This document shows, piece by piece, positions 1-64,000 of a stretch of DNA of 64,000 nucleotides. Location: assembly GCA_028713045.1 (NCBI GenBank), contig JAQTOY010000002.1, forward strand, positions 60 through 64,059, written 5' to 3'. Source of the stretch: Candidatus Nanoarchaeia archaeon. Lineage in GTDB: Archaea; Nanobdellota; Nanobdellia; Pacearchaeales; GW2011-AR1. The translations under genes were made by a program, and so were the position numbers. Within the stretch, counting starts at the first letter, position 1. Every line of letters starts with the position of its first letter. The notes under the pieces were generated by a model that did no database searches, was not told the origin of the DNA, and saw nothing but the letters and a program-made list of their open reading frames with translations.

Positions 1-176
1 CTATATAAATTTTCATAACAAACATTTGGATCAGCAGCCATATTTACTTGAACAGGGCTATTTCTTAAACTCCTCATCTGTGTAGCATCATCTCCAGAAA
101 GATCAACAATTTCTCCAGCACATATAGCCAGTTCCAAATTACTAAGTCTTCTCAATTCTTTAAGAGCAATTTGCAT
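1..176 (-). CDS. hypothetical protein, N-terminal part only (gene runs off the left edge); paralog of 239..652
   Basis: ATG at 176-174. Translated N-terminus MQIALKELRRLSNLELAICAGE aligns with MKIEPKELRRLSNLELSIFSGE of the neighbouring gene. Confidence 0.5.
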   Translation of the reverse strand, partial: MQIALKELRRLSNLELAICAGEIVDLSGDDATQMRSLRNSPVQVNMAADPNVCYENLY

Positions 177-238
177 TTTTTTAGTTATCTTAATGGTTTT
201 ATAAACCTTTTTAAGTCGCAAATTATAAAAAAATAGAC

Positions 239-652
239 TTATAAGAACGTTATATCTGCAAGCTTAGTTCCAAGGCCTTTCATCGGACATTGGATTAACT
301 CCGGTTGTCCCGCCCGAGAGTTATATATATCTTCTGGATTTCCAACATAAATTCCATCAAATATTACTGTCAATTTCATCCAATTAGGGGGCTGAAATGT
401 CTGCGCCAATCTCTCAGATATATCTACTCTTAATCCTGCAAATGTATCATGCTCCCCTTCAAAATATAAACATAATCTATATAACCCTCTATCACAAATA
501 CCTTCTTCAGCAATCATTGTTACTTCAACAGGAGTCTGATACAACGCTCTAGCATGTATGAGATCCCATTCTTCAAGTGCAAGGTTTTCTCCAGAAAAAA
601 TGCTCAATTCCAAATTGCTTAATCTTCTTAATTCTTTAGGCTCGATTTTCAT
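239..652 (-). CDS. hypothetical protein (orphan class), 137 aa
   Basis: Intact ORF with a paralog immediately downstream. No motif recognised. Confidence 0.6.
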   Translation of the reverse strand: MKIEPKELRRLSNLELSIFSGENLALEEWDLIHARALYQTPVEVTMIAEEGICDRGLYRLCLYFEGEHDTFAGLRVDISERLAQTFQPPNWMKLTVIFDGIYVGNPEDIYNSRAGQPELIQCPMKGLGTKLADITFL

Positions 653-685
653 TTTTGGATTATTAGTAACTAATTTTTAAATTTT

Positions 686-1168
686 ATGCTTCAAAATGTA
701 TATAAACAATTATATCTTCTTTTCATTATGGAAAAGAGGTATAGAAAAGCGGTTTTTATTGTAACTTATAGAAAAGAAAAAAATAAAATAAATTATCTTG
801 TTTTGAAAAGAAAACTCCATTGGACTGGTTGGGAATTTCCAAAAGGAGGGATAGACAGTAAGAAATCAATGCTCGATGAAGTTAGAAGAGAAACAAAAGA
901 AGAAACCGGCCAGTTTCCTTTTAAAATAAAATCTTTTAATAAAAAAGGAAAATATCTATATGAGAAAGAGTATCCTGATAGAAAAGGATTTATCGGGCAA
1001 TCTTACAGATTATTCTCCGCAGAAATTAAAAATAAAAAAGTGATTCTTGATAAAAGGGAGCATTCAGCATACAAATGGTTAGATTTTGAAAATGCATATA
1101 AAAAATTAACCTTTCCCAATCAACGCATATGCTTAAATATAGTTAATAATTTGTTGATGAAAAGATGA
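686..1168 (+). CDS. NUDIX hydrolase
   Basis: Nudix box GGIDSKKSMLDEVRRETKEETG (GX5EX7REUXEEXGU). The true start may be the Met at 728 (MEKRYRKAVFIV). Confidence 0.85.
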   Translation: MLQNVYKQLYLLFIMEKRYRKAVFIVTYRKEKNKINYLVLKRKLHWTGWEFPKGGIDSKKSMLDEVRRETKEETGQFPFKIKSFNKKGKYLYEKEYPDRKGFIGQSYRLFSAEIKNKKVILDKREHSAYKWLDFENAYKKLTFPNQRICLNIVNNLLMKR

Positions 1169-1977
1169 AAATTGATTATTCAGAGATATTAAAAAACTTT
1201 GGTCAAATATTAAATAATGAACCAGAAATTCTTGCGGTTTTTTATGAAGGATCAACTGCAACAAAAACCTGGGATGAATTCTCTGACATAGATGTTTGTA
1301 TTTTAGTTAAGGACCAAGATTATGAAAAAATAGTAAAAAAACTTCCAGAATTTTTAAGCTGGTGGGGAAAAATTAATCTAATTAATAACTATAATGGGAT
1401 TGACGAGACATATGCCTATGTCAATAAAGATTATCTGAAAGTGGAGATAAATCCAATTAAAAAAAGTGAATTAAAGCCATCCTGGGACCTTAAAAATTAT
1501 AGAATTGAATTTGATAAAACTGGAACAGTTCCAGATATTTTGGAAAAATCTAAAATTGAACAAAAGCCATTGATTTCGCATAAGGAAATCACTTGGTTCT
1601 TTTTAGACGCAAGAAATAGTTTTATCTATGCTGCAAGGCATTATGCACGCGGTAAAAAATTATCTGGTGCGAGCGAAATAGGTAATCTTGGAGGACAATT
1701 TTTTTATTACCTTGGAAAAATAAGGGGCTATGAAGGTTATGAATTTATAAGGGCTGCGGAGAAACTATTGACAAAAAAAGAATGGGGTCTCTTGAAAATA
1801 TCTACCTGTAAATCTCTTAAAAAATCTGAATTCAAAAGAGCAATAAAAGCTAATTGGAAATATATGAAATATTTAGAAAATTTATATGAAAAACAGACCC
1901 ATAAAAAATTAGATCTCAAGTGCAAGGATAAAGAACTTTTAAATATAATAAATACTGCACTAAATAAGTCATCATGA
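1165..1977 (+). CDS. nucleotidyltransferase-domain protein (pol-beta superfamily)
   Basis: FYEGSTATKTWDEFSDIDVCILV matches the G-S...D-x-D minimal NTase motif. 4-nt overlap with the upstream Nudix gene. Confidence 0.7.
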   Translation: MKIDYSEILKNFGQILNNEPEILAVFYEGSTATKTWDEFSDIDVCILVKDQDYEKIVKKLPEFLSWWGKINLINNYNGIDETYAYVNKDYLKVEINPIKKSELKPSWDLKNYRIEFDKTGTVPDILEKSKIEQKPLISHKEITWFFLDARNSFIYAARHYARGKKLSGASEIGNLGGQFFYYLGKIRGYEGYEFIRAAEKLLTKKEWGLLKISTCKSLKKSEFKRAIKANWKYMKYLENLYEKQTHKKLDLKCKDKELLNIINTALNKSS

Positions 1978-2537
1978 AAACCCTTTTAGAATGTTTTGAA
2001 AAAATGAAGCATTTGTCATTGGCAAAAACTATTGTCATTAAATCTGATTCGGATTTAACCAAAATATCTTTTCCATATTACATGAAAGCTTCAATTGGAG
2101 AGCATAAAATAGAAAAAAAAGCAGTTTTAAGAATAGAGAACCTCAGTGAAGCTAAGTCCGAATATAATCGATTAAAAAAAGAGTTCCCTAATTTTCCAAT
2201 AGTTATTCAGGAGCAGATAATAGGCATTGAGATGATTCTAGGATTAAAAAAAGATGAGGTTTTTGAAAAGATTTTGTTAATAGGATTTGGAGGGACAAAT
2301 GCAGAAACATTGAAAGATGTAACTTTTCTTTCAATTCCTACGTCCAAACCTGAAATTAAATTCGCAATAGAATCCCTAAAACTTTATCCTTCATTACACA
2401 AAAGGCAGAAATACGCAATAATAGAATTCATAAATCTTGCATTTGAAGTTTCAAAACTTGATTTCAATGAACTTGATTTAAATCCAGTTATTCTTACTGA
2501 AAAGAAAGCAGTTATTGTAGATGCTAGAGGGGATTAA
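1974..2537 (+). CDS. ATP-grasp protein, ADP-forming acyl-CoA synthetase beta-subunit-like
   Basis: C-terminal ELDLNPVIL..AVIVDARG is typical of ACD beta. It lies next to, and converges on, the alpha subunit gene. Confidence 0.6.
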   Translation: MKTLLECFEKMKHLSLAKTIVIKSDSDLTKISFPYYMKASIGEHKIEKKAVLRIENLSEAKSEYNRLKKEFPNFPIVIQEQIIGIEMILGLKKDEVFEKILLIGFGGTNAETLKDVTFLSIPTSKPEIKFAIESLKLYPSLHKRQKYAIIEFINLAFEVSKLDFNELDLNPVILTEKKAVIVDARGD

Positions 2538-3819
2538 CCGCCTTCCCAAGTACCTCTGCCATATCTTTCACATCATCAAAAATTATAATTTTTTCAGAAA
2601 GATTTTTTCTTGCTTTTTCAACTTTTTCTCCGCCCATGAAGCACGCAAAAACCGTCTTGGATTTTATCTTTAAAATAGCTTCAGCAGTTTTTTCAGGTTC
2701 AGTCATGTACTGAGGGGTTAATAACACAATAAAAAAATCAAAGAATTTCTCATTTTGTAATTCCTTTATTGTTCTTTCATAAACCTCTGCTTTTGCATCT
2801 CCAAGCACATCAACAGGATTGCCTTTGCTCCATCCAGAATGAAGGAATGTGTTAAGTCTGTTTTTAATTTTTTCTGGAAGAATTGGAATTTCAATGTTAT
2901 TTTTAATGCAGTAATCAGAGGATAAAACCCCTAAACCTCCTGCGTTAGTTATTATGCATGCTTTTTTTCCAATATTTTTATTTTCAGCAAGAATTTTTGA
3001 AACTAAAAATAATTGTTTTATAGAATCAACTTCAATCAATTTTAATTGCTTAAAGATTCCTTCATAAATCCCTTCCTCAGAAGCCAGAGCTGCTGTATGC
3101 GTTGAAGCCACTTTTTTTCCTAATTCAGTTTTTCCAGCCTTAAGAACAACAATAGGTTTTTTAGATTTTCTACAAGATTCTATAAACCTTTTCCCCTTTC
3201 CCTTATTTAATGATTCCATATAAAGTGCAATAACCTCAGTATTTTTATCCTTTGAAAAATAATCTATAAACTCCGAAAAATCCATATTGGTCATGTTTCC
3301 CAAAGAAACAAATCCAGATAAGGGGATTTTCATATCAAGAATTGCTGTTCCGATTGCTCCAGATTGTGATAAAAAGGCAATCTTACCCTTTTCAGGCATT
3401 CCTTCAAAAAAACTAGCATTAATGCTAAGATAAGGATTAATATATCCCAGAGTATTAGGCCCAATTAAATCCATTTTGTATTTGTCGCAAATTTTAGAAA
3501 TATCATTTTCAAGTTTAGTATCTCCAGTTTCAGAAAATCCAGCGCTGATTATAACTGCATTTTTAATTCCTTTTATACCGCTTTCCTCCAAGACAGCAGG
3601 AACAAATTCATGCTTTATGGCAATGATAACACAATCAATTTTTTCGTTTATCTCACTTACATTTTTATAGCATTTATACCCTAAAATTTCATTGGCTTTT
3701 GGATTCACAGGAAATGTTTTTATTCCCTTAGAAAGAAGATTTTTAAAGATAACATGCCCAACTTTGTCGTGCTCTCTTGCAGCCCCTATAACTGCAAAAC
3801 TTTTTGAATTAAATATCAT
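2524..3819 (-). CDS. ADP-forming acetyl/acyl-CoA synthetase, alpha subunit (CoA-binding plus CoA-ligase domains)
   Basis: N-terminal SFAVIGAAREHDKVGHVIFKNL CoA-binding Rossmann. LSQSGAIGTA and VASTHTAALA (phospho-His loop) resemble succinyl-CoA synthetase and ACD. Confidence 0.85.
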   Translation of the reverse strand: MIFNSKSFAVIGAAREHDKVGHVIFKNLLSKGIKTFPVNPKANEILGYKCYKNVSEINEKIDCVIIAIKHEFVPAVLEESGIKGIKNAVIISAGFSETGDTKLENDISKICDKYKMDLIGPNTLGYINPYLSINASFFEGMPEKGKIAFLSQSGAIGTAILDMKIPLSGFVSLGNMTNMDFSEFIDYFSKDKNTEVIALYMESLNKGKGKRFIESCRKSKKPIVVLKAGKTELGKKVASTHTAALASEEGIYEGIFKQLKLIEVDSIKQLFLVSKILAENKNIGKKACIITNAGGLGVLSSDYCIKNNIEIPILPEKIKNRLNTFLHSGWSKGNPVDVLGDAKAEVYERTIKELQNEKFFDFFIVLLTPQYMTEPEKTAEAILKIKSKTVFACFMGGEKVEKARKNLSEKIIIFDDVKDMAEVLGKAVNPL

Positions 3820-3921
3820 CTAAACAAATATACTGAGAAACTTATAAATGTTGTTGAGCCAGTATTATTTTTTTACCTAAAATTATAACTAAAGATTTAT
3901 TAATAATAATTAACTAAACTT

Positions 3922-4251
3922 ATGATGAGATATATTTCAGAAGATTCCTTGACTAAACCTGAAATCGAGTCAAAAAGAGTGAAAGGAGCAGTTCCAGTTG
4001 CAACTCCAGCCTGGGGAGCAAGTGAGGGTGGTGATAGAATCCATTTTGAAAATTGGAAAAGATTTACTGATAATTCTAGTTTTCCAATGCCCCCAATAGG
4101 ATTTATACTTCAATCAATAGGAGGAATGGAATATCTAGCTAAACATTATAAGACCGGAGAAACCAGCAAGCTGAGAGGCGTTTTAAATAAAAAAACAAAT
4201 AGAATTAACTACGGATGGTATAATCCAAAAGGTGAAAGAGTTTCTTTTTAA
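3922..4251 (+). CDS. small protein, tandem family member 1 of 4 (PMPPIG...GERVSF family), function unknown
   Basis: Shares G.VP.A, PMPPIG, TGET and the C-terminal GERVSF with the next three ORFs. TATA-like TTTATTAA lies about 20 nt upstream. Confidence 0.7.
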   Translation: MMRYISEDSLTKPEIESKRVKGAVPVATPAWGASEGGDRIHFENWKRFTDNSSFPMPPIGFILQSIGGMEYLAKHYKTGETSKLRGVLNKKTNRINYGWYNPKGERVSF

Positions 4252-4353
4252 TTATTTTTCAGCATTTAATCTTGTTAAGATTATATGTAACCACTAATTA
4301 ATAGTAATAATGAAAGATTTATAAATCAATATTTCTATCTAGAATAAATTAAA

Positions 4354-4674
4354 ATGGCATATATATTTGAAGATTCACTAGATGAAGATAGGTTGGAATC
4401 AGAAAGAGCAGAAGGAAATGTTCCACTTGCAATTCAGCTTGGGGGTTGTCTTGCCCATGGAGATGCAATTAATTTTTTTCCCTGGGAAGACCTTTCTGAA
4501 GATTTAAATTATCCAATGCCTCCAATAGGTTATGTTGTTCAACCATCTTCAGAACTCGAAGCTAAATGTTATATAACTGGTAAAACCTGTAGACTAGAGC
4601 CTATTTTGAATCCAAGAACTAAGAGATTTAAATATCATTGGATGGATGAGAGTGGAGAAAGAGTCTCTTTTTAA
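4354..4674 (+). CDS. small protein, tandem family member 2 of 4
   Basis: FFPWED, PMPPIGYVVQPSSELEA, CRLEPI, GERVSF. TATA-like TTTATAAA at 4318-4325. Confidence 0.75.
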   Translation: MAYIFEDSLDEDRLESERAEGNVPLAIQLGGCLAHGDAINFFPWEDLSEDLNYPMPPIGYVVQPSSELEAKCYITGKTCRLEPILNPRTKRFKYHWMDESGERVSF

Positions 4675-4697
4675 CTAAACTTTTTAAATAAATTGAA

Positions 4698-5054
4698 ATG
4701 AACGAAATATTAGAAAATCAAATAACTGAAGATGAAATTGAAGAAGAGTGGCAGGAAGGATCAGTTCCACTTGCAACTTCGGTTATGGGAGATTTTGAGG
4801 AAGATCCTATCAGCTTCTTTCCATGGGAAGACATAGCCGGTCCAGGAATTCCAATGCCCCCTAGAGGTTATGTTGTTCAATCAACAGGAAGTTCTAGAAA
4901 TTATGTTCATCCATCAGGAAGAAGAATAGATTTTGAGGCAGTGCATTATCATTCTAGAGAACGATGCTGGTTAAGAGAGGTTAGAACTAATATTAGAACT
5001 GAAAGACAAAAATATGCCTGGTATGATGCAGATGGAGAAAGAATTTCTTTTTAA
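4698..5054 (+). CDS. small protein, tandem family member 3 of 4
   Basis: FFPWED, PMPPRGYVVQ and C-terminal GERISF. It has a 23-nt spacer to member 2, which is conserved again before member 4. Confidence 0.75.
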   Translation: MNEILENQITEDEIEEEWQEGSVPLATSVMGDFEEDPISFFPWEDIAGPGIPMPPRGYVVQSTGSSRNYVHPSGRRIDFEAVHYHSRERCWLREVRTNIRTERQKYAWYDADGERISF

Positions 5055-5077
5055 CTAAACTTTTTAAATAAATTAAA

Positions 5078-5377
5078 ATGAATTCAGAATCAAGCGATTT
5101 ATTAACAGAAGAGCGAATAGAACACGAGAGAGCATACGGCAACGTTCCCATGGAGGATTTAAAAGGAGTAGTCAGATTTGGTTTATGGGATTTTTTTTGC
5201 GAAGTTACTGGAGCTCCAATGCCCCCAATAGGTTATGTTGTTCAACCATCTTCAGAACTCGAAGCTAACTGCTGTAAGACTGGTGAAACCTGCAGACTAG
5301 AACCTATTTGGAGTAAAAAAAAGCAAAAAGTTTATTATGCTTGGTTCGATGAAAACGGAGAAAGAGTTTCTTTTTGA
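5078..5377 (+). CDS. small protein, tandem family member 4 of 4
   Basis: PMPPIGYVVQPSSELEA, TGETCRLEPI, GERVSF. A 44-nt stretch is identical to member 2. Confidence 0.75.
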   Translation: MNSESSDLLTEERIEHERAYGNVPMEDLKGVVRFGLWDFFCEVTGAPMPPIGYVVQPSSELEANCCKTGETCRLEPIWSKKKQKVYYAWFDENGERVSF

Positions 5378-5380
5378 TTC

Positions 5381-6034
5381 TTATTTAACTGCATTTTTTT
5401 TCTTGAATCTTTTATTCAAATAATAAGCCAGTCCTATTACAATTATCAATCCTGCTAAAGAAAGAGCAAATTTTAACCAGTCATCTGCAAATCTCCAATA
5501 ATCAACAACACCAAATATCATTATTCCTAGGCCTCCAAACATTAATCCAGCTCCAACAAATTCCAAACCAAATACCAGCCCTCCAATAGCAATAACAATA
5601 ATACCAAGTGGAAGTGCAATTAAAAACACTCCCCTTGAATATTCTTTTTGCGCATCATCAAAATCTTTTTGACATTGGATATAACTATACTGGCAATATC
5701 CTCCTTCAACAGGAATGGGTTTTCCTCCATCAACAGTAGGAGGATAAGTATTATTTATCCAGATTCCACCTGCATCAATACATTCGCTAGGAAGATTTAT
5801 TTGCGGACAAAAATCTTGATATTGAGGGGCACTTTTATAAAAAGTATTGATTCCATAAATTCCAACAGACGTAGTAAGTATAAATATTACAATTCCAAAA
5901 ACCAAATTTTTTACATTCATAGGTTTATGAGGATTTTCTCCTTTATATAACTTTTTATTTTTGTTGTTAAAGATTATAAAAATAATTAGAACAATTATTA
6001 CTCCGATACCTAAAATTCCTAATCCAAGTACCAT
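5381..6034 (-). CDS. integral membrane protein with a Cys-containing extracytoplasmic loop
   Basis: The translation shows an N-terminal TM segment, a second TM segment, a central Cys-containing domain and C-terminal TM segments. Confidence 0.6.
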   Translation of the reverse strand: MVLGLGILGIGVIIVLIIFIIFNNKNKKLYKGENPHKPMNVKNLVFGIVIFILTTSVGIYGINTFYKSAPQYQDFCPQINLPSECIDAGGIWINNTYPPTVDGGKPIPVEGGYCQYSYIQCQKDFDDAQKEYSRGVFLIALPLGIIVIAIGGLVFGLEFVGAGLMFGGLGIMIFGVVDYWRFADDWLKFALSLAGLIIVIGLAYYLNKRFKKKNAVK

Positions 6035-6352
6035 CTATTAATATAGTAAACAGACAATATAAATATTGCTATAACAATTATTAATACTGAGTAAAAAATA
6101 ACCCTCGGTTTTTAGGCAGAGAGCAAAGTTCTAGCTTTGTTTTTTCACTCAGTCTCATTAAGTTCCCAAACAAATCTGAACTTTTAATCAGAGGTAACGC
6201 GCAAGAACTTAATGATAATAAAATTGGAAAGCTAGGTTATGGGATGATTTTTGATGAGGGTATTAACCTATACTCTCCCTTACTTCAATAACACAACATG
6301 CATCACATTAATAAAATAGTTAAAACTCAATCAAGAATTTTGTAAATTAATT

Positions 6353-6562
6353 TTATTTCACTTTTTGTCCGCATTCAGGGCAGAATTTTTCATTGCCTTC
6401 AAGAATTTTTCCGCATTTTGGGCATTTCAAAGTTTCTTTTTTTCTTTCAATTACGGCCTTATAGCCTGATTTTCCAGAAAAAATTTTTCCCATTATGCTG
6501 GCCATATTAGGATCATCTTGATACTCTCTTAAATCCAAGCAACTGCTCATTTTTGTAATCAC
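6353..6562 (-). CDS. zinc-ribbon domain protein
   Basis: C-terminal CPKCGKILEGNEKFCPECGQKV (CxxC-x10-CxxC). Confidence 0.6.
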   Translation of the reverse strand: MITKMSSCLDLREYQDDPNMASIMGKIFSGKSGYKAVIERKKETLKCPKCGKILEGNEKFCPECGQKVK

Positions 6563-6696
6563 CTCATTATCTATTTTGAAATAAAATAAAATTTTTTAAG
6601 TTTATAAAGATTTTTATATAGAAATTATTTTTTGAATAACAATATTTATAATCCTTATAATTCTATTAAAAATAGCAAGTTCAATTATGTTATAAT

Positions 6697-6718
6697 TGAA
6701 GAGAAAGCCTCCATCGCT
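6697..6718 (+). repeat. 22-nt direct repeat: copy of the tRNA-Ser leader (10 nt) plus tRNA positions 1-12. The second copy is 6825-6846.
   Basis: TGAAGAGAAAGCCTCCATCGCT occurs identically at 6697-6718 and 6825-6846. Confidence 0.9.
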
Positions 6719-6834
6719 TACAGAGAAATAAGATTTCTCTGTCTGTTCAACTCTAACGAGATTGAACATAGTTCCTTCGCGATGAGAGATTATATAAATG
6801 AATGCAAGTTCATTTTCTTCGGAATGAAGAGAAA

Positions 6835-6914
6835 GCCTCCATCGCTCAGTGGTAGAGCAACGGATTGCTAATCCGTGCCCTTTGGGTTCCTGGGTTCGAT
6901 TCCCAGTGGAGGCG
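6835..6914 (+). tRNA. tRNA-Ser (anticodon GCU), type II with long variable arm
   Basis: Hand-folded. Acceptor GCCTCCA/TGGAGGC, D arm GCTC/GAGC, anticodon arm ACGGA-TTGCTAA-TCCGT, 13-nt variable arm, T arm CTGGG-TTCGATT-CCCAG. No encoded CCA. Confidence 0.9.
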
Positions 6915-6962
6915 TTCAATTCTATTTTACTAATTATTATGAATAAGAAATAGAATTGAACG
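6913..6962. other. perfect 14-bp hairpin with a 22-nt A/T loop, starting in the last 2 nt of tRNA-Ser
   Basis: CGTTCAATTCTATT (6913-6926) pairs with AATAGAATTGAACG (6949-6962). Confidence 0.85.
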
Positions 6963-7008
6963 TAGTATATGGGACTGAAAGTCCCATTTTCTCAATTATG
7001 AATCGAAC

Positions 7009-7088
7009 CTTGGTTCGAATTCCCAGAAAAGTTTTGCTCTTGTTAATTTTAATTTATAATAGCCAAGAGCAAAACTTTTGTAGAGGCG
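7009..7088 (+). pseudogene. decayed 3' fragment of tRNA-Ser (T arm plus acceptor 3' strand), interrupted by a ~54-nt hairpin insert
   Basis: CCTTGGTTCGAATTCCCAG[insert]TAGAGGCG versus the functional CCTGGGTTCGATTCCCAGTGGAGGCG. The insert holds a perfect 16-bp stem (7027-7042 / 7064-7079) with a 21-nt loop. Confidence 0.6.
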
Positions 7089-7168
7089 TAACATTTTTAA
7101 GGAATAATTTTTTAAGAAAATAACCCAAATGGAAAAAGAGTTCTGATTCAAATAAGAATATAAACAAA

Positions 7169-7852
7169 ATGGCATGGAGATACACCGAATATGCAGGATG
7201 TCAGTGTTTTACTGATTGGATAAATAAGGATTATAGACTTGGAATTGTTCTAGATGAAGATACTATCGCAATAAACCCTGTTCAAGTCAAAACTCCTTCA
7301 GGACAAAAAGTAAATTCATTAGATTTTATCACTAATGGTAGATTAAGGCCCAGATTTTATTATCGCATTGGTAAAAATTCTACTTCTGTTTTAAACGCAG
7401 AGCTAGACATGCTTGGAGGGTTTATTCGAAGAACTTGGTCTTTGTCACCAGAAACAGTTAGGTTAAGAGGCTTTCCAGGAGATATGCAAAAATTAGAAAC
7501 TCAATTAGTTGATCATGGAACCTATGACGATTTCAGAAAATTTGGAGAATATGCAGTATCGAGACTTCAACAAATCGCAAAAGAAATTATTTTACCACCA
7601 ACAAGTTTTCAAGAACATATTCCAGATGACGAAATGCAAGAGATAGAGAGATATCATCCGAATCTAGAGTTTGTTCCAAACTGGACTGCAACCCAAGAGC
7701 AGTTAGGCAGAGATTTTGCTGACCTTTTTACAATTTATACAATTTTTAGAGTTGCAAAACCGGATGAAAGGCCAGGGCTTGTAAAGAGAGAAGACGGATT
7801 TGATAAAGAACAATTACAGATTCTACACCGGTTAGTGGAATCTTTGTTATAA
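7169..7852 (+). CDS. hypothetical protein (orphan class), 227 aa
   Basis: Long intact ORF with non-housekeeping composition. No motif recognised. Confidence 0.6.
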   Translation: MAWRYTEYAGCQCFTDWINKDYRLGIVLDEDTIAINPVQVKTPSGQKVNSLDFITNGRLRPRFYYRIGKNSTSVLNAELDMLGGFIRRTWSLSPETVRLRGFPGDMQKLETQLVDHGTYDDFRKFGEYAVSRLQQIAKEIILPPTSFQEHIPDDEMQEIERYHPNLEFVPNWTATQEQLGRDFADLFTIYTIFRVAKPDERPGLVKREDGFDKEQLQILHRLVESLL

Positions 7853-7917
7853 TTCTATAAAACAACCTAAAATATTTAATTCATTTATTATTCTTACATC
7901 AAGAAATAAATTTTTCC

Positions 7918-8646
7918 TTACTCTCTAACTGCATGCCATTCATTATCAGCAGGTATCTTTCTTTCAATTTTTGGAGCCGGAATTACATAATAAGCTTTAT
8001 GTCCGCTTGCTGAAGCTTCGCTCACTACAATCCCTCCATCATTATAATTTGAATTTGGACGATGCTCTGCAGGGGAAATTGGGCGATAGCTGACTTGCGC
8101 AACTTTATCAGGGATGATTGTTTTTGGAATTGAATTTGGTGGAGTAAGTGGTAGGGTTTGTAATTGTGTCCCACTAGGTGTTGGTGGTGCAGGAACAGTG
8201 CCACGCTCATTTGCAGGCGCAGGAGTTGGTTGTGGTGTTGGGATTATTTCTTGTCCATTATCATAAATCGCTCCAGTTTCTAATCCTCCGCAGCAAGGGT
8301 CTTGAAATCCATAATTATACATGGGAGCAGAAAAAAACGGTTGTGCATATCCATATCCATAACCTCCCAATCCATATCCATACCCTCCTCGATGACATCC
8401 TAAATTAGACAGCTCACTAAAAAATGCAGATATATTTCTAAAAAATCCTCTTATAGGACCAACTCCACGAAAATGAGCTGGCCCACATCCATAATAAACT
8501 GGCGGACTAAAACAAGAATCGCATACTTGCCCACCCCATACTCCTTGAGGAACCATCTCCATTGGAGGTTGTGAATTAGCAGGACCTACTAATAATCCTA
8601 AACTCAATGTTGCTGCAGAAACCGCCCTTACTATTTCTTTTTTCAT
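7918..8646 (-). CDS. secreted Gly/Tyr-rich and Pro-rich protein
   Basis: Start trimmed to Met42 of the tracked ORF, giving a Sec-type signal peptide MKKEIVRAVSAATLSLGLLVGPANS. GGYGYGLGGYGYGY and PTPQPTPAP low-complexity segments. Confidence 0.6.
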   Translation of the reverse strand: MKKEIVRAVSAATLSLGLLVGPANSQPPMEMVPQGVWGGQVCDSCFSPPVYYGCGPAHFRGVGPIRGFFRNISAFFSELSNLGCHRGGYGYGLGGYGYGYAQPFFSAPMYNYGFQDPCCGGLETGAIYDNGQEIIPTPQPTPAPANERGTVPAPPTPSGTQLQTLPLTPPNSIPKTIIPDKVAQVSYRPISPAEHRPNSNYNDGGIVVSEASASGHKAYYVIPAPKIERKIPADNEWHAVRE

Positions 8647-8754
8647 AATATTAAAATAATGGAAACAAATTATATAAATATTATTATATTTTGATATATT
8701 CTTCTGGATAATTACCAACGATAAATTTATAAACGCTTTTTTAAATATAATGAA

Positions 8755-8958
8755 ATGAACGACCCTCATTTAGAATCAAGATTTCCACAAAGAACCGAAA
8801 GGGACAATGCCGTTCCATTTTATTTAACATTGGCAGCTTTTGCTCTAGGCGGATTGCTTTCATTGCCATTCATACCCAGTTGTAGTGAAAACAAAGGAAG
8901 AACAAGTCCTCCAATGATTTATCCAGTAGAGTTTAAATCTATTTATTCCCAAAGATAA
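8755..8958 (+). CDS. possible small membrane protein
   Basis: One TM-like segment (FYLTLAAFALGGLLSLPFI). It overlaps only the discarded upstream part of the 7918 ORF. Confidence 0.35.
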   Translation: MNDPHLESRFPQRTERDNAVPFYLTLAAFALGGLLSLPFIPSCSENKGRTSPPMIYPVEFKSIYSQR

Positions 8959-9158
8959 AGTCTTTTTGCACAGTTTTCAGGTTAACAGAAACCTTTATAA
9001 ATATGCTTTCCAGATATATATAAGATTAAGTAAGAGACGAAAAGGATATATAATATCAGATTATATCAATCATATTCATGTTCATTTTGAACGCAGTTAG
9101 ATAAATTATATAACGATTAGAACATCTTTTTCTTTGCTTATCTTAATCTAGGATAAAA

Positions 9159-10349
9159 ATGGCTAAGATAAGCCCAGTATCAATAAAATACATAATACAT
9201 GCAAAATTTGAAGCTAGCGGAGCAATTGAAAAACCAGATATAATCGGGGCAATATTTGGACAAACCGAAGGTCTTTTAGGAGAAGATTTGGAGATGAGAG
9301 AACTCCAAAAGTCTGGAAAAATAGGCAGGATAGAAGTCAATGTCGATTATGATGAAGGAAAAACTATTGGTGAAATAGAAGTTCCTTCTGCAATGGACAA
9401 AACAGAAACAACAATAATTGCAGCTGCTTTAGAGACCATTGAAAGGGTTGGTCCAAGCGACACAAAAATAACAATAGAAGGTATTGAAGATGTAAGGGGA
9501 AGCAAAAGAGATTATATTCTTGAAAGAGCAAAAAAACTAATGGAAAAATTAGGAGACACGGGCAATGATTTTAGTGAAATCACTGATGAGATAAAAACTT
9601 CTGCGAAAGTTGCGAAAATACAGGCCTATGGAACTGAAAATCTTCCATGCGGGGACATTTCCGGAGATGAACTTATAATTGTTGAAGGAAGGGCTGATGT
9701 TGTAAATCTTTTAAAAAAAGGCATTAAAAATGTCATAGCAATGAATGGAACTAACTTGCCTCAGACAATTAAGAAACTTACAGAAGAAAAACCCGAAGTT
9801 ACTCTTTTTGTTGATGGCGATAGAGGTGGAAATCTTATAATCAAAAACGTAGTTGAAAATGCAAAAATAGATTTCATTGCAATGGCTCCTGAAGGAAAAG
9901 AAGTTGAGGAATTGACTGGAAAGGAAATTCTTCAAGCATTAAGAAAAAAAATTCCAGCAAGAGAATATTCTTTGAATCAAAGGAATAGGGGCGTAAGAAG
10001 ATATGACGAAGTTGAAAACAGAAAACCTGTAGTAGAACTTGCAGAAAAACCAAGAAAAGAAATCCAAAAAATAACTGCAAAAGAAAAAGAGCAGATTAAA
10101 GATTCTATAAATGAACTGATAGGCACAAAAGGAGCTATAATCTTTAATAACAAACTGGAACCTATTAAAAAACTTCCAGTCAGCAGGTTGTCTCCTTTGC
10201 TACGGCTTGATGAAGAACCCTACATAATTGCTATGGATGGTACTGCAACCCCAAAACTTGTTGAAATCTGCGAGCAGATGGGATGTCATAATATTATTGC
10301 AACAAATTTTGTTTACACAGACACACCGATAAATTTAGTTAGCATGTGA
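9159..10349 (+). CDS. dnaG: archaeal DnaG-type primase (TOPRIM domain)
   Basis: TOPRIM motifs ELIIVEGRADVVNL and LFVDGDRGGNLI. The N-terminal region is typical of archaeal DnaG. Confidence 0.9.
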   Translation: MAKISPVSIKYIIHAKFEASGAIEKPDIIGAIFGQTEGLLGEDLEMRELQKSGKIGRIEVNVDYDEGKTIGEIEVPSAMDKTETTIIAAALETIERVGPSDTKITIEGIEDVRGSKRDYILERAKKLMEKLGDTGNDFSEITDEIKTSAKVAKIQAYGTENLPCGDISGDELIIVEGRADVVNLLKKGIKNVIAMNGTNLPQTIKKLTEEKPEVTLFVDGDRGGNLIIKNVVENAKIDFIAMAPEGKEVEELTGKEILQALRKKIPAREYSLNQRNRGVRRYDEVENRKPVVELAEKPRKEIQKITAKEKEQIKDSINELIGTKGAIIFNNKLEPIKKLPVSRLSPLLRLDEEPYIIAMDGTATPKLVEICEQMGCHNIIATNFVYTDTPINLVSM

Positions 10350-10471
10350 GGATACTTAGGTATACCGGTTGCATACGCTTAATTCTACGAAGTTAAAAAC
10401 GCAGAGGGTTTATGATTTTAAAAATTCTGTTTTAGAATAAGATTTAAAAACCATTTTTTTATAGTCTTTTA

Positions 10472-10762
10472 ATGGAAATTAATGAAATAAAATTAGAATC
10501 TACAGGATTGGCAAAATTTGTTCAGGAAAGTTTAGGAGGAAGAACCATTATAAGTGATGGTTTAGGCCATAATTTTGCATTAGATTTTGGAGGAAATGTT
10601 GTTGATACAGAAGCACTAGTGGGCAGAGTAGCTGATTTCTATACTTCCAGAGGGTATGTACAACCAGATTCTGCTCACCTTAGTTTTGCAAATGAAGATA
10701 AAAAAAGAGATATTTTTTTAACAATTAAACCCTCATTTGTTTATGTGGATATATCTGCTTAA
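10472..10762 (+). CDS. hypothetical protein (orphan class), 96 aa
   Basis: Intact ORF with a TATA-like A/T box just upstream. Confidence 0.5.
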   Translation: MEINEIKLESTGLAKFVQESLGGRTIISDGLGHNFALDFGGNVVDTEALVGRVADFYTSRGYVQPDSAHLSFANEDKKRDIFLTIKPSFVYVDISA

Positions 10763-10878
10763 GATTAATAATAAATTTAAATTCGCAATAGTAAATGAGG
10801 TTTGAAATAGCAATCAATAAAGGTAACTTATTATTATTTCTTTAATCCCAGAACATTTAAATAGTTTTTTTATTTTTA

Positions 10879-11361
10879 TTGCATATGAAATTAGCTGAAA
10901 AAAGTAGGGATAAATCTCAATACGTTAGAATCATTATAATCATCCTGATACCGATTCTGGTTATATCTGCAATTTACCTATTCTATATATTTAATTCAAA
11001 ATCTTGCGAAGATGAAACTTGTTTCATCTCTGCAATTGAACACTGCCAAAAAGCCTCTTGGCTGAAAGAAGAGGCAGATTCTGTCTGGATGCTGAGGATA
11101 TTAGGAAAAGAAGACAATAATCATTGTAGATTATATGCGAGATTAGTAAACCTTCGAAGCGGAGCTCTTGATTCTGAAAAGCTAATTGGAAAGGATATGA
11201 CCTGTATTGTATTAAATACTGAAACCAGTTTTCCTTCATCAGATATGGCCGAATGCACAGGTATATTGAAAGAAGAAATTCAGGATATAATAATAAAGAG
11301 GATGCATGATTATATTCTTAGTAATATCGGAGAAATAAAAGAAGAGTTCGGAGCGATTTAA
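10879..11361 (+). CDS. membrane-anchored protein with Cys-containing ectodomain
   Basis: N-terminal signal-anchor helix IIIIILIPILVISAIYLFYIF. Confidence 0.55.
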   Translation: MHMKLAEKSRDKSQYVRIIIIILIPILVISAIYLFYIFNSKSCEDETCFISAIEHCQKASWLKEEADSVWMLRILGKEDNNHCRLYARLVNLRSGALDSEKLIGKDMTCIVLNTETSFPSSDMAECTGILKEEIQDIIIKRMHDYILSNIGEIKEEFGAI

Positions 11362-11363
11362 AA

Positions 11364-11564
11364 TTAAACCGCAAGATATTCAGAACCAATCCTTATATTA
11401 ATTTTTTTAGAATGTTCCTCAAATCTTTGCAATCTTTCTAAAAATTCATATGCATCTTGATTAGGAAATGTGATTATGGTAGTATAGGCAGGTATACCCA
11501 TTTTTTTAGCTTCTCTAATCATAGCCTCCCCTAATCTTTGCCCCAAAGTTTTTTCTTTAGACAT
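11364..11564 (-). CDS. hypothetical small protein, 66 aa
   Basis: Intact ORF. No motif recognised. Confidence 0.4.
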   Translation of the reverse strand: MSKEKTLGQRLGEAMIREAKKMGIPAYTTIITFPNQDAYEFLERLQRFEEHSKKINIRIGSEYLAV

Positions 11565-11744
11565 ATTAATTATTAATAAAAAATAGCTTAAATATATTTA
11601 TATTCAATGATTATTGGATTCTTTCTATTCTAGCTCACTCTTTTCTTAAAAATCCTGCATAAACATTAATGATAAGTTTATAGTTTCCTCATTGTTCTTC
11701 AAGTTAATTCATTAACTTAATAAATAACTCGGGCTTTATTTTAT

Positions 11745-12515
11745 ATGGTAATTTATTTCGGACCAGCAGGATTAGGTCCTGTTAAAACCGCAACTGAAAG
11801 ATTGGAGGAATACCACAAATTAGGTTTGAAAGCCTGCGAGATAGCATTTACTTATGGTGTTTATATTCATAATGAGAAAGACGCAGAAGAAATAGGAAAA
11901 ACTGCAAAAAAATTGGACATTAATCTATCAATTCACGCACCCTATTGGATTAATCTTAACAGCGAGGAAAAAAAGAAGGTAGAAGAAAGCAAAAAAAGGA
12001 TTCTTGATTGCTGCAAAATAGGGGAGGTTTTACAAGCGGATGTAGTTGTCTTTCATCCAGGATATTATGGAAAAATGAAAGAAGAGGAGACTTATGAGAA
12101 CATTAAAAATGCGATTCTTGAAATTCAAAAGGAAATTAAAAAACATAATTGGAAAATTAAGATAGCTCCAGAAACCATGGGAAAAGTTAATGTTTTTGGC
12201 TCCATTGAACAGATTGCTAAACTAGTTGAAGAAACTAACTGCAGTTTTTGCATTGATTTTGCACATGTTCTCGCTAGAGAAAAAAAAGTTGATTATGAAA
12301 AAATAAGATCTCTTTTCAAGCCGGAAAAATGGCATTGCCATTTTTCAGGGATTGTTTACAGTGAAAAGGGAGAAAGACACCATATTAAGACCCCAAAAGA
12401 AAAATGGAAGGAGCTTTTAGATAATCTTCCAAAAAATAAAGACATAATAATAATCAACGAAAGCCCAGATATGATTAATGATTCTGTTGATGGGCTGAAG
12501 ATGTGGAAGGGGTAG
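11745..12515 (+). CDS. nfo: endonuclease IV-like AP endonuclease (xylose-isomerase-like TIM barrel)
   Basis: Metal-ligand blocks LSIHAPYWINL, VVVFHPGYYG, IAPETMGK and CIDFAHV. Confidence 0.75.
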   Translation: MVIYFGPAGLGPVKTATERLEEYHKLGLKACEIAFTYGVYIHNEKDAEEIGKTAKKLDINLSIHAPYWINLNSEEKKKVEESKKRILDCCKIGEVLQADVVVFHPGYYGKMKEEETYENIKNAILEIQKEIKKHNWKIKIAPETMGKVNVFGSIEQIAKLVEETNCSFCIDFAHVLAREKKVDYEKIRSLFKPEKWHCHFSGIVYSEKGERHHIKTPKEKWKELLDNLPKNKDIIIINESPDMINDSVDGLKMWKG

Positions 12516-12775
12516 TTCCAAGCATTCTTGCAGTCTCTCATATCAGCTTTATTCTATTAACAACTTCCGGTGATGAAGAGAGATCATTATATCTGAACAA
12601 AACCAAACTCTGCAAAGTACGTCCCTTTCAGGACTATCATGCTTTGAACAATAGGATTTTCCCTCAACTATATTTTGATATCAGCATAACTGACTATGAT
12701 TATAATCATGACAGCATGCTCCGCATTGCAAGCATTTTTCATTACCCCAAATACCCAAATTATCTATTGGCATTT

Positions 12776-13132
12776 TTACCTCTGAATATATTCATCCAAT
12801 AATCCCTCTTCAAATCTCGGACATTCTGCTTCACCCGTCCTTCTTTTTTCAGAAATTCTCTGTGAATATTCTCTTTTGCTTCTTAATTCCTCTGCTCCGG
12901 CAAAACCCGTATAAAATCCAAGAGTTAAAGGTAATAAATTAAACTTAAAATGACCTAGTGAGCAAAGTCCCGCGAACATCCATTTCATAGCTTCTTCGCC
13001 CATATTTTTTGATTCAAAAGGAAATGAAATATATCTATAAAATGCAACCGGAGCTAGTAATCCTCCTGCAACCCCTGTGTAAATATTTAATCTTTCCCTT
13101 AAATTGTAAAATTGTTTAAGCGGGGTTCTCAT
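12776..13132 (-). CDS. hypothetical membrane-associated protein
   Basis: Two to three hydrophobic segments. Lies 12 nt downstream of the RHH gene. Confidence 0.45.
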   Translation of the reverse strand: MRTPLKQFYNLRERLNIYTGVAGGLLAPVAFYRYISFPFESKNMGEEAMKWMFAGLCSLGHFKFNLLPLTLGFYTGFAGAEELRSKREYSQRISEKRRTGEAECPRFEEGLLDEYIQR

Positions 13133-13144
13133 TTTAAATTAAGT

Positions 13145-13369
13145 TTAGAAGTTTTGTTTCATTCTCTTCTTCATTATCTGCCTTCTTCTGATCCTTTTAT
13201 CAATATTATTCAGAATCTTTTGGGATTTTTCAGGGGTTTTTTTGCAGATATTGAGTATATAGAACATCTTGTTAAGGATGTCATTGAAGGTTTCTCTTTC
13301 ATATTCCTTCAGTTTATTCAGTCTTTCGCGGGTATCTTTGGTTATTTTTATCGTCGTTATTTCAGCCAT
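13145..13369 (-). CDS. ribbon-helix-helix (CopG/antitoxin-like) DNA-binding protein
   Basis: N-terminal beta-strand plus helices: TTIKITKDTRERLNKLKEYERETFNDILNKM. Confidence 0.5.
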   Translation of the reverse strand: MAEITTIKITKDTRERLNKLKEYERETFNDILNKMFYILNICKKTPEKSQKILNNIDKRIRRRQIMKKRMKQNF

Positions 13370-13497
13370 ACCAAGGTATACCTAGGAATACTTTATAAAG
13401 CTTTTGTATATTGTAATTATTTAATAGTTAGTACATAACAGAAATATTTATAAAGCATTTTTTTGTCATAAAATTAACTAAATTTTAAAAGCTTAAC

Positions 13498-14742
13498 ATG
13501 AGAAACAAAGTTATCATGGTTTCAATTATAGCATTATTTGCTATAGTTTTTGCCTTGAACACAGTAATGGCTTCTGACATGGTTAGTGACGTAACAGTCA
13601 AAATTAATGATGTCGTTGCTTCTGAAACTTCCCCTGTAGCTGGATTTGTTTCAAGCACAGTTCCAGTTGAAGTTCAATTTACTGCAGCATATGATGTTTC
13701 AGATGTTAGAGTTAGGGTCTATATAGAAGGGTATAAGGATGAAGTTTATGAGATAACTCCTAGATTTCATATAGTCAATGGAAGCAGATATATTGAAAGC
13801 TTTTCATTGAAACTTCCTTCAACAATGGACCTTGATGATCTAACTGAAGGTGTAACTTTATATGTTACAATCAGCGCAAAAGGCGAAGATTCAGTTGAAA
13901 GGGAATATGCAATAGAAATGCAGAGAGACCTTTACAGCTTGGATATTCTGTCTATTGAGGCTCCAGAAACAGCAGCTGCAGGAAGCACAATAGCTATTGA
14001 TGTTGTTCTGCAAAACAATGGTAATGAAAGACTTGACAACACATATGTTAAAGCATCAATTCCAGGATTGGGTATTGAAAGAAGAGTATATTTTGGAGAC
14101 TTAGTCTCTACTGAAGATGAAGATGAGAATGATCTTGATGATTCAGTGAACAAGAAAATATACTTGACTCTTCCAAGAAATGCCGCATCAGGCGTTTACA
14201 ATATAGAATTAGAAGCTTATAACTATGATACAAGTACAACTGCTAAGAAAAAACTGGTTGTTAGTGATGTTGAGACAGGCATTTTGCCATCTCTAAGCAC
14301 TAAAACAGTTTCAGTTGGACAGGAAACAAGCTTCGATGTTGTTTTAGTTAACCCTAATGATAAGATGGTTGTTTATACATTAACACCAGAACAATCAGAA
14401 GGGCTTACTATAAACGTTGAAGAACCTGTTGTTGCAGTTTCTGCTGGTTCCAGCAAAACTGTAAAAGTTGATGTTAAAGCTACAAACAGCGCTGCTGAAG
14501 GTTCACACACAATAACAATTGATGTAACTTCAGATTCAGGACTTGTTAAAAAAGTCAACTTTAATCTGAATGTTGAAAAATCAGCAACAACAACTGGAAA
14601 TCTTCCAGCTGGAAACAATGTAGTTTTAATATTGACAGTAATCTTAGTGATTATATTTGTTGTTTTATTAGTAGTCTTGATAGTGCTATTGACAAAGAAA
14701 CCAGCAGAATCTGAAGAATTCGGAGAAACAAGTTACTATTAA
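13498..14742 (+). CDS. cell-surface (S-layer-like) protein with N-terminal signal sequence and C-terminal TM anchor
   Basis: Signal peptide VIMVSIIALFAIVFALNTVMA. T/S/V-rich beta-type domains. C-terminal VVLILTVILVIIFVVLLVVLIVLL followed by KKP. Confidence 0.7.
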   Translation: MRNKVIMVSIIALFAIVFALNTVMASDMVSDVTVKINDVVASETSPVAGFVSSTVPVEVQFTAAYDVSDVRVRVYIEGYKDEVYEITPRFHIVNGSRYIESFSLKLPSTMDLDDLTEGVTLYVTISAKGEDSVEREYAIEMQRDLYSLDILSIEAPETAAAGSTIAIDVVLQNNGNERLDNTYVKASIPGLGIERRVYFGDLVSTEDEDENDLDDSVNKKIYLTLPRNAASGVYNIELEAYNYDTSTTAKKKLVVSDVETGILPSLSTKTVSVGQETSFDVVLVNPNDKMVVYTLTPEQSEGLTINVEEPVVAVSAGSSKTVKVDVKATNSAAEGSHTITIDVTSDSGLVKKVNFNLNVEKSATTTGNLPAGNNVVLILTVILVIIFVVLLVVLIVLLTKKPAESEEFGETSYY

Positions 14743-14829
14743 TTTTTTTGTTTTTTCTTATTTTTTACTTGTTATCCGTTCTTCTTTTTTAAAAAGAGAT
14801 GTTCTATATTTTTTAATACAAAAGAATTT

Positions 14830-15939
14830 TTAAGGGATTATTTCCGGTCCGAAATATTTTTCATATTCAAAATCTTTTTCAGAAATTCTTTTATTTTTTA
14901 TCAATTCTTTAATCTCCGGAAGTTTATTTATTAATTCATCTATCAAATGCTTGATTGTTTTACAGATAATTTCATCGCCATTTTCAGGCCATAATCCTGC
15001 TTTGTTCCAATATAAGCATCTTCCTCCGCATAAATCTTTATAATCACAAGCTAAGCATCTTCCTTCAACATCAAATTTTCTCAATTTTTCAGGTTCAGAA
15101 TCAAGAGTTCCTGCCTCAAAATCTTTTATGCAATTCATTATTGGGCATGCAATTATTTTTCCATCTGTTGCAATTGCATAACCATAATGTCCTGCTCCGC
15201 AACGCAGTTTTGTAGGCTCATTTTTTAACAAAGAATCAACAATTGCTATAAAAGGATATATCCTAAGAACCTTTCCTTTCTTCAGCTCATTTATCCAATA
15301 ATCAATTAATTTTGAAACAGATTTATTATATTCTTCAACAAATTTAGAAAATGTTTTTTCATTAAAATCAAACTTGAAAAAACCAGCATCCAATTGCCAA
15401 TGATAAGAATCAAATGAGTTTAGATTAATTAAGTTTAAGACTTGTTCATATAAATCCGGAAACTTTTGATCAATAGTCATTCTGGCTATTATCTCTCCTT
15501 TATATCCATTTCTTCTTATGAATTTTATATTCGCTATAACTTTGTCAAAAGTTCCCTTGCCTTTGTTGAAGTCTGTCCTTTCTTTATTTCCATCGATAGA
15601 AACAAGAATCTTATCAATCCGGTTGATGTACTCCGAAGGCAGTTCATGAAGAAGTTTTCCGTTTGTCTGCATTCTAAAAGGAACCTTAATTTCATCCATT
15701 ATTTCTTTTATCTTATCAATCTCCATCAACGGCTCTCCACCATAAAAAATAAGAACAGCATCTCTATCTTTCTCAAGGAATTTTTTCAGTTTTTTAACAG
15801 AAACTTCTGATTTTTCAGGAGCAGAAAAATCAAATTTGAATTTTTTATCAAGTCCATTGTCAAATTCCTCCATAGATTTTTTATAGCAATAATTGCATTC
15901 TGAATTGCATGTTTCTGTTAAAATAATGTGATAGTGCAT
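14830..15939 (-). CDS. radical SAM enzyme with C-terminal SPASM-type Cys cluster (maturase-like)
   Basis: CNSECNYC (CxxxCxxC) at the N-terminus. C-terminal CGAG...ACP...CLACDYKDLCGGRC. Confidence 0.8.
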   Translation of the reverse strand: MHYHIILTETCNSECNYCYKKSMEEFDNGLDKKFKFDFSAPEKSEVSVKKLKKFLEKDRDAVLIFYGGEPLMEIDKIKEIMDEIKVPFRMQTNGKLLHELPSEYINRIDKILVSIDGNKERTDFNKGKGTFDKVIANIKFIRRNGYKGEIIARMTIDQKFPDLYEQVLNLINLNSFDSYHWQLDAGFFKFDFNEKTFSKFVEEYNKSVSKLIDYWINELKKGKVLRIYPFIAIVDSLLKNEPTKLRCGAGHYGYAIATDGKIIACPIMNCIKDFEAGTLDSEPEKLRKFDVEGRCLACDYKDLCGGRCLYWNKAGLWPENGDEIICKTIKHLIDELINKLPEIKELIKNKRISEKDFEYEKYFGPEIIP

Positions 15940-16171
15940 AAGAATAAATAAAAAGTGCGTTTTTAAAACATACCCTTATCAATTTTTTCCTAAAATTATT
16001 TTTAATACGCGTGAAAAATATCCATTCTTTAGAATGAAGTAATATACCTCGATTTTTCCAGGTTCTCAAAAAACCAAACTCTACGATTTAGTGCGGAGTT
16101 AAAAACCAGTAGGGTTTTGTGATAAAGGAAAAATTTATAAACTATGTTTCGACTATACAGTGGTATCCAAA

Positions 16172-16834
16172 ATGCCAGCAACATCGAATAGAAAAAAATT
16201 AATTTGGACAGGAATTACAGGAGCAATTCTAGCAGCTGCTGCAACTTTTGGAATAATGAAATATTCTTGTGATTCAAAAGCTCCTGAAAATCCAAGAGTT
16301 TTAGTGCCTGAAGGATTAAAAACCGGAGTTTTTGATTTAGTAAGATTTAATCCTCAAACGAATGCTTATGAGCCTGTGGATGTAGATGGCAATGGTTATA
16401 CAGAATCAGGGTTGGTGAAAGGCAATGAATTCGTAGATATATTGTGGGGGGTTCCGGGAGTTAGGCCTGAAACAGACTCTCAATATCAACCTGGCAACAG
16501 TCCACGAACAGCTTCTTATGGATATACAAGAATCGCAGGATATAATAATTCTCAAGGATCTCTTGAATTAATGCCTATAGCTCAACCATTACAATCACCA
16601 ACTAACCCCCTTCAAGATTTAATACCTAATAATTTAGGGCTCTCTGAAAGATGTAATGTTGGTCCAGTCGAAACTTCTGTGTTCAGGCTTGATACCCAAG
16701 GGGTTTTAGCTTATTATGAATCTTTAGGAATTAAACCTACCTTTAATTATTCAGCTGTAAGAGATACAATAATCAACAGTCCTCATTCTAAAGGATCAAT
16801 CGGCTATATGAAAAGACGAAGAACTAGTGATTAG
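16172..16834 (+). CDS. membrane-anchored or secreted hypothetical protein (orphan class)
   Basis: I prefer the ATG at 16172 over the tracked GTG at 16160. TATA-like TTTATAAA at 16134-16141. N-terminal helix LIWTGITGAILAAAATFGIM. Confidence 0.55.
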   Translation: MPATSNRKKLIWTGITGAILAAAATFGIMKYSCDSKAPENPRVLVPEGLKTGVFDLVRFNPQTNAYEPVDVDGNGYTESGLVKGNEFVDILWGVPGVRPETDSQYQPGNSPRTASYGYTRIAGYNNSQGSLELMPIAQPLQSPTNPLQDLIPNNLGLSERCNVGPVETSVFRLDTQGVLAYYESLGIKPTFNYSAVRDTIINSPHSKGSIGYMKRRRTSD

Positions 16835-16843
16835 TTCTATATT

Positions 16844-19708
16844 TTATATCTGCAAACTTAGCACCTTTGAAATGCCTTCCTGCATACTGACTCCGTAAAG
16901 TATATTTGAGGATTCTGAAATGATAGAATCATTATGGGTTATTATCAGAAACTGCCCGTCTTTCATATGCTTTTTTAATAAATAAGCAAGTTTTTCTGAA
17001 TTTCTCCGATCCAATGCAGCATCAATCTCATCAAAAATATAAAAGCAATAAGGTCTAAATTCCTGAATTGCGAATATTAAAGATAAAGCAACCAAGGTTT
17101 GTTCTCCTCCTGAAAGTGAAGTCACATCAAAATATTTTCCACCTCCGACTTTTACGAGAACATCTAATCCTGCATTAAAAACTTCCTTTGTGTCTTCCGG
17201 CTCGAGCGTAACTATTCCCTTTACACTTAACTGCGAAAAATTCCTTGAGAACAATTCGTTTATTTTTTCTAATGTTTGCAAAAATGTCTTTTTCTTTTTT
17301 CTATCAATCTGCTCAATCACACTAATTATTTCAAGTTTTTCTTTGTCCAATTGCTCAACTTTTTCTTTTATTCCCTCGTATTCCTTCTTGATTTCATCAT
17401 AAACTTCCAATGCCCTCATATTTACATTTCCTATTCTTGATAAAATCATTTCAGTTTCATTTAATTTTTCAGTTAGCTTTTCAACAGGCATAGATATTAT
17501 TTCAACCCCCTTAAATTCTTCAAATTCCTGCATCAAGCTTTCTTTCCTTGCATTAATCTGGGCCTTTTCAATCATAAGATTGTTTATCTCTCCCTCGGAA
17601 AACCTTTTTTCATTCTGAAAGTTCATAAGATTTGACTCCAGGTTTCTTATATTATCCTGCAGTTCATTTTTATTTTCAAACATCTTCTGGTATTTTTTCT
17701 TAAGTACTTCTGACTGTTTTTCTTTTTCGTCAACAACTTTTTCTTTTTTTACAAGATTTTCCTTTATGTTTTTTAATTCCTCGGTTATTTCTTCCTTATC
17801 TCTTAAATTTTGCCTTATTGCCAGCTTTATTCTCTCAAGTTCTCTCTGTTTTGTTGTTATCTCAACTCCTAAATTTCTTTCCTCAGTTCGTTGAAGTTCA
17901 TTTACCTCAAGCTTTAGTGTTTCATATTGTTCTTCGCTTATTTTTGCATCAGAAAGTTTGTTTTCAACAGCTTTTTTCTTGAATTCAAGATTCTTAAATT
18001 CAGCTTCTAGAGTCTGTATCTGCCCATTGTTTCTTATCAATTGCTGTTTTTTTTCATTTATGTTCCTTATTTTTACAATGTCTATCTCCCTTATGTTATT
18101 TTCAAGCGATTGATTTGCTATCTTATCTTTTAATTCTTTTAATTCCTCTCTGAAACCATTTATCTTGCTTTCGGCTTCCTCAATTATTTTTTTTGCGTTA
18201 GAGATGTTGGAATCAGATTTATGTATTACCTCTTCAATATGCTCAGGGGTTATTTTTGTCTTGCATAAAGGGCAGATGTCAAGTTTTGAAACCTGGGCTT
18301 TTACTTCTTCAGATTCTTTTATAAGGTGATTGTTAACAGATAATGTTTTCTCTCTCTCAATTATTTCAGCTTCAATTCGGGATATGTGCTCCTTGGTTTT
18401 TGCAATAGAATTCCTTATATGAATCAATGCTTCGTTGTGCTTGTCAAGATTTTCTTTAATCCTTATCTCAGATTCCGTCTGTTCAATCTGGTTCAATACA
18501 AAATTAGATTCATTCTTCAGTCTTTGAATCTCCCTCTTTTTATCATCAATCTGACTGTTTAAGGAAGACAATGCAGATTTGAGATTATAATACTCTCTTT
18601 TTGATTCTTCAAAATCATCTAACTTTGCCTTCTTTTTTTCAAACTCTTTCTTAGAATCTTTACCTTTTTCCTTTTTTATTTCTTCAATATCATTTTCATA
18701 GCTTTTAATGGATTCTTCAAGATTATTTCTTCTTCTTTCCAATTCCAAAACCTGATTCTCAAAATTTTCCCTTCTAGCTATCATTGCAGCAATATCCTGT
18801 TTTAATGAAGAGATTTCAGAGATTAATGTGTCCTGCTCAAGACCGGATGACTGCTGGATTGTTTTAGTTATTCTGTCAATCTCAATATTAAGGCCATTCA
18901 TTTCATCCTGAATTTTTTTAATTTGTATTTCCTTTTTTTCTATTTCTTTTTTCTTATAATCTGCCCTTCCCAATATCTCTCCAAGTTCTTTTTCTCTTTC
19001 CTGCAATTTTTTATTTATTATAGAACCTTTGAATCTTTTTACATTCTCCTCCAATTTTTTAAATTTTAATGCCTGTTCTCTTTCATTTTCAAGATTCCTT
19101 AGATAATTTGTTCTTTCCCGCAAAATCGCATTTATTTGTTTTAATTTTTCATCGGTTTTTTCAAGTTCTTTCAAGGATTTTTCCTTTCTCATTTCATATA
19201 CAGAGATTCCAGCAACTTCCTCTATTACTTTTCTTCTTTCTTCAGCAGGCATTTTAACAAATTTTTCAATCTCTCCTTGAAGGACTATGTTAAATCCATG
19301 GGGGTCTATTCCTGCCTGAGAAAGCAGTTCTAAAACTTCCTGTCTTGTTCTTACTTCATCATTTATTTTATAGATGCTAAGTCCATTTTTTCTTACAATT
19401 CTTCTTATGATTATTTCAGCATTTTCAAGTGCAAAAGTTTTGTCAGAGTTATCGAATATAATCTCGACATAAGCTTCATTAGCTCCTTTGTAATCTTTGT
19501 TTCCTGAAAAAATCAGATGCGATGCCTTTGCAGCTCTTATTGATTTAATAGAGAGTCTTCCTAGAACAAAGCATAATGCATCGGTTATATTGGACTTCCC
19601 GCTTCCATTAGGTCCAACAACGACATTGGTGTGCCTGTCAAAGTTTATTTCAGTCTCCCTGGCAAAACTTTTAAATCCTTTCATCGCCAGTTTTTTTATA
19701 TAAGTCAT
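16844..19708 (-). CDS. SMC-family ATPase with a central CxxC zinc hook and no hinge domain
   Basis: SMC-type head motifs GPNGSGKSN, QGEIEKF..ERRKVIEEVAG, LSGGEQTL and FDEIDAALD. CPLC sits mid coiled-coil (codons at 18263-18274). Confidence 0.85.
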   Translation of the reverse strand: MTYIKKLAMKGFKSFARETEINFDRHTNVVVGPNGSGKSNITDALCFVLGRLSIKSIRAAKASHLIFSGNKDYKGANEAYVEIIFDNSDKTFALENAEIIIRRIVRKNGLSIYKINDEVRTRQEVLELLSQAGIDPHGFNIVLQGEIEKFVKMPAEERRKVIEEVAGISVYEMRKEKSLKELEKTDEKLKQINAILRERTNYLRNLENEREQALKFKKLEENVKRFKGSIINKKLQEREKELGEILGRADYKKKEIEKKEIQIKKIQDEMNGLNIEIDRITKTIQQSSGLEQDTLISEISSLKQDIAAMIARRENFENQVLELERRRNNLEESIKSYENDIEEIKKEKGKDSKKEFEKKKAKLDDFEESKREYYNLKSALSSLNSQIDDKKREIQRLKNESNFVLNQIEQTESEIRIKENLDKHNEALIHIRNSIAKTKEHISRIEAEIIEREKTLSVNNHLIKESEEVKAQVSKLDICPLCKTKITPEHIEEVIHKSDSNISNAKKIIEEAESKINGFREELKELKDKIANQSLENNIREIDIVKIRNINEKKQQLIRNNGQIQTLEAEFKNLEFKKKAVENKLSDAKISEEQYETLKLEVNELQRTEERNLGVEITTKQRELERIKLAIRQNLRDKEEITEELKNIKENLVKKEKVVDEKEKQSEVLKKKYQKMFENKNELQDNIRNLESNLMNFQNEKRFSEGEINNLMIEKAQINARKESLMQEFEEFKGVEIISMPVEKLTEKLNETEMILSRIGNVNMRALEVYDEIKKEYEGIKEKVEQLDKEKLEIISVIEQIDRKKKKTFLQTLEKINELFSRNFSQLSVKGIVTLEPEDTKEVFNAGLDVLVKVGGGKYFDVTSLSGGEQTLVALSLIFAIQEFRPYCFYIFDEIDAALDRRNSEKLAYLLKKHMKDGQFLIITHNDSIISESSNILYGVSMQEGISKVLSLQI

Positions 19709-19810
19709 AGGGTTTAGAATTAACCTGTGTTTTTAAGGTTTTTTAGCCCATGATTTACGGTTATATCTAAATATTAATAAACCCTTAATATAATCTAAGT
19801 TTAATGTAAA

Positions 19811-20098
19811 ATGTCAGAAAGAAGAGATATAACAGTTCATTTATGGAATGGAAAGGGATATGATAAACATACTCTGGACTTTAATAAAGGAGATGCCGGA
19901 AGTTACGCCGAGTGTGAAAGAAGATTTTTAGCTTTGCTACCTCCCTTAGGATTATCTGATAGAACTGCTGCAAGATACCATTCTGATTTTAACGGAGTTT
20001 CAACAGCTTTATTTAATGGATATTATAGGAGAGGAGCCGAACATGCATCAATTGCTCTTAGACCTGATAAAAGAATTAGACTAGAACCAAGATTATAA
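19811..20098 (+). CDS. hypothetical protein (orphan class), 95 aa
   Basis: Intact ORF convergent on the end of the Ubl-type operon. Confidence 0.45.
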   Translation: MSERRDITVHLWNGKGYDKHTLDFNKGDAGSYAECERRFLALLPPLGLSDRTAARYHSDFNGVSTALFNGYYRRGAEHASIALRPDKRIRLEPRL

Positions 20099-20115
20099 AT
20101 TAAAAATTAAAGAAG

Positions 20116-23100
20116 CTAATCCTCCCCTAATAGAAGCTGTTTTGGAGCTAGTTGAATTCTCCGCCCACTTTCAACTTTTTCTAGATATCTATCCAATAAC
20201 CCGGGGTCTAAATTAAATTCTGCTTCAATTCTTTTTCCAACTCTAGTCAATAATTCTCTTGTCCTGTCAGGTCCATAATAATCAACAGTTCTTGCATAGA
20301 TGCATGAATGATCAAATTCTACTCTATCATAAATATGTTCATCTCCGGACATTCTTTTTAATAATCTTCTTTCCTGTTTACTTAGCCTTCCAAAAGTGTT
20401 CTTATCAACCTGCCCAATTAAAAATAATTGGCCATCATAAGCACCAGACTCATATTGAGGGTATAGCCTAAAGCCATTTTCAACTTGCTCTAATCTATGA
20501 TTTCCCTGAATATTTACTGGAACTCCCAAACCTCTTAACATCTCTATTTCACTTCTTACATCAATTGCTTGAGTATATGATAAATAAACAGGTTGTGGAT
20601 TGGCTATACAAACAGAGACTTTTTTATGCCTCGGTTCTTCTTTTAATATTGTTATTGGAATTCCTTTTTTTACCAAAGCTTCAACCTGGCTGTCAATGAA
20701 ATGCTGATCATGATGTATTCCTAAAAAATCTAAATGTAAATATTCTCCTAAGGAAATTACAATTCTCCTATCATTGTTATCGCGATAATGCTCCTTATCA
20801 ACGCTTGCATTTAAATAATAATTAGATTGAGATAAGGGGTATAATGGAACTCTGCCCAAAGAAGCTAATAAATCTTTTTCCGGCAGTCTTTCTCTTAAAT
20901 AAAAAAACTGCCTGTTTCTTGGATCATCTTTGTTCATTAAAGCTATTTCCTCCAATAAAAACAATCCGCATTTTTCCAAATCAACATCTTTAGGAGTTAT
21001 GCATAATTTCATAACATCTTTGCATCCATCAGGTTCATCTTTTATCCAAGTTCTTCCGTAAGTTTTTGCTTTTTCAGGTTGCTTTCTTTTTCTCTCTCTG
21101 TCCTCTGCATAAGCATTATTTATGGCTAATCGAACATTTCCACCAGTTTCCAAACATCCTTCTAACATTCTTCCAACTTCCCATTCACTAAAATATTTTC
21201 TCTTTTCACCTGATGCAGCTTCTTCAACCATTTCAGCAACTTGAGTTAAAGCTCCCTGAGGTCCTTCTCTTAAACCAAGCGTAGCAGCTAAAATAAGGTT
21301 AGAAACTTCCATTGCTTCTGCAAAATCAACTCCATCTCCTTCTTTAAAACCTTGTAATCTTCCAAGAACATCTAAATAATTCGGTAATCTTCCAGTTCCA
21401 CCTCTTGCTGCTATTAACATTCTCTGCCCTAAACTTGTTTGAAATGGATTAGTCTTTGGCCGTGTTCTTGAAGCGATTATGTCATCAATTGCCCTGGAAA
21501 TTAATGGATTATTATGTGAATGTTTTAAAACAAATTTACCAGCATCCTCGTGGGAATAACCAAAAGATAATAACGGCCCCATAACAAATTCATCCAATCT
21601 TCCCATTAAAGAACTATAATCTTCACCTGGTTTGATTAAAGGAGCTTGTTCAAGTTCGTTTTCCCAATTTGTTTCGCGATAGCGACCACGTTCTTCTGAA
21701 GGTCTGTTTATTAACTGTTGACGTTTTCTTTCTTTTGCTTTTTGTTTTTCATGTTGGGCATATTCATCTAATTTAGCTTCTAAAAATTCTCTTGCATGTA
21801 ATGCAGTTTCTTTAAATCTATCTCCTGCAGATTCCAATACTTCGGTTTGATGACGTAAAAAATAATAAACTAATTCTAATTCAAAACTATTGCATACTTG
21901 CCTATAACCATCAAGACCAACTACTTCTAAACTGCTAAAAGCGACAGAATTTTGTTCCTCTGGATTTGTCATATTCGTATAAAGATTAGCTCCCCACTCT
22001 GCCACATCACCATGATCATGTATTTCTGTTAAATAACCCTCAAGACCTCTTCCATTGTAAGTTCTTCCTCTAACTCTTCTAAAATAATATTTATCTGATA
22101 ATTCAGGCATTCTTAATTCAGCGTCAGCTCTTTGACTGCCAAATAAAACTAATTCCTCCGGAGACATTGAAAGCAATTTTGCAGATTCACCAATCATAAC
22201 ATCTGCAAATTTCCTATAATATCTGATTTCCTTTAATAATTCTCTTAATTTTGGCAGAACACTTGGAGCCAAATCTTTTTGTCTTACCCCTCCAATTTTT
22301 AAAACATCGTCTAAAGAAACTCCGTAATCTTCGTTCATGCATTCAACTACCTCGCGAGGTGATGCTCCAGTTTCTAACAATGATCTGTACTGCCTTCGCA
22401 ATAATCCCTGATGCTTAATATGGTGCGTGTAGGTTCTAGGATCCTCTCCATATTTTACTAGTGTTGGAACTACAACCTCCTCCACTTCGTCATCTCTCAT
22501 TAATGGTGTGGAGGTTACATCTTCCATATCCCAGCAACCGTTTAACCTGACAAGTAATAAATCATCAATAAAACCTCTGATTTTTGTAAAATACCTATCT
22601 TGATTTTTTCTAGCGTAACGCCGAGTTTTCCCATCAAATCCTTTGATAAAAAATACTCTCTGCTCGTAATTTCCATCGGTTCTTTCAATCACTCCTAATC
22701 TTGATTTTGGGGGCAGAATATTTCCTAAATTTGGAACACAGGAATGCTCGCCTGTTTTCGGATGATTTGGATATTCAACACAATAAACCAAATCTCCAAC
22801 ATTTTCAGGTAGTAAGGAATTCTTTTTAAATGGATTGGCATTTCTAAATCCTCCGTGCAATCCATCATGAACAAATTTTCTGAATGATTCCATGGAATCA
22901 ATAACTCTTGTTTGAACATGCATTCTTGTTGATAAATCAGGTTCATCACATTCTGCATACGGGCCGCATCCTATTTCAACACGAACTTTTCCAGCTTCAT
23001 CCCAGTCAGGAAAAGCAAGTCCAGTAACCGGCCCACCATTAACAAAAACTACGTCCTTATGTTCGGTCCCTCTTCTTGGCGAGTATTTAGGAAAAGGGAA

Positions 23101-23322
23101 TTCTTCGACAAAAACCAATTTTTCTTCTAAATCTCGGATAATACTCATTGCCAATTCATAATATAAATTTCCTTCAGACATTTGAACTAGTCTGGAATGG
23201 TTATCATCTATTTCAGCTCTTCTTTGGAATAAATCCACATCCTGCAATCTAAGTGTAGAATTTAACAAATTTCTTGCTAAAGGGTCTGTTGTTATTTGCA
23301 GTAGACTATTCAGGTTTGCCAT
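20116..23322 (-). CDS. large protein of unknown function (1068 aa), last gene of the Ubl-type operon
   Basis: Uninterrupted 3.2-kb ORF. 17-nt overlap with the upstream gene. No P-loop or other motif recognised. Confidence 0.75.
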   Translation of the reverse strand: MANLNSLLQITTDPLARNLLNSTLRLQDVDLFQRRAEIDDNHSRLVQMSEGNLYYELAMSIIRDLEEKLVFVEEFPFPKYSPRRGTEHKDVVFVNGGPVTGLAFPDWDEAGKVRVEIGCGPYAECDEPDLSTRMHVQTRVIDSMESFRKFVHDGLHGGFRNANPFKKNSLLPENVGDLVYCVEYPNHPKTGEHSCVPNLGNILPPKSRLGVIERTDGNYEQRVFFIKGFDGKTRRYARKNQDRYFTKIRGFIDDLLLVRLNGCWDMEDVTSTPLMRDDEVEEVVVPTLVKYGEDPRTYTHHIKHQGLLRRQYRSLLETGASPREVVECMNEDYGVSLDDVLKIGGVRQKDLAPSVLPKLRELLKEIRYYRKFADVMIGESAKLLSMSPEELVLFGSQRADAELRMPELSDKYYFRRVRGRTYNGRGLEGYLTEIHDHGDVAEWGANLYTNMTNPEEQNSVAFSSLEVVGLDGYRQVCNSFELELVYYFLRHQTEVLESAGDRFKETALHAREFLEAKLDEYAQHEKQKAKERKRQQLINRPSEERGRYRETNWENELEQAPLIKPGEDYSSLMGRLDEFVMGPLLSFGYSHEDAGKFVLKHSHNNPLISRAIDDIIASRTRPKTNPFQTSLGQRMLIAARGGTGRLPNYLDVLGRLQGFKEGDGVDFAEAMEVSNLILAATLGLREGPQGALTQVAEMVEEAASGEKRKYFSEWEVGRMLEGCLETGGNVRLAINNAYAEDRERKRKQPEKAKTYGRTWIKDEPDGCKDVMKLCITPKDVDLEKCGLFLLEEIALMNKDDPRNRQFFYLRERLPEKDLLASLGRVPLYPLSQSNYYLNASVDKEHYRDNNDRRIVISLGEYLHLDFLGIHHDQHFIDSQVEALVKKGIPITILKEEPRHKKVSVCIANPQPVYLSYTQAIDVRSEIEMLRGLGVPVNIQGNHRLEQVENGFRLYPQYESGAYDGQLFLIGQVDKNTFGRLSKQERRLLKRMSGDEHIYDRVEFDHSCIYARTVDYYGPDRTRELLTRVGKRIEAEFNLDPGLLDRYLEKVESGRRIQLAPKQLLLGED

Positions 23323-24217
23323 CCGAAGGTAAAAGATTAAGTTTTAATAAATCTGCTCCGGCCCGAGTTAAATCATAGATTCCAAGCACCTTCATAGAAT
23401 ATAAAATTTTTAATCTTGATGGAATCTCCGGCATTCTAACAATCTCTGACAATCTAAATTGTTCTCTGAAAGGTTCATCCAATAAATCGTGCACTACTGC
23501 CGAACATAAGGTATTGCATAAATCATTATGATCAACAATTTCTTCTCTTAATCTCCTGTTCCTTAACAATGGAAATTTTTGTATTAATAATTCTCCGACT
23601 TGAATTAATTGGCCACTGACTTCACAATCTAGAATCGACAGCTTTTCTTCGCTTCTTCTTCTAACCCATTCTTCCAAGGCAGTATCTAAATCATGACCAT
23701 ATCCTGAGACAAGTGCTGCTAGATTCTCACCTTGCAAGGATTTTCTTGCAAATCTTACTTCACCTTGGTATAGTGCTGTGCTTGCTTCAACAAACCGGTC
23801 GTATAATACCTCAAAATGATGATAAGAATGACTTGAATTTGTTAAATAACTCATAACATTATCCAAAAAAGTACAAACCAATGTTCCTTGAAGTTTTTCA
23901 GGAGGAATTCTATCAGGAACTTCCTCTCTCCCATATCTTTCTTTTTCTTCATCTAAATCAAATAATCCTCGTAATAATTTTACAACCCCTGAACTATATT
24001 CATCAGTTCCAGATTGGTAATCTAAATACTTGTCAAATCTTTTAGTTGCTTCATCAATTTTTCTAAAGCGTGTTCTATTAACTAGAACCCGAGCAACATA
24101 TTCTGGTATAGTAACTCTGCTTCTAGGCAAGGTAACAACTTCTCTAAAAACTCCAGGGCCACTTTCCTCATCTAAAAAATCCCTAAACAATAATTCCCCA
24201 GGATTCTGATCGTTCAT
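23306..24217 (-). CDS. protein of unknown function (303 aa), operon gene 5
   Basis: Intact ORF starting 3 nt after the E1-like gene. Probably helical, no motif recognised. Confidence 0.65.
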   Translation of the reverse strand: MNDQNPGELLFRDFLDEESGPGVFREVVTLPRSRVTIPEYVARVLVNRTRFRKIDEATKRFDKYLDYQSGTDEYSSGVVKLLRGLFDLDEEKERYGREEVPDRIPPEKLQGTLVCTFLDNVMSYLTNSSHSYHHFEVLYDRFVEASTALYQGEVRFARKSLQGENLAALVSGYGHDLDTALEEWVRRRSEEKLSILDCEVSGQLIQVGELLIQKFPLLRNRRLREEIVDHNDLCNTLCSAVVHDLLDEPFREQFRLSEIVRMPEIPSRLKILYSMKVLGIYDLTRAGADLLKLNLLPSDGKPE

Positions 24218-24220
24218 TTT

Positions 24221-25774
24221 TTATTTTACCCTCCTTAAAATATCACCTTCCTCTTCATACCATTGGTTAAAAGGTTTTCCTTTTACCCTTATTTCTTCAC
24301 CTTGCGAGTTTATAATTCTTTCTACTTCGCAACTTTTAAGGGGTACAAAATATGGAACCTTGGTCCCAAGGTCATTATCCGGACTTACTCTAACATATTC
24401 AAATCTTGGGTGCTCTTTCATGCTGTATTTAAACTGCCCCTGTAATGGATGTCCTGAAAACAGATTAACAGTTTCTCCTGCTAAAATAGCAGCACACAAT
24501 GACGTGATTAGAGCTTGAGAGGGTAATACTTCTGGATCTGTGCAATGTCTATGAGTTCGTCTGATTGAATCTAAATATGCCTGTTTTAAAAAATCATATT
24601 GATACAACATTGACGATGTTTGTCCAGGCGCATAAGCATATACTACAAGACTGGAATCATCGCAAGCTCCAAGCAATAACGGAATCCTGTGCTGTTGAGA
24701 GTAATTAATGACTCTCATCTGATTGTCAAATCCATCAACAGCACTCACTAATAAATCAACTTCAGGAAAATTGCTTTTTTCATCAAATCTTTCGGTTTGT
24801 GCATGATATCTTGTTCTTGTTTTTCTTCTGTTAAAATGCCTTCTTGCTGCAACTGCCTTATATTCTCCCTCTTCATCAACGCAATGCGGTGCACGTGAAA
24901 AATTAGAGATTTCCCATTTATCAAAGTCTCTTATATAGAAACTCCGAAATCCTAAATCATGAGTTGCTTCAAGATACATAAGTCCAATAGCCCCACAGCC
25001 AATAACTCCAATTCTTTTTTCTAATGGATTAAAACTTGACCAATCAAAATTATTTTCATGAGAGGTTCTTGAATCTGATAATAGATTCCAGGTAATTACC
25101 TCATCATGTTTAAGTTCTTGGCCATAATCAAATGATCTTCTTACTATTTCTGATAATCCCAGTGCCGCGCATGCCATTGAGGTAATTGTTGTTTGAGGTC
25201 TTCTATTTAATCGTCTTTGAGGCATTAAAAATTCAGGTCTAATTGCAGCTTGTGAATTATAATCTACAATCCTTAATTCATGGAAATTAGAGGCCCCTAA
25301 AACCAATAAAGTATTTTTTTCATCAGCAGATCTAAATGGCAAGGATTTAGAATTCACTCCCCATGATCTTGCAAGATTTTGCAATAAATATCTTTTTTCT
25401 TCCCAATCATTGCCTGAATGAAAAGCATAATTCATGAAAAATCCCATATTCTGAACTGTTTCAGTCCTAATTCCAGAACATAATCCTCCGACGCTAATAT
25501 TTGGGTTTAATCCTTGCACAATCTCACCAATTCTAGTTGCAATCTCTTCTCCTCTGCTAATCTCTTGGCCCATAAAACTCTGGCTATTTCTTGCTCTTTC
25601 ATCATTTGCGCAGATTATCCTGCCGATTTCCAAGCAACTTCCAAGCAAGGTTGCATACCTTGATGTTAACCCTCTTCCAAGAGTGTATAATAATGCTTCA
25701 TCTAAGGTTTCTTGATTCCAACCTTTAATCAGTTGTTGCCTAGCGATTCTATTGCTAACCATCCAAACCTCCAA
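24221..25774 (-). CDS. ThiF/MoeB/E1-like adenylyltransferase with a ~250-aa N-terminal extension
   Basis: RIGVIGCGAIGLMYLE...IRDFDKWEISNFSRAP (GxGxxG plus DxD..SN..R, codons 24893-25009). Then YKAVAARR, AVDGFDNQMR and SLCAAILAGETVNLFSG. Confidence 0.8.
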   Translation of the reverse strand: MEVWMVSNRIARQQLIKGWNQETLDEALLYTLGRGLTSRYATLLGSCLEIGRIICANDERARNSQSFMGQEISRGEEIATRIGEIVQGLNPNISVGGLCSGIRTETVQNMGFFMNYAFHSGNDWEEKRYLLQNLARSWGVNSKSLPFRSADEKNTLLVLGASNFHELRIVDYNSQAAIRPEFLMPQRRLNRRPQTTITSMACAALGLSEIVRRSFDYGQELKHDEVITWNLLSDSRTSHENNFDWSSFNPLEKRIGVIGCGAIGLMYLEATHDLGFRSFYIRDFDKWEISNFSRAPHCVDEEGEYKAVAARRHFNRRKTRTRYHAQTERFDEKSNFPEVDLLVSAVDGFDNQMRVINYSQQHRIPLLLGACDDSSLVVYAYAPGQTSSMLYQYDFLKQAYLDSIRRTHRHCTDPEVLPSQALITSLCAAILAGETVNLFSGHPLQGQFKYSMKEHPRFEYVRVSPDNDLGTKVPYFVPLKSCEVERIINSQGEEIRVKGKPFNQWYEEEGDILRRVK

Positions 25775-26957
25775 TATCTCTTTTTTCTAATCTTTCTTTT
25801 AATTCCATAGCATTACAATAACTTGGAGAAACCCCTCTTAAAATTCCATCAACAGAATTATACTGCTGTTCATATCCGCTTCCATTAACAAATGGATTGC
25901 CAAATAAATCCAGGACCCTTTGAACTGTTTGAACATCTGCCATATTAGCTTTTGGATCCGATCTGGCAAAAGTCATAAAGTGATTAAGCAATCTAAATAA
26001 ATCTCCTCCAGTCATAGGCAATTTTCTTTCCAAATCTCTTAGCAACTGAGGATCATGATAAAATATTGATGAATGCTGAATTGACCGAGGTATAACCGTA
26101 GGCCTTTTTATTTCTGGAATGACCAGTGGCTTTACATGATAGTTAATCTCCGCTCTTATCATTTCTGAATCAAATTCTGAAACAACATCATCTTCAACTT
26201 TTAATTCTAATCCATCCCGCTTTTCTAATAATCTATAACTTTCAGGGCCTCCATTGAAACAGTATTTTTTATATTCTCCAAGTCCAAACCAAGGTTCTTC
26301 AATACCTCTGCAATAAATTAAAAACAAGCTGTAACCTTGGTTTACTCTAAAATAAATTTTTGGTTCTCCTCTATCTCTGAGAACAACGCCGTCTTGAGAT
26401 TTTAATGCTTCTCGAATATTATCTCTAGTATCAACTTGTGCAAATTCATTGCTGACATCAGCCCAGCCATAAAAATTCTGATAAACCCAGTTATCTCCTG
26501 TAAATTTTTTAAAAGTATCCAAATCTACATGAGAGGGCTCTAAAAATTCTCCTGGATGGATATGAGTTATTCCAAATAATCTCAATGGATTTTCTCTCTT
26601 TTCCTCATTTATTGAATCTAATCTTCGTAAGAATTCATCCGCACTTGCAGCAGAATAATCTACAAGCCCCGGACTAACTAATTGATGCATTAGCATTGCA
26701 TCTTCGATTCTATTGGGGGATGACTCCCCGTATACATTCATAAATCCAACTTCAAATCTTCTTAAGTAAGGAAAATGTTCATCCATAACAGAAACATATT
26801 CCTTGATTTTTCTATCAACACTTCTTGGTAAAACCCATTTTAATGGAGTTTGAATAAGAGTTTCAGCTGTTTCTGATTTATGGCCAACCACACTTTCTCC
26901 CCTTACTATTGCATCCATTGCTTCATCCAAATCATCAACAACTAATGCGTGTTTCAT
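25755..26957 (-). CDS. JAMM/MPN+ (JAB) metalloprotease-domain protein with a ~250-aa C-terminal extension
   Basis: E69 in RRFEVGFMNVYG, then THIHPGEFLEPSHVDLD, which matches HxHx7Sx2D (codons 26523-26564). Confidence 0.8.
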   Translation of the reverse strand: MKHALVVDDLDEAMDAIVRGESVVGHKSETAETLIQTPLKWVLPRSVDRKIKEYVSVMDEHFPYLRRFEVGFMNVYGESSPNRIEDAMLMHQLVSPGLVDYSAASADEFLRRLDSINEEKRENPLRLFGITHIHPGEFLEPSHVDLDTFKKFTGDNWVYQNFYGWADVSNEFAQVDTRDNIREALKSQDGVVLRDRGEPKIYFRVNQGYSLFLIYCRGIEEPWFGLGEYKKYCFNGGPESYRLLEKRDGLELKVEDDVVSEFDSEMIRAEINYHVKPLVIPEIKRPTVIPRSIQHSSIFYHDPQLLRDLERKLPMTGGDLFRLLNHFMTFARSDPKANMADVQTVQRVLDLFGNPFVNGSGYEQQYNSVDGILRGVSPSYCNAMELKERLEKRDIGGLDG

Positions 26958-28342
26958 TGTTGAACACCTCGGGTTTCTGTTAAATCATGAATATTAGTTT
27001 TAATTAAACCCCTTCTGCCAACTTCGGCTTCAGTTATTGGAGTCATCCCTTCAATATTTCTATGATGAGAACCAGGACTCATTCCATTTTGCAGAGTTCC
27101 AACTCCATCTATCATTATATAATCAACAACATTTTCCGTCCAGGGTCTTGTTGATGTAGGTTTATAATCTAAAGGACCACAAAATGTTTGTGGATGACCT
27201 AAACGAAATTCATGATTAACAAACAAAAAATCTCCATTAACCTGAATTTTAGAAACTTCTACTCCTAAATCCGAATACTTCAGAAAAACTCCAACCTCGG
27301 GAGGATTTTCAAACGGATAATATAAATTCGGATCGGTTAAAGATCTCATTGCATAAGGAGGAGGTTTGATATAAACATAAAGACATTGATGTTTTCTGTC
27401 TTCTCCATAATCTCGTTCTCCTGGAAATGCATATGGAAAAAAATGAATTCCACTGTTTTCATGGCAAATATCAGTTTCTGATAATTTTACATTTCCTTTT
27501 AATCTAGAGCAAAATTCAATGAATTCATCAACTCTTTTTGCATTCAATGTTCTTGCTGCTTCATTTAAATAATTTTGAGTTCTAAACCCCTGGTATTTTT
27601 TAACATATTCTTCTGGAGTTATTTCCCCTCGTTTTCTGAATAATCTTCTATTGCCTCTTTTATCAACAACTTCAACATTTCCAACAAATTTTCTTGGCTC
27701 TAATTCATAAATTACAGGCTTAACTTCATCATGACGAAATCCAGGTTTTTCATAGATTAATAAATTCGGATTAAAATCAAAACTATCTGATAATTCTAAA
27801 TGCCTGTCAATGCCAGTTCTTTCTTCAAAATCCTGGTCTGCCTCAGCCTGTTCTGCCTGTTCTTTTTTCAATAAATCTGATATGCTTCTTCTGACCATTT
27901 GCCTTGTTAATCTTCTTTTTGAAGTGCTCTCTGAAATCATTCCTAAAAATTCTCTTTTTCTTAATTCCAATAATTCGCTTCTTGGAGTAGTTGCAATCCG
28001 GCTGTCAAATTCCATTAAAGCAGGCAAAACATCACTAAAAACATGAAATAACAATAAACTCTGGTCTTTTGACATTTCTATATCCATTAAGGTTTGAAAT
28101 GCCCTTTCAACTGCCTTAGCCTTAAATTCATTAATATTAAGAGCATTGCAAACAGAATCGCAATGGCAAATATTTTCAAGACGTCCTTCATAAGACAATG
28201 ACCCGAGAACTTTGCCTTCAACTTTTAAAACCCCAGAGTTAGGAATTCTTGAAGAATGCAGAAGATAACAATGGCCATTTAAAATTATTCCATGATGACC
28301 GATTAATCTTTCAAAACCATAAAATTGTAATTTGTCAATCAT
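26954..28342 (-). CDS. protein with a C-terminal E2/UBC-like (or UEV/RWD-like) region; N-terminal part unknown
   Basis: CLYVYIKPPP...YYPFENPPEVGVFLK resembles the canonical E2 segment F.L.I.FP.DYPFKPPKV.F. It is followed by GHPQTFCGP (His-Pro plus Cys). The spacing is atypical. Confidence 0.45.
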   Translation of the reverse strand: MIDKLQFYGFERLIGHHGIILNGHCYLLHSSRIPNSGVLKVEGKVLGSLSYEGRLENICHCDSVCNALNINEFKAKAVERAFQTLMDIEMSKDQSLLLFHVFSDVLPALMEFDSRIATTPRSELLELRKREFLGMISESTSKRRLTRQMVRRSISDLLKKEQAEQAEADQDFEERTGIDRHLELSDSFDFNPNLLIYEKPGFRHDEVKPVIYELEPRKFVGNVEVVDKRGNRRLFRKRGEITPEEYVKKYQGFRTQNYLNEAARTLNAKRVDEFIEFCSRLKGNVKLSETDICHENSGIHFFPYAFPGERDYGEDRKHQCLYVYIKPPPYAMRSLTDPNLYYPFENPPEVGVFLKYSDLGVEVSKIQVNGDFLFVNHEFRLGHPQTFCGPLDYKPTSTRPWTENVVDYIMIDGVGTLQNGMSPGSHHRNIEGMTPITEAEVGRRGLIKTNIHDLTETRGVQQ

Positions 28343-28396
28343 ATGAGGAGCTTAGGATAATATTTAAGTCCCTCTTTTAAAACCTAATGCCCTAAA

Positions 28397-30022
28397 TCAA
28401 CCAGTCGGTCTTCCAGCAGTAGCAGTTGCAGTGGTTGTATAGGCAGTATGCTTTTTCCTTTCTGGAGGGGGCGAAGGTTTATCTCTATCTTTTGGTTTAT
28501 CAGGCTCTGTTATTGTTAACTCACTTTTATATTCTGTAAACACCGTTCTGAATGGAACAGTTAAATCATATCTTTGACCATTAAAAAATACAGTATGGTC
28601 TCCTCTTTGTCTTTTTAAAAATTCTTTTGCATTGTCACGGTCGCGTGGCTGCGTAAAATGAGATTCATCAGCTAAATATTCATAAAAATCCCCGACAGTC
28701 TGAGGTAAAGCATCTTCTGGAAAAACAATACCTAACGCGGCTTGTCCTAACTTAATTCTAACTCCATAATGTTTTACTTCAGGAATATCCTCTCCAGGTT
28801 TGCTTGTAGCAGTTTGTCCAACAACGCCAGGAGTTGCAACAGCAGCTGCTGAAGAATCTGCAAGAGTTGATTCAAGTCCTTTTCTTCCAACAGGAGTTCT
28901 ACTGCTTGCATCATCTAATGAAACCTGACTAGTTAAATCAATACTAGGCCCGCTAATGCCGGAATCTGTAGTTTGAGTTAATTTTGGTAAAACTGGTTCA
29001 TAACCTTTTTCTATTTGTGTTTCCTTAAAAGCACCTGCGGCTTTTTCTAATTCCTTTAACTTAGGTAAAAATTCCGCTCTAGATTTAGCAACTCTTGGAG
29101 AAACTTGTTCAAATCTTAATCTAGCAGGATTTCTTTCCGGAAGTCTTTTTACAGAGGAGTTTGTAAGCGCTTTTTCAGCATCTTTACTCTGTTGAGTATA
29201 ACTGGTATTTGCAGTTTGATAAGTTTGAACAACTGCCTCAGAAGCTAAATATGCAGGAGTTAATAAACTTCCAAAAGCAGCTGTACTTTCTTCAAGTGTT
29301 CTTACAAAATTCTCTAAAGTTATTGTTGCATCAACAACTTCAACAACGAGCTTAGGTTCAACAGTTGTTTTGATAAGTTTCGGTTTTCTTTGAGGCGGTT
29401 GTGCAGGAGCAGTAGGTTTAGCAGGAGATGCACTAGGTTTAGCTGAAACTCCTAACTCTTTTGCAGCATCTTCAAGAGAAAGAAGTGAGCCATTATAAAG
29501 CCCTGCTCTAGATAATTCTGAATCAATTTTAGCATATTGGAATTTGCTAGTATCCGGTTTAGTTTTTTGTCCTCTTAAGAATAATCTTCTGCCTTGTTTT
29601 AAATCCACTGAATAATCTCTTCCAGCCTCTCTTGGAGCATCAACCTTTATCAATTTAACAATAGTTCCAGTTTGATAATGAGCAGGACCTGAGCCATATT
29701 TCGCAGCAACCGCCTTTGCAAGTTCGTTTGGAACAGAAGCAACAGCAACTCTTGCAGGTTGGGGTGCCTTAACCTCGTCATAATCAACAGCAAGTTCTTG
29801 AGGTAATAATGCTTCAACATAATGATAATTTCTTACAGTATCTGCTGATTTCATTCCCTCAGCATCATGGGCGATTTTCTCTAAATTCACTCTTGCAGTA
29901 CGAATACCTTGGTTTCCTAGAAATCCAGCCTGACATTGAGAATATAATTCAGCAAGAGATTTTGAATGCGGATATCCTTGCATTGGTTTTCCATTAGGTC
30001 CTGTAATAACTTGCTGAGACAT
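28397..30022 (-). CDS. 541-aa low-complexity protein with a ubiquitin-like segment near the C-terminus and a terminal Gly; first gene of the operon
   Basis: HTVFFNGQRYDLTVPFRTVFTEYKSELTITE aligns with ubiquitin [31 protein letters not shown]. The ORF ends ...ATAGRPTG-stop. A/P/S/T-rich linkers. Confidence 0.6.
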   Translation of the reverse strand: MSQQVITGPNGKPMQGYPHSKSLAELYSQCQAGFLGNQGIRTARVNLEKIAHDAEGMKSADTVRNYHYVEALLPQELAVDYDEVKAPQPARVAVASVPNELAKAVAAKYGSGPAHYQTGTIVKLIKVDAPREAGRDYSVDLKQGRRLFLRGQKTKPDTSKFQYAKIDSELSRAGLYNGSLLSLEDAAKELGVSAKPSASPAKPTAPAQPPQRKPKLIKTTVEPKLVVEVVDATITLENFVRTLEESTAAFGSLLTPAYLASEAVVQTYQTANTSYTQQSKDAEKALTNSSVKRLPERNPARLRFEQVSPRVAKSRAEFLPKLKELEKAAGAFKETQIEKGYEPVLPKLTQTTDSGISGPSIDLTSQVSLDDASSRTPVGRKGLESTLADSSAAAVATPGVVGQTATSKPGEDIPEVKHYGVRIKLGQAALGIVFPEDALPQTVGDFYEYLADESHFTQPRDRDNAKEFLKRQRGDHTVFFNGQRYDLTVPFRTVFTEYKSELTITEPDKPKDRDKPSPPPERKKHTAYTTTATATAGRPTG

Positions 30023-30050
30023 TTTCAGTTATTTTTTCTAGAAATTGATT

Positions 30051-30058
30051 CTTTAAAA
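30051..30058 (-). promoter_or_regulatory. TATA-like box for the Ubl-type operon
   Basis: TTTTAAAG on the minus strand, 29-36 nt upstream of the ATG at 30022. Other TTTATAAA boxes in the window sit at the same distance from their start codons. Confidence 0.35.
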
Positions 30059-30122
30059 GCTTTATGTTGATGAAGTCTCATCTTATCAAAAGTTTTTTAA
30101 ACCATTTTTTATTGGTTATATT

Positions 30123-30662
30123 ATGCAAAAGAAACTTCATCAAGGAGCAAGATGGTCATTTAGAATAAGGGCTTATCTTACAATGATATTTTTAGCTTTC
30201 TTTGTAAGCTGGTTCATAGCTCCACTTTTTGCAGTTATTTCTTCATTATTATTTGGTAAAAATACGGTTCCCGCAGTAATCTTTGCAATAATTTTTTTCG
30301 GAGTTTTTTATATCATATTAATAATAGTGATAGGAGAGATTTATGCAAGAATGGCCTATAATCGATGGTTCTACGAATTTACAGATGGGCAGTTAAGGAT
30401 GGAAAGAGGAATAATCTGGAAAAGATATTCCAACCTTCCATATGAAAGAGTGCAAAATGTTGATATAACAAGAGGAATCTTGGCAAGAATGCTCGGTTTT
30501 TCAACAGTCCATATACAAACCGCAGGTTTTTCCTACACTCCTAATGCAAGAGGAATGGGTTCAGAGGGTTATATCCCTGCAGTTACAATACCTGAAGCAG
30601 AACATATTAGAGAATTCTTGATGAAAAAGATTTCCAAGAATGGAAGAAATCAGGGATTGTGA
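30123..30662 (+). CDS. bacterial-PH (bPH_2 / YdbS-YdbT-like) membrane protein
   Basis: Two TM helices, then FTDGQLRMERGIIWKRYSNLPYERVQNVDITRGILARMLGFSTVHIQTAG. Confidence 0.7.
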   Translation: MQKKLHQGARWSFRIRAYLTMIFLAFFVSWFIAPLFAVISSLLFGKNTVPAVIFAIIFFGVFYIILIIVIGEIYARMAYNRWFYEFTDGQLRMERGIIWKRYSNLPYERVQNVDITRGILARMLGFSTVHIQTAGFSYTPNARGMGSEGYIPAVTIPEAEHIREFLMKKISKNGRNQGL

Positions 30663-30851
30663 AAACATTAATGAAATTTATTCAGTTTTTAGCAAGACTA
30701 AATTTCTGAGGATTCTAGTTAATGTCAATAAAATTTAAAGTTAAGGATAGTATGAAAAGTTTTGATTGTTGATTTCTTAATATATTTTGCATGAGGCTAA
30801 TAATTTATCAAAAAATTAAATCGTGACAAAATCTGATTTAAATTTCATATA

Positions 30852-31502
30852 TTAACCCAGCGTTTTCTGCCCCTTCATCTTAGCATGATTCTTGAAAGTG
30901 CTCCACGAGTGGCGAAAGATTTCTGGATGCTTATTCCAGTTTTCTTTTATGAATTTTTGAGTTACTGCATTTGCAGGATATCCAGGACCAATATCTCCAT
31001 ACTTTTCTTTTAACTTTTCAACTTCTTCTTCACGACGGACTTTGGCTATTATCGATGCAGCAGAGCATACAGGATAATTGACATCTGCTTTATGTTCAAC
31101 AATCAATTTTATATCTTTCAATTCCTTATCCAATAAATTCCTAAGATAATCTTCAAATTTTTTTGGAATCGGATGTGGACAGTCAATTATAACAACATCA
31201 GGTTTCATTTCATTTATTATTTCCGCTTGTTTATATGCCTCCAACCAATTAAGATTCATATTTTTTTTATCATTCCCATCAACTGCTGCATCAATTTCCT
31301 TGGGAGAAACTTCAATAATCTTAAATTCAGAATGTTCTTGAATAAGATGATTTAATTCTATTCTTTTCTTATGAGTAAGAAGTTTTGAATCCTTTACAGC
31401 CCCAAGAAGAACTTCCTTTCCATCTTGTATCATTACTCCTGCAATAATCATCGGACCAATGACAGGACCTCTTCCAGCCTCATCAATACCCAATAGTTTC
31501 AT
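30852..31502 (-). CDS. rnhB: ribonuclease HII
   Basis: N-terminal LGIDEAGRGPVIGPMIIAGV and downstream DSKLL and catalytic blocks. Confidence 0.9.
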   Translation of the reverse strand: MKLLGIDEAGRGPVIGPMIIAGVMIQDGKEVLLGAVKDSKLLTHKKRIELNHLIQEHSEFKIIEVSPKEIDAAVDGNDKKNMNLNWLEAYKQAEIINEMKPDVVIIDCPHPIPKKFEDYLRNLLDKELKDIKLIVEHKADVNYPVCSAASIIAKVRREEEVEKLKEKYGDIGPGYPANAVTQKFIKENWNKHPEIFRHSWSTFKNHAKMKGQKTLG

Positions 31503-31729
31503 GTTTAAATCCTGTTTTTGATAAAACTTTTTACAAAAAGTTTTGTTTCATAAAATATATTATAAATCAAGAGTTATAAAGGTTTTCGAAATAATTTTAA
31601 AATAATAATTAGTTTTAGATTTAAATCCTCAGTCTCGCACATTTTTATAATTAGCGTTAATGACCAAATTAGTGAAAAGAAGATTGAACTAAAATAAATT
31701 GAATATAGCGAAAGAATTATTCAATATTT

Positions 31730-32287
31730 CTACAAATCAATCTCTGGCATCTTTTTTTCAGATTCAGATATTTTCAAATATTCTTTTTCTTTTCTTCCAA
31801 ATAATCTAAAGAATATAACTCCAGGGAAAACCTTTGATGCGTTTTGCAATGCAAATACAGAATCGTTATAATACTGTCTTGAATAAGCAACCTTGTCCTC
31901 TATTGCAGACAATTCGTTTTGCAACTGTAAAAAGTTTTCATTTGCCTTTAGATTAGGGTAATTTTCAGCTATTGCAAACAATCTCCCCAATGCATTTTGC
32001 AAAGCATCTCCTGCTTTTACTTTTTCAGAGATATTCCCTGCACTTACGAGAGCGCTTCTAGCTTTTGCTACAGCATCCATTATGCCTTTTTCATGTTTCG
32101 CATAACCTTTAACAACTTTTACAAGTGCAGGAACCAAGTCAGCTCTTTTCTTTAATTGAACATCAATCTGCGCCAGACTATTATCTATCCTGTTTTCAAG
32201 AATTACGAATCTATTGTAATAATAGAACAATGCTGCAATTATTATTACAACTAAAGCAATTATGACAATTAAAAACCAAGCAACCAT
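31730..32287 (-). CDS. lemA: LemA family protein
   Basis: N-terminal TM helix, then YNRFV.LENRIDNSLAQIDVQLKRRADLVP and NYPNLKANENFLQLQNEL. Confidence 0.85.
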   Translation of the reverse strand: MVAWFLIVIIALVVIIIAALFYYYNRFVILENRIDNSLAQIDVQLKKRADLVPALVKVVKGYAKHEKGIMDAVAKARSALVSAGNISEKVKAGDALQNALGRLFAIAENYPNLKANENFLQLQNELSAIEDKVAYSRQYYNDSVFALQNASKVFPGVIFFRLFGRKEKEYLKISESEKKMPEIDL

Positions 32288-32780
32288 GAATTAGATTATA
32301 ATTGTTTGTTTATAAATTTTATGGATTTTTGTTATCACCGTCGCAAAATAATCCTGAACATAAACATTTATAAACTATCAATCTAATATAAATTTAAGAA
32401 AAAAATGAGGTTTTAAAATGTCTAGCGACGATTTAGATGATATGGAAGATTTAGATCTTGACGAAGACGAACAGTAGTTTTATTTTTTCCTTTTATTTTT
32501 AATATAATTTTTACTGCACCAAAAAAATTAAGTTTTTTTTGAGTGTTCCTTTTTTTATTTATGATTTTAGTTTTTTGATTTAATATTGTTTTAGAATTTA
32601 TTTTATTAATGCTCATGCATGATTAGTTATGTAAAGATAGCAATAAAAAATCAACCAATAACTCTATGCCGTACAATCACAACTTACCTATCCTACAATA
32701 AGCTAATTTTAAGAATATTAAACAAAAAATTTATAATATTCTTTATTAATTCAGAACTCTTTTCCAATTTTAATGCAAAC

Positions 32781-34067
32781 TTAGATTACCTTAGCTTTCA
32801 ATTCAGTGCAAACTCCAGCTGCAACTGTTGCACCAGCATCTCTTATTGCAAATCTTGCCATATGAGGATTAACTTTTGAAGTTTCAATAACTAAGTTACC
32901 CATTGGTTTAATTTTAACAATAGCAACATCTCCATTCTTTATGAAATCTACTTTTCCAGGCATAGGTTGTCCTGATGTTGGATCGATTTTATGCATTATT
33001 TCTAAAAATTGACAAGGAACCTGTGCTGTATGAATATGGAAAACAGGAGTATATCCTTTTGCAATTACAGTTGGGTGGTTTATTACTGCAATTTGAGCTG
33101 TGAATTCTTCTGCAATTGTAGCTGGTTGTGCTGCATCGCAGATTACGTCTCCTCTTGCAACATCTTTCTTTCCAATTCCTTTTATATTGACTCCAACATT
33201 GCATCCCGCAGGAGCTTCTTTCATCTGTTCATGGTGCATTTCAATTGATTTTATTTCTCCATCAATTCCTCTTCCGCTTCTTCCAGGTAATATCTTGATT
33301 TTTTGCCCAACTTTTAATATTCCAGTTTCAATTTTTCCAACCGGAACAACTCCGATTCCAGTGATTTCATAAACATCTTGCAAAGGCATTCTTACTGGAA
33401 GTTCAGTTGGTTTTTTAGGTTCATCAAATAAATCCAATTGTTCGTATATTGTAGGCCCTTTATACCAAGGCATATTTGTAGATTTTTTATAAATATTATC
33501 TCCCTTTAATCCTGAAACAGCCAAGAATAATGTTTTTTCAGGGTTGATTCCAACTGCTTTTAACAAATCAGAAACTTCCTTTTTAACTTTTTCAAAAGCA
33601 TCTTGTTTGTAATCAACAGCATCCATTTTATTAATTGAAACTGCGATTTGCTGAACACCCATTGTTCTTAACAGCCATAAGTGTTCCTTAGTTTGAGGTT
33701 GAACTCCATCTTTTGCAGATATTGTTAAGAATGCAGCATCAGCTTGTGAAGCACCTGTAATCATGTTTTTTACAAAATCTTTGTGTCCAGGAGCGTCGAT
33801 TATTGTAACCTGTCTTTTAGGTGTGATTATTTTCTTGTAAGACAAGTCAATTGTAACTCCTCTTTCTCTTTCTTCTTTAATATTATCCATTACAAAAGCG
33901 AATTCAAAACCAGCTTTTCCAAGCTTTTTAGCCTCTTCTGTAAGTTTCTTCATTTCCTGTTCTGGAATTATTCCAGAATCAAACATAAGTCTACCTACGC
34001 AAGTTGATTTTCCATGGTCTACATGACCTACAAAAACGACATTCATTGTTGGTTTTTCTGCTGCCAT
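32781..34067 (-). CDS. tuf: translation elongation factor aEF-1alpha
   Basis: GHVDHGKST, DAPGH, NKMD and the rest of the GTPase and beta-barrel domains. Confidence 0.95.
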   Translation of the reverse strand: MAAEKPTMNVVFVGHVDHGKSTCVGRLMFDSGIIPEQEMKKLTEEAKKLGKAGFEFAFVMDNIKEERERGVTIDLSYKKIITPKRQVTIIDAPGHKDFVKNMITGASQADAAFLTISAKDGVQPQTKEHLWLLRTMGVQQIAVSINKMDAVDYKQDAFEKVKKEVSDLLKAVGINPEKTLFLAVSGLKGDNIYKKSTNMPWYKGPTIYEQLDLFDEPKKPTELPVRMPLQDVYEITGIGVVPVGKIETGILKVGQKIKILPGRSGRGIDGEIKSIEMHHEQMKEAPAGCNVGVNIKGIGKKDVARGDVICDAAQPATIAEEFTAQIAVINHPTVIAKGYTPVFHIHTAQVPCQFLEIMHKIDPTSGQPMPGKVDFIKNGDVAIVKIKPMGNLVIETSKVNPHMARFAIRDAGATVAAGVCTELKAKVI

Positions 34068-34159
34068 TTTGATTTGAGTTTTACGAAATTTAAAATTTTT
34101 AGTAATTATATAATTAAAAACGAGGTTTATAAATATTTCGATTTCTTTAAGGGAATTTA

Positions 34160-34387
34160 TTAATCAAACCCCCTAAGGCGTTTAAAAATAACCAATGCAA
34201 CAAGCATGGCTCCAATTAAAAATATAAAAAATCCACTAAAAACAATCAAAGGCATAAAGGTTTGAAATTGTTCTTCTATTTTCAGGCTTCCTGAAATTGA
34301 GATCATGGAGTATATTACAGAAAGCACAAGAAAAAACAAAATCAATCCCAATAATGCTAAAACTCCTAAATTATTGCTCGATTTCAT
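34160..34387 (-). CDS. small membrane protein (2 TM)
   Basis: Two hydrophobic helices in 75 aa. Confidence 0.45.
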   Translation of the reverse strand: MKSSNNLGVLALLGLILFFLVLSVIYSMISISGSLKIEEQFQTFMPLIVFSGFFIFLIGAMLVALVIFKRLRGFD

Positions 34388-34440
34388 AAACTTAAATATA
34401 TTATAAAATATATAAAGATAATTTTGATAGAATATATATC

Positions 34441-35253
34441 ATGCAACTCTTAATCAATCAAATCCTAGAGAAAGTAAAGCAGAATAAAAAATATAGGACA
34501 ATCTCTGATGAGATTGTTCTTGATGAAATCCAAAATTATCTAAAGAAAAATCCAAATGAATCTGTAAACGATTTGATGATAAAATCAATACGGAAAAATC
34601 TCCATAGATTATATTCAAGTTACTCGAGAGGAAAAAAACATAAGAAAAATAAATTATTGGAAGAGTTAAGGAAAAACCAAAATGATCTAGAAATAATTAA
34701 AAAAATATTAGGAACTGTTGTTTCAGCAAAAGAAAGATTATATGAATATGAAAAAATCTATTCAGAAATTTTTAAGATAACTGGAAAACCTGCAACAATT
34801 CTAGATTTAGGTTGCGGTTTAAATCCTATTTCTTTTCCATTCATGAATCTAAAAAAGCTGGATTATTATGCATATGATATTGATGAGGAGGATATTCAAT
34901 TTCTTAATGAATATTTTAAGTTAATGAAATCCAAAGGATTAAATGGAAGAGCGCAAATATTGAATGTTCGAGATTTTGAAAAAATATCGAAATTACCTTC
35001 CTCAGATTTAATATTTTTATTGAAAATAATAGACTTGATTGATATTAACAATCACAAATCAAGCGAAGAGCTGATAAAAATTCTAATCAAAAAAACAAGA
35101 TTCATTGTTGCAAGCTTTGCAACAAGAACAATTTCGGGAAAGCCGATGAATCTTCCTAGAAGAAGGGGCTTTGAATTCATGTTAAAAAGAATCGGGTTGA
35201 AGTTTGAAACTTTCTCAATAAAAAACGAAGTTTTTTATGTGATAAGCAAATAA
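34441..35253 (+). CDS. FmrO/Rmt-Arm family 16S rRNA methyltransferase-like protein
   Basis: SAKERLYEYEKIYSEIF...ILDLGCGLNPISFPFM resembles the TRERL...DxACGLNPL signature I recall from RmtB/ArmA-type G1405 methyltransferases. Confidence 0.55.
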   Translation: MQLLINQILEKVKQNKKYRTISDEIVLDEIQNYLKKNPNESVNDLMIKSIRKNLHRLYSSYSRGKKHKKNKLLEELRKNQNDLEIIKKILGTVVSAKERLYEYEKIYSEIFKITGKPATILDLGCGLNPISFPFMNLKKLDYYAYDIDEEDIQFLNEYFKLMKSKGLNGRAQILNVRDFEKISKLPSSDLIFLLKIIDLIDINNHKSSEELIKILIKKTRFIVASFATRTISGKPMNLPRRRGFEFMLKRIGLKFETFSIKNEVFYVISK

Positions 35254-35274
35254 GATGAATCTCCAGTTAATAGT

Positions 35275-36492
35275 TTATCTTCTGCTCAACATCTGGTCAA
35301 CAAAATTTCCAACTCTCATTCTCATAACATTTCCGGGAAGAACAATTGATGGAGGAGGATTATATCCTCTTTCTCGCATTCCTTCGAAAATTCTTTCTCT
35401 CCAGTATTTTTGTTGACTCCCCGGTTCAATATCTGGAAAGTCTTCAAGAACACCCTCTGGAGAATATTGTTCAAAAACTTTTCTAAAAATCTGGCCAGTA
35501 ATATGCTCAACCCCTCCATCCATTACAAGAGCATCAACTTGTCCAGTATTGCAAATATTCATAGCAGTACAAATTCCAAATGCGGCAAAGACATTTGTTC
35601 CCCCATATTTTCCAAGAGTTGCAAGTTCATCAGCAACTTTTTTTCCAAGTTTCCCAACTGTACCGCCAGGGTTGAGGAAATAATCTCCAGTGTCTTCAAT
35701 AACTAATACATTATATGTTCTTGAAGAAGCTTTTCCCGGAACTGAATAAACCATGCAATCAGGAAATTTTTCAATTAATGGAACAGTCCGGTCATTTTTA
35801 TTTCTAATTCTATTAGCATAATCTGTTATTTTTCTAGTCTCAATTTCAGAATGTCTAACCATGCCTTGTTCATGCTCTCTTCTTATTGCCTCAAGCTCAA
35901 ATTCAGTCATTGCTTTAACCTTATCAACATCTCCTGCTTGCATTGCTTCATTTATAGTCCTATTCTTGCATAAAATTGGAGGTAATTTAAATCCTCTTTC
36001 TTTAAGTGAACACATAATCGCAAGATAAACCGATTCATAAAAACTATCGGAGCCATCCGGACGTCTTAGGGATTCTAAGGTGACTGTTTCATAGTCCATA
36101 TAACCATATGACCCAACATTCATACCTCCAATCGCATGAACTAAACTTATTATTCTCTCTCTATCAACTATTCTTGGATCTTCATTTATTTTACTATCAT
36201 TAAGAAATGTTGAAAGGCTTCCCGAACTCTGAAAAATTATTTCATCATCAAACATTATTTTATATTTTTGTTGACACCATCTATCTACTCCCCCTCTATG
36301 AAGTTCCCTCTTAAAGTTATGCTGAAAATCTACGTGATATCCTCGCCCCAATCTTAGAGTTTCTCGAAATTTTATTTCTCTTCTAATTCTTCCATCAAAT
36401 TTTTGAGGTTTTAATACTAATTCTGCTTCTTGATGTGTAACTGCTGATAAAACCTCTAATGAGTCTCTCAAAGTATCTTCTAAGTCTTCCAT
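35275..36492 (-). CDS. hypothetical protein (orphan class), 405 aa; weak receiver-like C-terminal segment
   Basis: Intact ORF. NVLVIEDTGD...VDALVMDGGVEHITGQIF is only loosely CheY-like. Confidence 0.6.
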   Translation of the reverse strand: MEDLEDTLRDSLEVLSAVTHQEAELVLKPQKFDGRIRREIKFRETLRLGRGYHVDFQHNFKRELHRGGVDRWCQQKYKIMFDDEIIFQSSGSLSTFLNDSKINEDPRIVDRERIISLVHAIGGMNVGSYGYMDYETVTLESLRRPDGSDSFYESVYLAIMCSLKERGFKLPPILCKNRTINEAMQAGDVDKVKAMTEFELEAIRREHEQGMVRHSEIETRKITDYANRIRNKNDRTVPLIEKFPDCMVYSVPGKASSRTYNVLVIEDTGDYFLNPGGTVGKLGKKVADELATLGKYGGTNVFAAFGICTAMNICNTGQVDALVMDGGVEHITGQIFRKVFEQYSPEGVLEDFPDIEPGSQQKYWRERIFEGMRERGYNPPPSIVLPGNVMRMRVGNFVDQMLSRR

Positions 36493-36570
36493 AGTATCTA
36501 TTATAAGAATTCTTTTTAAGACGTTTTTAAATCTTTTGAAATTGAATATCGGACATTAATTAATAAATAT

Positions 36571-36921
36571 TCAGGGATTTTTTCTTTCTAAAGATTTTAC
36601 AGATCCAAGTGAATAAGCAGTATAGCTAGTAACATCTCCTTTATCTGGGATTGACTCTGAAAATAAAAGCATAATCTCTCCGGTTCTAGATGGATCATAA
36701 ACTCCTAAGGCATAACCTCTATAAACCGGACTAGTATCTGTAAGAACTTCTCCCTTATGTAAACCATTTTGAATTTCTAATCCTTGAACCGTGGAGGTAG
36801 TATCATCAAAGGTTAAATATACTAATCTTCTTCCAACCCCTCTTCTTTTAATAACCGGAAAACATTCTCTAGCTATTGGTAATTTTTCCCCAAAGAGCTT
36901 TCTTAATTCTCTAGATTCCAT
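36571..36921 (-). CDS. hypothetical protein (orphan class), 116 aa
   Basis: Intact ORF directly downstream of EF-2 on the same strand. Confidence 0.5.
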   Translation of the reverse strand: MESRELRKLFGEKLPIARECFPVIKRRGVGRRLVYLTFDDTTSTVQGLEIQNGLHKGEVLTDTSPVYRGYALGVYDPSRTGEIMLLFSESIPDKGDVTSYTAYSLGSVKSLERKNP

Positions 36922-36984
36922 TCTTTTAAAATAAATATTTGATTAATAAATGTTATTGTATCGAAAGAACTCTTTTAAAACTTT

Positions 36985-39180
36985 TTACTCATTCTCAGCC
37001 ATTCCTTTTCTATCTCTAATCTTCTTTACAATCATTGGCTGAATATTCCCCGGAACTCTTTCAAATGCCTGATCAACCATGCTGAAAGTTCCTCTTCCTT
37101 CTGTTGCGCTTCTTATTGCGCTTGCCAATCCAATCATTTCAGCAACAGGCATTTTTACTTTTATGATGACATGTCCTGCACCTTGTTCAATATCAATAAC
37201 CTGCCCTCTTCTTCCTGAAATCAATTTTGTCAAATCTCCCATATGCTCCAAAGGTCCTTCCATCAATAATGTCTGAACAGGCTCAAATAAAACTGGTGTT
37301 GCAGTTCCAATGCTCATTCTTATTGAATCTCTTACCGCAGGGTAAACCTGGGCCGGTCCTCTGTGAATAGCATCTTCATGTAGTTTCATATCAACAATGG
37401 AAATTTTTAATTTAGTGCACGGCTCTCTTGCAAGAGTTCCAGCATCAATTACTTGTTCAATTCCATCCATTATCATTTCAATTACCTCTCCAATATGAAC
37501 TTCTCCCTTGACTTTGTTTAATATAGCACATTCTTTGTAAATCTCAATATATTGTCTTACCTCTTCATTACTGCATCCTAAATCATTCAACTGCTTCCAT
37601 ATTTCTTCCTCTCTTTTCTTGAATCTTCTTTCAGGAAGTTCTCTTTTCTTGATTGCTTCATAAACAGCATCCTCCAAAGGTTCAACTTCAATAAAAAAAT
37701 AGTTGTGCTTGTTTGGCGATTTTCCTTCTCCAGTCTGTCCTTTTTTCATGACGGTTTCTCTGTAAACAACAATTGGCTCTGAAGTTTTTACTTCAACTCC
37801 TTTTTCTGTTTTTATTCTGTTTTCAATGATTTCAAGATGCAGTTCTCCCATTCCACTCATAAGATTCTCTCCAGTTTCTTCATTAATTTCAATTTTCAAA
37901 GTTGGATCTTCTTTTGCAACTTTTTTCAAAACTTCAATTAATTTTGGTAAATCTTGAGGTTTTGGAACTGAAATTGATTTTGTAATTACTGGATCAAAAA
38001 TATGTTTTATACCTTCAAAAGGCTCCTGTGGTTCTAAAGTTATGGTCTCTCCTGGCTGTGAAACAACTCCGGTTATTGCAAGAACATTTCCAGCTCCAAC
38101 TTCTTCCAATTGCTCAGGTTTTATTCCATTATAGACCAATACCTGCTGAATTTTTTGTTTTTTCTTATCATTATTAAGATAAACATCCATTCCAGCCCTT
38201 AAAGTTCCTGAGAACAATCTTCCAGCATTAATTTCTTTTCCACTTTTTGATTCAATAATCGTGTTTGTGATTACAAAAGCAACTTCTGCTTTAGGGTCAC
38301 AATTAATCAAACCTTTTCCAAATTCGCTTTCAGGATCTCCAGGCCATATTTTTGGAATCCTATATTTTTGAGCTTCAAGTGGTGATGGCAGATGTTTGAC
38401 AACAGCATCCAATAAAACTTCAAATAATGGCGCTTTGTCCCAGACCCATTTTTTTCTTTCTTCCTCACTCATGCTTCCATCATATAATGAAATAACATCC
38501 TTAAAACCAACTCCTTTCTTTTTCATGAAACCTACGGATAATGCCCAGTTGTCTCTAGCGCTTCCAAAGATGACGCTTCCATCAGCAACATTGACTTTCC
38601 ACTTTTCCCTGAATTGAGGTTCTGCAATCTGTTCAATCAATAGATTAAACTGATTGATTATTTTCATGAATCTTTCCTGCATTCCTTCAGGAGTAAGTTT
38701 CAGTTCTTTTATCATCCTGTCAACTTTATTTATAAAAAGTATTGGTTTTACTCTTTCACGCAAAGCCTGCTTCATGACCGTCTCTGTTTGAGGCATTATC
38801 CCCTCTGAAGCACAAACTAATACAATTGTTCCATCAATTGCCCTCATAGCTCTTGTGACATTTCCTGAAAAATCAACATGTCCAGGAGTATCAATCAGGT
38901 TAATCAAATATTCATTTCCTCCGAACTCATGAGCCATTGAAACATTTGCAGCATCAACAGTCAATAATCTTTCCTGCTCATCTGAATGCTGCCAAGTTGC
39001 CATTCCTCCCTCCAAATCTCCAGCAAGCTTCTCGCTCATCATTCCAGCGGCAGCAAGAAGGTTGTCAGTAAGCGCAGTTTTTCCATGATGGATATGCGCT
39101 GAAGTAGCGATGTTTCTAATATGGTTCTGGGTTGCAATCAATCTCTTGATTTTCTCGAATGGTGTTTCTTTCTTTGCCAT
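36985..39180 (-). CDS. fusA: translation elongation factor aEF-2
   Basis: AHIHHGKT, DTPGH, NKVD and the diphthamide-loop HEDAIHRGPAQ. Confidence 0.95.
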   Translation of the reverse strand: MAKKETPFEKIKRLIATQNHIRNIATSAHIHHGKTALTDNLLAAAGMMSEKLAGDLEGGMATWQHSDEQERLLTVDAANVSMAHEFGGNEYLINLIDTPGHVDFSGNVTRAMRAIDGTIVLVCASEGIMPQTETVMKQALRERVKPILFINKVDRMIKELKLTPEGMQERFMKIINQFNLLIEQIAEPQFREKWKVNVADGSVIFGSARDNWALSVGFMKKKGVGFKDVISLYDGSMSEEERKKWVWDKAPLFEVLLDAVVKHLPSPLEAQKYRIPKIWPGDPESEFGKGLINCDPKAEVAFVITNTIIESKSGKEINAGRLFSGTLRAGMDVYLNNDKKKQKIQQVLVYNGIKPEQLEEVGAGNVLAITGVVSQPGETITLEPQEPFEGIKHIFDPVITKSISVPKPQDLPKLIEVLKKVAKEDPTLKIEINEETGENLMSGMGELHLEIIENRIKTEKGVEVKTSEPIVVYRETVMKKGQTGEGKSPNKHNYFFIEVEPLEDAVYEAIKKRELPERRFKKREEEIWKQLNDLGCSNEEVRQYIEIYKECAILNKVKGEVHIGEVIEMIMDGIEQVIDAGTLAREPCTKLKISIVDMKLHEDAIHRGPAQVYPAVRDSIRMSIGTATPVLFEPVQTLLMEGPLEHMGDLTKLISGRRGQVIDIEQGAGHVIIKVKMPVAEMIGLASAIRSATEGRGTFSMVDQAFERVPGNIQPMIVKKIRDRKGMAENE

Positions 39181-39368
39181 ATTAAAATTTATGTTTTTGA
39201 GCAGTTGTTTTACTATTAATTCTTAGAAGTTGTTAACACTGAGAAAATCTCTCATAAGATTTTCGAGGTGATCAAGAACTTGCACTCAGGTTTTAACCCG
39301 AAGTTCTTGACAACTAATAATATAATATTTATCAATAATAAAACAGGTTTAAAAATCTTACTAAACCC

Positions 39369-39836
39369 CTATTGTTGTTTGGGTTCGATACTTAAAATGT
39401 CTATACTTGTTAACTCATCTGCTATTTTTTCAAGTTCTGCACCAGTTTTATAAGTAACATCCCTTTTTTCAACATACCTAATCTTTACAACCTCGCCAAT
39501 ATCTCGAAATTCTTTTTTATTAACTTCTTTAATATAAGTTCCATCATTTATCCGAATATACAAAAAAAATCTTTCAGGTTGTGAAACTTCTATTGGAACT
39601 TTATGCGAATGATGATTCTTAAAATATCCGTAAGAAATTTCAACTTCTTTTTTTATTTCAAACCCCGGAGAGTAGCTTCTTCCAATAACCCTGGCTTCGC
39701 TCGCTCCATCAACAGATTCTGTCTTGACAATTGTTGCATTAGGATTAAAAGACGGTTCTGTTTCTTTTTTTGCATTTTGAGAACATCCCAACAAACAGAC
39801 CCCTGCAAAAACCAAATTTAATAATTTTAATTTCAT
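39369..39836 (-). CDS. putative lipoprotein
   Basis: Signal peptide with lipobox: MKLKLLNLVFAGVCLLGCS. Confidence 0.6.
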   Translation of the reverse strand: MKLKLLNLVFAGVCLLGCSQNAKKETEPSFNPNATIVKTESVDGASEARVIGRSYSPGFEIKKEVEISYGYFKNHHSHKVPIEVSQPERFFLYIRINDGTYIKEVNKKEFRDIGEVVKIRYVEKRDVTYKTGAELEKIADELTSIDILSIEPKQQ

Positions 39837-39885
39837 TTTGTTTTAATTGATTTCTATTTTATCATAGAACTATTTTTCAAAGAAT

Positions 39886-40455
39886 TTAATCAAAGGTCCA
39901 TGATAAAGGTTCATGATTTTGAGAGTAACCTATTTCCAATCTTTTTTTATGAAACATTACTCTATGCGGAAACTGATTTGCGGCCCTAAGGACTCTTCCA
40001 AGATCCATCTTTGCCGGAATTTGTGTTAATCCAAATCCATTTCCTAGACTCATTTCATCGGTTAATTTCTTATGATTCATAGCATCAACAAGTTCTCTGG
40101 TTAAAGCATGACCCGATGTAAGAAGCATAAAATAAGTTCTCCAAGCGGGCTGACCTCTTAGAGTCGGTCTTATTCTATAAACAGTTTCTGGAACCTCATA
40201 AGCTGCGGCTTGAGTTTCATCAATTGATGCTTGGACAATTGGCGTAAGACCTTGAGAGTCAAAATTAAGCAAATCTAAGGAATCAAGTTTTCCAGAATTA
40301 CCATATCTCCAAATTAAAGCAGACCTGTGACGTTCATAACAGCGTGCCAATACAAAAACCGGATTTTTTTCAGCAACAATTATTAATTTATCATCACCCA
40401 AATAACCCCTGTATTGAGGGCACTCTGAGGTTTCATCTGTCATGAAATTATTCAT
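39886..40455 (-). CDS. hypothetical protein (orphan class), 189 aa
   Basis: Intact ORF between S7 and EF-2 on the same strand. Confidence 0.55.
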   Translation of the reverse strand: MNNFMTDETSECPQYRGYLGDDKLIIVAEKNPVFVLARCYERHRSALIWRYGNSGKLDSLDLLNFDSQGLTPIVQASIDETQAAAYEVPETVYRIRPTLRGQPAWRTYFMLLTSGHALTRELVDAMNHKKLTDEMSLGNGFGLTQIPAKMDLGRVLRAANQFPHRVMFHKKRLEIGYSQNHEPLSWTFD

Positions 40456-40511
40456 AATAAATTTGTTTAAAAAGAATTATATAATTAAAGATATACTTTT
40501 GATAATTAATT

Positions 40512-41174
40512 TTATCTAGCAGAATCTGCCTGTTTCTCAGAATCTTTCTTTTTTGCCATTGCATAGCTGTCAGGTTCAGCATTGTAAGTCTTGATTATCT
40601 CATCGGCCAATGCCTGTTCTATCTTAGTTTTTTTGTTGAAAGATTTGTCATAACTTCCCTGTACTATTGTTTTCATTGTCTGGGTTACTCTTCTCGATGG
40701 AGAGATATCAACTGCCTGCGGATATCTTGCTCCGCCATACTCAATTACAGTTATTCCATCCCTTGGAGCTGAGTTTTCAATAGCAGTTACAAAAACCTGG
40801 ACTGGATTTTTCTTAGTTTTTTCTTCAATTATTTTAAAGCAGTTAAGTACTATCTTCATATTCTGCGAATATTTTCCAGACTTCCAGCTTGTCTGTATCT
40901 TATGTTTTTTTCCTCTATGTCCGGGAACTGCAATAAGATTTGCGAATAATTCAATGACATTAATTTTGCCTTTTGAAAATTTTTCTCTCACTCTTCCATA
41001 ACTTTTAACAACGAGTTTTGGTTCAAGATTGATGTATCTTTTCATTCCAGGGTCATTTACCTTTACTTCTGAAACATCGTATAATCCAAATAGTTTAAAT
41101 GCCAAAGGGTTTGATTTTTCAACTAATTCTGCTTCTTCATTCTCTTCATTTATTGTTTCTTGTTCAGTTTCCAT
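40512..41174 (-). CDS. rps7: 30S ribosomal protein S7 (uS7)
   Basis: KLFGLYDVSEVKVNDPGMKRYINL and the C-terminal uS7 core, with an acidic N-terminal extension. Confidence 0.9.
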   Translation of the reverse strand: METEQETINEENEEAELVEKSNPLAFKLFGLYDVSEVKVNDPGMKRYINLEPKLVVKSYGRVREKFSKGKINVIELFANLIAVPGHRGKKHKIQTSWKSGKYSQNMKIVLNCFKIIEEKTKKNPVQVFVTAIENSAPRDGITVIEYGGARYPQAVDISPSRRVTQTMKTIVQGSYDKSFNKKTKIEQALADEIIKTYNAEPDSYAMAKKKDSEKQADSAR

Positions 41175-41176
41175 TT

Positions 41177-41413
41177 TTATCTTGGTAATTTTTTTATTAA
41201 GCCTAAGTTTTCAGGAAATACTTCCCACATCTCTTCTTCTAAAGAGCTTTCCTTCGCTTCTGGAGTTAAAGGTCTTCTGGTTGGACCTTGTTGCGGAATA
41301 TAATCTTCTCCAGGATTATTATCGCCATAAAGATTTCTTGGATCCATTGGATCAGTTGGACTCTTTCCAGTATAATCTGGTTTTCCATCATTTTTATCGT
41401 CATCATCTCCCAT
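41177..41413 (-). CDS. hypothetical acidic/Pro-rich small protein (orphan class), 78 aa, probably disordered
   Basis: ORF fills the S12-S7 spacer exactly, leaving 2-nt and 5-nt gaps. Confidence 0.45.
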   Translation of the reverse strand: MGDDDDKNDGKPDYTGKSPTDPMDPRNLYGDNNPGEDYIPQQGPTRRPLTPEAKESSLEEEMWEVFPENLGLIKKLPR

Positions 41414-41418
41414 CTTAT

Positions 41419-41655
41419 TTAAGCAGCCCTCCCATATAATACATAGTCAAAAACTTTTCGAGTTAAAAATCTGTTTCCATGTTCATCTTGAACATGATAA
41501 ACATTATGAGGATTATTAATCTGAGCCCATAATCTAATTTTTAATCGAGGGTCTCGATTATAGTTTACTGCAATAGTTCCTCTAAAATGTCGGTCCCTTG
41601 CACATTCATCAAGCTCTTCTACACTCTGAACTATTCTTATTTTTGATTTCGTCAT
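41419..41655 (-). CDS. hypothetical small protein (orphan class), 78 aa
   Basis: ORF starts 1 nt after the S12 stop codon. Confidence 0.5.
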   Translation of the reverse strand: MTKSKIRIVQSVEELDECARDRHFRGTIAVNYNRDPRLKIRLWAQINNPHNVYHVQDEHGNRFLTRKVFDYVLYGRAA

Positions 41656-41656
41656 T

Positions 41657-42079
41657 TTATCTTCTACCTTTTTCTATCTTGCCTTTCCACAATAATTTCA
41701 AAGGCTGATCATTTACTTTAATAACTTTCCATCTGACTCCAGGAATATCTCCTTTGCTTCTTCCCTGCTTTCCGCCAATTCTTTCAATTATAACTTCATC
41801 ATGTTCATCAATGAACTTTTGAGCTAAATTTCCAGGAATGAATGCTGTAACAGTCCGGGAGTTTTTTATTAGTTGGACTTTGCAGCATTTCCTCATTGCA
41901 GAATTTGGCTGTTTTGCTTCCTTTTGCACTTTTTCAATAACAATTGCCTTTCCCTGGTTTTTTCCACCAAGAGGGTCTGATTTTTTGAAAAGATTTAGAG
42001 TCCTGACTTTGTAAGCCCTGTCATGCCATCTGAATTTCCTTCTGTTCTTCATTAATTTTGTTGCGTTTCTTAGTCCCAT
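41657..42079 (-). CDS. rps12: 30S ribosomal protein S12 (uS12)
   Basis: [16 protein letters not shown] and [10 protein letters not shown] conserved blocks. Confidence 0.95.
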
Positions 42080-42326
42080 CCGAATATGTCTATAATTGAG
42101 TATATAGAATAATAATTAATTAGTAAATAGGTTTAAAAAGTTATTGTTTTAAACCCAAGATAAAACTTATCATTAATATTCAAAATTAAGAGTTATGTTG
42201 GGGTCGATTGTTATTGCTTCTATCACATCTCTTCAATTTTTTCACTTATTTTACACTTCATAACTTGCATAACAATAATTATATAATCTAGACATAAACC
42301 TTAATAAGTCGCTTGTTAAAGAAATC

Positions 42327-42746
42327 TCACTTTATCCTTACACTTCTTATGTCAAAATATTGTTTAAGAATGTTCTCCATCTCTCCCAATCTTACTTTTT
42401 CTTTTCCAATCAGGGATGCCTTGCTTTGCGGCCCGGCATTTATGATAACTTCATCATCTTGAATTTCAATTGACTTGAATCTGACAGGTTTTGTTATTAT
42501 TGAAACAAAATTTTTTATATCCGGTCTTCCAAGGGGTATTGCAACAATTTTTATTTTTTTGCCAATTATCTGGCTTAATTTTTCAAGATTTCTATTCTGA
42601 AGACCTATTGCTTTCTTGACAAGACCTTTTGGAACAACAAAAATTATCGTATGATTATATTCAAAACAATGGTTTGTCCGAACATTTGTTATCTTAGTGA
42701 ATAAATTTGCATATCTTATGAACTGCATATCTAAAACTTTTATCAT
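42327..42746 (-). CDS. nusA: archaeal NusA-like protein (two KH domains)
   Basis: Size and position next to S12. KH-type GLVKKAIGLQNRNLEKL and LIGKEKVRLGEM. Confidence 0.8.
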   Translation of the reverse strand: MIKVLDMQFIRYANLFTKITNVRTNHCFEYNHTIIFVVPKGLVKKAIGLQNRNLEKLSQIIGKKIKIVAIPLGRPDIKNFVSIITKPVRFKSIEIQDDEVIINAGPQSKASLIGKEKVRLGEMENILKQYFDIRSVRIK

Positions 42747-42924
42747 CGGAGATTATGTTTTTATTTTAAATAAAAAATATTTTTATATTCTTTTAAACCC
42801 AAGTCAGTTTTTAAATGTATCGAATAAGATTTTAAAAAGGATTAAACTTCTATATAAAAGAACAAGGAATCTAATATGAATAAAATAAATAATTTTTAAA
42901 TAGCAATCGCGGATAATAATTTTT

Positions 42925-43881
42925 ATGAAAATTTCATTTTTTTTGATAGATAAAGCTGAAGAAGATATAATAATAAATAATTTTAAAGAGCACTCTATTA
43001 AAATTTTTTCAGAACCCTTAAATCTAAAAAATTTGGTAGAAGTTAAAGATTCGGATATAATTGTTTCAAAAGCAGTTTTTCTTAATTTAGAATTTGATAG
43101 AAATACTCTTAAAAACTTTCCAAATCTTAAGATGATATCGACAATGTCGACAGGTTTTGATCACATTGACTTAATTTATTGCAAGGAAAAAGGAATTTTT
43201 GTATCTAATGTTCCATCTTATGGGGAAAAATCTGTAGCAGAATTCACCTTCGCCTTAATTCTTTCATTGCTTAAACAAATTCCAAAATCCATTAATCAAA
43301 TAAATGGAAGGAGAGTTGATTCAAAAGAAATAACAGGATCTGATTTAAATGAAAAAATTATAGGGGTGATAGGTACAGGTAGGATTGGTCTAAATGTTAT
43401 TAAAATAGCAAAAGCATTTGGATTAAAAGTTCAAGCATATGACATTTTTGAAAATCAAAAAGCAATCCAAGAATTAGGGTTTGATTATATTCCTTTAAAC
43501 GAGCTTTTAAAAAATTCGGACATAATCTCATTTCATGCGCCTTTGAATGAACAGACTTATCATATTTTAAATAAAAATAATATATCTTTATTAAAAAAGG
43601 ACGTTGCAATAATAAATACTGCTAGAGGCGGATTAATAGATACTTCTGCTTTAATAGATTTTTTAAGAAATAATCCTGAAAGTCTTGCAGGGCTGGATGT
43701 TTTTGAAGGAGAGTCTAATATTCTAAGCAGTAATGAATTAAAGGATCTTCTTGAATTAGATAACGTATTAATAACCCCGCACAACGCTTCAAATACAAAA
43801 GAAGCAAAACAAAGAATGTTAGACATAACAATAAAAAATGTTTTGAATTTTATCAAAAGCAAACCATTAAACCTAGTTTAG
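42925..43881 (+). CDS. D-isomer-specific 2-hydroxyacid dehydrogenase (NAD-binding)
   Basis: GVIGTGRIGLNVIKIAKAFGLKVQAYD, NTARGGLID, LDVFEGE and ITPHNAS. Confidence 0.85.
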   Translation: MKISFFLIDKAEEDIIINNFKEHSIKIFSEPLNLKNLVEVKDSDIIVSKAVFLNLEFDRNTLKNFPNLKMISTMSTGFDHIDLIYCKEKGIFVSNVPSYGEKSVAEFTFALILSLLKQIPKSINQINGRRVDSKEITGSDLNEKIIGVIGTGRIGLNVIKIAKAFGLKVQAYDIFENQKAIQELGFDYIPLNELLKNSDIISFHAPLNEQTYHILNKNNISLLKKDVAIINTARGGLIDTSALIDFLRNNPESLAGLDVFEGESNILSSNELKDLLELDNVLITPHNASNTKEAKQRMLDITIKNVLNFIKSKPLNLV

Positions 43882-44153
43882 TTTAAGGTATATTACGGGT
43901 TTTGTGATATTAGAAGATAATTTATCTAAACTTTCTTTAAAATATATGTAATGTTAACTATTTGATCCTCTCCATCCAAAAAACATTCTATAATCTTGTC
44001 TTTAACTTCATAACTTATAATTTTAGGTCCATTATGAATCTTAATTAATTCTCCTTTCGATAAAGGTATTCCTCCTTGGAGAGCTTGAAGTTATTTGTTA
44101 TCTTCACCTTCAATCAAAATCTTTGTATTTTTCTTTATCATAATCAGAAAAAT

Positions 44154-47100
44154 CTATTTCTTCCCATTGACAATCGGTTCAGTATCTTTTTTAGAAGTGT
44201 CCTTTGTACCCTTTGTTAGATAACTGACACTTTTGTCTTCCTTTGGCTTCTTGTCTGTCAATGGTCCAGTAACCTCAACCATGAGTCCAGGAAGTCCTGT
44301 TCCAACAGGAGCTGGCTGATTGAGTATTATATTTTCAATCACTGAATCTAATTCATCCTTGTTTTCTTTCAAAGTTGCATTAACAAAATGTTTGACCGGA
44401 GTTTCAAAACTTGCTCTTGCAAGTATTGATGATTTCTGTGATATTATACCCATTCTCGTTATTCCCTTTACAATTCCTTCAGAAGTCATTGAGTCTGCAA
44501 TTAATCTCGAATGTCTTTTATCAATATCCAACCCCTGGGAATTTATAACTTTTTCAATCTCTTTCATTATTGCTGCTCTTGCAACCTCAACACCAAAAAT
44601 ATCGCATATCTCATGCAAATCATTGCTGATTGTTCTTGTTCTATCAACCCCTTTAAAATTAATTATATCTTTAAGATTTGTTCCTGCAGTCAATATTACA
44701 TATCCTTCTTCTCTTTTAACAACAAGTATTTGTTCAATTCCTTTTATTCCAGAAATTTGAGTTTCCTTTATTTTCTCTTTTAGTTTGTAAATCTCCTTAA
44801 AATTCATGTCTTTAGTACTTATTGTTATAGAATTTCCAGAAGCCTTGCAATTAGATTCTATCTTTCCACTCTCATTTAATTTTTTAACAATAGTTTCAAC
44901 TGAAGAATGGACTCTTTTGACTGCGTCGCTGTCGATAAGCGCTTCAATTCTTTTGTCAGAAAAATTTATTTTTATTTCTTTTATTATATCTTTTAGTTTA
45001 ATTTCCTGAATTTTTTCAGCGATTACTTTTGCATCTTTTTCGTTGTTATATTCTTTTTCCAAATAAATCTCCATTGCAGGTGTTGAAGGTGTTCTTCTAG
45101 CATCAAATATTTCTATGAGTCTTGGAAGTCCTAATGTAACCTGCATCTCAGCAACTCCTGCAAAGTGGAATGTTGAAAGTGCCATCTGTGTTGAAGGTTC
45201 TCCAAAAGATTGAGCAGTTACAATTCCGATCGCTTCTCCAGGAGAAATGTCTTTATCTTTATGCAATTCTGAAACATCTTTTCCATCTTCTCCATATTTG
45301 AACTGGATTATATTTTCAGAGCCATCTCTGACAGTATGGTCATATTCAACTTTAATATCCTGCAATGCATTTGCGAGTCTTCTGTAAAGATATCCTGATT
45401 TTGGAGTTCGGAGTGCAGTATCCATCAGCGCATCTCTTCCAGTTATCGCTCCAAAAAAGAATTCGCAAGGCTCTAGTCCTTTTAAGAATGAACTATAAAT
45501 GAATCCTCTTGATTTAGGAGATAAGTCTCCTTCCTTAAAAAAAGAAAGTGTTCTGTTGGTGAATCCAATTCCAATTCTCTTTGACCATAACGCCTGCTGT
45601 CCAACACAACATGCCATTTGGGTTATATTAAGAACATTTCCTCCAGCTCCAGAATCTATCATTATGCTTACGGGGCTGCTTTTAGAGACTTCTTTTCCTA
45701 CAATTTTTCCAATTTTTGTTCTTATTCCATTTAATGTCTGCAATATTTTGATTTCTCTTGTTTCCTCTGCAGTTTTTCCAGGTATAATCTCCAGTTCTCC
45801 AGTTCTGTAGCTTTCTATTATATTGCCAGTTTCTTTTTCAGCTTCGGCAACTATCTCTGCAGTCGAGCTCTTGACTTTATCGTTTACATTCAAATCATCC
45901 ACCGATATAGTGAATCCATGATTGGTTAGAAATTGAACTCCCATTGTAAATGCATTTTCCAAAACCTTTATTGTTTTTTTCCTTCCAGTATCTTTATCAA
46001 GATGCTTCAAAAGATTTCCACTTTCAACTGCAAATACATTTTCATCAACCACGCCTTCTTCAATCTGCCCGTTCTTGACTACAAAATTATCTCCGATTTT
46101 TGTTTTACTTTTATAATCTGTATCTGGTATTATTTTTGATATTATCTCATTTCCATTTAGAATATTCTTTGAGAGCTTAGTGTTTATTCCAGATTGGTAT
46201 AATAATTGAAATGCATCTGCCTTTGAAACATTTGATTTGCTTAAAATAAAATTTCCAGTGACTGCATCCTGGGTGCATCCCAAAAGATTGCTGTTGTCTT
46301 TGCATGACATTAAGTTTCTGTTGACGTCCATTAATATTTTTGCTTCTGCTCTTGCTTCTTCTGTCTGAGGAACATGAATATTCATTTCATCTCCATCAAA
46401 ATCCGCATTGTAAGGTGGAGCAGTAGCCGGATGTATCCTGAATGTTTTATAGGGAAGGACTTTTACAAAATGCGCCATTATACTGGCTTTATGCAGGCTC
46501 GGATGTCTATTGAATAAAACAACGTCTCCATCAATCAATTGTCTTTCAACAACATAACCAGGCACTAATTCATCCAATATTTCTTGTTTTAAATCCGAAG
46601 TTATTTTCTTTCTTCTTCCATCAGGCCTTATGATATAATTTGCAGTAGGATATTTTTCATTTAAAATTATTTTCTTTAATTTTTCCATATTTGAAGAATT
46701 AACCTTTTCATTTACAGTCAAGATTTCTGCAATCTCAAATGGAATTCCTACTTCATTTAATTTCAATGCAGGATCAGGAGAGATTACTGTTCTTGATGAA
46801 AAATTGACTCTTTTTCCTGCAAGATTATGTCTGATTCTACCTTCTTTTCCTTTTATTCTTTCAGTTATTGTTTTTAACGGCTGTCCGCTTCTATGTCTAG
46901 CCGGAGGAATTTTTGTTATTGAATTATCAAAAAAAGTTGTTACATGATACTGCAACAAATCCCACAAATCTTCTATAATAACCTCTGGAGCTCCGGCATT
47001 CAGGTTTTCCCATAATCTCTGGTTTGCTCTTATGATATCAGAAAGTTTGTGAGTCAAATCATCTTCGCTTCTTTCTCCGGATTCTAAAGTTATTGAAGGT

Positions 47101-47708
47101 CTTACTGTTACAGGAGGAACCAATAATAAGGTAAGCACAGACCATTCTGGTCTGAAAATTTTTGGATTTATTCCAGCAAGTTTTGCTTCATCGTCAGGAA
47201 TTCTTGCAAGTTTTTCTCTTATCTCTCCAGGAAATAATCTTCTTTTTCCTATTCTAAATGTAGATGGTTTTTCTAATTTTATTCTTTCTTGTTCGGCATG
47301 ACAGTAAGGACATATTTTTGCATCTTTTGCTCTTTTTATCCGGTCTTTAACTGCCTTGTATTTTATCATGTCTTTTTCTTTTATCATAAATCTATGGCAT
47401 TCAGAGCAAAAGCATCTTAAGAATAATTCAACAACCGGAACATATTTTATATGAAAAATAGGTCTTGCAAGTTCAATACATCCGGGATGTCCCAAACATT
47501 CTTTTAATCTGCCTCCGCAGGTCCTGCACCTTACTCCCGGATCAATTGCCCCTAATCTTAAGTCCATTAATCCTCCATCAACAGGATATCCATCAACATC
47601 ATAAAGTTCAGGAGTTATTATTTTTGCCTTTGATATTTTTTTAATCTCGTCCGGACTAAGAAGAGAAAATTGCAAACTCTCAACTTGTTTTCGTACTGGT
47701 TTTACCAT
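44154..47708 (-). CDS. rpoA: DNA-directed RNA polymerase subunit A, unsplit (A' and A'' regions in one 1184-aa ORF)
   Basis: N-terminal zinc motifs. Catalytic NADFDGDEMN. Trigger-loop block GEPSTQMALSTFHFAG lies in the same frame, with no stop between the A' and A'' regions. Confidence 0.95.
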   Translation of the reverse strand: MVKPVRKQVESLQFSLLSPDEIKKISKAKIITPELYDVDGYPVDGGLMDLRLGAIDPGVRCRTCGGRLKECLGHPGCIELARPIFHIKYVPVVELFLRCFCSECHRFMIKEKDMIKYKAVKDRIKRAKDAKICPYCHAEQERIKLEKPSTFRIGKRRLFPGEIREKLARIPDDEAKLAGINPKIFRPEWSVLTLLLVPPVTVRPSITLESGERSEDDLTHKLSDIIRANQRLWENLNAGAPEVIIEDLWDLLQYHVTTFFDNSITKIPPARHRSGQPLKTITERIKGKEGRIRHNLAGKRVNFSSRTVISPDPALKLNEVGIPFEIAEILTVNEKVNSSNMEKLKKIILNEKYPTANYIIRPDGRRKKITSDLKQEILDELVPGYVVERQLIDGDVVLFNRHPSLHKASIMAHFVKVLPYKTFRIHPATAPPYNADFDGDEMNIHVPQTEEARAEAKILMDVNRNLMSCKDNSNLLGCTQDAVTGNFILSKSNVSKADAFQLLYQSGINTKLSKNILNGNEIISKIIPDTDYKSKTKIGDNFVVKNGQIEEGVVDENVFAVESGNLLKHLDKDTGRKKTIKVLENAFTMGVQFLTNHGFTISVDDLNVNDKVKSSTAEIVAEAEKETGNIIESYRTGELEIIPGKTAEETREIKILQTLNGIRTKIGKIVGKEVSKSSPVSIMIDSGAGGNVLNITQMACCVGQQALWSKRIGIGFTNRTLSFFKEGDLSPKSRGFIYSSFLKGLEPCEFFFGAITGRDALMDTALRTPKSGYLYRRLANALQDIKVEYDHTVRDGSENIIQFKYGEDGKDVSELHKDKDISPGEAIGIVTAQSFGEPSTQMALSTFHFAGVAEMQVTLGLPRLIEIFDARRTPSTPAMEIYLEKEYNNEKDAKVIAEKIQEIKLKDIIKEIKINFSDKRIEALIDSDAVKRVHSSVETIVKKLNESGKIESNCKASGNSITISTKDMNFKEIYKLKEKIKETQISGIKGIEQILVVKREEGYVILTAGTNLKDIINFKGVDRTRTISNDLHEICDIFGVEVARAAIMKEIEKVINSQGLDIDKRHSRLIADSMTSEGIVKGITRMGIISQKSSILARASFETPVKHFVNATLKENKDELDSVIENIILNQPAPVGTGLPGLMVEVTGPLTDKKPKEDKSVSYLTKGTKDTSKKDTEPIVNGKK

Positions 47709-47713
47709 TTTAA

Positions 47714-47932
47714 TTAAGCACCATTTGGAAAATCCCGGCTATAATTTATATCTACAGCATCATAACAGTTTAAGTAACCTTGAGGATATCTGCATCTTTC
47801 GCCTGTTTGTTTAAACCTGTAGCCACATGCTTCAAACATTTCGCATAAGGGATGTTTAGTTTGAGTCATATCTACTGGAGTTCTAACTGGCTCACCAATA
47901 CCTTCATCAGTAATCAAAAAAAGTTGTACCAT
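47714..47932 (-). CDS. Cys4 mini-protein (72 aa), paralogous module to 47934..48212
   Basis: C30-x5-C36-x10-C47-x8-C56. This matches the spacing and several flanking residues of the adjacent ORF. Confidence 0.6.
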   Translation of the reverse strand: MVQLFLITDEGIGEPVRTPVDMTQTKHPLCEMFEACGYRFKQTGERCRYPQGYLNCYDAVDINYSRDFPNGA

Positions 47933-47933
47933 T

Positions 47934-48212
47934 TTATTTTTCTCCCTCTTCAGAGCTAGGTGTATAAGTTGTTAAATCAATGCCAGAATCATTAATAACA
48001 GTCAATTCTATGCCGGATTCAGGTAGTGATTCTCTATCTTCTGCGGTTTCTAAATTATCACATCCAACATATCCGACTGTACTTCTGCAACCAGTATAAG
48101 TACGTTTATTTCCGTACAAACATACATTTGCCATCTGACAGACTATTGCTGTTCTAGATTTAGTATTTGTGCCATCCATTCCAAATTTTTCTCCAGATAT
48201 TGAAACTGCCAT
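47934..48212 (-). CDS. Cys4 mini-protein (92 aa)
   Basis: C25-x5-C31-x10-C42-x8-C51. Starts 1 nt after the rpoB stop codon. Confidence 0.6.
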   Translation of the reverse strand: MAVSISGEKFGMDGTNTKSRTAIVCQMANVCLYGNKRTYTGCRSTVGYVGCDNLETAEDRESLPESGIELTVINDSGIDLTTYTPSSEEGEK

Positions 48213-48213
48213 C

Positions 48214-51200
48214 TTATTCGTATTTATTTTTTAGATTAAATTTAGTTCTAATATGAAGAGATTGTATCTCATCAACCAATAATTTGAATGCATAGGATAC
48301 TTCAACAGGTTCAATTTCCTGCGAGTTGCACATTGAACAGATTAGTTTATTTCTCAATGTGTCTTCAATTGCAACTGAACCGCATTTTGAACAAATATGC
48401 AAAATGACCTTATCTGAATCATATCTTTCTTTTAGCAATAGAGAAGCTCCATGAGCCACCAATGCCTGTTGCTCCATTTCTCCCAATCTTAATGCTCCGC
48501 CTTTTGCTCTTCCTTCAATTGGCTGTCTTGTCAATAATGTAACTTTTCCTGATGCACGAGCATGAAGTTTATTCGCAACCATGTATTTTAATTTCAAATA
48601 ATACATATCTCCAACATAAATTTTAAGGTTCATCATCCTTCCAGTTATTCCATTATAAACAGTTTCTTTTCCATCTTCTCTGAATCCTAATTCTTTAAGT
48701 TGTTCTTCCAAATCCTCAATTTTTTGTCCAGAGAATCCAGTTCCATCAATTATTTTTCCATTTAAACATCCAACCTTTCCAGCCAATAACTCTACAAGAT
48801 AACCGACGCTCATTCTTCCAGGGATTGAATGTGGATTGAATATTATATCGGGCCTGATTCCTCTTGAAGTGAAAGGAACATCATTCTCAGGAATTATTGC
48901 TCCAACAACTCCTTTCTGTCCATGAGGAGTTGCAAATTTATCTCCTAATTCCGGTTTTCTCAAATCTCTTGTCTTGACTCTTATCACCTTATTTCCTTGT
49001 CCATCTTCTGTAATGAAAACAGATTCAACTGTTCCTTCTTCCTCTTGCCTTATTACTGAGCTTGATTCATTCTTTGCTTTGACAGAAATTTCTCTTACTT
49101 CTGAAAGGAATTTGGGAGGAGAAATTTTTCCAATGACAACTTCTCCAGATCTCATTGCAGCTTCTGGAAAAACAATTCCATCATCTTCTAGATATTTGTA
49201 GCTTTCTTCTGTCCTGTAACCAGAAACATCTTTTTCAGGAATGCATACTTCATCCTTTAATCCTCCGGCATAATTAAGTTCAACCGAAGTGTAGGGCCGG
49301 TAATATGTGCTTCTTGCAAATCCCCTGTCAACGCTTCCTTTATTTAGAATCAACGCATCTTCCATATTATATCCATCATGTGTCAAAACAGCAACGACAA
49401 CATTTTGTCCTGCCGGATGAACATTCAATGTGTCATAAACAAAACTTCTTACAATTGGTTTTTGAGGATAATGCAAGATATTGACATCAGTGTCAATTCT
49501 GCATAGAAAATTTGCAGCATAAAGCCCAAGGGCCTGTTTGTAGCTTTTGCTTCCCTTTATCAGTTTAGCGCAGGAATTATAATTAATGTAAGGGACGAGT
49601 GATGTAACAACTCCTAATAAATCTATTCTGTCAATCTGCAGATGAGTATGTTCATCTGTTATTTCTTTTTCATCCAAGGCAACAAGAGAATTTTCCTCTT
49701 CGGCAGTATCCAGATATTCAATAACTCCATTTTTAAGCAAGTCATTCCAGTTTATGCTTCCATTTCTAAGTGCATTAATATGATCTGCGTTTAATCTTGA
49801 TTTTCCATTCTCAGCAACAATCAAAGGCCTCATAATTCTTCCGACTTCTGTTGAAAGAATAACATTATCGAGAGATTTGTTATATCTTATGCTCAATTCA
49901 ATCGGTAATTCGCCTCTCCTTCTTTTTTCTTTCAAATCTTTTATTAATCTCTCGCAATTATCCGTATTTCCTATGAATCTTCCATTTAGGAAAATATCAT
50001 TCCCATTTCCTTCAACTTCTCTTTTAACACCTAAATTGGCCAAGATTTTAATCAGTTTTTCATCATCAATATCCGCCCTTGTTGAGATTTTTGTCAGGAT
50101 TGCAAGATTTTTTCTTAATCCTATCTCAGTACCTTCAGGAGTTTCAACTGGACAGAACCTTCCATAATGTGTTGGATGAAGGGTTCTTGCAAGAAAATTT
50201 TCCTGTTCGCCAGGAAGCATTGATGAGACTCTCTGCAATTGTGAAAGAATAGCGAGATAATTTGTCTTGTCCATGTTCTGCGTAACTCCAGTTCTTTCTC
50301 CAATCCAGTTACCTGTTGCAATAGCGCTTTCAACCCTATGTGTGAATAATGTTGATTTAGCAATTGTCTTTATTGAATAGAATTTTTTTCTTTTTTGGAT
50401 TTTCTGCAAAGAATGGACTATATCTCTCAAAAATATATTCATGTTTATTCTGAATAAATCTGCCAATAAATCTCCAGACATTCTCACTCTTTTATTTGCA
50501 TAATGGTCTTTATCAGTTAAATTCTCAGGATTTTCTTTTGCAATAAAAAATTGTTTTATGAACTTACAGAGAGTTATGGCCTTTTCAATTCTATGCTCTT
50601 TTTTTAATCCAATATGAGGGAGAAAATATGAATCAAGTCTTTGTTTTATCCTATCTAGAATCTCTTTTTTTGTTCCTTGAAGGGAAGTATGTTCTGCAAT
50701 AGCCATCATGGCATCTTCCTCATTTTTTATTGCAGTGTATTCGTAGAGATTGACTATCAGGCTATCATTCTCTTTTCCAATGTATTTTGCAATCTCACTT
50801 TCTTTTGTTAGTCCAAGAGCTTTTAATATTATTATGATGGGAATGTTCTTGAATCTTGAAAAACTGACTTCAACAATACCTTCATTTGTGTCTGTTATTG
50901 AGATTGGAATCCTGTAGCTACCTCTTTTTGAAAATAATCTGAGCATAAGCTTGCCTCTTGATTTTTCAATAAAGGGCTGATTTTCCGCCAAATCTTCTGT
51001 CATTACAATTATTCTTTCATTTCCATTTATTATAAAATATCCTCCAGGCTCTAGAGGGTCTATGTACTCTTTTATCAATTCTTCTTTATTCATATTTGAA
51101 AGATTGCAAACCTCGCTCTTTACAATAATAGGTATTTTTCCGATTTCAACTTCCTGACTTTCTATCTGTCCGCCTTGTTTTATTGTTATTTCAACATTTA

Positions 51201-51489
51201 ACGGAGCAGCATAGGTCAATCCTCTTATTCTTGCTTCGGTAGGGGTTATCAAATGAGAGCTTCCATCCGCCTCAACTATTTGAGGTCTTTCAATTTTTAT
51301 TTTTCCAAGTTTGATTTCAATATCTTCTTCAGGAGAAAGGCTATCATTTAGTTCCTCAATTATTTCCTGCATTCTGAAGTTTATGAAATTGTTAAAAGAA
51401 GTAATATTTGACTCAACGAGGCTGTGCTCCTCTAGATATTTTTTAACTAGCAGGTGCTCTTCTTTCTGTTGCTGTTTTTCAATGTTCAT
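48214..51489 (-). CDS. rpoB: DNA-directed RNA polymerase subunit B (unsplit)
   Basis: 1091 aa with conserved blocks including GDKFATPHGQKGV and GEMEQQALVAHGA, and a C-terminal zinc motif CSKCG...CSMC. Confidence 0.95.
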   Translation of the reverse strand: MNIEKQQQKEEHLLVKKYLEEHSLVESNITSFNNFINFRMQEIIEELNDSLSPEEDIEIKLGKIKIERPQIVEADGSSHLITPTEARIRGLTYAAPLNVEITIKQGGQIESQEVEIGKIPIIVKSEVCNLSNMNKEELIKEYIDPLEPGGYFIINGNERIIVMTEDLAENQPFIEKSRGKLMLRLFSKRGSYRIPISITDTNEGIVEVSFSRFKNIPIIIILKALGLTKESEIAKYIGKENDSLIVNLYEYTAIKNEEDAMMAIAEHTSLQGTKKEILDRIKQRLDSYFLPHIGLKKEHRIEKAITLCKFIKQFFIAKENPENLTDKDHYANKRVRMSGDLLADLFRINMNIFLRDIVHSLQKIQKRKKFYSIKTIAKSTLFTHRVESAIATGNWIGERTGVTQNMDKTNYLAILSQLQRVSSMLPGEQENFLARTLHPTHYGRFCPVETPEGTEIGLRKNLAILTKISTRADIDDEKLIKILANLGVKREVEGNGNDIFLNGRFIGNTDNCERLIKDLKEKRRRGELPIELSIRYNKSLDNVILSTEVGRIMRPLIVAENGKSRLNADHINALRNGSINWNDLLKNGVIEYLDTAEEENSLVALDEKEITDEHTHLQIDRIDLLGVVTSLVPYINYNSCAKLIKGSKSYKQALGLYAANFLCRIDTDVNILHYPQKPIVRSFVYDTLNVHPAGQNVVVAVLTHDGYNMEDALILNKGSVDRGFARSTYYRPYTSVELNYAGGLKDEVCIPEKDVSGYRTEESYKYLEDDGIVFPEAAMRSGEVVIGKISPPKFLSEVREISVKAKNESSSVIRQEEEGTVESVFITEDGQGNKVIRVKTRDLRKPELGDKFATPHGQKGVVGAIIPENDVPFTSRGIRPDIIFNPHSIPGRMSVGYLVELLAGKVGCLNGKIIDGTGFSGQKIEDLEEQLKELGFREDGKETVYNGITGRMMNLKIYVGDMYYLKLKYMVANKLHARASGKVTLLTRQPIEGRAKGGALRLGEMEQQALVAHGASLLLKERYDSDKVILHICSKCGSVAIEDTLRNKLICSMCNSQEIEPVEVSYAFKLLVDEIQSLHIRTKFNLKNKYE

Positions 51490-51626
51490 TTTTGTGTTTT
51501 TGATGAAACTTTTTCTAAAAACTTCAAATCTTGTGATTTGAATGTTCCTGAGATTTTTAATCTCTGAAGTTTCGTTTTACAAACTTTTCAGTTTGCAATA
51601 TAGTTATTTTTATGACTCAAATTAAA

Positions 51627-51836
51627 TTATACTGAAACAACCCTGAAATAAAAACCCTTTTTTCCGTCAGAAGTTCTTTCTATTCTTATTACATCTCCAA
51701 TCTCACATCCTTCTGGCAAAGCCGGATCAGTTATTTTAATTTTTGGCAATTGTGATAAAGAAATATTATATTCTGCAAGAAGTTTATCAGTTTCTTCTGC
51801 TTTTAGTTTGATGTGCTTTGGTTGTAATAGGTGCAT
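51627..51836 (-). CDS. rpoH: DNA-directed RNA polymerase subunit H (Rpb5 C-terminal domain)
   Basis: KHIKLKAEETDKLLAEYNISLSQLPKIKITDPA...GDVIRIERTS....YFRVV. Confidence 0.85.
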   Translation of the reverse strand: MHLLQPKHIKLKAEETDKLLAEYNISLSQLPKIKITDPALPEGCEIGDVIRIERTSDGKKGFYFRVVSV

Positions 51837-52092
51837 CTTGATTCTCCGGTAAATTCAGATAATTCTATCTGCCTTCAAAATGTAAATTTTGAATGGTACC
51901 GAGAATTTTTTTTAAGGAAAATTCTCTGTAAGATAATTACCTTTATGGTCGTACGATTATAATTAAACCTTAATCTTGGTTTATAAATCTTTCGTTTTTA
52001 CAATTATTGAATTTATAAGCTTTTTGGTTTTTAAACCAAAAAATTGCATAGAAACCGAATATCTAATAATAGACCGCTTCAAAAATTATTTT

Positions 52093-52443
52093 TTATTCAA
52101 ATTTTAATCCTTGAAGTCTTGCTTCAAGTTTTTTTTCTTCTGTGAAATCTTGATATCTCACATGACGTTGAGTATCAACATAAACACTTGCAACATCAAT
52201 TTTTCTACTGGTAAGAGTTTCATAAACGGTTAGAATTGCTAAAGTTCTTTCATCTCTAGGCGCTCTAGTATAATCTTCAACACCAGATATTCCATAAGGA
52301 GGTGTCAATCTTCTTTGTAATTCTTCAAGCAATCTTCTAACTCTTGAATCAAATTGAGAAGGATCAAGAGGACCTTTATTTTCTCTTAAATCCCAATATC
52401 TCCATCCATTTTCTTGAAACAATAATTGCAATTCTTCATTCAT
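52093..52443 (-). CDS. hypothetical protein (orphan class), 116 aa
   Basis: Intact ORF. No motif recognised. Confidence 0.5.
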   Translation of the reverse strand: MNEELQLLFQENGWRYWDLRENKGPLDPSQFDSRVRRLLEELQRRLTPPYGISGVEDYTRAPRDERTLAILTVYETLTSRKIDVASVYVDTQRHVRYQDFTEEKKLEARLQGLKFE

Positions 52444-52499
52444 CCGTTAATAGAATAAAATTAATTTTTAAATTTAATTGTCTGGAAGAATATATTTTT

Positions 52500-52640
52500 A
52501 TGGGGACGAGTGTTCGCACTTTCAATTCTTATTTAATATTGTTTTGTAAATTGAAAATGCTCAGGATTTGAGACCTCTTGCATTCGCAAGAACAATAAGC
52601 GGATTGACTTGTCCTAATCCCCTCGCATATAAAAGAAAGT
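52500..52640 (-). pseudogene. decayed tRNA-Lys-like copy with a ~52-nt hairpin insert between the T-arm remnant and an intact 3' acceptor end
   Basis: ATGGGGACGAG at 52500-52510 is identical to the tRNA-Lys 3' end (52661-52671). GGATTTGAGACC and CTTGC-ATTC-GCAAG mirror the T loop and anticodon stem of the functional gene. The sequence cannot be folded into a cloverleaf. Confidence 0.5.
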
Positions 52641-52661
52641 ATTGCAAAGCAATACTTTATA

Positions 52662-52736
52662 TGGGGACGAGGGGATTTGAACCCCTGACACCTTGCTTAA
52701 AAGGCAAGTACTCTAACCGGGCTGAGCTACGCCCCC
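52662..52736 (-). tRNA. tRNA-Lys (anticodon UUU)
   Basis: Hand-folded on the minus strand. Acceptor GGGGGCG/CGTCCCC, anticodon arm CTTGC-CTTTTAA-GCAAG, T arm AGGGG-TTCAAAT-CCCCT. 75 nt, no encoded CCA. Confidence 0.9.
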
Positions 52737-52849
52737 ATGCTAGAACTATCTAGCAATTAATTACAAAACTGGAAGTAATTAATAATTTCATTAAAAGAAT
52801 TTAGTTTAAAAATCTTATCTATAAATCGCTTTCATAAAAAGTCTATTTT

Positions 52850-53182
52850 TTACTCCAGACATTTCCGGATTTTCTCTTCAACAACCTCTATGGACTGCGC
52901 ACCAATTATTCGGTTTATTTCCTTTCCCTCTTTGAAAATAATAAGGCAGGGCATTGTTGAAATATTGTGTTTCTCTGCAATCTCCTGATTATCCTCAATA
53001 TTAATCTTGACGAATCTGACATCCTTCATCTGCTCAGCCAAATCTTCAATGACTGGAAAGAACATAAGGCAGGGCATATGCCATTCAGCAAAAAAATTAA
53101 CCACAATTAATTTATCAGAATTAGTTATAACTTTATAGAATTCTTCTGCACTAATTTCAAGTTCTGGATAGTTCTCTGCCAT
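52850..53182 (-). CDS. thioredoxin-fold protein with a non-canonical WHMPC active-site motif
   Basis: FFAEWHMPCLMFFPVIEDL in place of WCGPC. The cis-Pro region ISTMPCLIIFKEG is conserved. Confidence 0.8.
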   Translation of the reverse strand: MAENYPELEISAEEFYKVITNSDKLIVVNFFAEWHMPCLMFFPVIEDLAEQMKDVRFVKINIEDNQEIAEKHNISTMPCLIIFKEGKEINRIIGAQSIEVVEEKIRKCLE

Positions 53183-53326
53183 TTTAAAACATCTCTCTTA
53201 TTGGTTAATATAGGCATGAAATCTATAAAAACTCATCATTAATAAAGCTTTCTTATCTGATTTTCATTGAGTTTTGAGATTTTTTTACATATAAATCTTT
53301 AAAAATCATTTTTAATTACAGATAAA

Positions 53327-53965
53327 ATGGACAAGTTTGAAAAAGAGGTAATGGTTGTAAATACTAAAAAATTGTTTGATGAGGATTATTTTCAGGGATT
53401 CCTCCATCATTCTGAAAAAGATTTTCATCACAAAATCCTGAATAATTTTGAATGGATGAAAAGAGGCCTTGCTGAAAAAAATCCTAATTATAAACAGCCA
53501 ATTGCCTATTGCATAATAATCAATCAAGAATTAAAAAAAGTTTTTATTTATCAGCGTTCAACAAAGGCAGGAGAAGAAAGATTGCACAATAATTTTACAA
53601 TTGGAATAGGTGGGCATATTGACCCTCCAGATTATGATGGAAATAGTAATGCAAATGAAAACCCGCTGCATAAAAGTATGCTGAGAGAGATTAAAGAAGA
53701 AATCATTATTCCAGAAGAAAGCATAAAAGAGCTTATTGTTCTAGGATATATCAATGATGATTCCAATGATGTTGGAAAAGTTCATTTGGGGGTCTTATAT
53801 CTAATAAAAACAACTGCCGAAGAGATTCATCCAAAAGATTCTGAGCTAGAGCAGGGAAAATTTGTTCATTTTAAGGAGTTAGAAAGAATCTTCTCGGAAA
53901 ATGAAATAGAAAACTGGTCAAAAATCGCCTTTGAACCTCTGAAAAAGTTTTTTGAAGGCTTATAA
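53327..53965 (+). CDS. NUDIX-family hydrolase
   Basis: GIGGHIDPP...NPLHKSMLREIKEEI is a Nudix-box-like segment with an insertion. Confidence 0.6.
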   Translation: MDKFEKEVMVVNTKKLFDEDYFQGFLHHSEKDFHHKILNNFEWMKRGLAEKNPNYKQPIAYCIIINQELKKVFIYQRSTKAGEERLHNNFTIGIGGHIDPPDYDGNSNANENPLHKSMLREIKEEIIIPEESIKELIVLGYINDDSNDVGKVHLGVLYLIKTTAEEIHPKDSELEQGKFVHFKELERIFSENEIENWSKIAFEPLKKFFEGL

Positions 53966-53982
53966 ACGTTTTATAACAAAAT

Positions 53983-54468
53983 TCATCTTTTTAATAAACC
54001 CTCAACCTGCATTAATTCTGGAGTATTCTTTCCAAGATAGCCATAATCAAGATATCCAAATATTTTTCTTCTATCATACCCTAGGCCCATAAAAAAATCT
54101 GCAGCTTCTCTAATCGCAGCTCCAGTATCCATACAACCATCAAATAATAAAAGAGTTCTTTCAGGATGAACAACTCCCTCTAAAAATGATTTTTCAACAA
54201 TTCTTTCATGAGACGCTTTTGGCCTATAAGCTAGAAGACTATTTTCTTCAAGATGATATGCTAATCTATCAACAATTAGTAATGCCTTATATAGCATTAA
54301 AGCTATGTCAATAGGAGTTGGATTCTCTTCAAAAAATTTATCTATTGTTCTCTTCCTTTTTCCATAAAAGTCTGAATCTCTTCTTAGATTAACATTAATG
54401 CGTCTTTTTAATCTAGATATACCTCTTGCACTTTGTAATTTTGCAAATTCTTCTTTCCAATCATCCAT
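53983..54468 (-). CDS. hypothetical protein with a phosphoribosyltransferase-like PRPP-loop motif
   Basis: RTLLLFDGCMDTGAAI resembles the type I PRTase motif (four hydrophobic residues, an acidic residue, then x-x-x-D-T-G). Confidence 0.35.
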   Translation of the reverse strand: MDDWKEEFAKLQSARGISRLKRRINVNLRRDSDFYGKRKRTIDKFFEENPTPIDIALMLYKALLIVDRLAYHLEENSLLAYRPKASHERIVEKSFLEGVVHPERTLLLFDGCMDTGAAIREAADFFMGLGYDRRKIFGYLDYGYLGKNTPELMQVEGLLKR

Positions 54469-54502
54469 TAAAAGATTCCATTAGAAATATATTTAAAACT
54501 TT

Positions 54503-57500
54503 TTATCCCCCACACCCTGATAATTCAACATAACCGCATTTGCAGTATTCTGCACAATGTCCTTTTTTAATCATCCTGCTTCCGCAGGATGGACAATATC
54601 TTCCAGCTTCTTCTAAATCAGATTTAGAATTTTTTGTTTCTTCTACATTCGCATCTTTAAAATTTTCTTCCCTAATTTCGCTTTTAATAATTATTTCTTT
54701 TTGAACTTGTTCTTTTTCACTTAAGTTGCTAAACTTATTCTCAGGTTCTTTATCCATAAATTGTTTTTCAAGAAAATTTCCAATATAATCTACAATCGAA
54801 GAAGCAGTTTTTATGTCCTTTCTACCTTCAATAACAATACCAAGGGGTTCAAATCTCTGACTTTTAAATTTGCTTATTATAGTTTTTAATGGAACTCCAT
54901 ATTGCAGAGCCATAGAAGTCATATTTGCAAGGCTACCCATCAAACCTCCTACAGTGCTACCTTCTTTTGACATGGTTATAAACAATTCTCCCAAATTTCC
55001 GTCGTCATATAGTCCCGCAGTTAAATAACCTTCATGTCCGGCGATATTAAACTTGTGTGTTATAGAATTTCTAGTTAAAGGGAGTTTTCTTCTTACAGGG
55101 ATCCTTACAATTTCTTCTTTTTTCTTTGTAAAACTTAATGGCTGCATTCTTTTACTTCCGTCTCTGTAAATCGCAACAGCTTTTAATCCAAGTTTCCACG
55201 CTTCAAGATAAATATTTTCAACGTCTTCAACAGTTGCATCATTTGGCATGTTAACTGTTTTTGAGATTGCTCCGGATAAAAATGGCTGGACAGCGGCCAT
55301 CATTTTTATGTGCCCCATTGTAGAAATTGTTCTTTTTCCATGGACCGGTTTGTTTGAACAATCAAAGATAGCCAAATGCTCTTCTTTTATTCCACTTCCC
55401 TCCGCAGTTTCTTTTTTTTCAATATATTCTAAAATATTTTTTATCTGTTCTTCATTGTATCCTAATTTTTGGAGTGCAAATTTTACAGTGCCATTGACTA
55501 TTTTTAAAATACCCCCTTCTGCAAGAAGTTTTGTTTGAACTAATCCAATCTCAGGCTCTATTCCTTTTGTATCACAATCCATCATAAAACCTATTGTTCC
55601 AGTAGGAGCAAGCACGGTTACTTGAGCATTTCTAAACCCATATTTTTCCCCTCTTTTAAGGACATTATCCCAAATTTTTTCAGAAGCATCATAAACTTCT
55701 TCATATCCCCTTGGAATTTTATTCCTGTCAATTTTTTTAAATGCTTCAACATGCATCCTTATGACCTTGAGCATGGGTTCTCTGTTTTTTTCAAATTCCT
55801 TAAAAGTTCCTAATTTTTCAGCCAGTTCAGTAGAGGTTTCATAAGCCTTTGCAGTCATTAACGAGGTTATAATTGCTGCAATTATCCTGGCTTCATCAGA
55901 ATCATAAGCGAATCCTAACGACATTATTAAAGAGCCAAGATTAGCATAACCCATTCCAAGAGGACGAAATTTGTGAGAATTCTCCGCAATCTTCATTGTA
56001 GGAAAACTAGAATTATCAAATTCTAAATCCTGGGCAATTGCCGTGAATCTTATTACATTTTCAAAATCTTTAACATTAAAACTTCCATCCATGTTTACAA
56101 ACGCTCTTAAATTTAAAGAAGCTAAATTGCACGAACTATTATCAATAAAGTTATATTCTGAACAAGGATTGCTTGAATTAATTCTTCCAGAATTCGGGCA
56201 GGTATGCCATCGGTTCATAGTATCATCAAATTGGATTCCAGGATCACCGCATTTGTGTGTGCCTTCTGCAATTAATCTGAATAATTCTCTTGCTTTGTAT
56301 TTAGGCATTTCATTTATCATTTCTTTGTTATGAACCGGAATTGTTTGCCATTCCAAATCATTTTCGACTGCTCTCATAAAAGCATCTCCGGCTCTCACTG
56401 AAATATTAACATTTTGAAAGGATACTGTTTCTATAGCCTCTCTTCCATCAATTCCATTGTCCATCAATAGTTCAATTTTTTTCTGTTCTTTTACTTTTGA
56501 TTCAATAAATTCTTTGATATCTGGATGAGTCATTTTTAGAGAATTCATTTTTGCAGCCCTTCTTGTTTTTCCTCCAGATTTTACAATTCCTGCAACTTTA
56601 TCATAAAAGACCAGATATTGTAAGGGTCCGGAAGGCTTTCCTCCTCCGGATAGTCTTTCCCTTGCGCTTCTTAAAGTTGAAAGGTCTGTCCCTGTTCCAG
56701 AACCATGCTTAAACAGCATTGCTTCTCTTCTAGCTAAATCCATTATATCCTCCATGTTATCCTGAACATCTTGGATAAAACATGCAGATGTTTGCGGATA
56801 AAGATGATTTTGTCCGGGAGGAATTTCAATAGCCCTCCCATTGATTAAAGCAAAACCTTCTTTTTTTTCATTACTCCTAGCAGATTCATAAATATCTGTT
56901 CCAACATTAAACCAAACCGGAGAATTAAAAGCCATTCGCTGGGTTAATGTCAAATAAGCCAATTCATTTTTAAAAATTTCTGCTTCTTTTTCATCAAAAT
57001 AACCATTTTTTATTCCCCATTTTGCAAACGTTTGACTTACTCTGTTAATAACCTGCTTAAAAGAATTTTCTCTTTCCATTTTTCTTACGTCTCCATAAAA
57101 ATATCTGGAAGAGATTATTTTACGCGCCAGATTGCTAAAATATGCAGGAAATTCAACATCCTTTTGTACAAAAAGAGGTTTCCCCATGTCATCAGATATT
57201 TGTATATCTGTTTTTTCCCATTGGATAGGAAGAAAATTTTCATCCTTAGTAAAATATCTCTCTATTTTTAATTTTTCATTTTTGAATTTATTATAACCCT
57301 TAAACGCATTTGAAACTTCAAGATATCCTGCTTCGATTGAAGAATCAATAACTATCTGTTTTACTTCGGTAAAATATGGAACATTCCCATTAAATCTTTC
57401 TCCTATCTTTGTCTTGACCCTAGAATAAATATCTTCTATAATCTCCTCTTTATCATCAAATTGTGTTTCATCAACAGCCCGATTTATAGCTTTTTTTATT

Positions 57501-57589
57501 TTTTCAGGGTTGAATTCATCAATTCTTCCATCTCTTTTTTTAATATGTAATGGCATTAACATTTTAAATCTAAACTTGCCTAAGAGCAA
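54503..57589 (-). CDS. nrdJ: class II (adenosylcobalamin-dependent) ribonucleotide reductase with N-terminal ATP-cone and C-terminal zinc ribbon
   Basis: ATP-cone HIKKRDGRIDEFNPEKIKKAI. Catalytic blocks NPCSEYNFIDNSSCNLASLNL and GFRNAQVTVLAPTGTIG. C-terminal CPSCG...C..C.CG..ELSGCGG. The start is probably the Met at 57562 or 57556. Confidence 0.9.
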   Translation of the reverse strand: MLLGKFRFKMLMPLHIKKRDGRIDEFNPEKIKKAINRAVDETQFDDKEEIIEDIYSRVKTKIGERFNGNVPYFTEVKQIVIDSSIEAGYLEVSNAFKGYNKFKNEKLKIERYFTKDENFLPIQWEKTDIQISDDMGKPLFVQKDVEFPAYFSNLARKIISSRYFYGDVRKMERENSFKQVINRVSQTFAKWGIKNGYFDEKEAEIFKNELAYLTLTQRMAFNSPVWFNVGTDIYESARSNEKKEGFALINGRAIEIPPGQNHLYPQTSACFIQDVQDNMEDIMDLARREAMLFKHGSGTGTDLSTLRSARERLSGGGKPSGPLQYLVFYDKVAGIVKSGGKTRRAAKMNSLKMTHPDIKEFIESKVKEQKKIELLMDNGIDGREAIETVSFQNVNISVRAGDAFMRAVENDLEWQTIPVHNKEMINEMPKYKARELFRLIAEGTHKCGDPGIQFDDTMNRWHTCPNSGRINSSNPCSEYNFIDNSSCNLASLNLRAFVNMDGSFNVKDFENVIRFTAIAQDLEFDNSSFPTMKIAENSHKFRPLGMGYANLGSLIMSLGFAYDSDEARIIAAIITSLMTAKAYETSTELAEKLGTFKEFEKNREPMLKVIRMHVEAFKKIDRNKIPRGYEEVYDASEKIWDNVLKRGEKYGFRNAQVTVLAPTGTIGFMMDCDTKGIEPEIGLVQTKLLAEGGILKIVNGTVKFALQKLGYNEEQIKNILEYIEKKETAEGSGIKEEHLAIFDCSNKPVHGKRTISTMGHIKMMAAVQPFLSGAISKTVNMPNDATVEDVENIYLEAWKLGLKAVAIYRDGSKRMQPLSFTKKKEEIVRIPVRRKLPLTRNSITHKFNIAGHEGYLTAGLYDDGNLGELFITMSKEGSTVGGLMGSLANMTSMALQYGVPLKTIISKFKSQRFEPLGIVIEGRKDIKTASSIVDYIGNFLEKQFMDKEPENKFSNLSEKEQVQKEIIIKSEIREENFKDANVEETKNSKSDLEEAGRYCPSCGSRMIKKGHCAEYCKCGYVELSGCGG

Positions 57590-58001
57590 GTTTAAAATCC
57601 TTAATATCTTTAAAGTTCATATAAACTGAGGCAAATCTGATATAAGCTATATCATCCAATTTTTTTAATTTGTGCATAATCATTTTTCCTATAACCTCAC
57701 TTTTAACTTCTTTTCCTTTTTTGTATAATTTTTCTTCAATCTCATCAAGCGCATTTTCAATGTTCTTTAATGGAATCGGTCTCTTCTCACAGGCTTTCAT
57801 TATTCCGATTTTTATTTTTTCTCTTGAAAAAGGTTCCCGTCTCCCATCTTTCTTAACAACAATTATCGCTTTTTTCTCAGCTTTTTCATATGTTGTGAAT
57901 CTTTTTTTACATTTGAGGCATTCTCTTCTTCTTCTTGTCCCCTCAGGAGATTCTCTTTTGTCTGTAACATGGGTCTCTCCTGAACAAAATATGCATTTCA
58001 T
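57570..58001 (-). CDS. nrdR: transcriptional repressor NrdR (zinc ribbon plus ATP-cone)
   Basis: Start trimmed to MKCIFCSGETHVTDKRE...RRRRECLKCKKRFTTYE, followed by the ATP-cone VVKKDGRREPFSREKI. Confidence 0.85.
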   Translation of the reverse strand: MKCIFCSGETHVTDKRESPEGTRRRRECLKCKKRFTTYEKAEKKAIIVVKKDGRREPFSREKIKIGIMKACEKRPIPLKNIENALDEIEEKLYKKGKEVKSEVIGKMIMHKLKKLDDIAYIRFASVYMNFKDIKDFKLALRQV

Positions 58002-58006
58002 TATTA

Positions 58007-58022
58007 ATACAAGGGATTGTAT
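58007..58022. promoter_or_regulatory. 16-bp palindrome ATACAAGGGATTGTAT, candidate NrdR box
   Basis: Perfect 6-bp arms ATACAA/TTGTAT, 6 nt upstream of the nrdR ATG. Confidence 0.4.
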
Positions 58023-58096
58023 GCCTCTTTTTTGAAAACCACCATTAATTGTGTTAAACTTTATCCATAAAATATTCAACTATATAAATATTTTTA

Positions 58097-58112
58097 TACA
58101 ACATGCTGTATT
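58097..58112. promoter_or_regulatory. 16-bp palindrome ATACAACATGCTGTAT, candidate NrdR box
   Basis: 5/6-bp arms with a palindromic CATG core. It abuts a TATATAAAT box (58082-58091) upstream of nrdR. Confidence 0.4.
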
Positions 58113-58360
58113 TTAAAGAATAATTATGGGAAAAATTCTTTGAAGATACAATAGAATGATTTTTATTTAGTAAAATAATTTATTATTTTTTCAAATGGTG
58201 AATAATAAGCAGTTAATGCCGCTAAACTACATCCAAGGAGTGTTGATAATCCAATAAATCTTTTAATCTTACCATAAAAATAAATCCCTAAACTTTCCAA
58301 AGGTCAAAATACTTTTTCATTATACAAAAAGCATAAATACTTCAACTAATAACTCTTTTA

Positions 58361-59536
58361 ATGGACCTACAAAAAAAATCTCTGGAAATTCATGAAAAAT
58401 TAAGAGGAAAACTTGAAATAAAATCAAAAATTTCTTTAAATTCAATTGAGGCTCTTTCTTTAGCTTATACTCCGGGGGTTGCGGAGGCATGCAGAGAGAT
58501 AACCAAAAATAAATCTTTTATTTACAAATATACTATTAAAGAGAATACTGTCGCAGTTATTTCTGACGGTTCGGCAGTTTTAGGTTTAGGAAATATCGGT
58601 CCTGAAGCTGCATTGCCAGTGATGGAAGGAAAAGCAATTCTATTTAAGGAATTTGCCGGAATTGATGCATTTCCTATTTGTCTTTCTGAACAGGATACAA
58701 AAAAAACTATTGAAACAATAAAAAACATTTCAACTGTTTTTGGAGGAATTAATCTTGAAGATTTTAAAGCTCCTGAATGTTTTGAAATAGAAAATAGTTT
58801 GCAGGATTTGGGAATACCGGTTATGCATGATGATCAGCATGGTACCGCTGTAGTTGTTTTGGCTGCATTAATAAATTCCTTAGCAATAAAAGGATTGCCA
58901 AAAGAAAAAGCAAAAATAGTTATTAATGGAGCAGGTGCCGCAGGAATTGCAATTACAAATCTTCTTTTTAAATATGGTTTCAAGAATATAGTAATTTTAG
59001 ATAGCAAAGGAATAATTTACAAAGGGAGAGGAGATTTAAATAAAGAAAAAGAATTAATTGCCGAGGTTACCAACCTTAATTGTATTATTGATTCTAATTC
59101 AAATTCCTGCTTAAAAGGGGATTTAAAAACAGCATTAAAAAATACCGATATTTTCATAGGAGTATCAAAAGGAAATTTATTGACGCAAGAAAGTATTGGG
59201 TCTATGAATAAAGATCCGATTATTTTAGCATTAGCAAATCCCAATCCAGAGATAATGCCAGATTTAGCAAAAGAAGCAGGAGCTTTTATAGTGGGAACAG
59301 GAAGATCTGATTTTCCGAATCAAGTAAATAATGTTTTAGCTTTTCCGGGAATCTTTAGAGGAGCATTGGATATAAAAGCAAAACATATAACCAATCAGAT
59401 GAAAATCGCTGCTGCTGAAGCTTTAGCATCAGTTATTAAAAATCCAGAACCCAATAAAATTCTTCCAAGCCCCTTTGATAAGGAAGTAGTTCCAAAAGTT
59501 GCAGAAGCTGTTAAAAAAGCGTATATTGAAAATTAA
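58361..59536 (+). CDS. NAD(P)-dependent malic enzyme (short form)
   Basis: LAYTPGVAEAC, ISDGSAVLGLGNIGPEAALPVMEGK, FGGINLEDF and INGAGAAGIA. Confidence 0.9.
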   Translation: MDLQKKSLEIHEKLRGKLEIKSKISLNSIEALSLAYTPGVAEACREITKNKSFIYKYTIKENTVAVISDGSAVLGLGNIGPEAALPVMEGKAILFKEFAGIDAFPICLSEQDTKKTIETIKNISTVFGGINLEDFKAPECFEIENSLQDLGIPVMHDDQHGTAVVVLAALINSLAIKGLPKEKAKIVINGAGAAGIAITNLLFKYGFKNIVILDSKGIIYKGRGDLNKEKELIAEVTNLNCIIDSNSNSCLKGDLKTALKNTDIFIGVSKGNLLTQESIGSMNKDPIILALANPNPEIMPDLAKEAGAFIVGTGRSDFPNQVNNVLAFPGIFRGALDIKAKHITNQMKIAAAEALASVIKNPEPNKILPSPFDKEVVPKVAEAVKKAYIEN

Positions 59537-59577
59537 ATCATTCATCAAAATTATTCAAGGTAATTGCAATTGAAGCA

Positions 59578-59814
59578 TCAAATCTTTTTCCAGGGTTCTA
59601 ACTTTCTTTTTTTAACCCAATCCGAGTCATTAGTGTATAAATCTGCTCGATAAGGGAATTTTCCAGAGTTTGTTCTTATTTTTGCAGCAAGATATTTATT
59701 AGCTGGAACATCTTTCTTCCATAATGCTGCTCCGATTAAAGTCCCAGGAGGTAGGGGATATTCAGTTACTGTATCTTCAGAAACTACTGGATAAAATTGA
59801 GAAGATGCATCTAT
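59578..59814 (-). other. in-frame continuation of the 59815..60450 ORF beyond a single TAA (78 sense codons, no Met, ends at TGA 59578-59580)
   Basis: Codon-by-codon translation gives IDASSQFYPVVSEDTVTEYPLPPGTLIGAALWKKDVPANKYLAAKIRTNSGKFPYRADLYTNDSDWVKKRKLEPWKKI. The composition looks protein-like and matches the upstream part. Confidence 0.5.
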
Positions 59815-60450
59815 TTAATTAAAAGGAGTGTGACTTGAGGGATCAAATTTTCCTTGAGGAGTTAAAAACTCAGAACAATTTTGCCAGCAATAAACCTTTC
59901 CTCGAAATCCCTGAACCATTCTCCAATAAGTCTCTTCAACTAGGTGATTTAATCCCGCAGTATCAAGTTTCTTAACAGGTTCTGGTTGAGCATTAGGAAC
60001 AATTAATGTTGGTTTACCAATACCTTTCCATTCAACTCCGGGAAGAGCTCCTTGAAAATAAGGATCATTAGTCCATAATGTCCATTCTAATTTTTGAAAT
60101 CCTTCATACTTAGTTTTAGATGCAACGAAAGTTTTTTTAGCGTCACTATCTTTTTGTAAAACTTGTGCCCAAAAAAAAGTTCCTGAAGGAACTCGTTCGT
60201 ATTGAGAATAAATTCTTCCTTGATCATCTAAAACTTGGACTCCTGCAGAATCAACCACCTGATTATATTTTCTTGAACAAAAATGTCCCTTAAGTAAAAA
60301 ACTCCCCTCACACCCTCTTGGAATATCTGGGCCAACCACTGCCTGAAATCTATCTCCTTTGTAAGAATCTGTAGCCTGGACAAGAAAATTTTGAAGAGCT
60401 AAACTAAATTCTTCCGGATTAGAACCTATGCCAACTGCTATATTACTCAT
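59815..60450 (-). CDS. hypothetical protein (orphan class), 211 aa up to the first stop
   Basis: Intact ORF ending at TAA 59815-59817. The same frame stays open for 78 more codons (next feature). Confidence 0.6.
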   Translation of the reverse strand: MSNIAVGIGSNPEEFSLALQNFLVQATDSYKGDRFQAVVGPDIPRGCEGSFLLKGHFCSRKYNQVVDSAGVQVLDDQGRIYSQYERVPSGTFFWAQVLQKDSDAKKTFVASKTKYEGFQKLEWTLWTNDPYFQGALPGVEWKGIGKPTLIVPNAQPEPVKKLDTAGLNHLVEETYWRMVQGFRGKVYCWQNCSEFLTPQGKFDPSSHTPFN

Positions 60451-60616
60451 AATAATTTTAAAATAAGTTTAGTTTTTAAGATTTTATATCTTTGAAAATG
60501 GATTATGAAATTGCAGCAAAGATTTTTCTAAATAAACACAAAATCCCCCTAAAATTAAATCAACGCAAATATTTATAAATAAAAGAATATTTTACATAAT
60601 ATAAAAAGGTGAAAAA

Positions 60617-60907
60617 ATGGCCGCAGAAGATTTACTTACAATGAATTCATTCCTTCAGCCAGTGGCAGACACTCTTGGTGTTTCTCTAGAGGTTGCAATG
60701 GTTATATTGACAATTATTTCCATCTGGTCTCTTGTATGGAAAGGATTTGGATTATGGAAAGCCTCAAAAAAAGACCATAAAATATGGTTTGTTTTAATGT
60801 TAATTTTGAACACAGTTGGAATTCTTGAAATTTTGTATATCTATATATTTTCAAAAATGAATTTCAAGAAAGAGAAAAAGCAAGAAAAAGTTGAAAAGAA
60901 GAAATAA
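60617..60907 (+). CDS. small 2-TM membrane protein with a Lys-rich tail
   Basis: WKGFGLWKASKKDHKIWFVLMLILNTVGILEILYIYIF. It resembles a small membrane family I recall from CPR/DPANN genomes (unverified). Confidence 0.55.
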   Translation: MAAEDLLTMNSFLQPVADTLGVSLEVAMVILTIISIWSLVWKGFGLWKASKKDHKIWFVLMLILNTVGILEILYIYIFSKMNFKKEKKQEKVEKKK

Positions 60908-60923
60908 TTCTAAATTTTTTTAA

Positions 60924-61130
60924 TTAAATTGCGATACCATAAAACCAAAACATTATAGCTAAAATTGCATGTATAACTGCTAAAGTCAAACTAATGAATG
61001 CAAAAATCTTATGATATTTAAAAACATCTTTATGAAAAACATTTGTGGCTATGCCAAAGCTAGCCGTTATAAAGACCGTGATTATTGTTAATATTCCAAA
61101 CCATATAGCCAAGGGTATGTTTAATATCAT
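60924..61130 (-). CDS. small 2-TM membrane protein
   Basis: Two hydrophobic helices in 68 aa. Confidence 0.45.
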   Translation of the reverse strand: MILNIPLAIWFGILTIITVFITASFGIATNVFHKDVFKYHKIFAFISLTLAVIHAILAIMFWFYGIAI

Positions 61131-61186
61131 TATTCTATTAACAAATGATAATATTTAATTCTTTCTTTTTTACTTCTGATAAAGAA

Positions 61187-61627
61187 CTATTCTACAATTA
61201 TTTCTCCTTTCATGCTTGGATGTATACTGCAGTGATAATTATAAGATCCGATATTATCAAATGTCTTTGAGTAGCTCTCTCCAGAGGATAAACTGGGAGA
61301 ATTTATTTCAGTTCCCGAGTCTGAAAGGATGGTATGGTGGACTGAATCTTGATTAGTCCATGTAACTTTGTCTCCTTTCTTTATTGTCAGAGTTGAGGGA
61401 GAAAATTCAAAGTTCATTATCTTAACATCATAAGTTTTTGATGTTGAAGTTGTTGTGTTAGGGGTATTGCCAATTGTAGTTGTTGATGGACTCGTCTGTT
61501 GATTTCCATTTGTCTTGGGATTAGCGGCAGCATTTTTATTATTAACCTGCATTAATAAAAATCCCCCCAGAATTATAACTATAATCAATCCTATTGAAAC
61601 TAAAATAATTCCTAAATTTTTATTCAT
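61187..61627 (-). CDS. membrane-anchored cupredoxin (plastocyanin/halocyanin-like blue copper protein)
   Basis: Type 1 Cu ligands: DSVHHT ... YHCSIHPSMKG (His, Cys, His, Met). N-terminal TM anchor and a T/S/N-rich linker. Confidence 0.8.
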   Translation of the reverse strand: MNKNLGIILVSIGLIIVIILGGFLLMQVNNKNAAANPKTNGNQQTSPSTTTIGNTPNTTTSTSKTYDVKIMNFEFSPSTLTIKKGDKVTWTNQDSVHHTILSDSGTEINSPSLSSGESYSKTFDNIGSYNYHCSIHPSMKGEIIVE

Positions 61628-61667
61628 TTGAATTATTAATTACCTCCTTACAGATTTTTAAATAACT

Positions 61668-62132
61668 TTATCCAGCAATAGCGCAGTTTCCTTCACAAGA
61701 ACCATCCTCATCATCATATCTCTCGCTTTTCTTTGATATTTTCCCAGTCTTGAACTCGTAATCTTCAATAGCTTTTTTTAATCCATTTGCTCCTAGAACC
61801 GAACAATGAATTTTTATTGAAGGCAGTCCTTCTAGCTTATCAACAATAGCTTTATTTGTTATTTTTTTTGCTTCACTTATTGTTTTGCCTTTTGCTAATT
61901 CACATAATGCATCTGATGAAGCTATTGCACTTACACATCCAAAGGTTTGGAATTTTATGTCCTTTATTTTTTCAGTCTTTTTGTCAATTTTCAGATAAAT
62001 TTTCATAACATCTCCGCAAACAGGATTTCCAACCTGCCCAACTCCATCTGGATTCTTAATCTCTCCAAAATGTTTAGGATTTGTAAATCTTTTTAAGACT
62101 TCTTTTGTATATGCATTAAATTGTTCAGCCAT
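61668..62132 (-). CDS. iscU: Fe-S cluster scaffold protein IscU/NifU-like
   Basis: GNPVCGDVMKIYL, FQTFGCVSAIASS and IHCSVLG, the three conserved Cys motifs. Confidence 0.9.
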   Translation of the reverse strand: MAEQFNAYTKEVLKRFTNPKHFGEIKNPDGVGQVGNPVCGDVMKIYLKIDKKTEKIKDIKFQTFGCVSAIASSDALCELAKGKTISEAKKITNKAIVDKLEGLPSIKIHCSVLGANGLKKAIEDYEFKTGKISKKSERYDDEDGSCEGNCAIAG

Positions 62133-62272
62133 TTTTATTTTGAATTTTTTTTATTTAATTAATGTGATAAAAGTTATATGGGGCGGATAATGTTTTGGTT
62201 TTTATTGTAATCTGTTGCCATTTCTTCATCAAATCCTTTTACACAACCTGTCCGGTATAACATTAATAAACC

Positions 62273-62497
62273 TCACTTTTTAGCTTTCTTATTTATTTCT
62301 TTAACAAGCTCATCAGGATTCATTCCATGCATCAATGCTCCTTGTTCCAAAGTTTCCATTGCAGCCATTCCGCATCCGATGCAATGCATCCCCCTTCCCA
62401 TAAGAATGCCAATTGCCTCCGGATTCTTTTCAATTATCTCTGAAAAACTCATATTCTTTGTTATATTTTTTGATTCTTTCTTTGATTTTTTTTTCAT
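62273..62497 (-). CDS. DUF1858-type small redox-disulfide protein
   Basis: MSFSEIIEKNPEAIGILMGRGMHCIGCGMAAMETLEQGALMHG. Confidence 0.65.
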   Translation of the reverse strand: MKKKSKKESKNITKNMSFSEIIEKNPEAIGILMGRGMHCIGCGMAAMETLEQGALMHGMNPDELVKEINKKAKK

Positions 62498-62498
62498 T

Positions 62499-63671
62499 TT
62501 ATTTTATCGGACTCATCTTTCTTAATTTATCAACAATTTTATTCAAAATTTCCAAAACATAATCTATTTCTTCATCTGTTGTAAATTTTGAAATGCTTAA
62601 TCTTACTGAGCTGTTGATTTGTACATGGGTTCTTCCAATTGCTTTTAGCACATGGCTTGGTTCAAGAGAATGTGATGAACATGCCGAACCAGTTGAACTT
62701 GATATTCCATAGGAATCCAAGAATCCCCCAATTGCCTCGCCTTCAATGTTATTAAAACAGACATTTATGTTATTGCAAAGTCTTTTGTCTCTAGGACCAT
62801 TTAACTGAGTGTTAGGAATTTTTAATATACCCTCAATTAGCTTATCTCTTAATTTTTCCATATGTTTTATGTTTGATTCCTTTGCTATTCTAACTGATTT
62901 AGCAAATCCAACAATTCCTGGAACATTTTCAGTTGAACTTCGGAGTCCAAATTCATGCCCGCCCCCATGCAGTAAAGGAATTATTTTAATTCCCTTTCTT
63001 ATAAAAAGAGCTCCAACCCCCTTTGGTCCATGAATCTTATGAGCATTTAAAGTCACAAAATCCAGATTCTGTTTGTTTACATCAATATCGGTTTTTGTGT
63101 AGCTCTGACAAGCATCTGTATGAAAATGAACTCCTCTTTCTTTGCAGATTTTTCCAATTTCCTTTAAGTCCTGTATGGTTCCTATCTCGTTATTTCCATG
63201 TATTACCGAAACAATCAATGTTTCAGGAGTTATTGATTTTTTTAGCTCATTTAAATCAATAAAACCTTCATTATTCACATTCAGATAAGTGACTTTTGCT
63301 CCCTGAGTTTCAAGCCATTTGCAGGCATTTAAAATGCAATCATGTTCTATCTTTGTTGTTATTATATGATTCTTTTTGTTATCTTTATTTGCGAAAAATA
63401 ATCCCTTTAATACAAAATTATTTGCTTCTGTCCCGCTTCCAGTGAATATTATCTCATCTCTTTTAGCTCCTATTGACTTTGCTATTATCTCTCTTGATTC
63501 TTCAAGGGCTCTTTTTGCTTCCTGCCCGATAAGATGTTGTGAGCTTGCATTTCCATATTTTTCTGAAAAATATGGAATCATTGCTTCAACTACTTCTTTG
63601 TCAACAGAAGTTGTGGCGGCATTGTCAAGATAAATCGATTTTTGTTTATTAAATAACATATTTACCTCCAT
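62499..63671 (-). CDS. iscS: cysteine desulfurase (NifS/IscS family, PLP-dependent)
   Basis: IYLDNAATT, the PLP-Lys block LNAHKIHGPKGVGALFIR and the active-site loop SSTGSACSS. Confidence 0.9.
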   Translation of the reverse strand: MEVNMLFNKQKSIYLDNAATTSVDKEVVEAMIPYFSEKYGNASSQHLIGQEAKRALEESREIIAKSIGAKRDEIIFTGSGTEANNFVLKGLFFANKDNKKNHIITTKIEHDCILNACKWLETQGAKVTYLNVNNEGFIDLNELKKSITPETLIVSVIHGNNEIGTIQDLKEIGKICKERGVHFHTDACQSYTKTDIDVNKQNLDFVTLNAHKIHGPKGVGALFIRKGIKIIPLLHGGGHEFGLRSSTENVPGIVGFAKSVRIAKESNIKHMEKLRDKLIEGILKIPNTQLNGPRDKRLCNNINVCFNNIEGEAIGGFLDSYGISSSTGSACSSHSLEPSHVLKAIGRTHVQINSSVRLSISKFTTDEEIDYVLEILNKIVDKLRKMSPIK

Positions 63672-63802
63672 TAATTGACAATGCTGTTGATTTTGACTTA
63701 ACTTTTCTCGGAAAAGTTAGTTCTTTAGCTAATCTTTCTTTATAAGAAAGGTTACCTGCATTATCCAGGTATATTGTTTTAGATTTTCCAAAAATTCCCA
63801 TT

Positions 63803-64000
63803 TTATTTATTTTCTCCTTTTAGTTTAGATTTTAATGCCCGGCATTCACCGCAAAATTTTTTTTCATGTTTATCAATCAATTCAAGCATTGGTAAAATTG
63901 TTTCTTTGTTCAATTCATAAATTCTTTTCTTTCCTTCTTGTCTAACTTGAACAATTGAACAATGTCTTAACGAAGTAAGAGCATGGCTTAATTTTGACTG
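63803..64000 (-). CDS. ArsR/SmtB-family winged-helix regulator, C-terminal part (gene runs off the right edge)
   Basis: SQNLSHALTSLRHCSIVQVRQEGKKRIYELNKE, which is the recognition helix plus wing. Stop at 63803-63805. Confidence 0.6.
   Translation of the reverse strand, partial: QSKLSHALTSLRHCSIVQVRQEGKKRIYELNKETILPMLELIDKHEKKFCGECRALKSKLKGENK

Follow-up and report, generated by a model that had tools for sequence, protein, structure and literature searches.

The small ORFs inserted in the RNAP/S12-S7/EF-2 cluster of the window, by which we mean the whole stretch of 64,000 nt that was analyzed (Candidatus Nanoarchaeia archaeon, Pacearchaeota; GCA_028713045.1, JAQTOY010000002.1:60-64059), are best explained as species-specific passenger genes in recurrent junction slots of this cluster in Pacearchaeota, a reading to which we give a probability of about 0.6. 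Most related species carry other small ORFs at these junctions, for the most part unrelated ones, and the content of the junctions changes both through accelerated divergence and through wholesale replacement or indels.

The cluster and its eight inserts

The anchors and the inserts, in the order of transcription, are as follows.

48214..51489, minus strand: rpoB, upstream anchor of the rpoB-rpoA slot (Pfam Rpb2 domains 1-7)
47934..48212, minus strand: i92, 92 aa, upstream member of the rpoB-rpoA tandem pair
47714..47932, minus strand: i72, 72 aa, second of the tandem pair between rpoB and rpoA
44154..47708, minus strand: rpoA, unsplit A'+A'', downstream anchor of the rpoB-rpoA slot (Pfam Rpb1 domains 1-5 in a single ORF)
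41657..42079, minus strand: rps12 (S12), upstream anchor of the S12-S7 slot (Pfam PF00164)
41419..41655, minus strand: i78a, 78 aa, basic, between S12 and S7
41177..41413, minus strand: i78b, 78 aa, acidic, between S12 and S7
40512..41174, minus strand: rps7 (S7), downstream anchor of the S12-S7 slot (Pfam PF00177)
39886..40455, minus strand: i189, 189 aa, stand-alone orphan gene between S7 and EF-2
39369..39836, minus strand: lipo155, 155 aa, putative lipoprotein between S7 and EF-2
36985..39180, minus strand: EF-2, anchor of the variable intervals S7-EF-2 and post-EF-2 (Pfam)
36571..36921, minus strand: i116, 116 aa, orphan after EF-2
35275..36492, minus strand: i405, 405 aa, after EF-2, member of a small uncharacterized family

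The core gene order and orientation are the same as in the canonical archaeal rpoH-rpoB-rpoA-(L30e)-nusA-S12-S7-EF2-EF1a-(S10) cluster, but L30e and S10 are missing, rpoA is unsplit, and extra genes are present at all junctions except rpoH-rpoB. The rpoH ORF matched Rpb5_C and EF-1alpha was also confirmed by Pfam. An earlier sequence-only reading had described this gene order as among the most conserved in archaea, but in Pacearchaeota it is less rigid than was assumed, as the rpoA-nusA, nusA-S12, and S7-EF2 spacers are often expanded too. The same reading had found no L30e or S10 gene and this was borne out: neither is in the window, S10 is on another contig, and the genome, which is 88% complete, has only one L7Ae-family gene. 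It was also right about an opposite-strand dehydrogenase and a methyltransferase in the cluster, which Pfam identifies as a D-2-hydroxyacid dehydrogenase and an FmrO-type methyltransferase. Upstream of rps12, at 25-60 nt, is an AT-rich, promoter-like element with a repeat (D6) that recurs in the region upstream of EF-2, and alignment across relatives shows that S7 of the window has an acidic N-terminal extension that is genus-specific.

All eight same-strand ORFs that had been proposed as inserts of non-housekeeping composition are present on the minus strand, and they are real coding sequences. NCBI annotation includes the insert proteins, and independent Logan assemblies also yielded six of them. 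GC content falls from the first to the third codon position (GC1>GC2>GC3) in seven inserts, and in every one of the eight the third position has the lowest value (0.17-0.24, low as in the host). The two tight gaps are 98-99% covered by ORFs, whereas coverage of at least 90% was reached in none of 5000 shuffles. The unusual composition described earlier was confirmed: the combined fraction of Lys, Ile, and Asn is 0.11-0.19 in seven inserts and 0.24 in lipo155, whose composition is typical of the host, compared to 0.22-0.34 in the core genes. About 15% of the genes of the genome have the same odd composition and it is therefore not peculiar to the cluster. Judged by homology searches, seven of the eight inserts are orphans or near-orphans and only i405 has a family.

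Occupancy of the same junctions in related species

In a comparison set of 80 Pacearchaeota loci, same-strand ORFs fill the S12-S7 junction in 49 of 74 loci and the rpoB-rpoA junction in 14 of 36, and no homolog of the window inserts was found in any of the 80. The 86 junction ORFs of the relatives fall into 74-76 unrelated groups. When six of the inserts were searched in 48 other genomes of the genus only lipo155 gave a match. At rpoB-rpoA the loci of the genus hold one ORF of 109 aa, two of 54 and 81 aa, or one of 60 aa, and at S12-S7 they hold one to three ORFs. On the question whether the inserts are conserved, variable or absent in relatives, synteny shows recurrent occupancy and variable content, with unrelated ORFs or nothing at the same junctions. 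The inserts had been seen as a feature of this one window; they are real here, but their scope is wider, as filled junctions are a property of the order. In the L3-to-S8 ribosomal-protein operon of this genome, the one control operon, there were no such inserts.

The relatives' junction ORFs are also coding-like, with GC1>GC3 in 98% of the 86 and a mean GC1/2/3 of 0.42/0.32/0.19. The predominant junction is TAA-a-ATG, and the S7-EF-2 spacing varies from 1 to 3155 nt. In two loci whose flanks are 93% identical in nucleotide sequence (L057 and L059) the junction is only 45-65% identical with 354 gap columns, and a 69-taxon tree requires at least 12 changes between filled and empty. Occupancy is, however, phylogenetically clustered, with 16 filled and 1 empty in the genus clade of the window. 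Where a homolog of a junction ORF could be detected, 11 of 12 matches were at the same junction, and a family with the motif FYNPLLKV...GGYKRI occupies the same slot in distant clades. Because of this clustering and of this family, part of the junction diversity may be that of an ancient resident gene that has diverged past recognition and not the result of swapping. In 12 homologous pairs of junction ORFs dN/dS was 0.40-0.90, and dN of the flanking genes was 0.02-0.34. A function that is conserved, tolerant of sequence change, and linked to S12/S7 could lie behind a dN/dS below 1 and the persistence in two thirds of the species in this streamlined lineage.

These data bear on the proposal that the inserts are novel accessory factors of transcription or translation, which is unsupported as a conserved function, as no insert is conserved even within the genus and related species have unrelated ORFs or nothing in its place. 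In a rival reading the junction ORFs would encode hypervariable accessory proteins of fixed position that bind the ribosome or RNAP and are produced in amounts matching S12/S7 and RpoB/RpoA, and their fast evolution would reflect an arms race, the opponent being a host, a virus, or compounds that target ribosomes. Such binders would account for the filling of the same junctions across the entire order, the homology detected at the same junction, the nearly always filled genus clade, the dN/dS below 1, and the four-Cys module conserved in i92 and i72, and the cluster also includes an FmrO-type 16S rRNA methyltransferase, in this genome as in three relatives. However, S12-S7 is empty in one third of the species and rpoB-rpoA in nearly two thirds, the contents have no common detectable sequence family, length, charge, or motif, and close relatives differ by whole ORFs, and we consider this reading unlikely.

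The two tandem pairs

The tight spacing that had been described for the small ORFs was confirmed, with gaps of 1, 1, and 5 nt along rpoB, i92, i72, and rpoA, and of 1, 5, and 2 nt along S12, i78a, i78b, and S7. The start of i92 follows the rpoB stop in TAA-g-ATG, and the ORF has a C-x5-C-x10-C-x8-C module and a GC1/2/3 of 0.42/0.47/0.18. Beginning 1 nt after the i92 stop and ending 5 nt before the rpoA start, i72 carries a second copy of the four-Cys module, and an SD-like GAGGGAG lies 9-15 nt upstream, within the end of i92. The two are paralogs of 31% identity in which all four Cys and M, Y, K, T, R, and GY are invariant, that is, four Cys and seven other residues were kept after the duplication. 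Among 5.8 billion proteins they have no relatives but each other.

At S12-S7, i78a begins with the junction ATG (AGATAAAATG) at which S7 itself starts in a relative that lacks inserts (L061). Between the end of i78b, a Pro/Asp-rich protein with a net charge of -8, and the start of S7 there are 2 nt, and around the pair there is a weak AAGATAAA(A)ATG junction repeat. Neither has a homolog in the 48 genus genomes or the 80 loci. Membership in two families of the genus could not be shown: i78a was not detected by the HMM of the first (fam1, E=1.2), and the HMM built from six members of the second (fam2, acidic 55-63-aa proteins upstream of S7) gave i78b only E=0.69 and 2.6 bits, the likeness being confined to composition, position, and a C-terminal K-K-x-P-R.

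A different explanation is that the junction ORFs serve no purpose of their own and are translated spacers, extra DNA caught between essential, coupled genes that is sheltered from deletion and kept open so that S7 and rpoA stay coupled in transcription and translation, its coding-like composition coming from the need to encode a harmless soluble peptide. It fits the gaps being filled exactly by ORFs, the extreme sequence diversity with no domains found, the mostly polar, non-membrane products (a hydrophobic segment is present in only 3 of the 86 junction ORFs), and the near-neutral divergence in several pairs with dN/dS of 0.8-0.9. Other pairs, however, have dN/dS of 0.40-0.55, a GC1 of 0.42 against a GC3 of 0.19 is far beyond what stop-avoidance alone would give (estimated at about 0.33 against 0.31), and 11 specific residues were kept in the duplicated i92 and i72. 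Moreover, in a genome of about 1 Mb, 150-900 nt without function translated at the level of ribosomal proteins should be costly. We therefore regard translated spacers as improbable.

Searches for known families and for mobility

The eight inserts had no match in Pfam, NCBIfam, or PHROGs and PADLOC gave 0 hits, and a scan of 83 junction ORFs from relatives found no known domain. That the inserts are RNAP subunits or ribosomal proteins, L30e, Rpo10/12, and Spt4 included, was rejected as there was no Pfam or NCBIfam match and they are missing from most members of the genus. Homing endonuclease genes were rejected in the absence of HNH, GIY-YIG, LAGLIDADG, and PD-(D/E)XK domains from the eight inserts and the 83 scanned ORFs, and toxin-antitoxin or defense genes because nothing was found by PADLOC and nothing over threshold in Pfam and PHROGs. 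Integron cassette arrays and core-gene-flanked hotspots likewise have co-oriented, promoter-less, diverse small ORFs at a fixed position that depend on an outside promoter. Unlike integrons, the junction ORFs have no integrase match, no attC-like repeats, no flanking repeat families, and spacers of 1-5 nt that are too short for recombination sites, and integron cassettes were rejected as well.

It had also been suggested that the inserts are selfish genes exploiting strong operons. This is the closer of the two earlier readings, except for the mobility machinery, since neither a homing-endonuclease, integrase, or toxin-antitoxin domain nor flanking repeats or a recombinase were found at the inserts. 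Selfish mobile cassettes aimed at conserved gene junctions, be they free-standing homing-endonuclease genes, integron-like cassettes, or addiction modules, could produce the patchy distribution with many gains and losses, the precise placement between highly conserved genes, the replacement between near-identical genomes, and the tandem pairs. Yet nuclease, integrase, and toxin/antitoxin domains occur in 0 of the 83 scanned junction ORFs and the eight inserts, no attC-like or terminal repeats were found, and the rest of this genome has neither second copies of the inserts nor homologs of the junction ORFs that other species carry. Mobile cassettes of this kind are largely disfavored and very improbable.

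Probable expression and turnover of the small ORFs

Minimal spacers had been taken to imply co-transcription and probably translational coupling for the inserts in general. The spacing is tight only for i92, i72, i78a, and i78b, and the four larger ORFs have AT-rich upstream spacers of their own (49-78 nt). Because the four small ORFs are chained stop-to-start, co-transcription and translational coupling are the natural reading of their gene anatomy. As passenger genes the promoter-less small ORFs would be transcribed from the native operon promoters and translated by termination-reinitiation at TAA-N-ATG, which would put their products at about the level of S12/S7 and the RNAP subunits. Illegitimate or flank-guided recombination would bring new cassettes in and take them out exactly at the boundary of stop and start codon, as an imprecise event would destroy an essential neighbor, and the essential neighbors would in turn shield the inserts from the bias toward deletion in a streamlined genome. 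The products would be small soluble proteins under weak purifying selection, with roles that are probably dispensable and particular to a species, such as interaction with a host or virus, and they would not count among the conserved subunits or factors of the ribosome or RNAP.

A study of the life-cycle of operons reported that ORFans are often inserted into native operons, where the native promoter drives them, as in sdhCDAB-b0725-sucABCD, and that the operon location of an ORFan is not proof of related function (Price, Arkin and Alm 2006, PMC1480536). The window inserts are likewise lineage-restricted and lie next to or between native genes: their homologs are confined to close relatives, the families of i405 and lipo155 being narrow, and they are on the same strand with operon-like spacing (1-5 nt for the four small ORFs). 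They differ in that they interrupt the most conserved informational operons and are chained stop-to-start to the genes on either side, and, whereas those ORFans are single events, the Pacearchaeota junctions are a hotspot, recurrent in most species of the order with different content each time.

The larger inserts

The four larger inserts would be ordinary stand-alone accessory genes in the variable S7-EF-2 and EF-2-EF-1alpha intervals. A 56-nt AT-rich spacer with a TATA-like element (repeat D18) precedes i189, which is a singleton among 5.8 billion proteins, gave only chance-level matches in relatives, and had no PDB sequence match. In lipo155 a signal peptide and an LLGC lipobox are seen directly in the sequence, and its one homolog (46% identity) is in one member of the genus, not on the contig that carries the S7 cluster of that genome. 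The spacer upstream of i116 is 63 nt; no homolog was found in the 48 genus genomes or the 80 loci and no match in PDB, and a 137-aa ORF at the same position in the genus member G003 was rejected as a counterpart (E=0.14, not similar).

For i405 a word-indexed search gave three relatives and a full HMMER search 55 representatives. One relative in the genus, in G003, is 41% identical, and two homologs are in other genomic contexts, one of them with 688 aa. The AF2 model (pLDDT 89.2, pTM 0.85) predicts a helix and an antiparallel sheet at the N-terminus, then a helical part, and at the C-terminus an alpha/beta domain that is receiver-like. The model had no match in PDB or BFVD at E<0.01 and the protein no Pfam Response_reg match. 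Matches of the C-terminus to receiver domains were marginal (AdeR, E=0.022 with a PDB profile; Foldseek probability about 0.8, E>0.07), and the weak profile and fold matches to AdeR, KdpE, and CheY4 are all below significance (E about 0.02, TM at most 0.5). In the model, the strand-4 region of CheY-like receivers is replaced by a low-confidence loop, and no counterparts of the conserved receiver residues T/S and K were identified. In common with these receivers, the domain is a three-layer alpha/beta fold in which strand 1 is followed by two acidic residues, E266 and D267, and strand 3 ends with a conserved Asp, D325. Among 35 sequences E266 does not vary and D325 hardly does, and D267 is invariant among the three closest relatives.

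Gene order of the cluster and coding character of the inserts

The RNA polymerase, S12-S7 and elongation factor cluster is held to be among the most invariant archaeal gene arrays and is a common phylogenetic marker set. In the window, which is contig C66 of a host genome of 0.96 Mb (68 contigs, G+C about 32%), eight minus-strand ORFs named by their length in amino acids are inserted in this cluster in the following order.

Genes and inserts of the cluster
51627-51836, minus, rpoH (Pfam)
48214-51489, minus, rpoB (Pfam)
47934-48212, minus, i92, ORF with no family match
47714-47932, minus, i72, ORF with no family match
44154-47708, minus, rpoA, unsplit (Pfam)
42925-43881, opposite strand, D-2-hydroxyacid dehydrogenase, breaks the cluster (Pfam)
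42327-42746, minus, NusA-like gene, KH-domain (Pfam)
41657-42079, minus, S12 (Pfam)
41419-41655, minus, i78a, ORF with no family match
41177-41413, minus, i78b, ORF with no family match
40512-41174, minus, S7 (Pfam)
39886-40455, minus, i189, ORF with no family match
39369-39836, minus, lipo155, ORF with no family match
36985-39180, minus, EF-2 (Pfam)
36571-36921, minus, i116, ORF with no family match
35275-36492, minus, i405, ORF with no family match
between i405 and EF-1alpha in gene order, minus, membrane ORF of 75 aa
34441-35253, plus (opposite strand), FmrO-type methyltransferase, breaks the cluster (Pfam, E=1e-21)
32781-34067, minus, EF-1alpha (Pfam)

The FmrO-type 16S rRNA methyltransferase gene thus lies between EF-2 and EF-1alpha, and three relatives (L061, L063 and L065) have homologs, with 49-53% identity, in the corresponding position. 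The sequence-only reading had noted that the window contains no L30e or S10 gene, and this was borne out: S10 is on another contig of the same genome, and no L30e was found in the genome because it has a single L7Ae-family gene only.

The spacers that had been read at the rpoB-rpoA and S12-S7 junctions matched exactly in size, being TAA-g-ATG between rpoB and i92, TAA-a-ATG between i92 and i72, TAA-ttaaa-ATG between i72 and rpoA, TAA-a-ATG between S12 and i78a, TAA-ataag-ATG between i78a and i78b, and TAA-aa-ATG between i78b and S7. ORFs cover 98-99% of both of these tight gaps, whereas shuffling each gap 5000 times never gave 90% coverage, and no ORFs were found on their antisense strand. GC1>GC2>GC3 held in seven of the eight inserts, the exception being i92 in which GC2 is slightly above GC1, and insert GC3 was 0.17-0.24; the inserts are therefore coding sequence with host-like codon usage. 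Their low K/I/N and high R/G/P/Y/C/D content was also as had been claimed, except in lipo155. The description of the inserts as wedged between core genes applies to i92, i72, i78a and i78b but not to i189, lipo155, i116 and i405, which have AT-rich upstream spacers of 49-78 nt, with a TATA-like element directly upstream of i189. An Rfam scan of 30-54 kb gave one tRNA and nothing else, and the larger spacers are therefore without known RNA. A 36-nt AT-rich element (coding strand TTTTTAAACC...) occurs twice in the window, at 39320-39355, which is 140-175 nt upstream of EF-2, and at 42104-42139, which is 25-60 nt upstream of S12. The copies are 78% identical and probably represent a promoter element common to both genes and a mark of separate transcription units.

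Possible insertion footprints

In relative L061, which has no insert at S12-S7, AGATAAAATG links S12 to S7. The ATG of this junction is in the window the start of i78a, and AAGATAAAAATG, a near copy of the junction sequence, links i78b to S7. The only junction repeat around i78a and i78b is AAGATAAA(A)ATG, and no comparable junction repeat was found at rpoB-rpoA. Judged from these sequences, the i78a/i78b junctions fit insertion precisely at the stop/start junction, but the repeated stretch is too short and A-rich to establish a duplication. No meaningful direct or inverted repeats flank the inserts and no recombinase or nuclease was found. Of what had been proposed earlier, selfish genes exploiting strong operons is the closer reading, but the inserts have no mobility feature, and that they are selfish cassettes is very improbable. 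Homing-endonuclease, integron and toxin-antitoxin readings were rejected as no defining feature of any of them was present.

Homologs of the inserts

When the eight inserts were searched against Pfam, NCBIfam, PHROGs and PADLOC nothing was above threshold, and the only paralogs in the host genome were i92 and i72. These two are tandem paralogs with 31% identity which have C-x5-C-x10-C-x8-C in common, plus M, Y, K, T, R and GY, and among 5.8 billion proteins they are each other's only relatives. Two Cys-containing ORFs at rpoB-rpoA of genus member G005 were considered as kin of this module and showed no homology to it. In the same protein set i189 is a singleton, and PDB sequence searches with i189 and i116 gave no match. 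No homolog of i78a, i78b or i116 was found among 48 other species of the genus or the 80 Pacearchaeota loci, and in the 48 species lipo155 has one relative, with 46% identity, located elsewhere in that relative's genome. Links made by eye of i78b to an acidic family of the genus and of i78a to fam1, a genus-level family at S12-S7, were not supported by HMM, and i116 is not similar to the 137-aa ORF at the equivalent position of G003. All eight insert proteins are called genes in public collections and six of the eight were recovered in independent Logan assemblies.

Fam1 (about 105-114 aa, with an NG..FQV..C motif) is paired at S12-S7 with a second genus-level family, fam2 (55-63 aa, acidic), in L052, L059, L065 and L068, and their order is swapped in L059. 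The S7 of the genus (40512-41174 in the window) is extended at its N-terminus by 20-45 residues, variable and acidic, which other families lack. The extension adjoins the acidic mini-ORFs of the slot, and exchange between the two is a possibility.

Census of the junctions in relatives

Loci around S7 in the genus have the same core order with differing extra genes. Both slots, rpoB-rpoA and S12-S7, are empty in G003, G004, G010 and G018; rpoB-rpoA holds a 109-aa ORF in G016, ORFs of 54 and 81 aa in G005 and one of 60 aa in G012, and S12-S7 holds one to three ORFs in G001, G005, G008, G009, G012, G013, G019 and G021. In a scripted analysis of 80 Pacearchaeota loci retrieved with an S7 profile, 49 of 74 loci (66%) had S12-S7 filled by ORFs on the same strand, 44-247 aa long, the remaining 25 having gaps of -4 to 129 nt, and rpoB-rpoA was filled by same-strand ORFs of 60-111 aa in 14 of 36. 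Expansion was also frequent at rpoA-nusA, nusA-S12 and S7-EF-2. The commonest junction in relatives is TAA-a-ATG, and purine-rich sequence often precedes it by 10-20 nt. The single control, the L3-to-S8 ribosomal-protein operon in the host genome, had no such insert. This operon (L3-L4-L23-L2-S19-L22 ... L14-L24-S4e-L5-S14-S8, C22:2489-9324) has a 256-nt gap in simple ORF calls where S3, L29 and S17 are expected.

By BLASTP and phmmer 86 junction ORFs fell into 74-76 groups, these being short fast-evolving proteins whose remoter homology may exceed the sensitivity of HMMER and BLAST. Their mean GC1/2/3 was 0.42/0.32/0.19, with GC1>GC3 in 98%, and their products are mostly soluble. Pfam gave nothing above threshold for 83 junction ORFs of relatives, only four sub-threshold hits. 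No paper on orphan-gene slots at core-operon junctions was found in the literature searches.

In G003 (L031, C1 3533-7034) the S7-EF-2 interval is a larger variable island, since it has three opposite-strand genes, whose translations by eye resemble an aminopeptidase, a protein of band-7/SPFH type and a nuclease of Cas4/RecB type with a Cys cluster at the C-terminus. In L036 (G021, C24 1192-7893) rpoB is 1211 aa and rpoA 1000 aa compared to 1090 and 1182 aa elsewhere; possible causes are an extension fused in frame and an rpoA that is truncated or split.

Turnover of slot content and significance

In 12 homologous pairs of junction ORFs dN/dS was 0.40-0.90, with dS near saturation in several pairs, and for S12 and S7, which flank them, dN between the same genomes was 0.02-0.34. 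Constraint on the junction ORFs is thus weak but present. That they are functionless translated spacers is improbable. In L057 and L059 S12 and S7 are 93% identical in nucleotide sequence, identity falls to 45-65% in the junction, where there are 354 gap columns, and one of the two genomes has an extra ORF; L064/L067 and L108/L115 showed the same pattern, and L083/L094 and L091/L124 showed accelerated divergence in place. In a 69-taxon tree from S12+S7, the filled or empty state requires at least 12 changes, with 6 forced by well-supported branches, and is phylogenetically clustered, the clade of the window's genus being 16 filled to 1 empty. Of 12 hits to detectable homologs, 11 lay at the corresponding junction, and members of one family occur in distant clades. 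Taken together, the pair comparisons, the tree and the same-junction homologs indicate that fast-diverging vertical descent and replacement or indel both occur. That the junction products are hypervariable ribosome or RNA polymerase binders in an arms race is an unlikely alternative, and the earlier suggestion of novel accessory factors is unsupported as a conserved function.

The reading that we favor, with a probability of roughly 60%, is that the inserts are passenger genes, each specific to its species, in slots that are variable throughout the clade. The small inserts would be expressed from the native operons by read-through transcription and termination-reinitiation, and the essential neighbors would protect them against deletion. 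Entry of ORFans into native operons is known from E. coli and B. subtilis (PMC1480536); the process would be the same, but in Pacearchaeota it is recurrent at fixed junctions of core informational operons. The core array is porous in that its junctions across a DPANN order are occupied by orphan genes that are hypervariable and probably coupled in translation, and in a streamlined genome even an essential operon can therefore admit and shelter new genes. For annotation this is a caution, as residence in a ribosomal or RNA polymerase operon is no proof of a ribosomal or RNA polymerase factor. The junction ORFs, about 90 in number, have known flanks and diverge by degrees, which makes them suitable material for studying the origin, evolution and loss of orphan genes. 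A bolder proposal, which we regard as quite unlikely, is that in ultra-small symbiotic lineages such as Pacearchaeota the stop/start junctions within operons that are essential and highly expressed are dedicated expression-and-refuge slots, where fast-diversifying small proteins are born or captured, are stoichiometric with S12/S7 and RNA polymerase, and modulate ribosome or polymerase in an arms race against hosts, viruses or ribosome-targeting compounds. If the products did bind ribosome or RNA polymerase they would represent lineage-specific regulators of a new class.

The i405 family

A relative of i405 with 41% identity lies downstream of EF-2 in G003, and two homologs are in unrelated genomic contexts, one of them 688 aa long. 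The family has 55 representatives in 1.8 billion proteins, none with a Pfam domain, and some members are about 680 aa with an extra C-terminal part. The first AlphaFold model of i405 had a pLDDT of 74.6, and one using 35 sequences had 89.2 with a pTM of 0.85; the i405 model had no match at E<0.01 in PDB and BFVD. The C-terminal alpha/beta domain (residues about 245-405) gave a marginal receiver-domain profile match (AdeR, E=0.022) and Foldseek matches to KdpE, AdeR and CheY4 with a probability of about 0.8, and it keeps E266, D267 and D325. That this modeled domain may be receiver-like (CheY fold) is a lead and no assignment.

Composition of the host genome

The composition of the inserts is not peculiar to the cluster: the genome has roughly 1100 ORFs, and K+I+N is <0.17 in about 15% of them. 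The distribution of K+I+N has a low shoulder, and a two-component fit placed 31% of the genes in a class with a mean of about 0.17. In this class Arg is 7.2% compared to 3.9%, and GC3 is 0.21 compared to 0.25. The class, which includes a rare ubiquitin-like cassette at 20-30 kb of the window, may mark an accessory or exchanged gene pool. Its genes tend to cluster, for example at 20116-30022 of the window, where the cassette lies, and at C30:4391-16024 and C26:10616-17932.

Follow-up and report, generated by a model that had tools for sequence, protein, structure and literature searches.

Two tandem four-cysteine mini-genes between rpoB and rpoA as probable passengers at a turnover-prone operon joint in Pacearchaeota

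In the 64,000-nucleotide stretch of Candidatus Nanoarchaeia archaeon DNA analyzed here (the window; contig JAQTOY010000002.1), the joint between rpoB and rpoA is occupied by two adjacent genes for four-cysteine mini-proteins, ORF92 and ORF72. Because this joint is either empty or otherwise filled in relatives, we consider the anciently duplicated pair to be optional passengers of the operon: probably dispensable genes at a joint that is prone to turnover, and not subunits of RNA polymerase (RNAP). Few gene orders in archaea are better conserved than that of rpoH, rpoB and rpoA; even so, small genes are gained, lost and exchanged at its central joint in this DPANN lineage, between species with 87% identical polymerase DNA. 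No description of this rpoB-rpoA slot was found in the literature that we searched.

Results

Two four-cysteine ORFs fill the rpoB-rpoA joint

On the minus strand, the genes are ordered RpoH, RpoB, ORF92, ORF72 and RpoA (Table 1). An earlier note on this DNA had described a pair of four-cysteine ORFs with the pattern C-x5-C-x10-C-x8-C between rpoB and rpoA, and we confirmed both the coordinates and the peptides. The ORF92 peptide contains IVCQMANVCLYGNKRTYTGCRSTVGYVGCD and that of ORF72 contains PLCEMFEACGYRFKQTGERCRYPQGYLNCYD. The cysteines are spaced 5/10/8 in each, and 11 of the 31 module positions are identical. As the note had stated, the two modules share a methionine two residues past Cys1, a tyrosine two residues past Cys2, an arginine immediately after Cys3 and a Gly-Tyr ahead of Cys4. 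Direct comparison of the two proteins gave a BLASTP E value of 4e-6 and a Smith-Waterman score of 62, which none of 20,000 shuffles reached (mean 23.6, sd 4.5); with the cysteines masked, 96 of 5,000 shuffles attained the score of the pair. Thus, the proposal that the ORFs are duplicated copies of one four-cysteine module is borne out by the alignment.

Table 1. Features of the rpoH-rpoB-rpoA region, in positions of the window
Feature	Position	Strand	Description
RpoH	51627-51836	-	upstream of rpoB
rpoB	48214..51489	-	1091 aa, flanks the slot upstream; Rpb2 Pfam domains 1-7, all seven present
rpoB stop / ORF92 start	48210..48216	-	TAA-G-ATG
ORF92	47934..48212	-	92-aa four-Cys mini-protein
Cys module of ORF92	48060..48140	-	C25-x5-C31-x10-C42-x8-C51; counted from the first position of the ORF, 48212
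ORF92 stop / ORF72 start	47923..47939	-	TAA-A-ATG, AAATAAAATGGTACAAC; repeat copy 1
ORF72	47714..47932	-	72-aa paralogue of ORF92 with identical Cys spacing
Cys module of ORF72	47765..47845	-	C30-x5-C36-x10-C47-x8-C56; counted from the first position of the ORF, 47932
ORF72 stop / rpoA start	47699..47715	-	TAA-TTAAA-ATG, AATTAAAATGGTAAAAC; repeat copy 2
rpoA	44154..47708	-	1184 aa, unsplit, downstream flank of the slot; Rpb1 domains 1-5

Together, ORF92 and ORF72 exactly fill the 505-nt gap between rpoB and rpoA on the strand of the operon. From the genome GC content of 32%, roughly 7-8% of random codons are calculated to be stops, so it is unlikely that chance would leave the gap filled by frames that stay open for 92 and 72 codons. 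Additionally, the GC content at first and third codon positions (0.42 and 0.18 in ORF92, 0.48 and 0.22 in ORF72) is that of rpoB, rpoA and nearby ribosomal genes, and this native pattern makes both ORFs look like real, anciently duplicated genes. No DNA similarity between the two copies was detectable. Within the module, their codons agree at 20 of 31 second positions, compared with 13 of 31 first and 12 of 31 third positions. Second positions that are the most conserved, with DNA similarity gone, are what one would expect of an old duplication kept under constraint at the protein level. Judged by composition and codon agreement, both ORFs are genuine protein-coding genes that go back to an old tandem duplication, and they encode a species-specific four-cysteine mini-protein.

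Both products are acidic and hydrophilic, with pI values of 4.45 (ORF92) and 4.87 (ORF72). In ORF92, the Cys module (residues 25-51) is weakly basic and is followed by an acidic tail with a net charge of -10 over residues 47-92. Neither sequence contains a signal peptide, a transmembrane (TM) segment or a hydrophobic N-terminus, and each has the makeup of a Cys4 mini-domain, with four invariant cysteines inside ~30 residues of a cytoplasmic protein. Because the four cysteines are conserved and no secretion signal is present, they most likely hold a metal ion, which is probably zinc. The bound metal would fold a core of ~30 residues flanked by acidic, probably disordered tails. AlphaFold models of the two proteins were of low confidence (pLDDT 36 and 40).

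Junction sequences and translational coupling

The spacers that separate rpoB, ORF92, ORF72 and rpoA measure 1, 1 and 5 nt. A 17-nt direct repeat, identical at 15 of 17 positions, flanks ORF72 and covers the stop-start junction together with the first three codons. Just upstream of the ORF92/ORF72 junction, a GGAG-like run (~47940-47948) lies inside the end of ORF92, where the sequence reads GAGGGAGAAAAATAAA followed directly by ATGGTA. These junction sequences support the proposed translational coupling of ORF92 and ORF72 with the two polymerase genes, and from them we infer expression by termination-reinitiation. Ribosomes that finish rpoB would restart at TAA-G-ATG into ORF92, restart again at TAA-A-ATG into ORF72, aided perhaps by the GGAG-like run in the end of ORF92, and restart a third time into rpoA after leaving ORF72.

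In relatives with an empty slot, the rpoB/rpoA junction reads GAA-TAA-A-ATG-G, and comparison with these relatives indicates that the first ORF of a cassette begins where rpoA ancestrally began. In a set of 111 cassette starts, the stretch of 12 nt past the ATG is slightly more similar to the start of the local rpoA than in permuted pairings (4.83 vs 4.59 of 12 nt, P = 0.02); locus L241 is a striking case of this resemblance, and such cases are few. The comparison hints, weakly, that insertion may copy the junction.

No known RNA was found in the region, and the only tRNA is at 52662-52736. An internal oligo-T terminator is not supported: compared with the T runs found within rpoA, that of ORF72 (T7) is not in excess. 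The rpoA open frame spans ~1170-1220 aa in nearly all of 40 relatives, which indicates that the A'/A'' fusion is general in the group.

The pair is confined to a single contig

ORF92 and ORF72 occur on one contig only across the cluster, genome, metagenome and viral collections that were searched. A word-indexed search of 5.8 billion clusters with each ORF as query and a full HMMER profile run against 1.84 billion representatives both returned only ORF92 and ORF72 themselves, and when contigs from genomes, metagenomes and viruses were scanned with degenerate patterns, no homologue besides the two came up. Six-frame searches of 40 relatives did not reveal a homologue, and the pair was found neither in 48 congeners nor in 400 genomes of the order. 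Within the genome itself, a relaxed four-Cys pattern matched none of the remaining small ORFs with tight coupling. The earlier statement that no known family can be assigned also holds: Pfam and NCBIfam scans at E<=10 gave nothing relevant to either ORF, PHROGs and PADLOC gave no significant match, no hit attained the cut-off of a family, and the best E value in a PDB sequence/profile search was 0.37.

The rpoB-rpoA joint turns over between species

We took a census of 74 Pacearchaeota species in which rpoB and rpoA lie on one contig, and scored the joint as occupied if at least 120 nt separate the two genes (the species scored as empty have 0-83 nt). By this measure, the joint is occupied in 32 species and empty in 42. 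Occupancy is 23 of 36 among near relatives, defined by an RpoA N-terminus at least 75% identical, vs 8 of 37 among more distant ones, and 54 of 72 metagenome loci are occupied. Inserts range from 126 to 2184 nt and consist of between one and four small ORFs on the same strand, 40-240 codons each, with TAAA-ATG-type junctions and, often, a GGAG-like run in the last codons of the ORF upstream. Families that recur in the slot comprise a 2-TM protein, several Cys-rich proteins, several Cys-free proteins and one TAT-signal protein. In Pacearchaeota, a DPANN group, the joint is thus a hot spot for small, same-strand, closely packed ORFs that differ from one species to the next.

On a tree of RpoB plus RpoA, slot content differs between sister species. 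All three of the closest relatives, whose rpoB/rpoA DNA is ~87-89% identical, carry unrelated inserts. In the nearest species, RIFOXYC1_FULL_30_12 (rpoB/rpoA DNA 86.7-87.2% identical), homology ends 16 nt past rpoB and returns 8 nt ahead of the rpoA ATG, and the 502-nt insert in its slot holds other ORFs that are unrelated to ORF92 and ORF72. Two Hainich groundwater contigs, with an RpoA N-terminus 96% identical, also have other slot content, namely a 94-aa two-Cys ORF and a 104-aa four-Cys ORF that differs in spacing and sequence. In one species, at least eight samples agree in the arrangement of a different slot cassette, which places the turnover between species and not between samples.

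The census yielded several further observations. In a congener (L024 / L110), a 115-aa TAT-signal protein (Pfam E=5.5e-6) stands alone in the rpoB-rpoA slot, so that a predicted exported protein is translationally coupled to the polymerase genes. The rpoB of L209 (GCA_018304055.1) is called as two overlapping genes of 687+ and 354 aa; L210-L212, from the same population, have one rpoB of 1088 aa, and the split is probably an assembly frameshift error. Two archaeal rpoB-rpoA contigs (L113 and L120) were deposited as 'Candidatus Dojkabacteria bacterium' and 'bacterium' and probably come from mis-binned or mislabelled MAGs.

Four-cysteine ORFs are enriched at the slot

Among 43 slot ORFs of at most 120 aa, 13 contain no cysteine, 12 contain four and 4 contain five. 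The distribution is bimodal, with peaks at 0 and 4 that both exceed binomial expectation (P about 0.002). An independent metagenome set again peaks at 0 and 4, and 23 of its 61 new ORFs have at least four cysteines. ORFs with at least four cysteines account for 17 of 45 at rpoB-rpoA vs 1 of 36 at the S12-S7 joint (Fisher 1e-4), and for ORFs of at most 120 aa the comparison is 16 of 43 in the slot vs 65 of 383 in a crude small-ORF set of the genome (P=0.003). This enrichment is a feature that a simple passenger picture does not predict. Additionally, in loci that have any Cys-rich ORF, the rpoA-proximal one is Cys-rich in 13 of 13 and 17 of 19 cases (30 of 32 overall), which would allow for a link to RpoA that the passenger reading leaves unexplained.

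ORF72 aligns with the correspondingly placed 71-aa ORF of a congener at z=5.2 (1 of 2000 shuffles), a marginal result for one pair. HMMs of the other four-Cys families ranked ORF92 and ORF72 no higher than their own shuffles, hhalign among the four-Cys slot families gave probabilities below 1%, and a six-member four-Cys profile searched against 5.8 billion clusters returned only its own members. A single superfamily of all four-Cys slot ORFs is unsupported by the comparison with shuffles and by hhalign. Since homology among the families is not demonstrable, the four-Cys mini-ORFs form a class by shared features and not a family.

Small genes at other core-operon joints

We searched 401 genomes of the order with a profile of one four-Cys family, IC-x6-C-x-G-x-RDP-x2-F-x3-C-x6-C, and confirmed the neighbours of its members by Pfam. 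Of 17 matches, 7 lie between rpoB and rpoA, 3 beside spt4 (between rpoE' and spt4, or right after spt4), 2 between L7Ae and S28e, 2 between S17 and L14, and 3 elsewhere (family loci include L297, L299, L300, L303, L305, L310 and L311). The S12-S7 joint is variable as well, with inserts of 160-870 nt in 26 of 30 congeners (loci L064-L093) and two coupled 78-aa orphans in the window (41177-41655, minus strand). The presence of a four-Cys family at ribosomal joints, together with the variable S12-S7 joint, indicates that small genes colonise several joints of core operons, both transcriptional and ribosomal.

A small acidic protein that ends in ...LNLR(K/R)x(H/P)P(K/R) recurs directly upstream of S7 in many congeners; its member in the window (41177-41413) ends in ...GLIKKLPR. 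The window also contains same-strand ORFs in the 35275-40455 interval of the minus strand: two of 189 and 155 aa, the latter lipoprotein-like, between S7 and EF-2, and two of 116 and 405 aa between EF-2 and EF-1alpha. The 2-TM family, characterized by ...W(R/Y)(I/F)FGNSPT... and the ending ...LIKNKL(K/E)IK, is multi-copy (up to 7 per genome) and scattered through genomes, where it usually abuts unrelated genes. It occupies the rpoB-rpoA slot of at least 6 congeners (family loci L178, L191, L194, L180, L181 and L193). A viral origin of the 2-TM cassette is not supported, since no relative was found on viral contigs.

Canonical zinc parts of the polymerase are in place

The earlier note had also proposed that the pair represents a new RNAP-associated factor. 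This is not supported, as the pair is absent from relatives and 42 of 74 joints are empty. Where the note had looked to a linkage of the Cys pattern with rpoB/rpoA in relatives, the pattern is absent and the three closest relatives carry other inserts; its absence from relatives is what the note itself had named as refuting the proposal. Lineage-wide conservation with the polymerase genes, as expected of an RNAP subunit, is lacking for ORF92 and ORF72, and their 5/10/8 spacing differs from the paired CxxC knuckles of a zinc ribbon.

All 74 species retain, without variation, the seven cysteines that form the Zn site of the RpoA N-terminus and the four that form the site of the RpoB C-terminus. 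In this genome (G000), Spt4 is encoded at G000:C15, and it is present in 45 of 49 congeners. An RpoP-like 53-aa frame (G000:C44:1244-1342) scores 20.2 bits against a Pfam cut-off of 24, and no congener reaches the 24-bit cut-off for RpoP, which points either to a weak short model or to a divergent RpoP in the genus. We rejected compensation for a lost polymerase Zn site or for a lost Spt4 or RpoP, since all canonical zinc parts are present. An origin from the zinc regions of the RpoA N-terminus or the RpoB C-terminus is not supported, as similarity to them does not rise above shuffles.

Discussion

We regard ORF92 and ORF72 as probable passengers, any function of which would be specific to the strain. 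It is distinctly unlikely, in our judgment, that they instead encode an optional, fast-evolving, zinc-stabilised protein that is made in step with RpoB and RpoA and binds RNAP as an accessory or modulator specific to the lineage. Tight coupling of the genes to rpoB and rpoA would suit such a role, as would the enrichment of ORFs with at least four cysteines over the S12-S7 joint (17/45 vs 1/36), their usual position next to rpoA, and the occurrence of one four-Cys family both in the slot and beside spt4 and rpoE'. However, the pair is missing from all relatives, the three closest included, and the joint is empty in 42 of 74 species. The spt4-adjacent family also sits inside ribosomal-protein operons, and the cassettes at the joint include membrane and TAT-signal proteins. 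No Zn site of RpoA or RpoB has been lost, and the genome encodes Spt4 as well as an RpoP-like frame; the pair itself shows no similarity to the RpoA N-terminus or RpoB C-terminus, no CxxC zinc-ribbon signature and no Pfam match. The ORFs might also be relay frames with little protein function, from DNA that landed between two coupled essential genes and is tolerated only if it stays open and passes ribosomes on to rpoA. Selection would in that case maintain the open frame and not the protein, which may have arisen de novo. This would agree with the lack of a homologue in any collection searched, the extreme turnover between species, the stop-start coupling kept by every slot cassette, and a calculated cysteine content of ~3% in random AT-rich sequence, compared with a slot average of 2.5-2.6%. 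We think it quite unlikely, because the four cysteines and seven other module positions are kept without DNA similarity, second codon positions are the most conserved, codon-position GC is as in real genes, and the Cys counts of the slot are bimodal and not binomial (P about 0.002), a pattern repeated in the metagenome set.

A conflict module would make the products disulfide-rich exported peptides or toxin-like effectors of the kind known from bacteriocin loci, with selection among strains, or between the archaeon and its viruses or hosts, maintaining their variability. The locus is indeed hypervariable between conserved genes, one slot cassette has a TAT signal, and a 2-TM protein directly precedes a four-Cys ORF in L051, L057 and L058. 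Yet ORF92 and ORF72 have neither a signal peptide nor a hydrophobic segment, the slot of this genome contains no membrane-gene partner, no match was obtained from PADLOC or PHROGs and no relative from viral contigs, and the 2-TM family is dispersed and mostly unpaired with Cys-rich genes; we consider the conflict module highly improbable. Foreign sequence joined into the contig during assembly, which would account for the presence of the pair on one contig only, is more improbable still, to the point of being nearly negligible: the in-frame junctions have clean stop-start signals, the composition by codon position is native, and dozens of independent assemblies have inserts of the same style at exactly rpoB-rpoA. 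Finally, the four-Cys genes could be one cargo of an undescribed, integrase-independent cassette system that inserts small ORFs without expression signals of their own where a stop and a start adjoin in core operons (rpoB-rpoA, rpoE'-spt4, L7Ae-S28e, S17-L14 and S12-S7), perhaps copies the first downstream codons, and carries Cys4 proteins that share a role linked to transcription or translation. Codon copying would preserve coupling to the essential gene, and the shared role, if true, would explain why Cys4 ORFs usually abut rpoA. This composite reading is, in our view, unlikely.

The reading of the pair as passengers has consequences for annotation, in that a gene between rpoB and rpoA is not to be assumed to encode a polymerase subunit. 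For evolution, such joints offer a natural system in which to follow the birth, spread and loss of small proteins inside essential operons. In very small genomes every gene is expected to matter, and if they are translated in step with the polymerase, ORF92 and ORF72 would be abundant proteins in organisms of this kind.

Comparison with known systems

The zinc-ribbon subunits and factors of RNAP (Rpo12/RpoP, Rpo10/RpoN, Spt4 and TFS) are likewise small proteins with four cysteines, and ORF92 and ORF72 are encoded here with RNA polymerase genes. The zinc-ribbon proteins have paired CxxC motifs, occur archaea-wide and match Pfam (RpoP PF03604, Spt4 PF06093), whereas none of these properties applies to ORF92 and ORF72. 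Lineage-specific RNAP subunits include Rpo13 of Sulfolobales and Rpo8/RpoG of Crenarchaeota. Similar to ORF92 and ORF72, these are small, belong to a single archaeal lineage and could be additions to the core polymerase; in contrast, Rpo13 and Rpo8/RpoG are conserved throughout their own lineages and our pair is confined to one species-level genome. Termination-reinitiation in archaeal operons has the same TAA-N-ATG style, with spacers of 1-5 nt, as the rpoB/ORF92/ORF72/rpoA junctions, a parallel that covers the expression of the two ORFs and not their role.

Moron-type or hitch-hiking genes and islets resemble the slot in their optional cargo, their fixed position with conserved genes on either side and their sharp breaks in homology. 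The slot differs in that its cargo consists of ORFs of 40-240 codons whose own expression signals are not apparent, and in its location, with the genes for the two largest subunits of an essential enzyme as its flanks. Integron cassette arrays, like the slot, consist of short ORFs in one orientation, packed at a fixed site and apparently served by an upstream promoter. In both, close relatives quickly gain, lose and replace cassettes, many of which have no known function. Indeed, same-strand stacking at one fixed site and turnover between relatives are both seen at rpoB-rpoA. No integrase adjoins the slot, as the three tyrosine-recombinase (Phage_integrase) matches in this genome lie on contigs C43, C62 and C32 and not on C66, the contig of the window, and no attC-like structured site was found at the slot, where only short stop-start junction repeats are present. 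Unlike an integron, the slot is situated inside an essential operon, its genes appear to be expressed through translational coupling, and several operon joints are involved.
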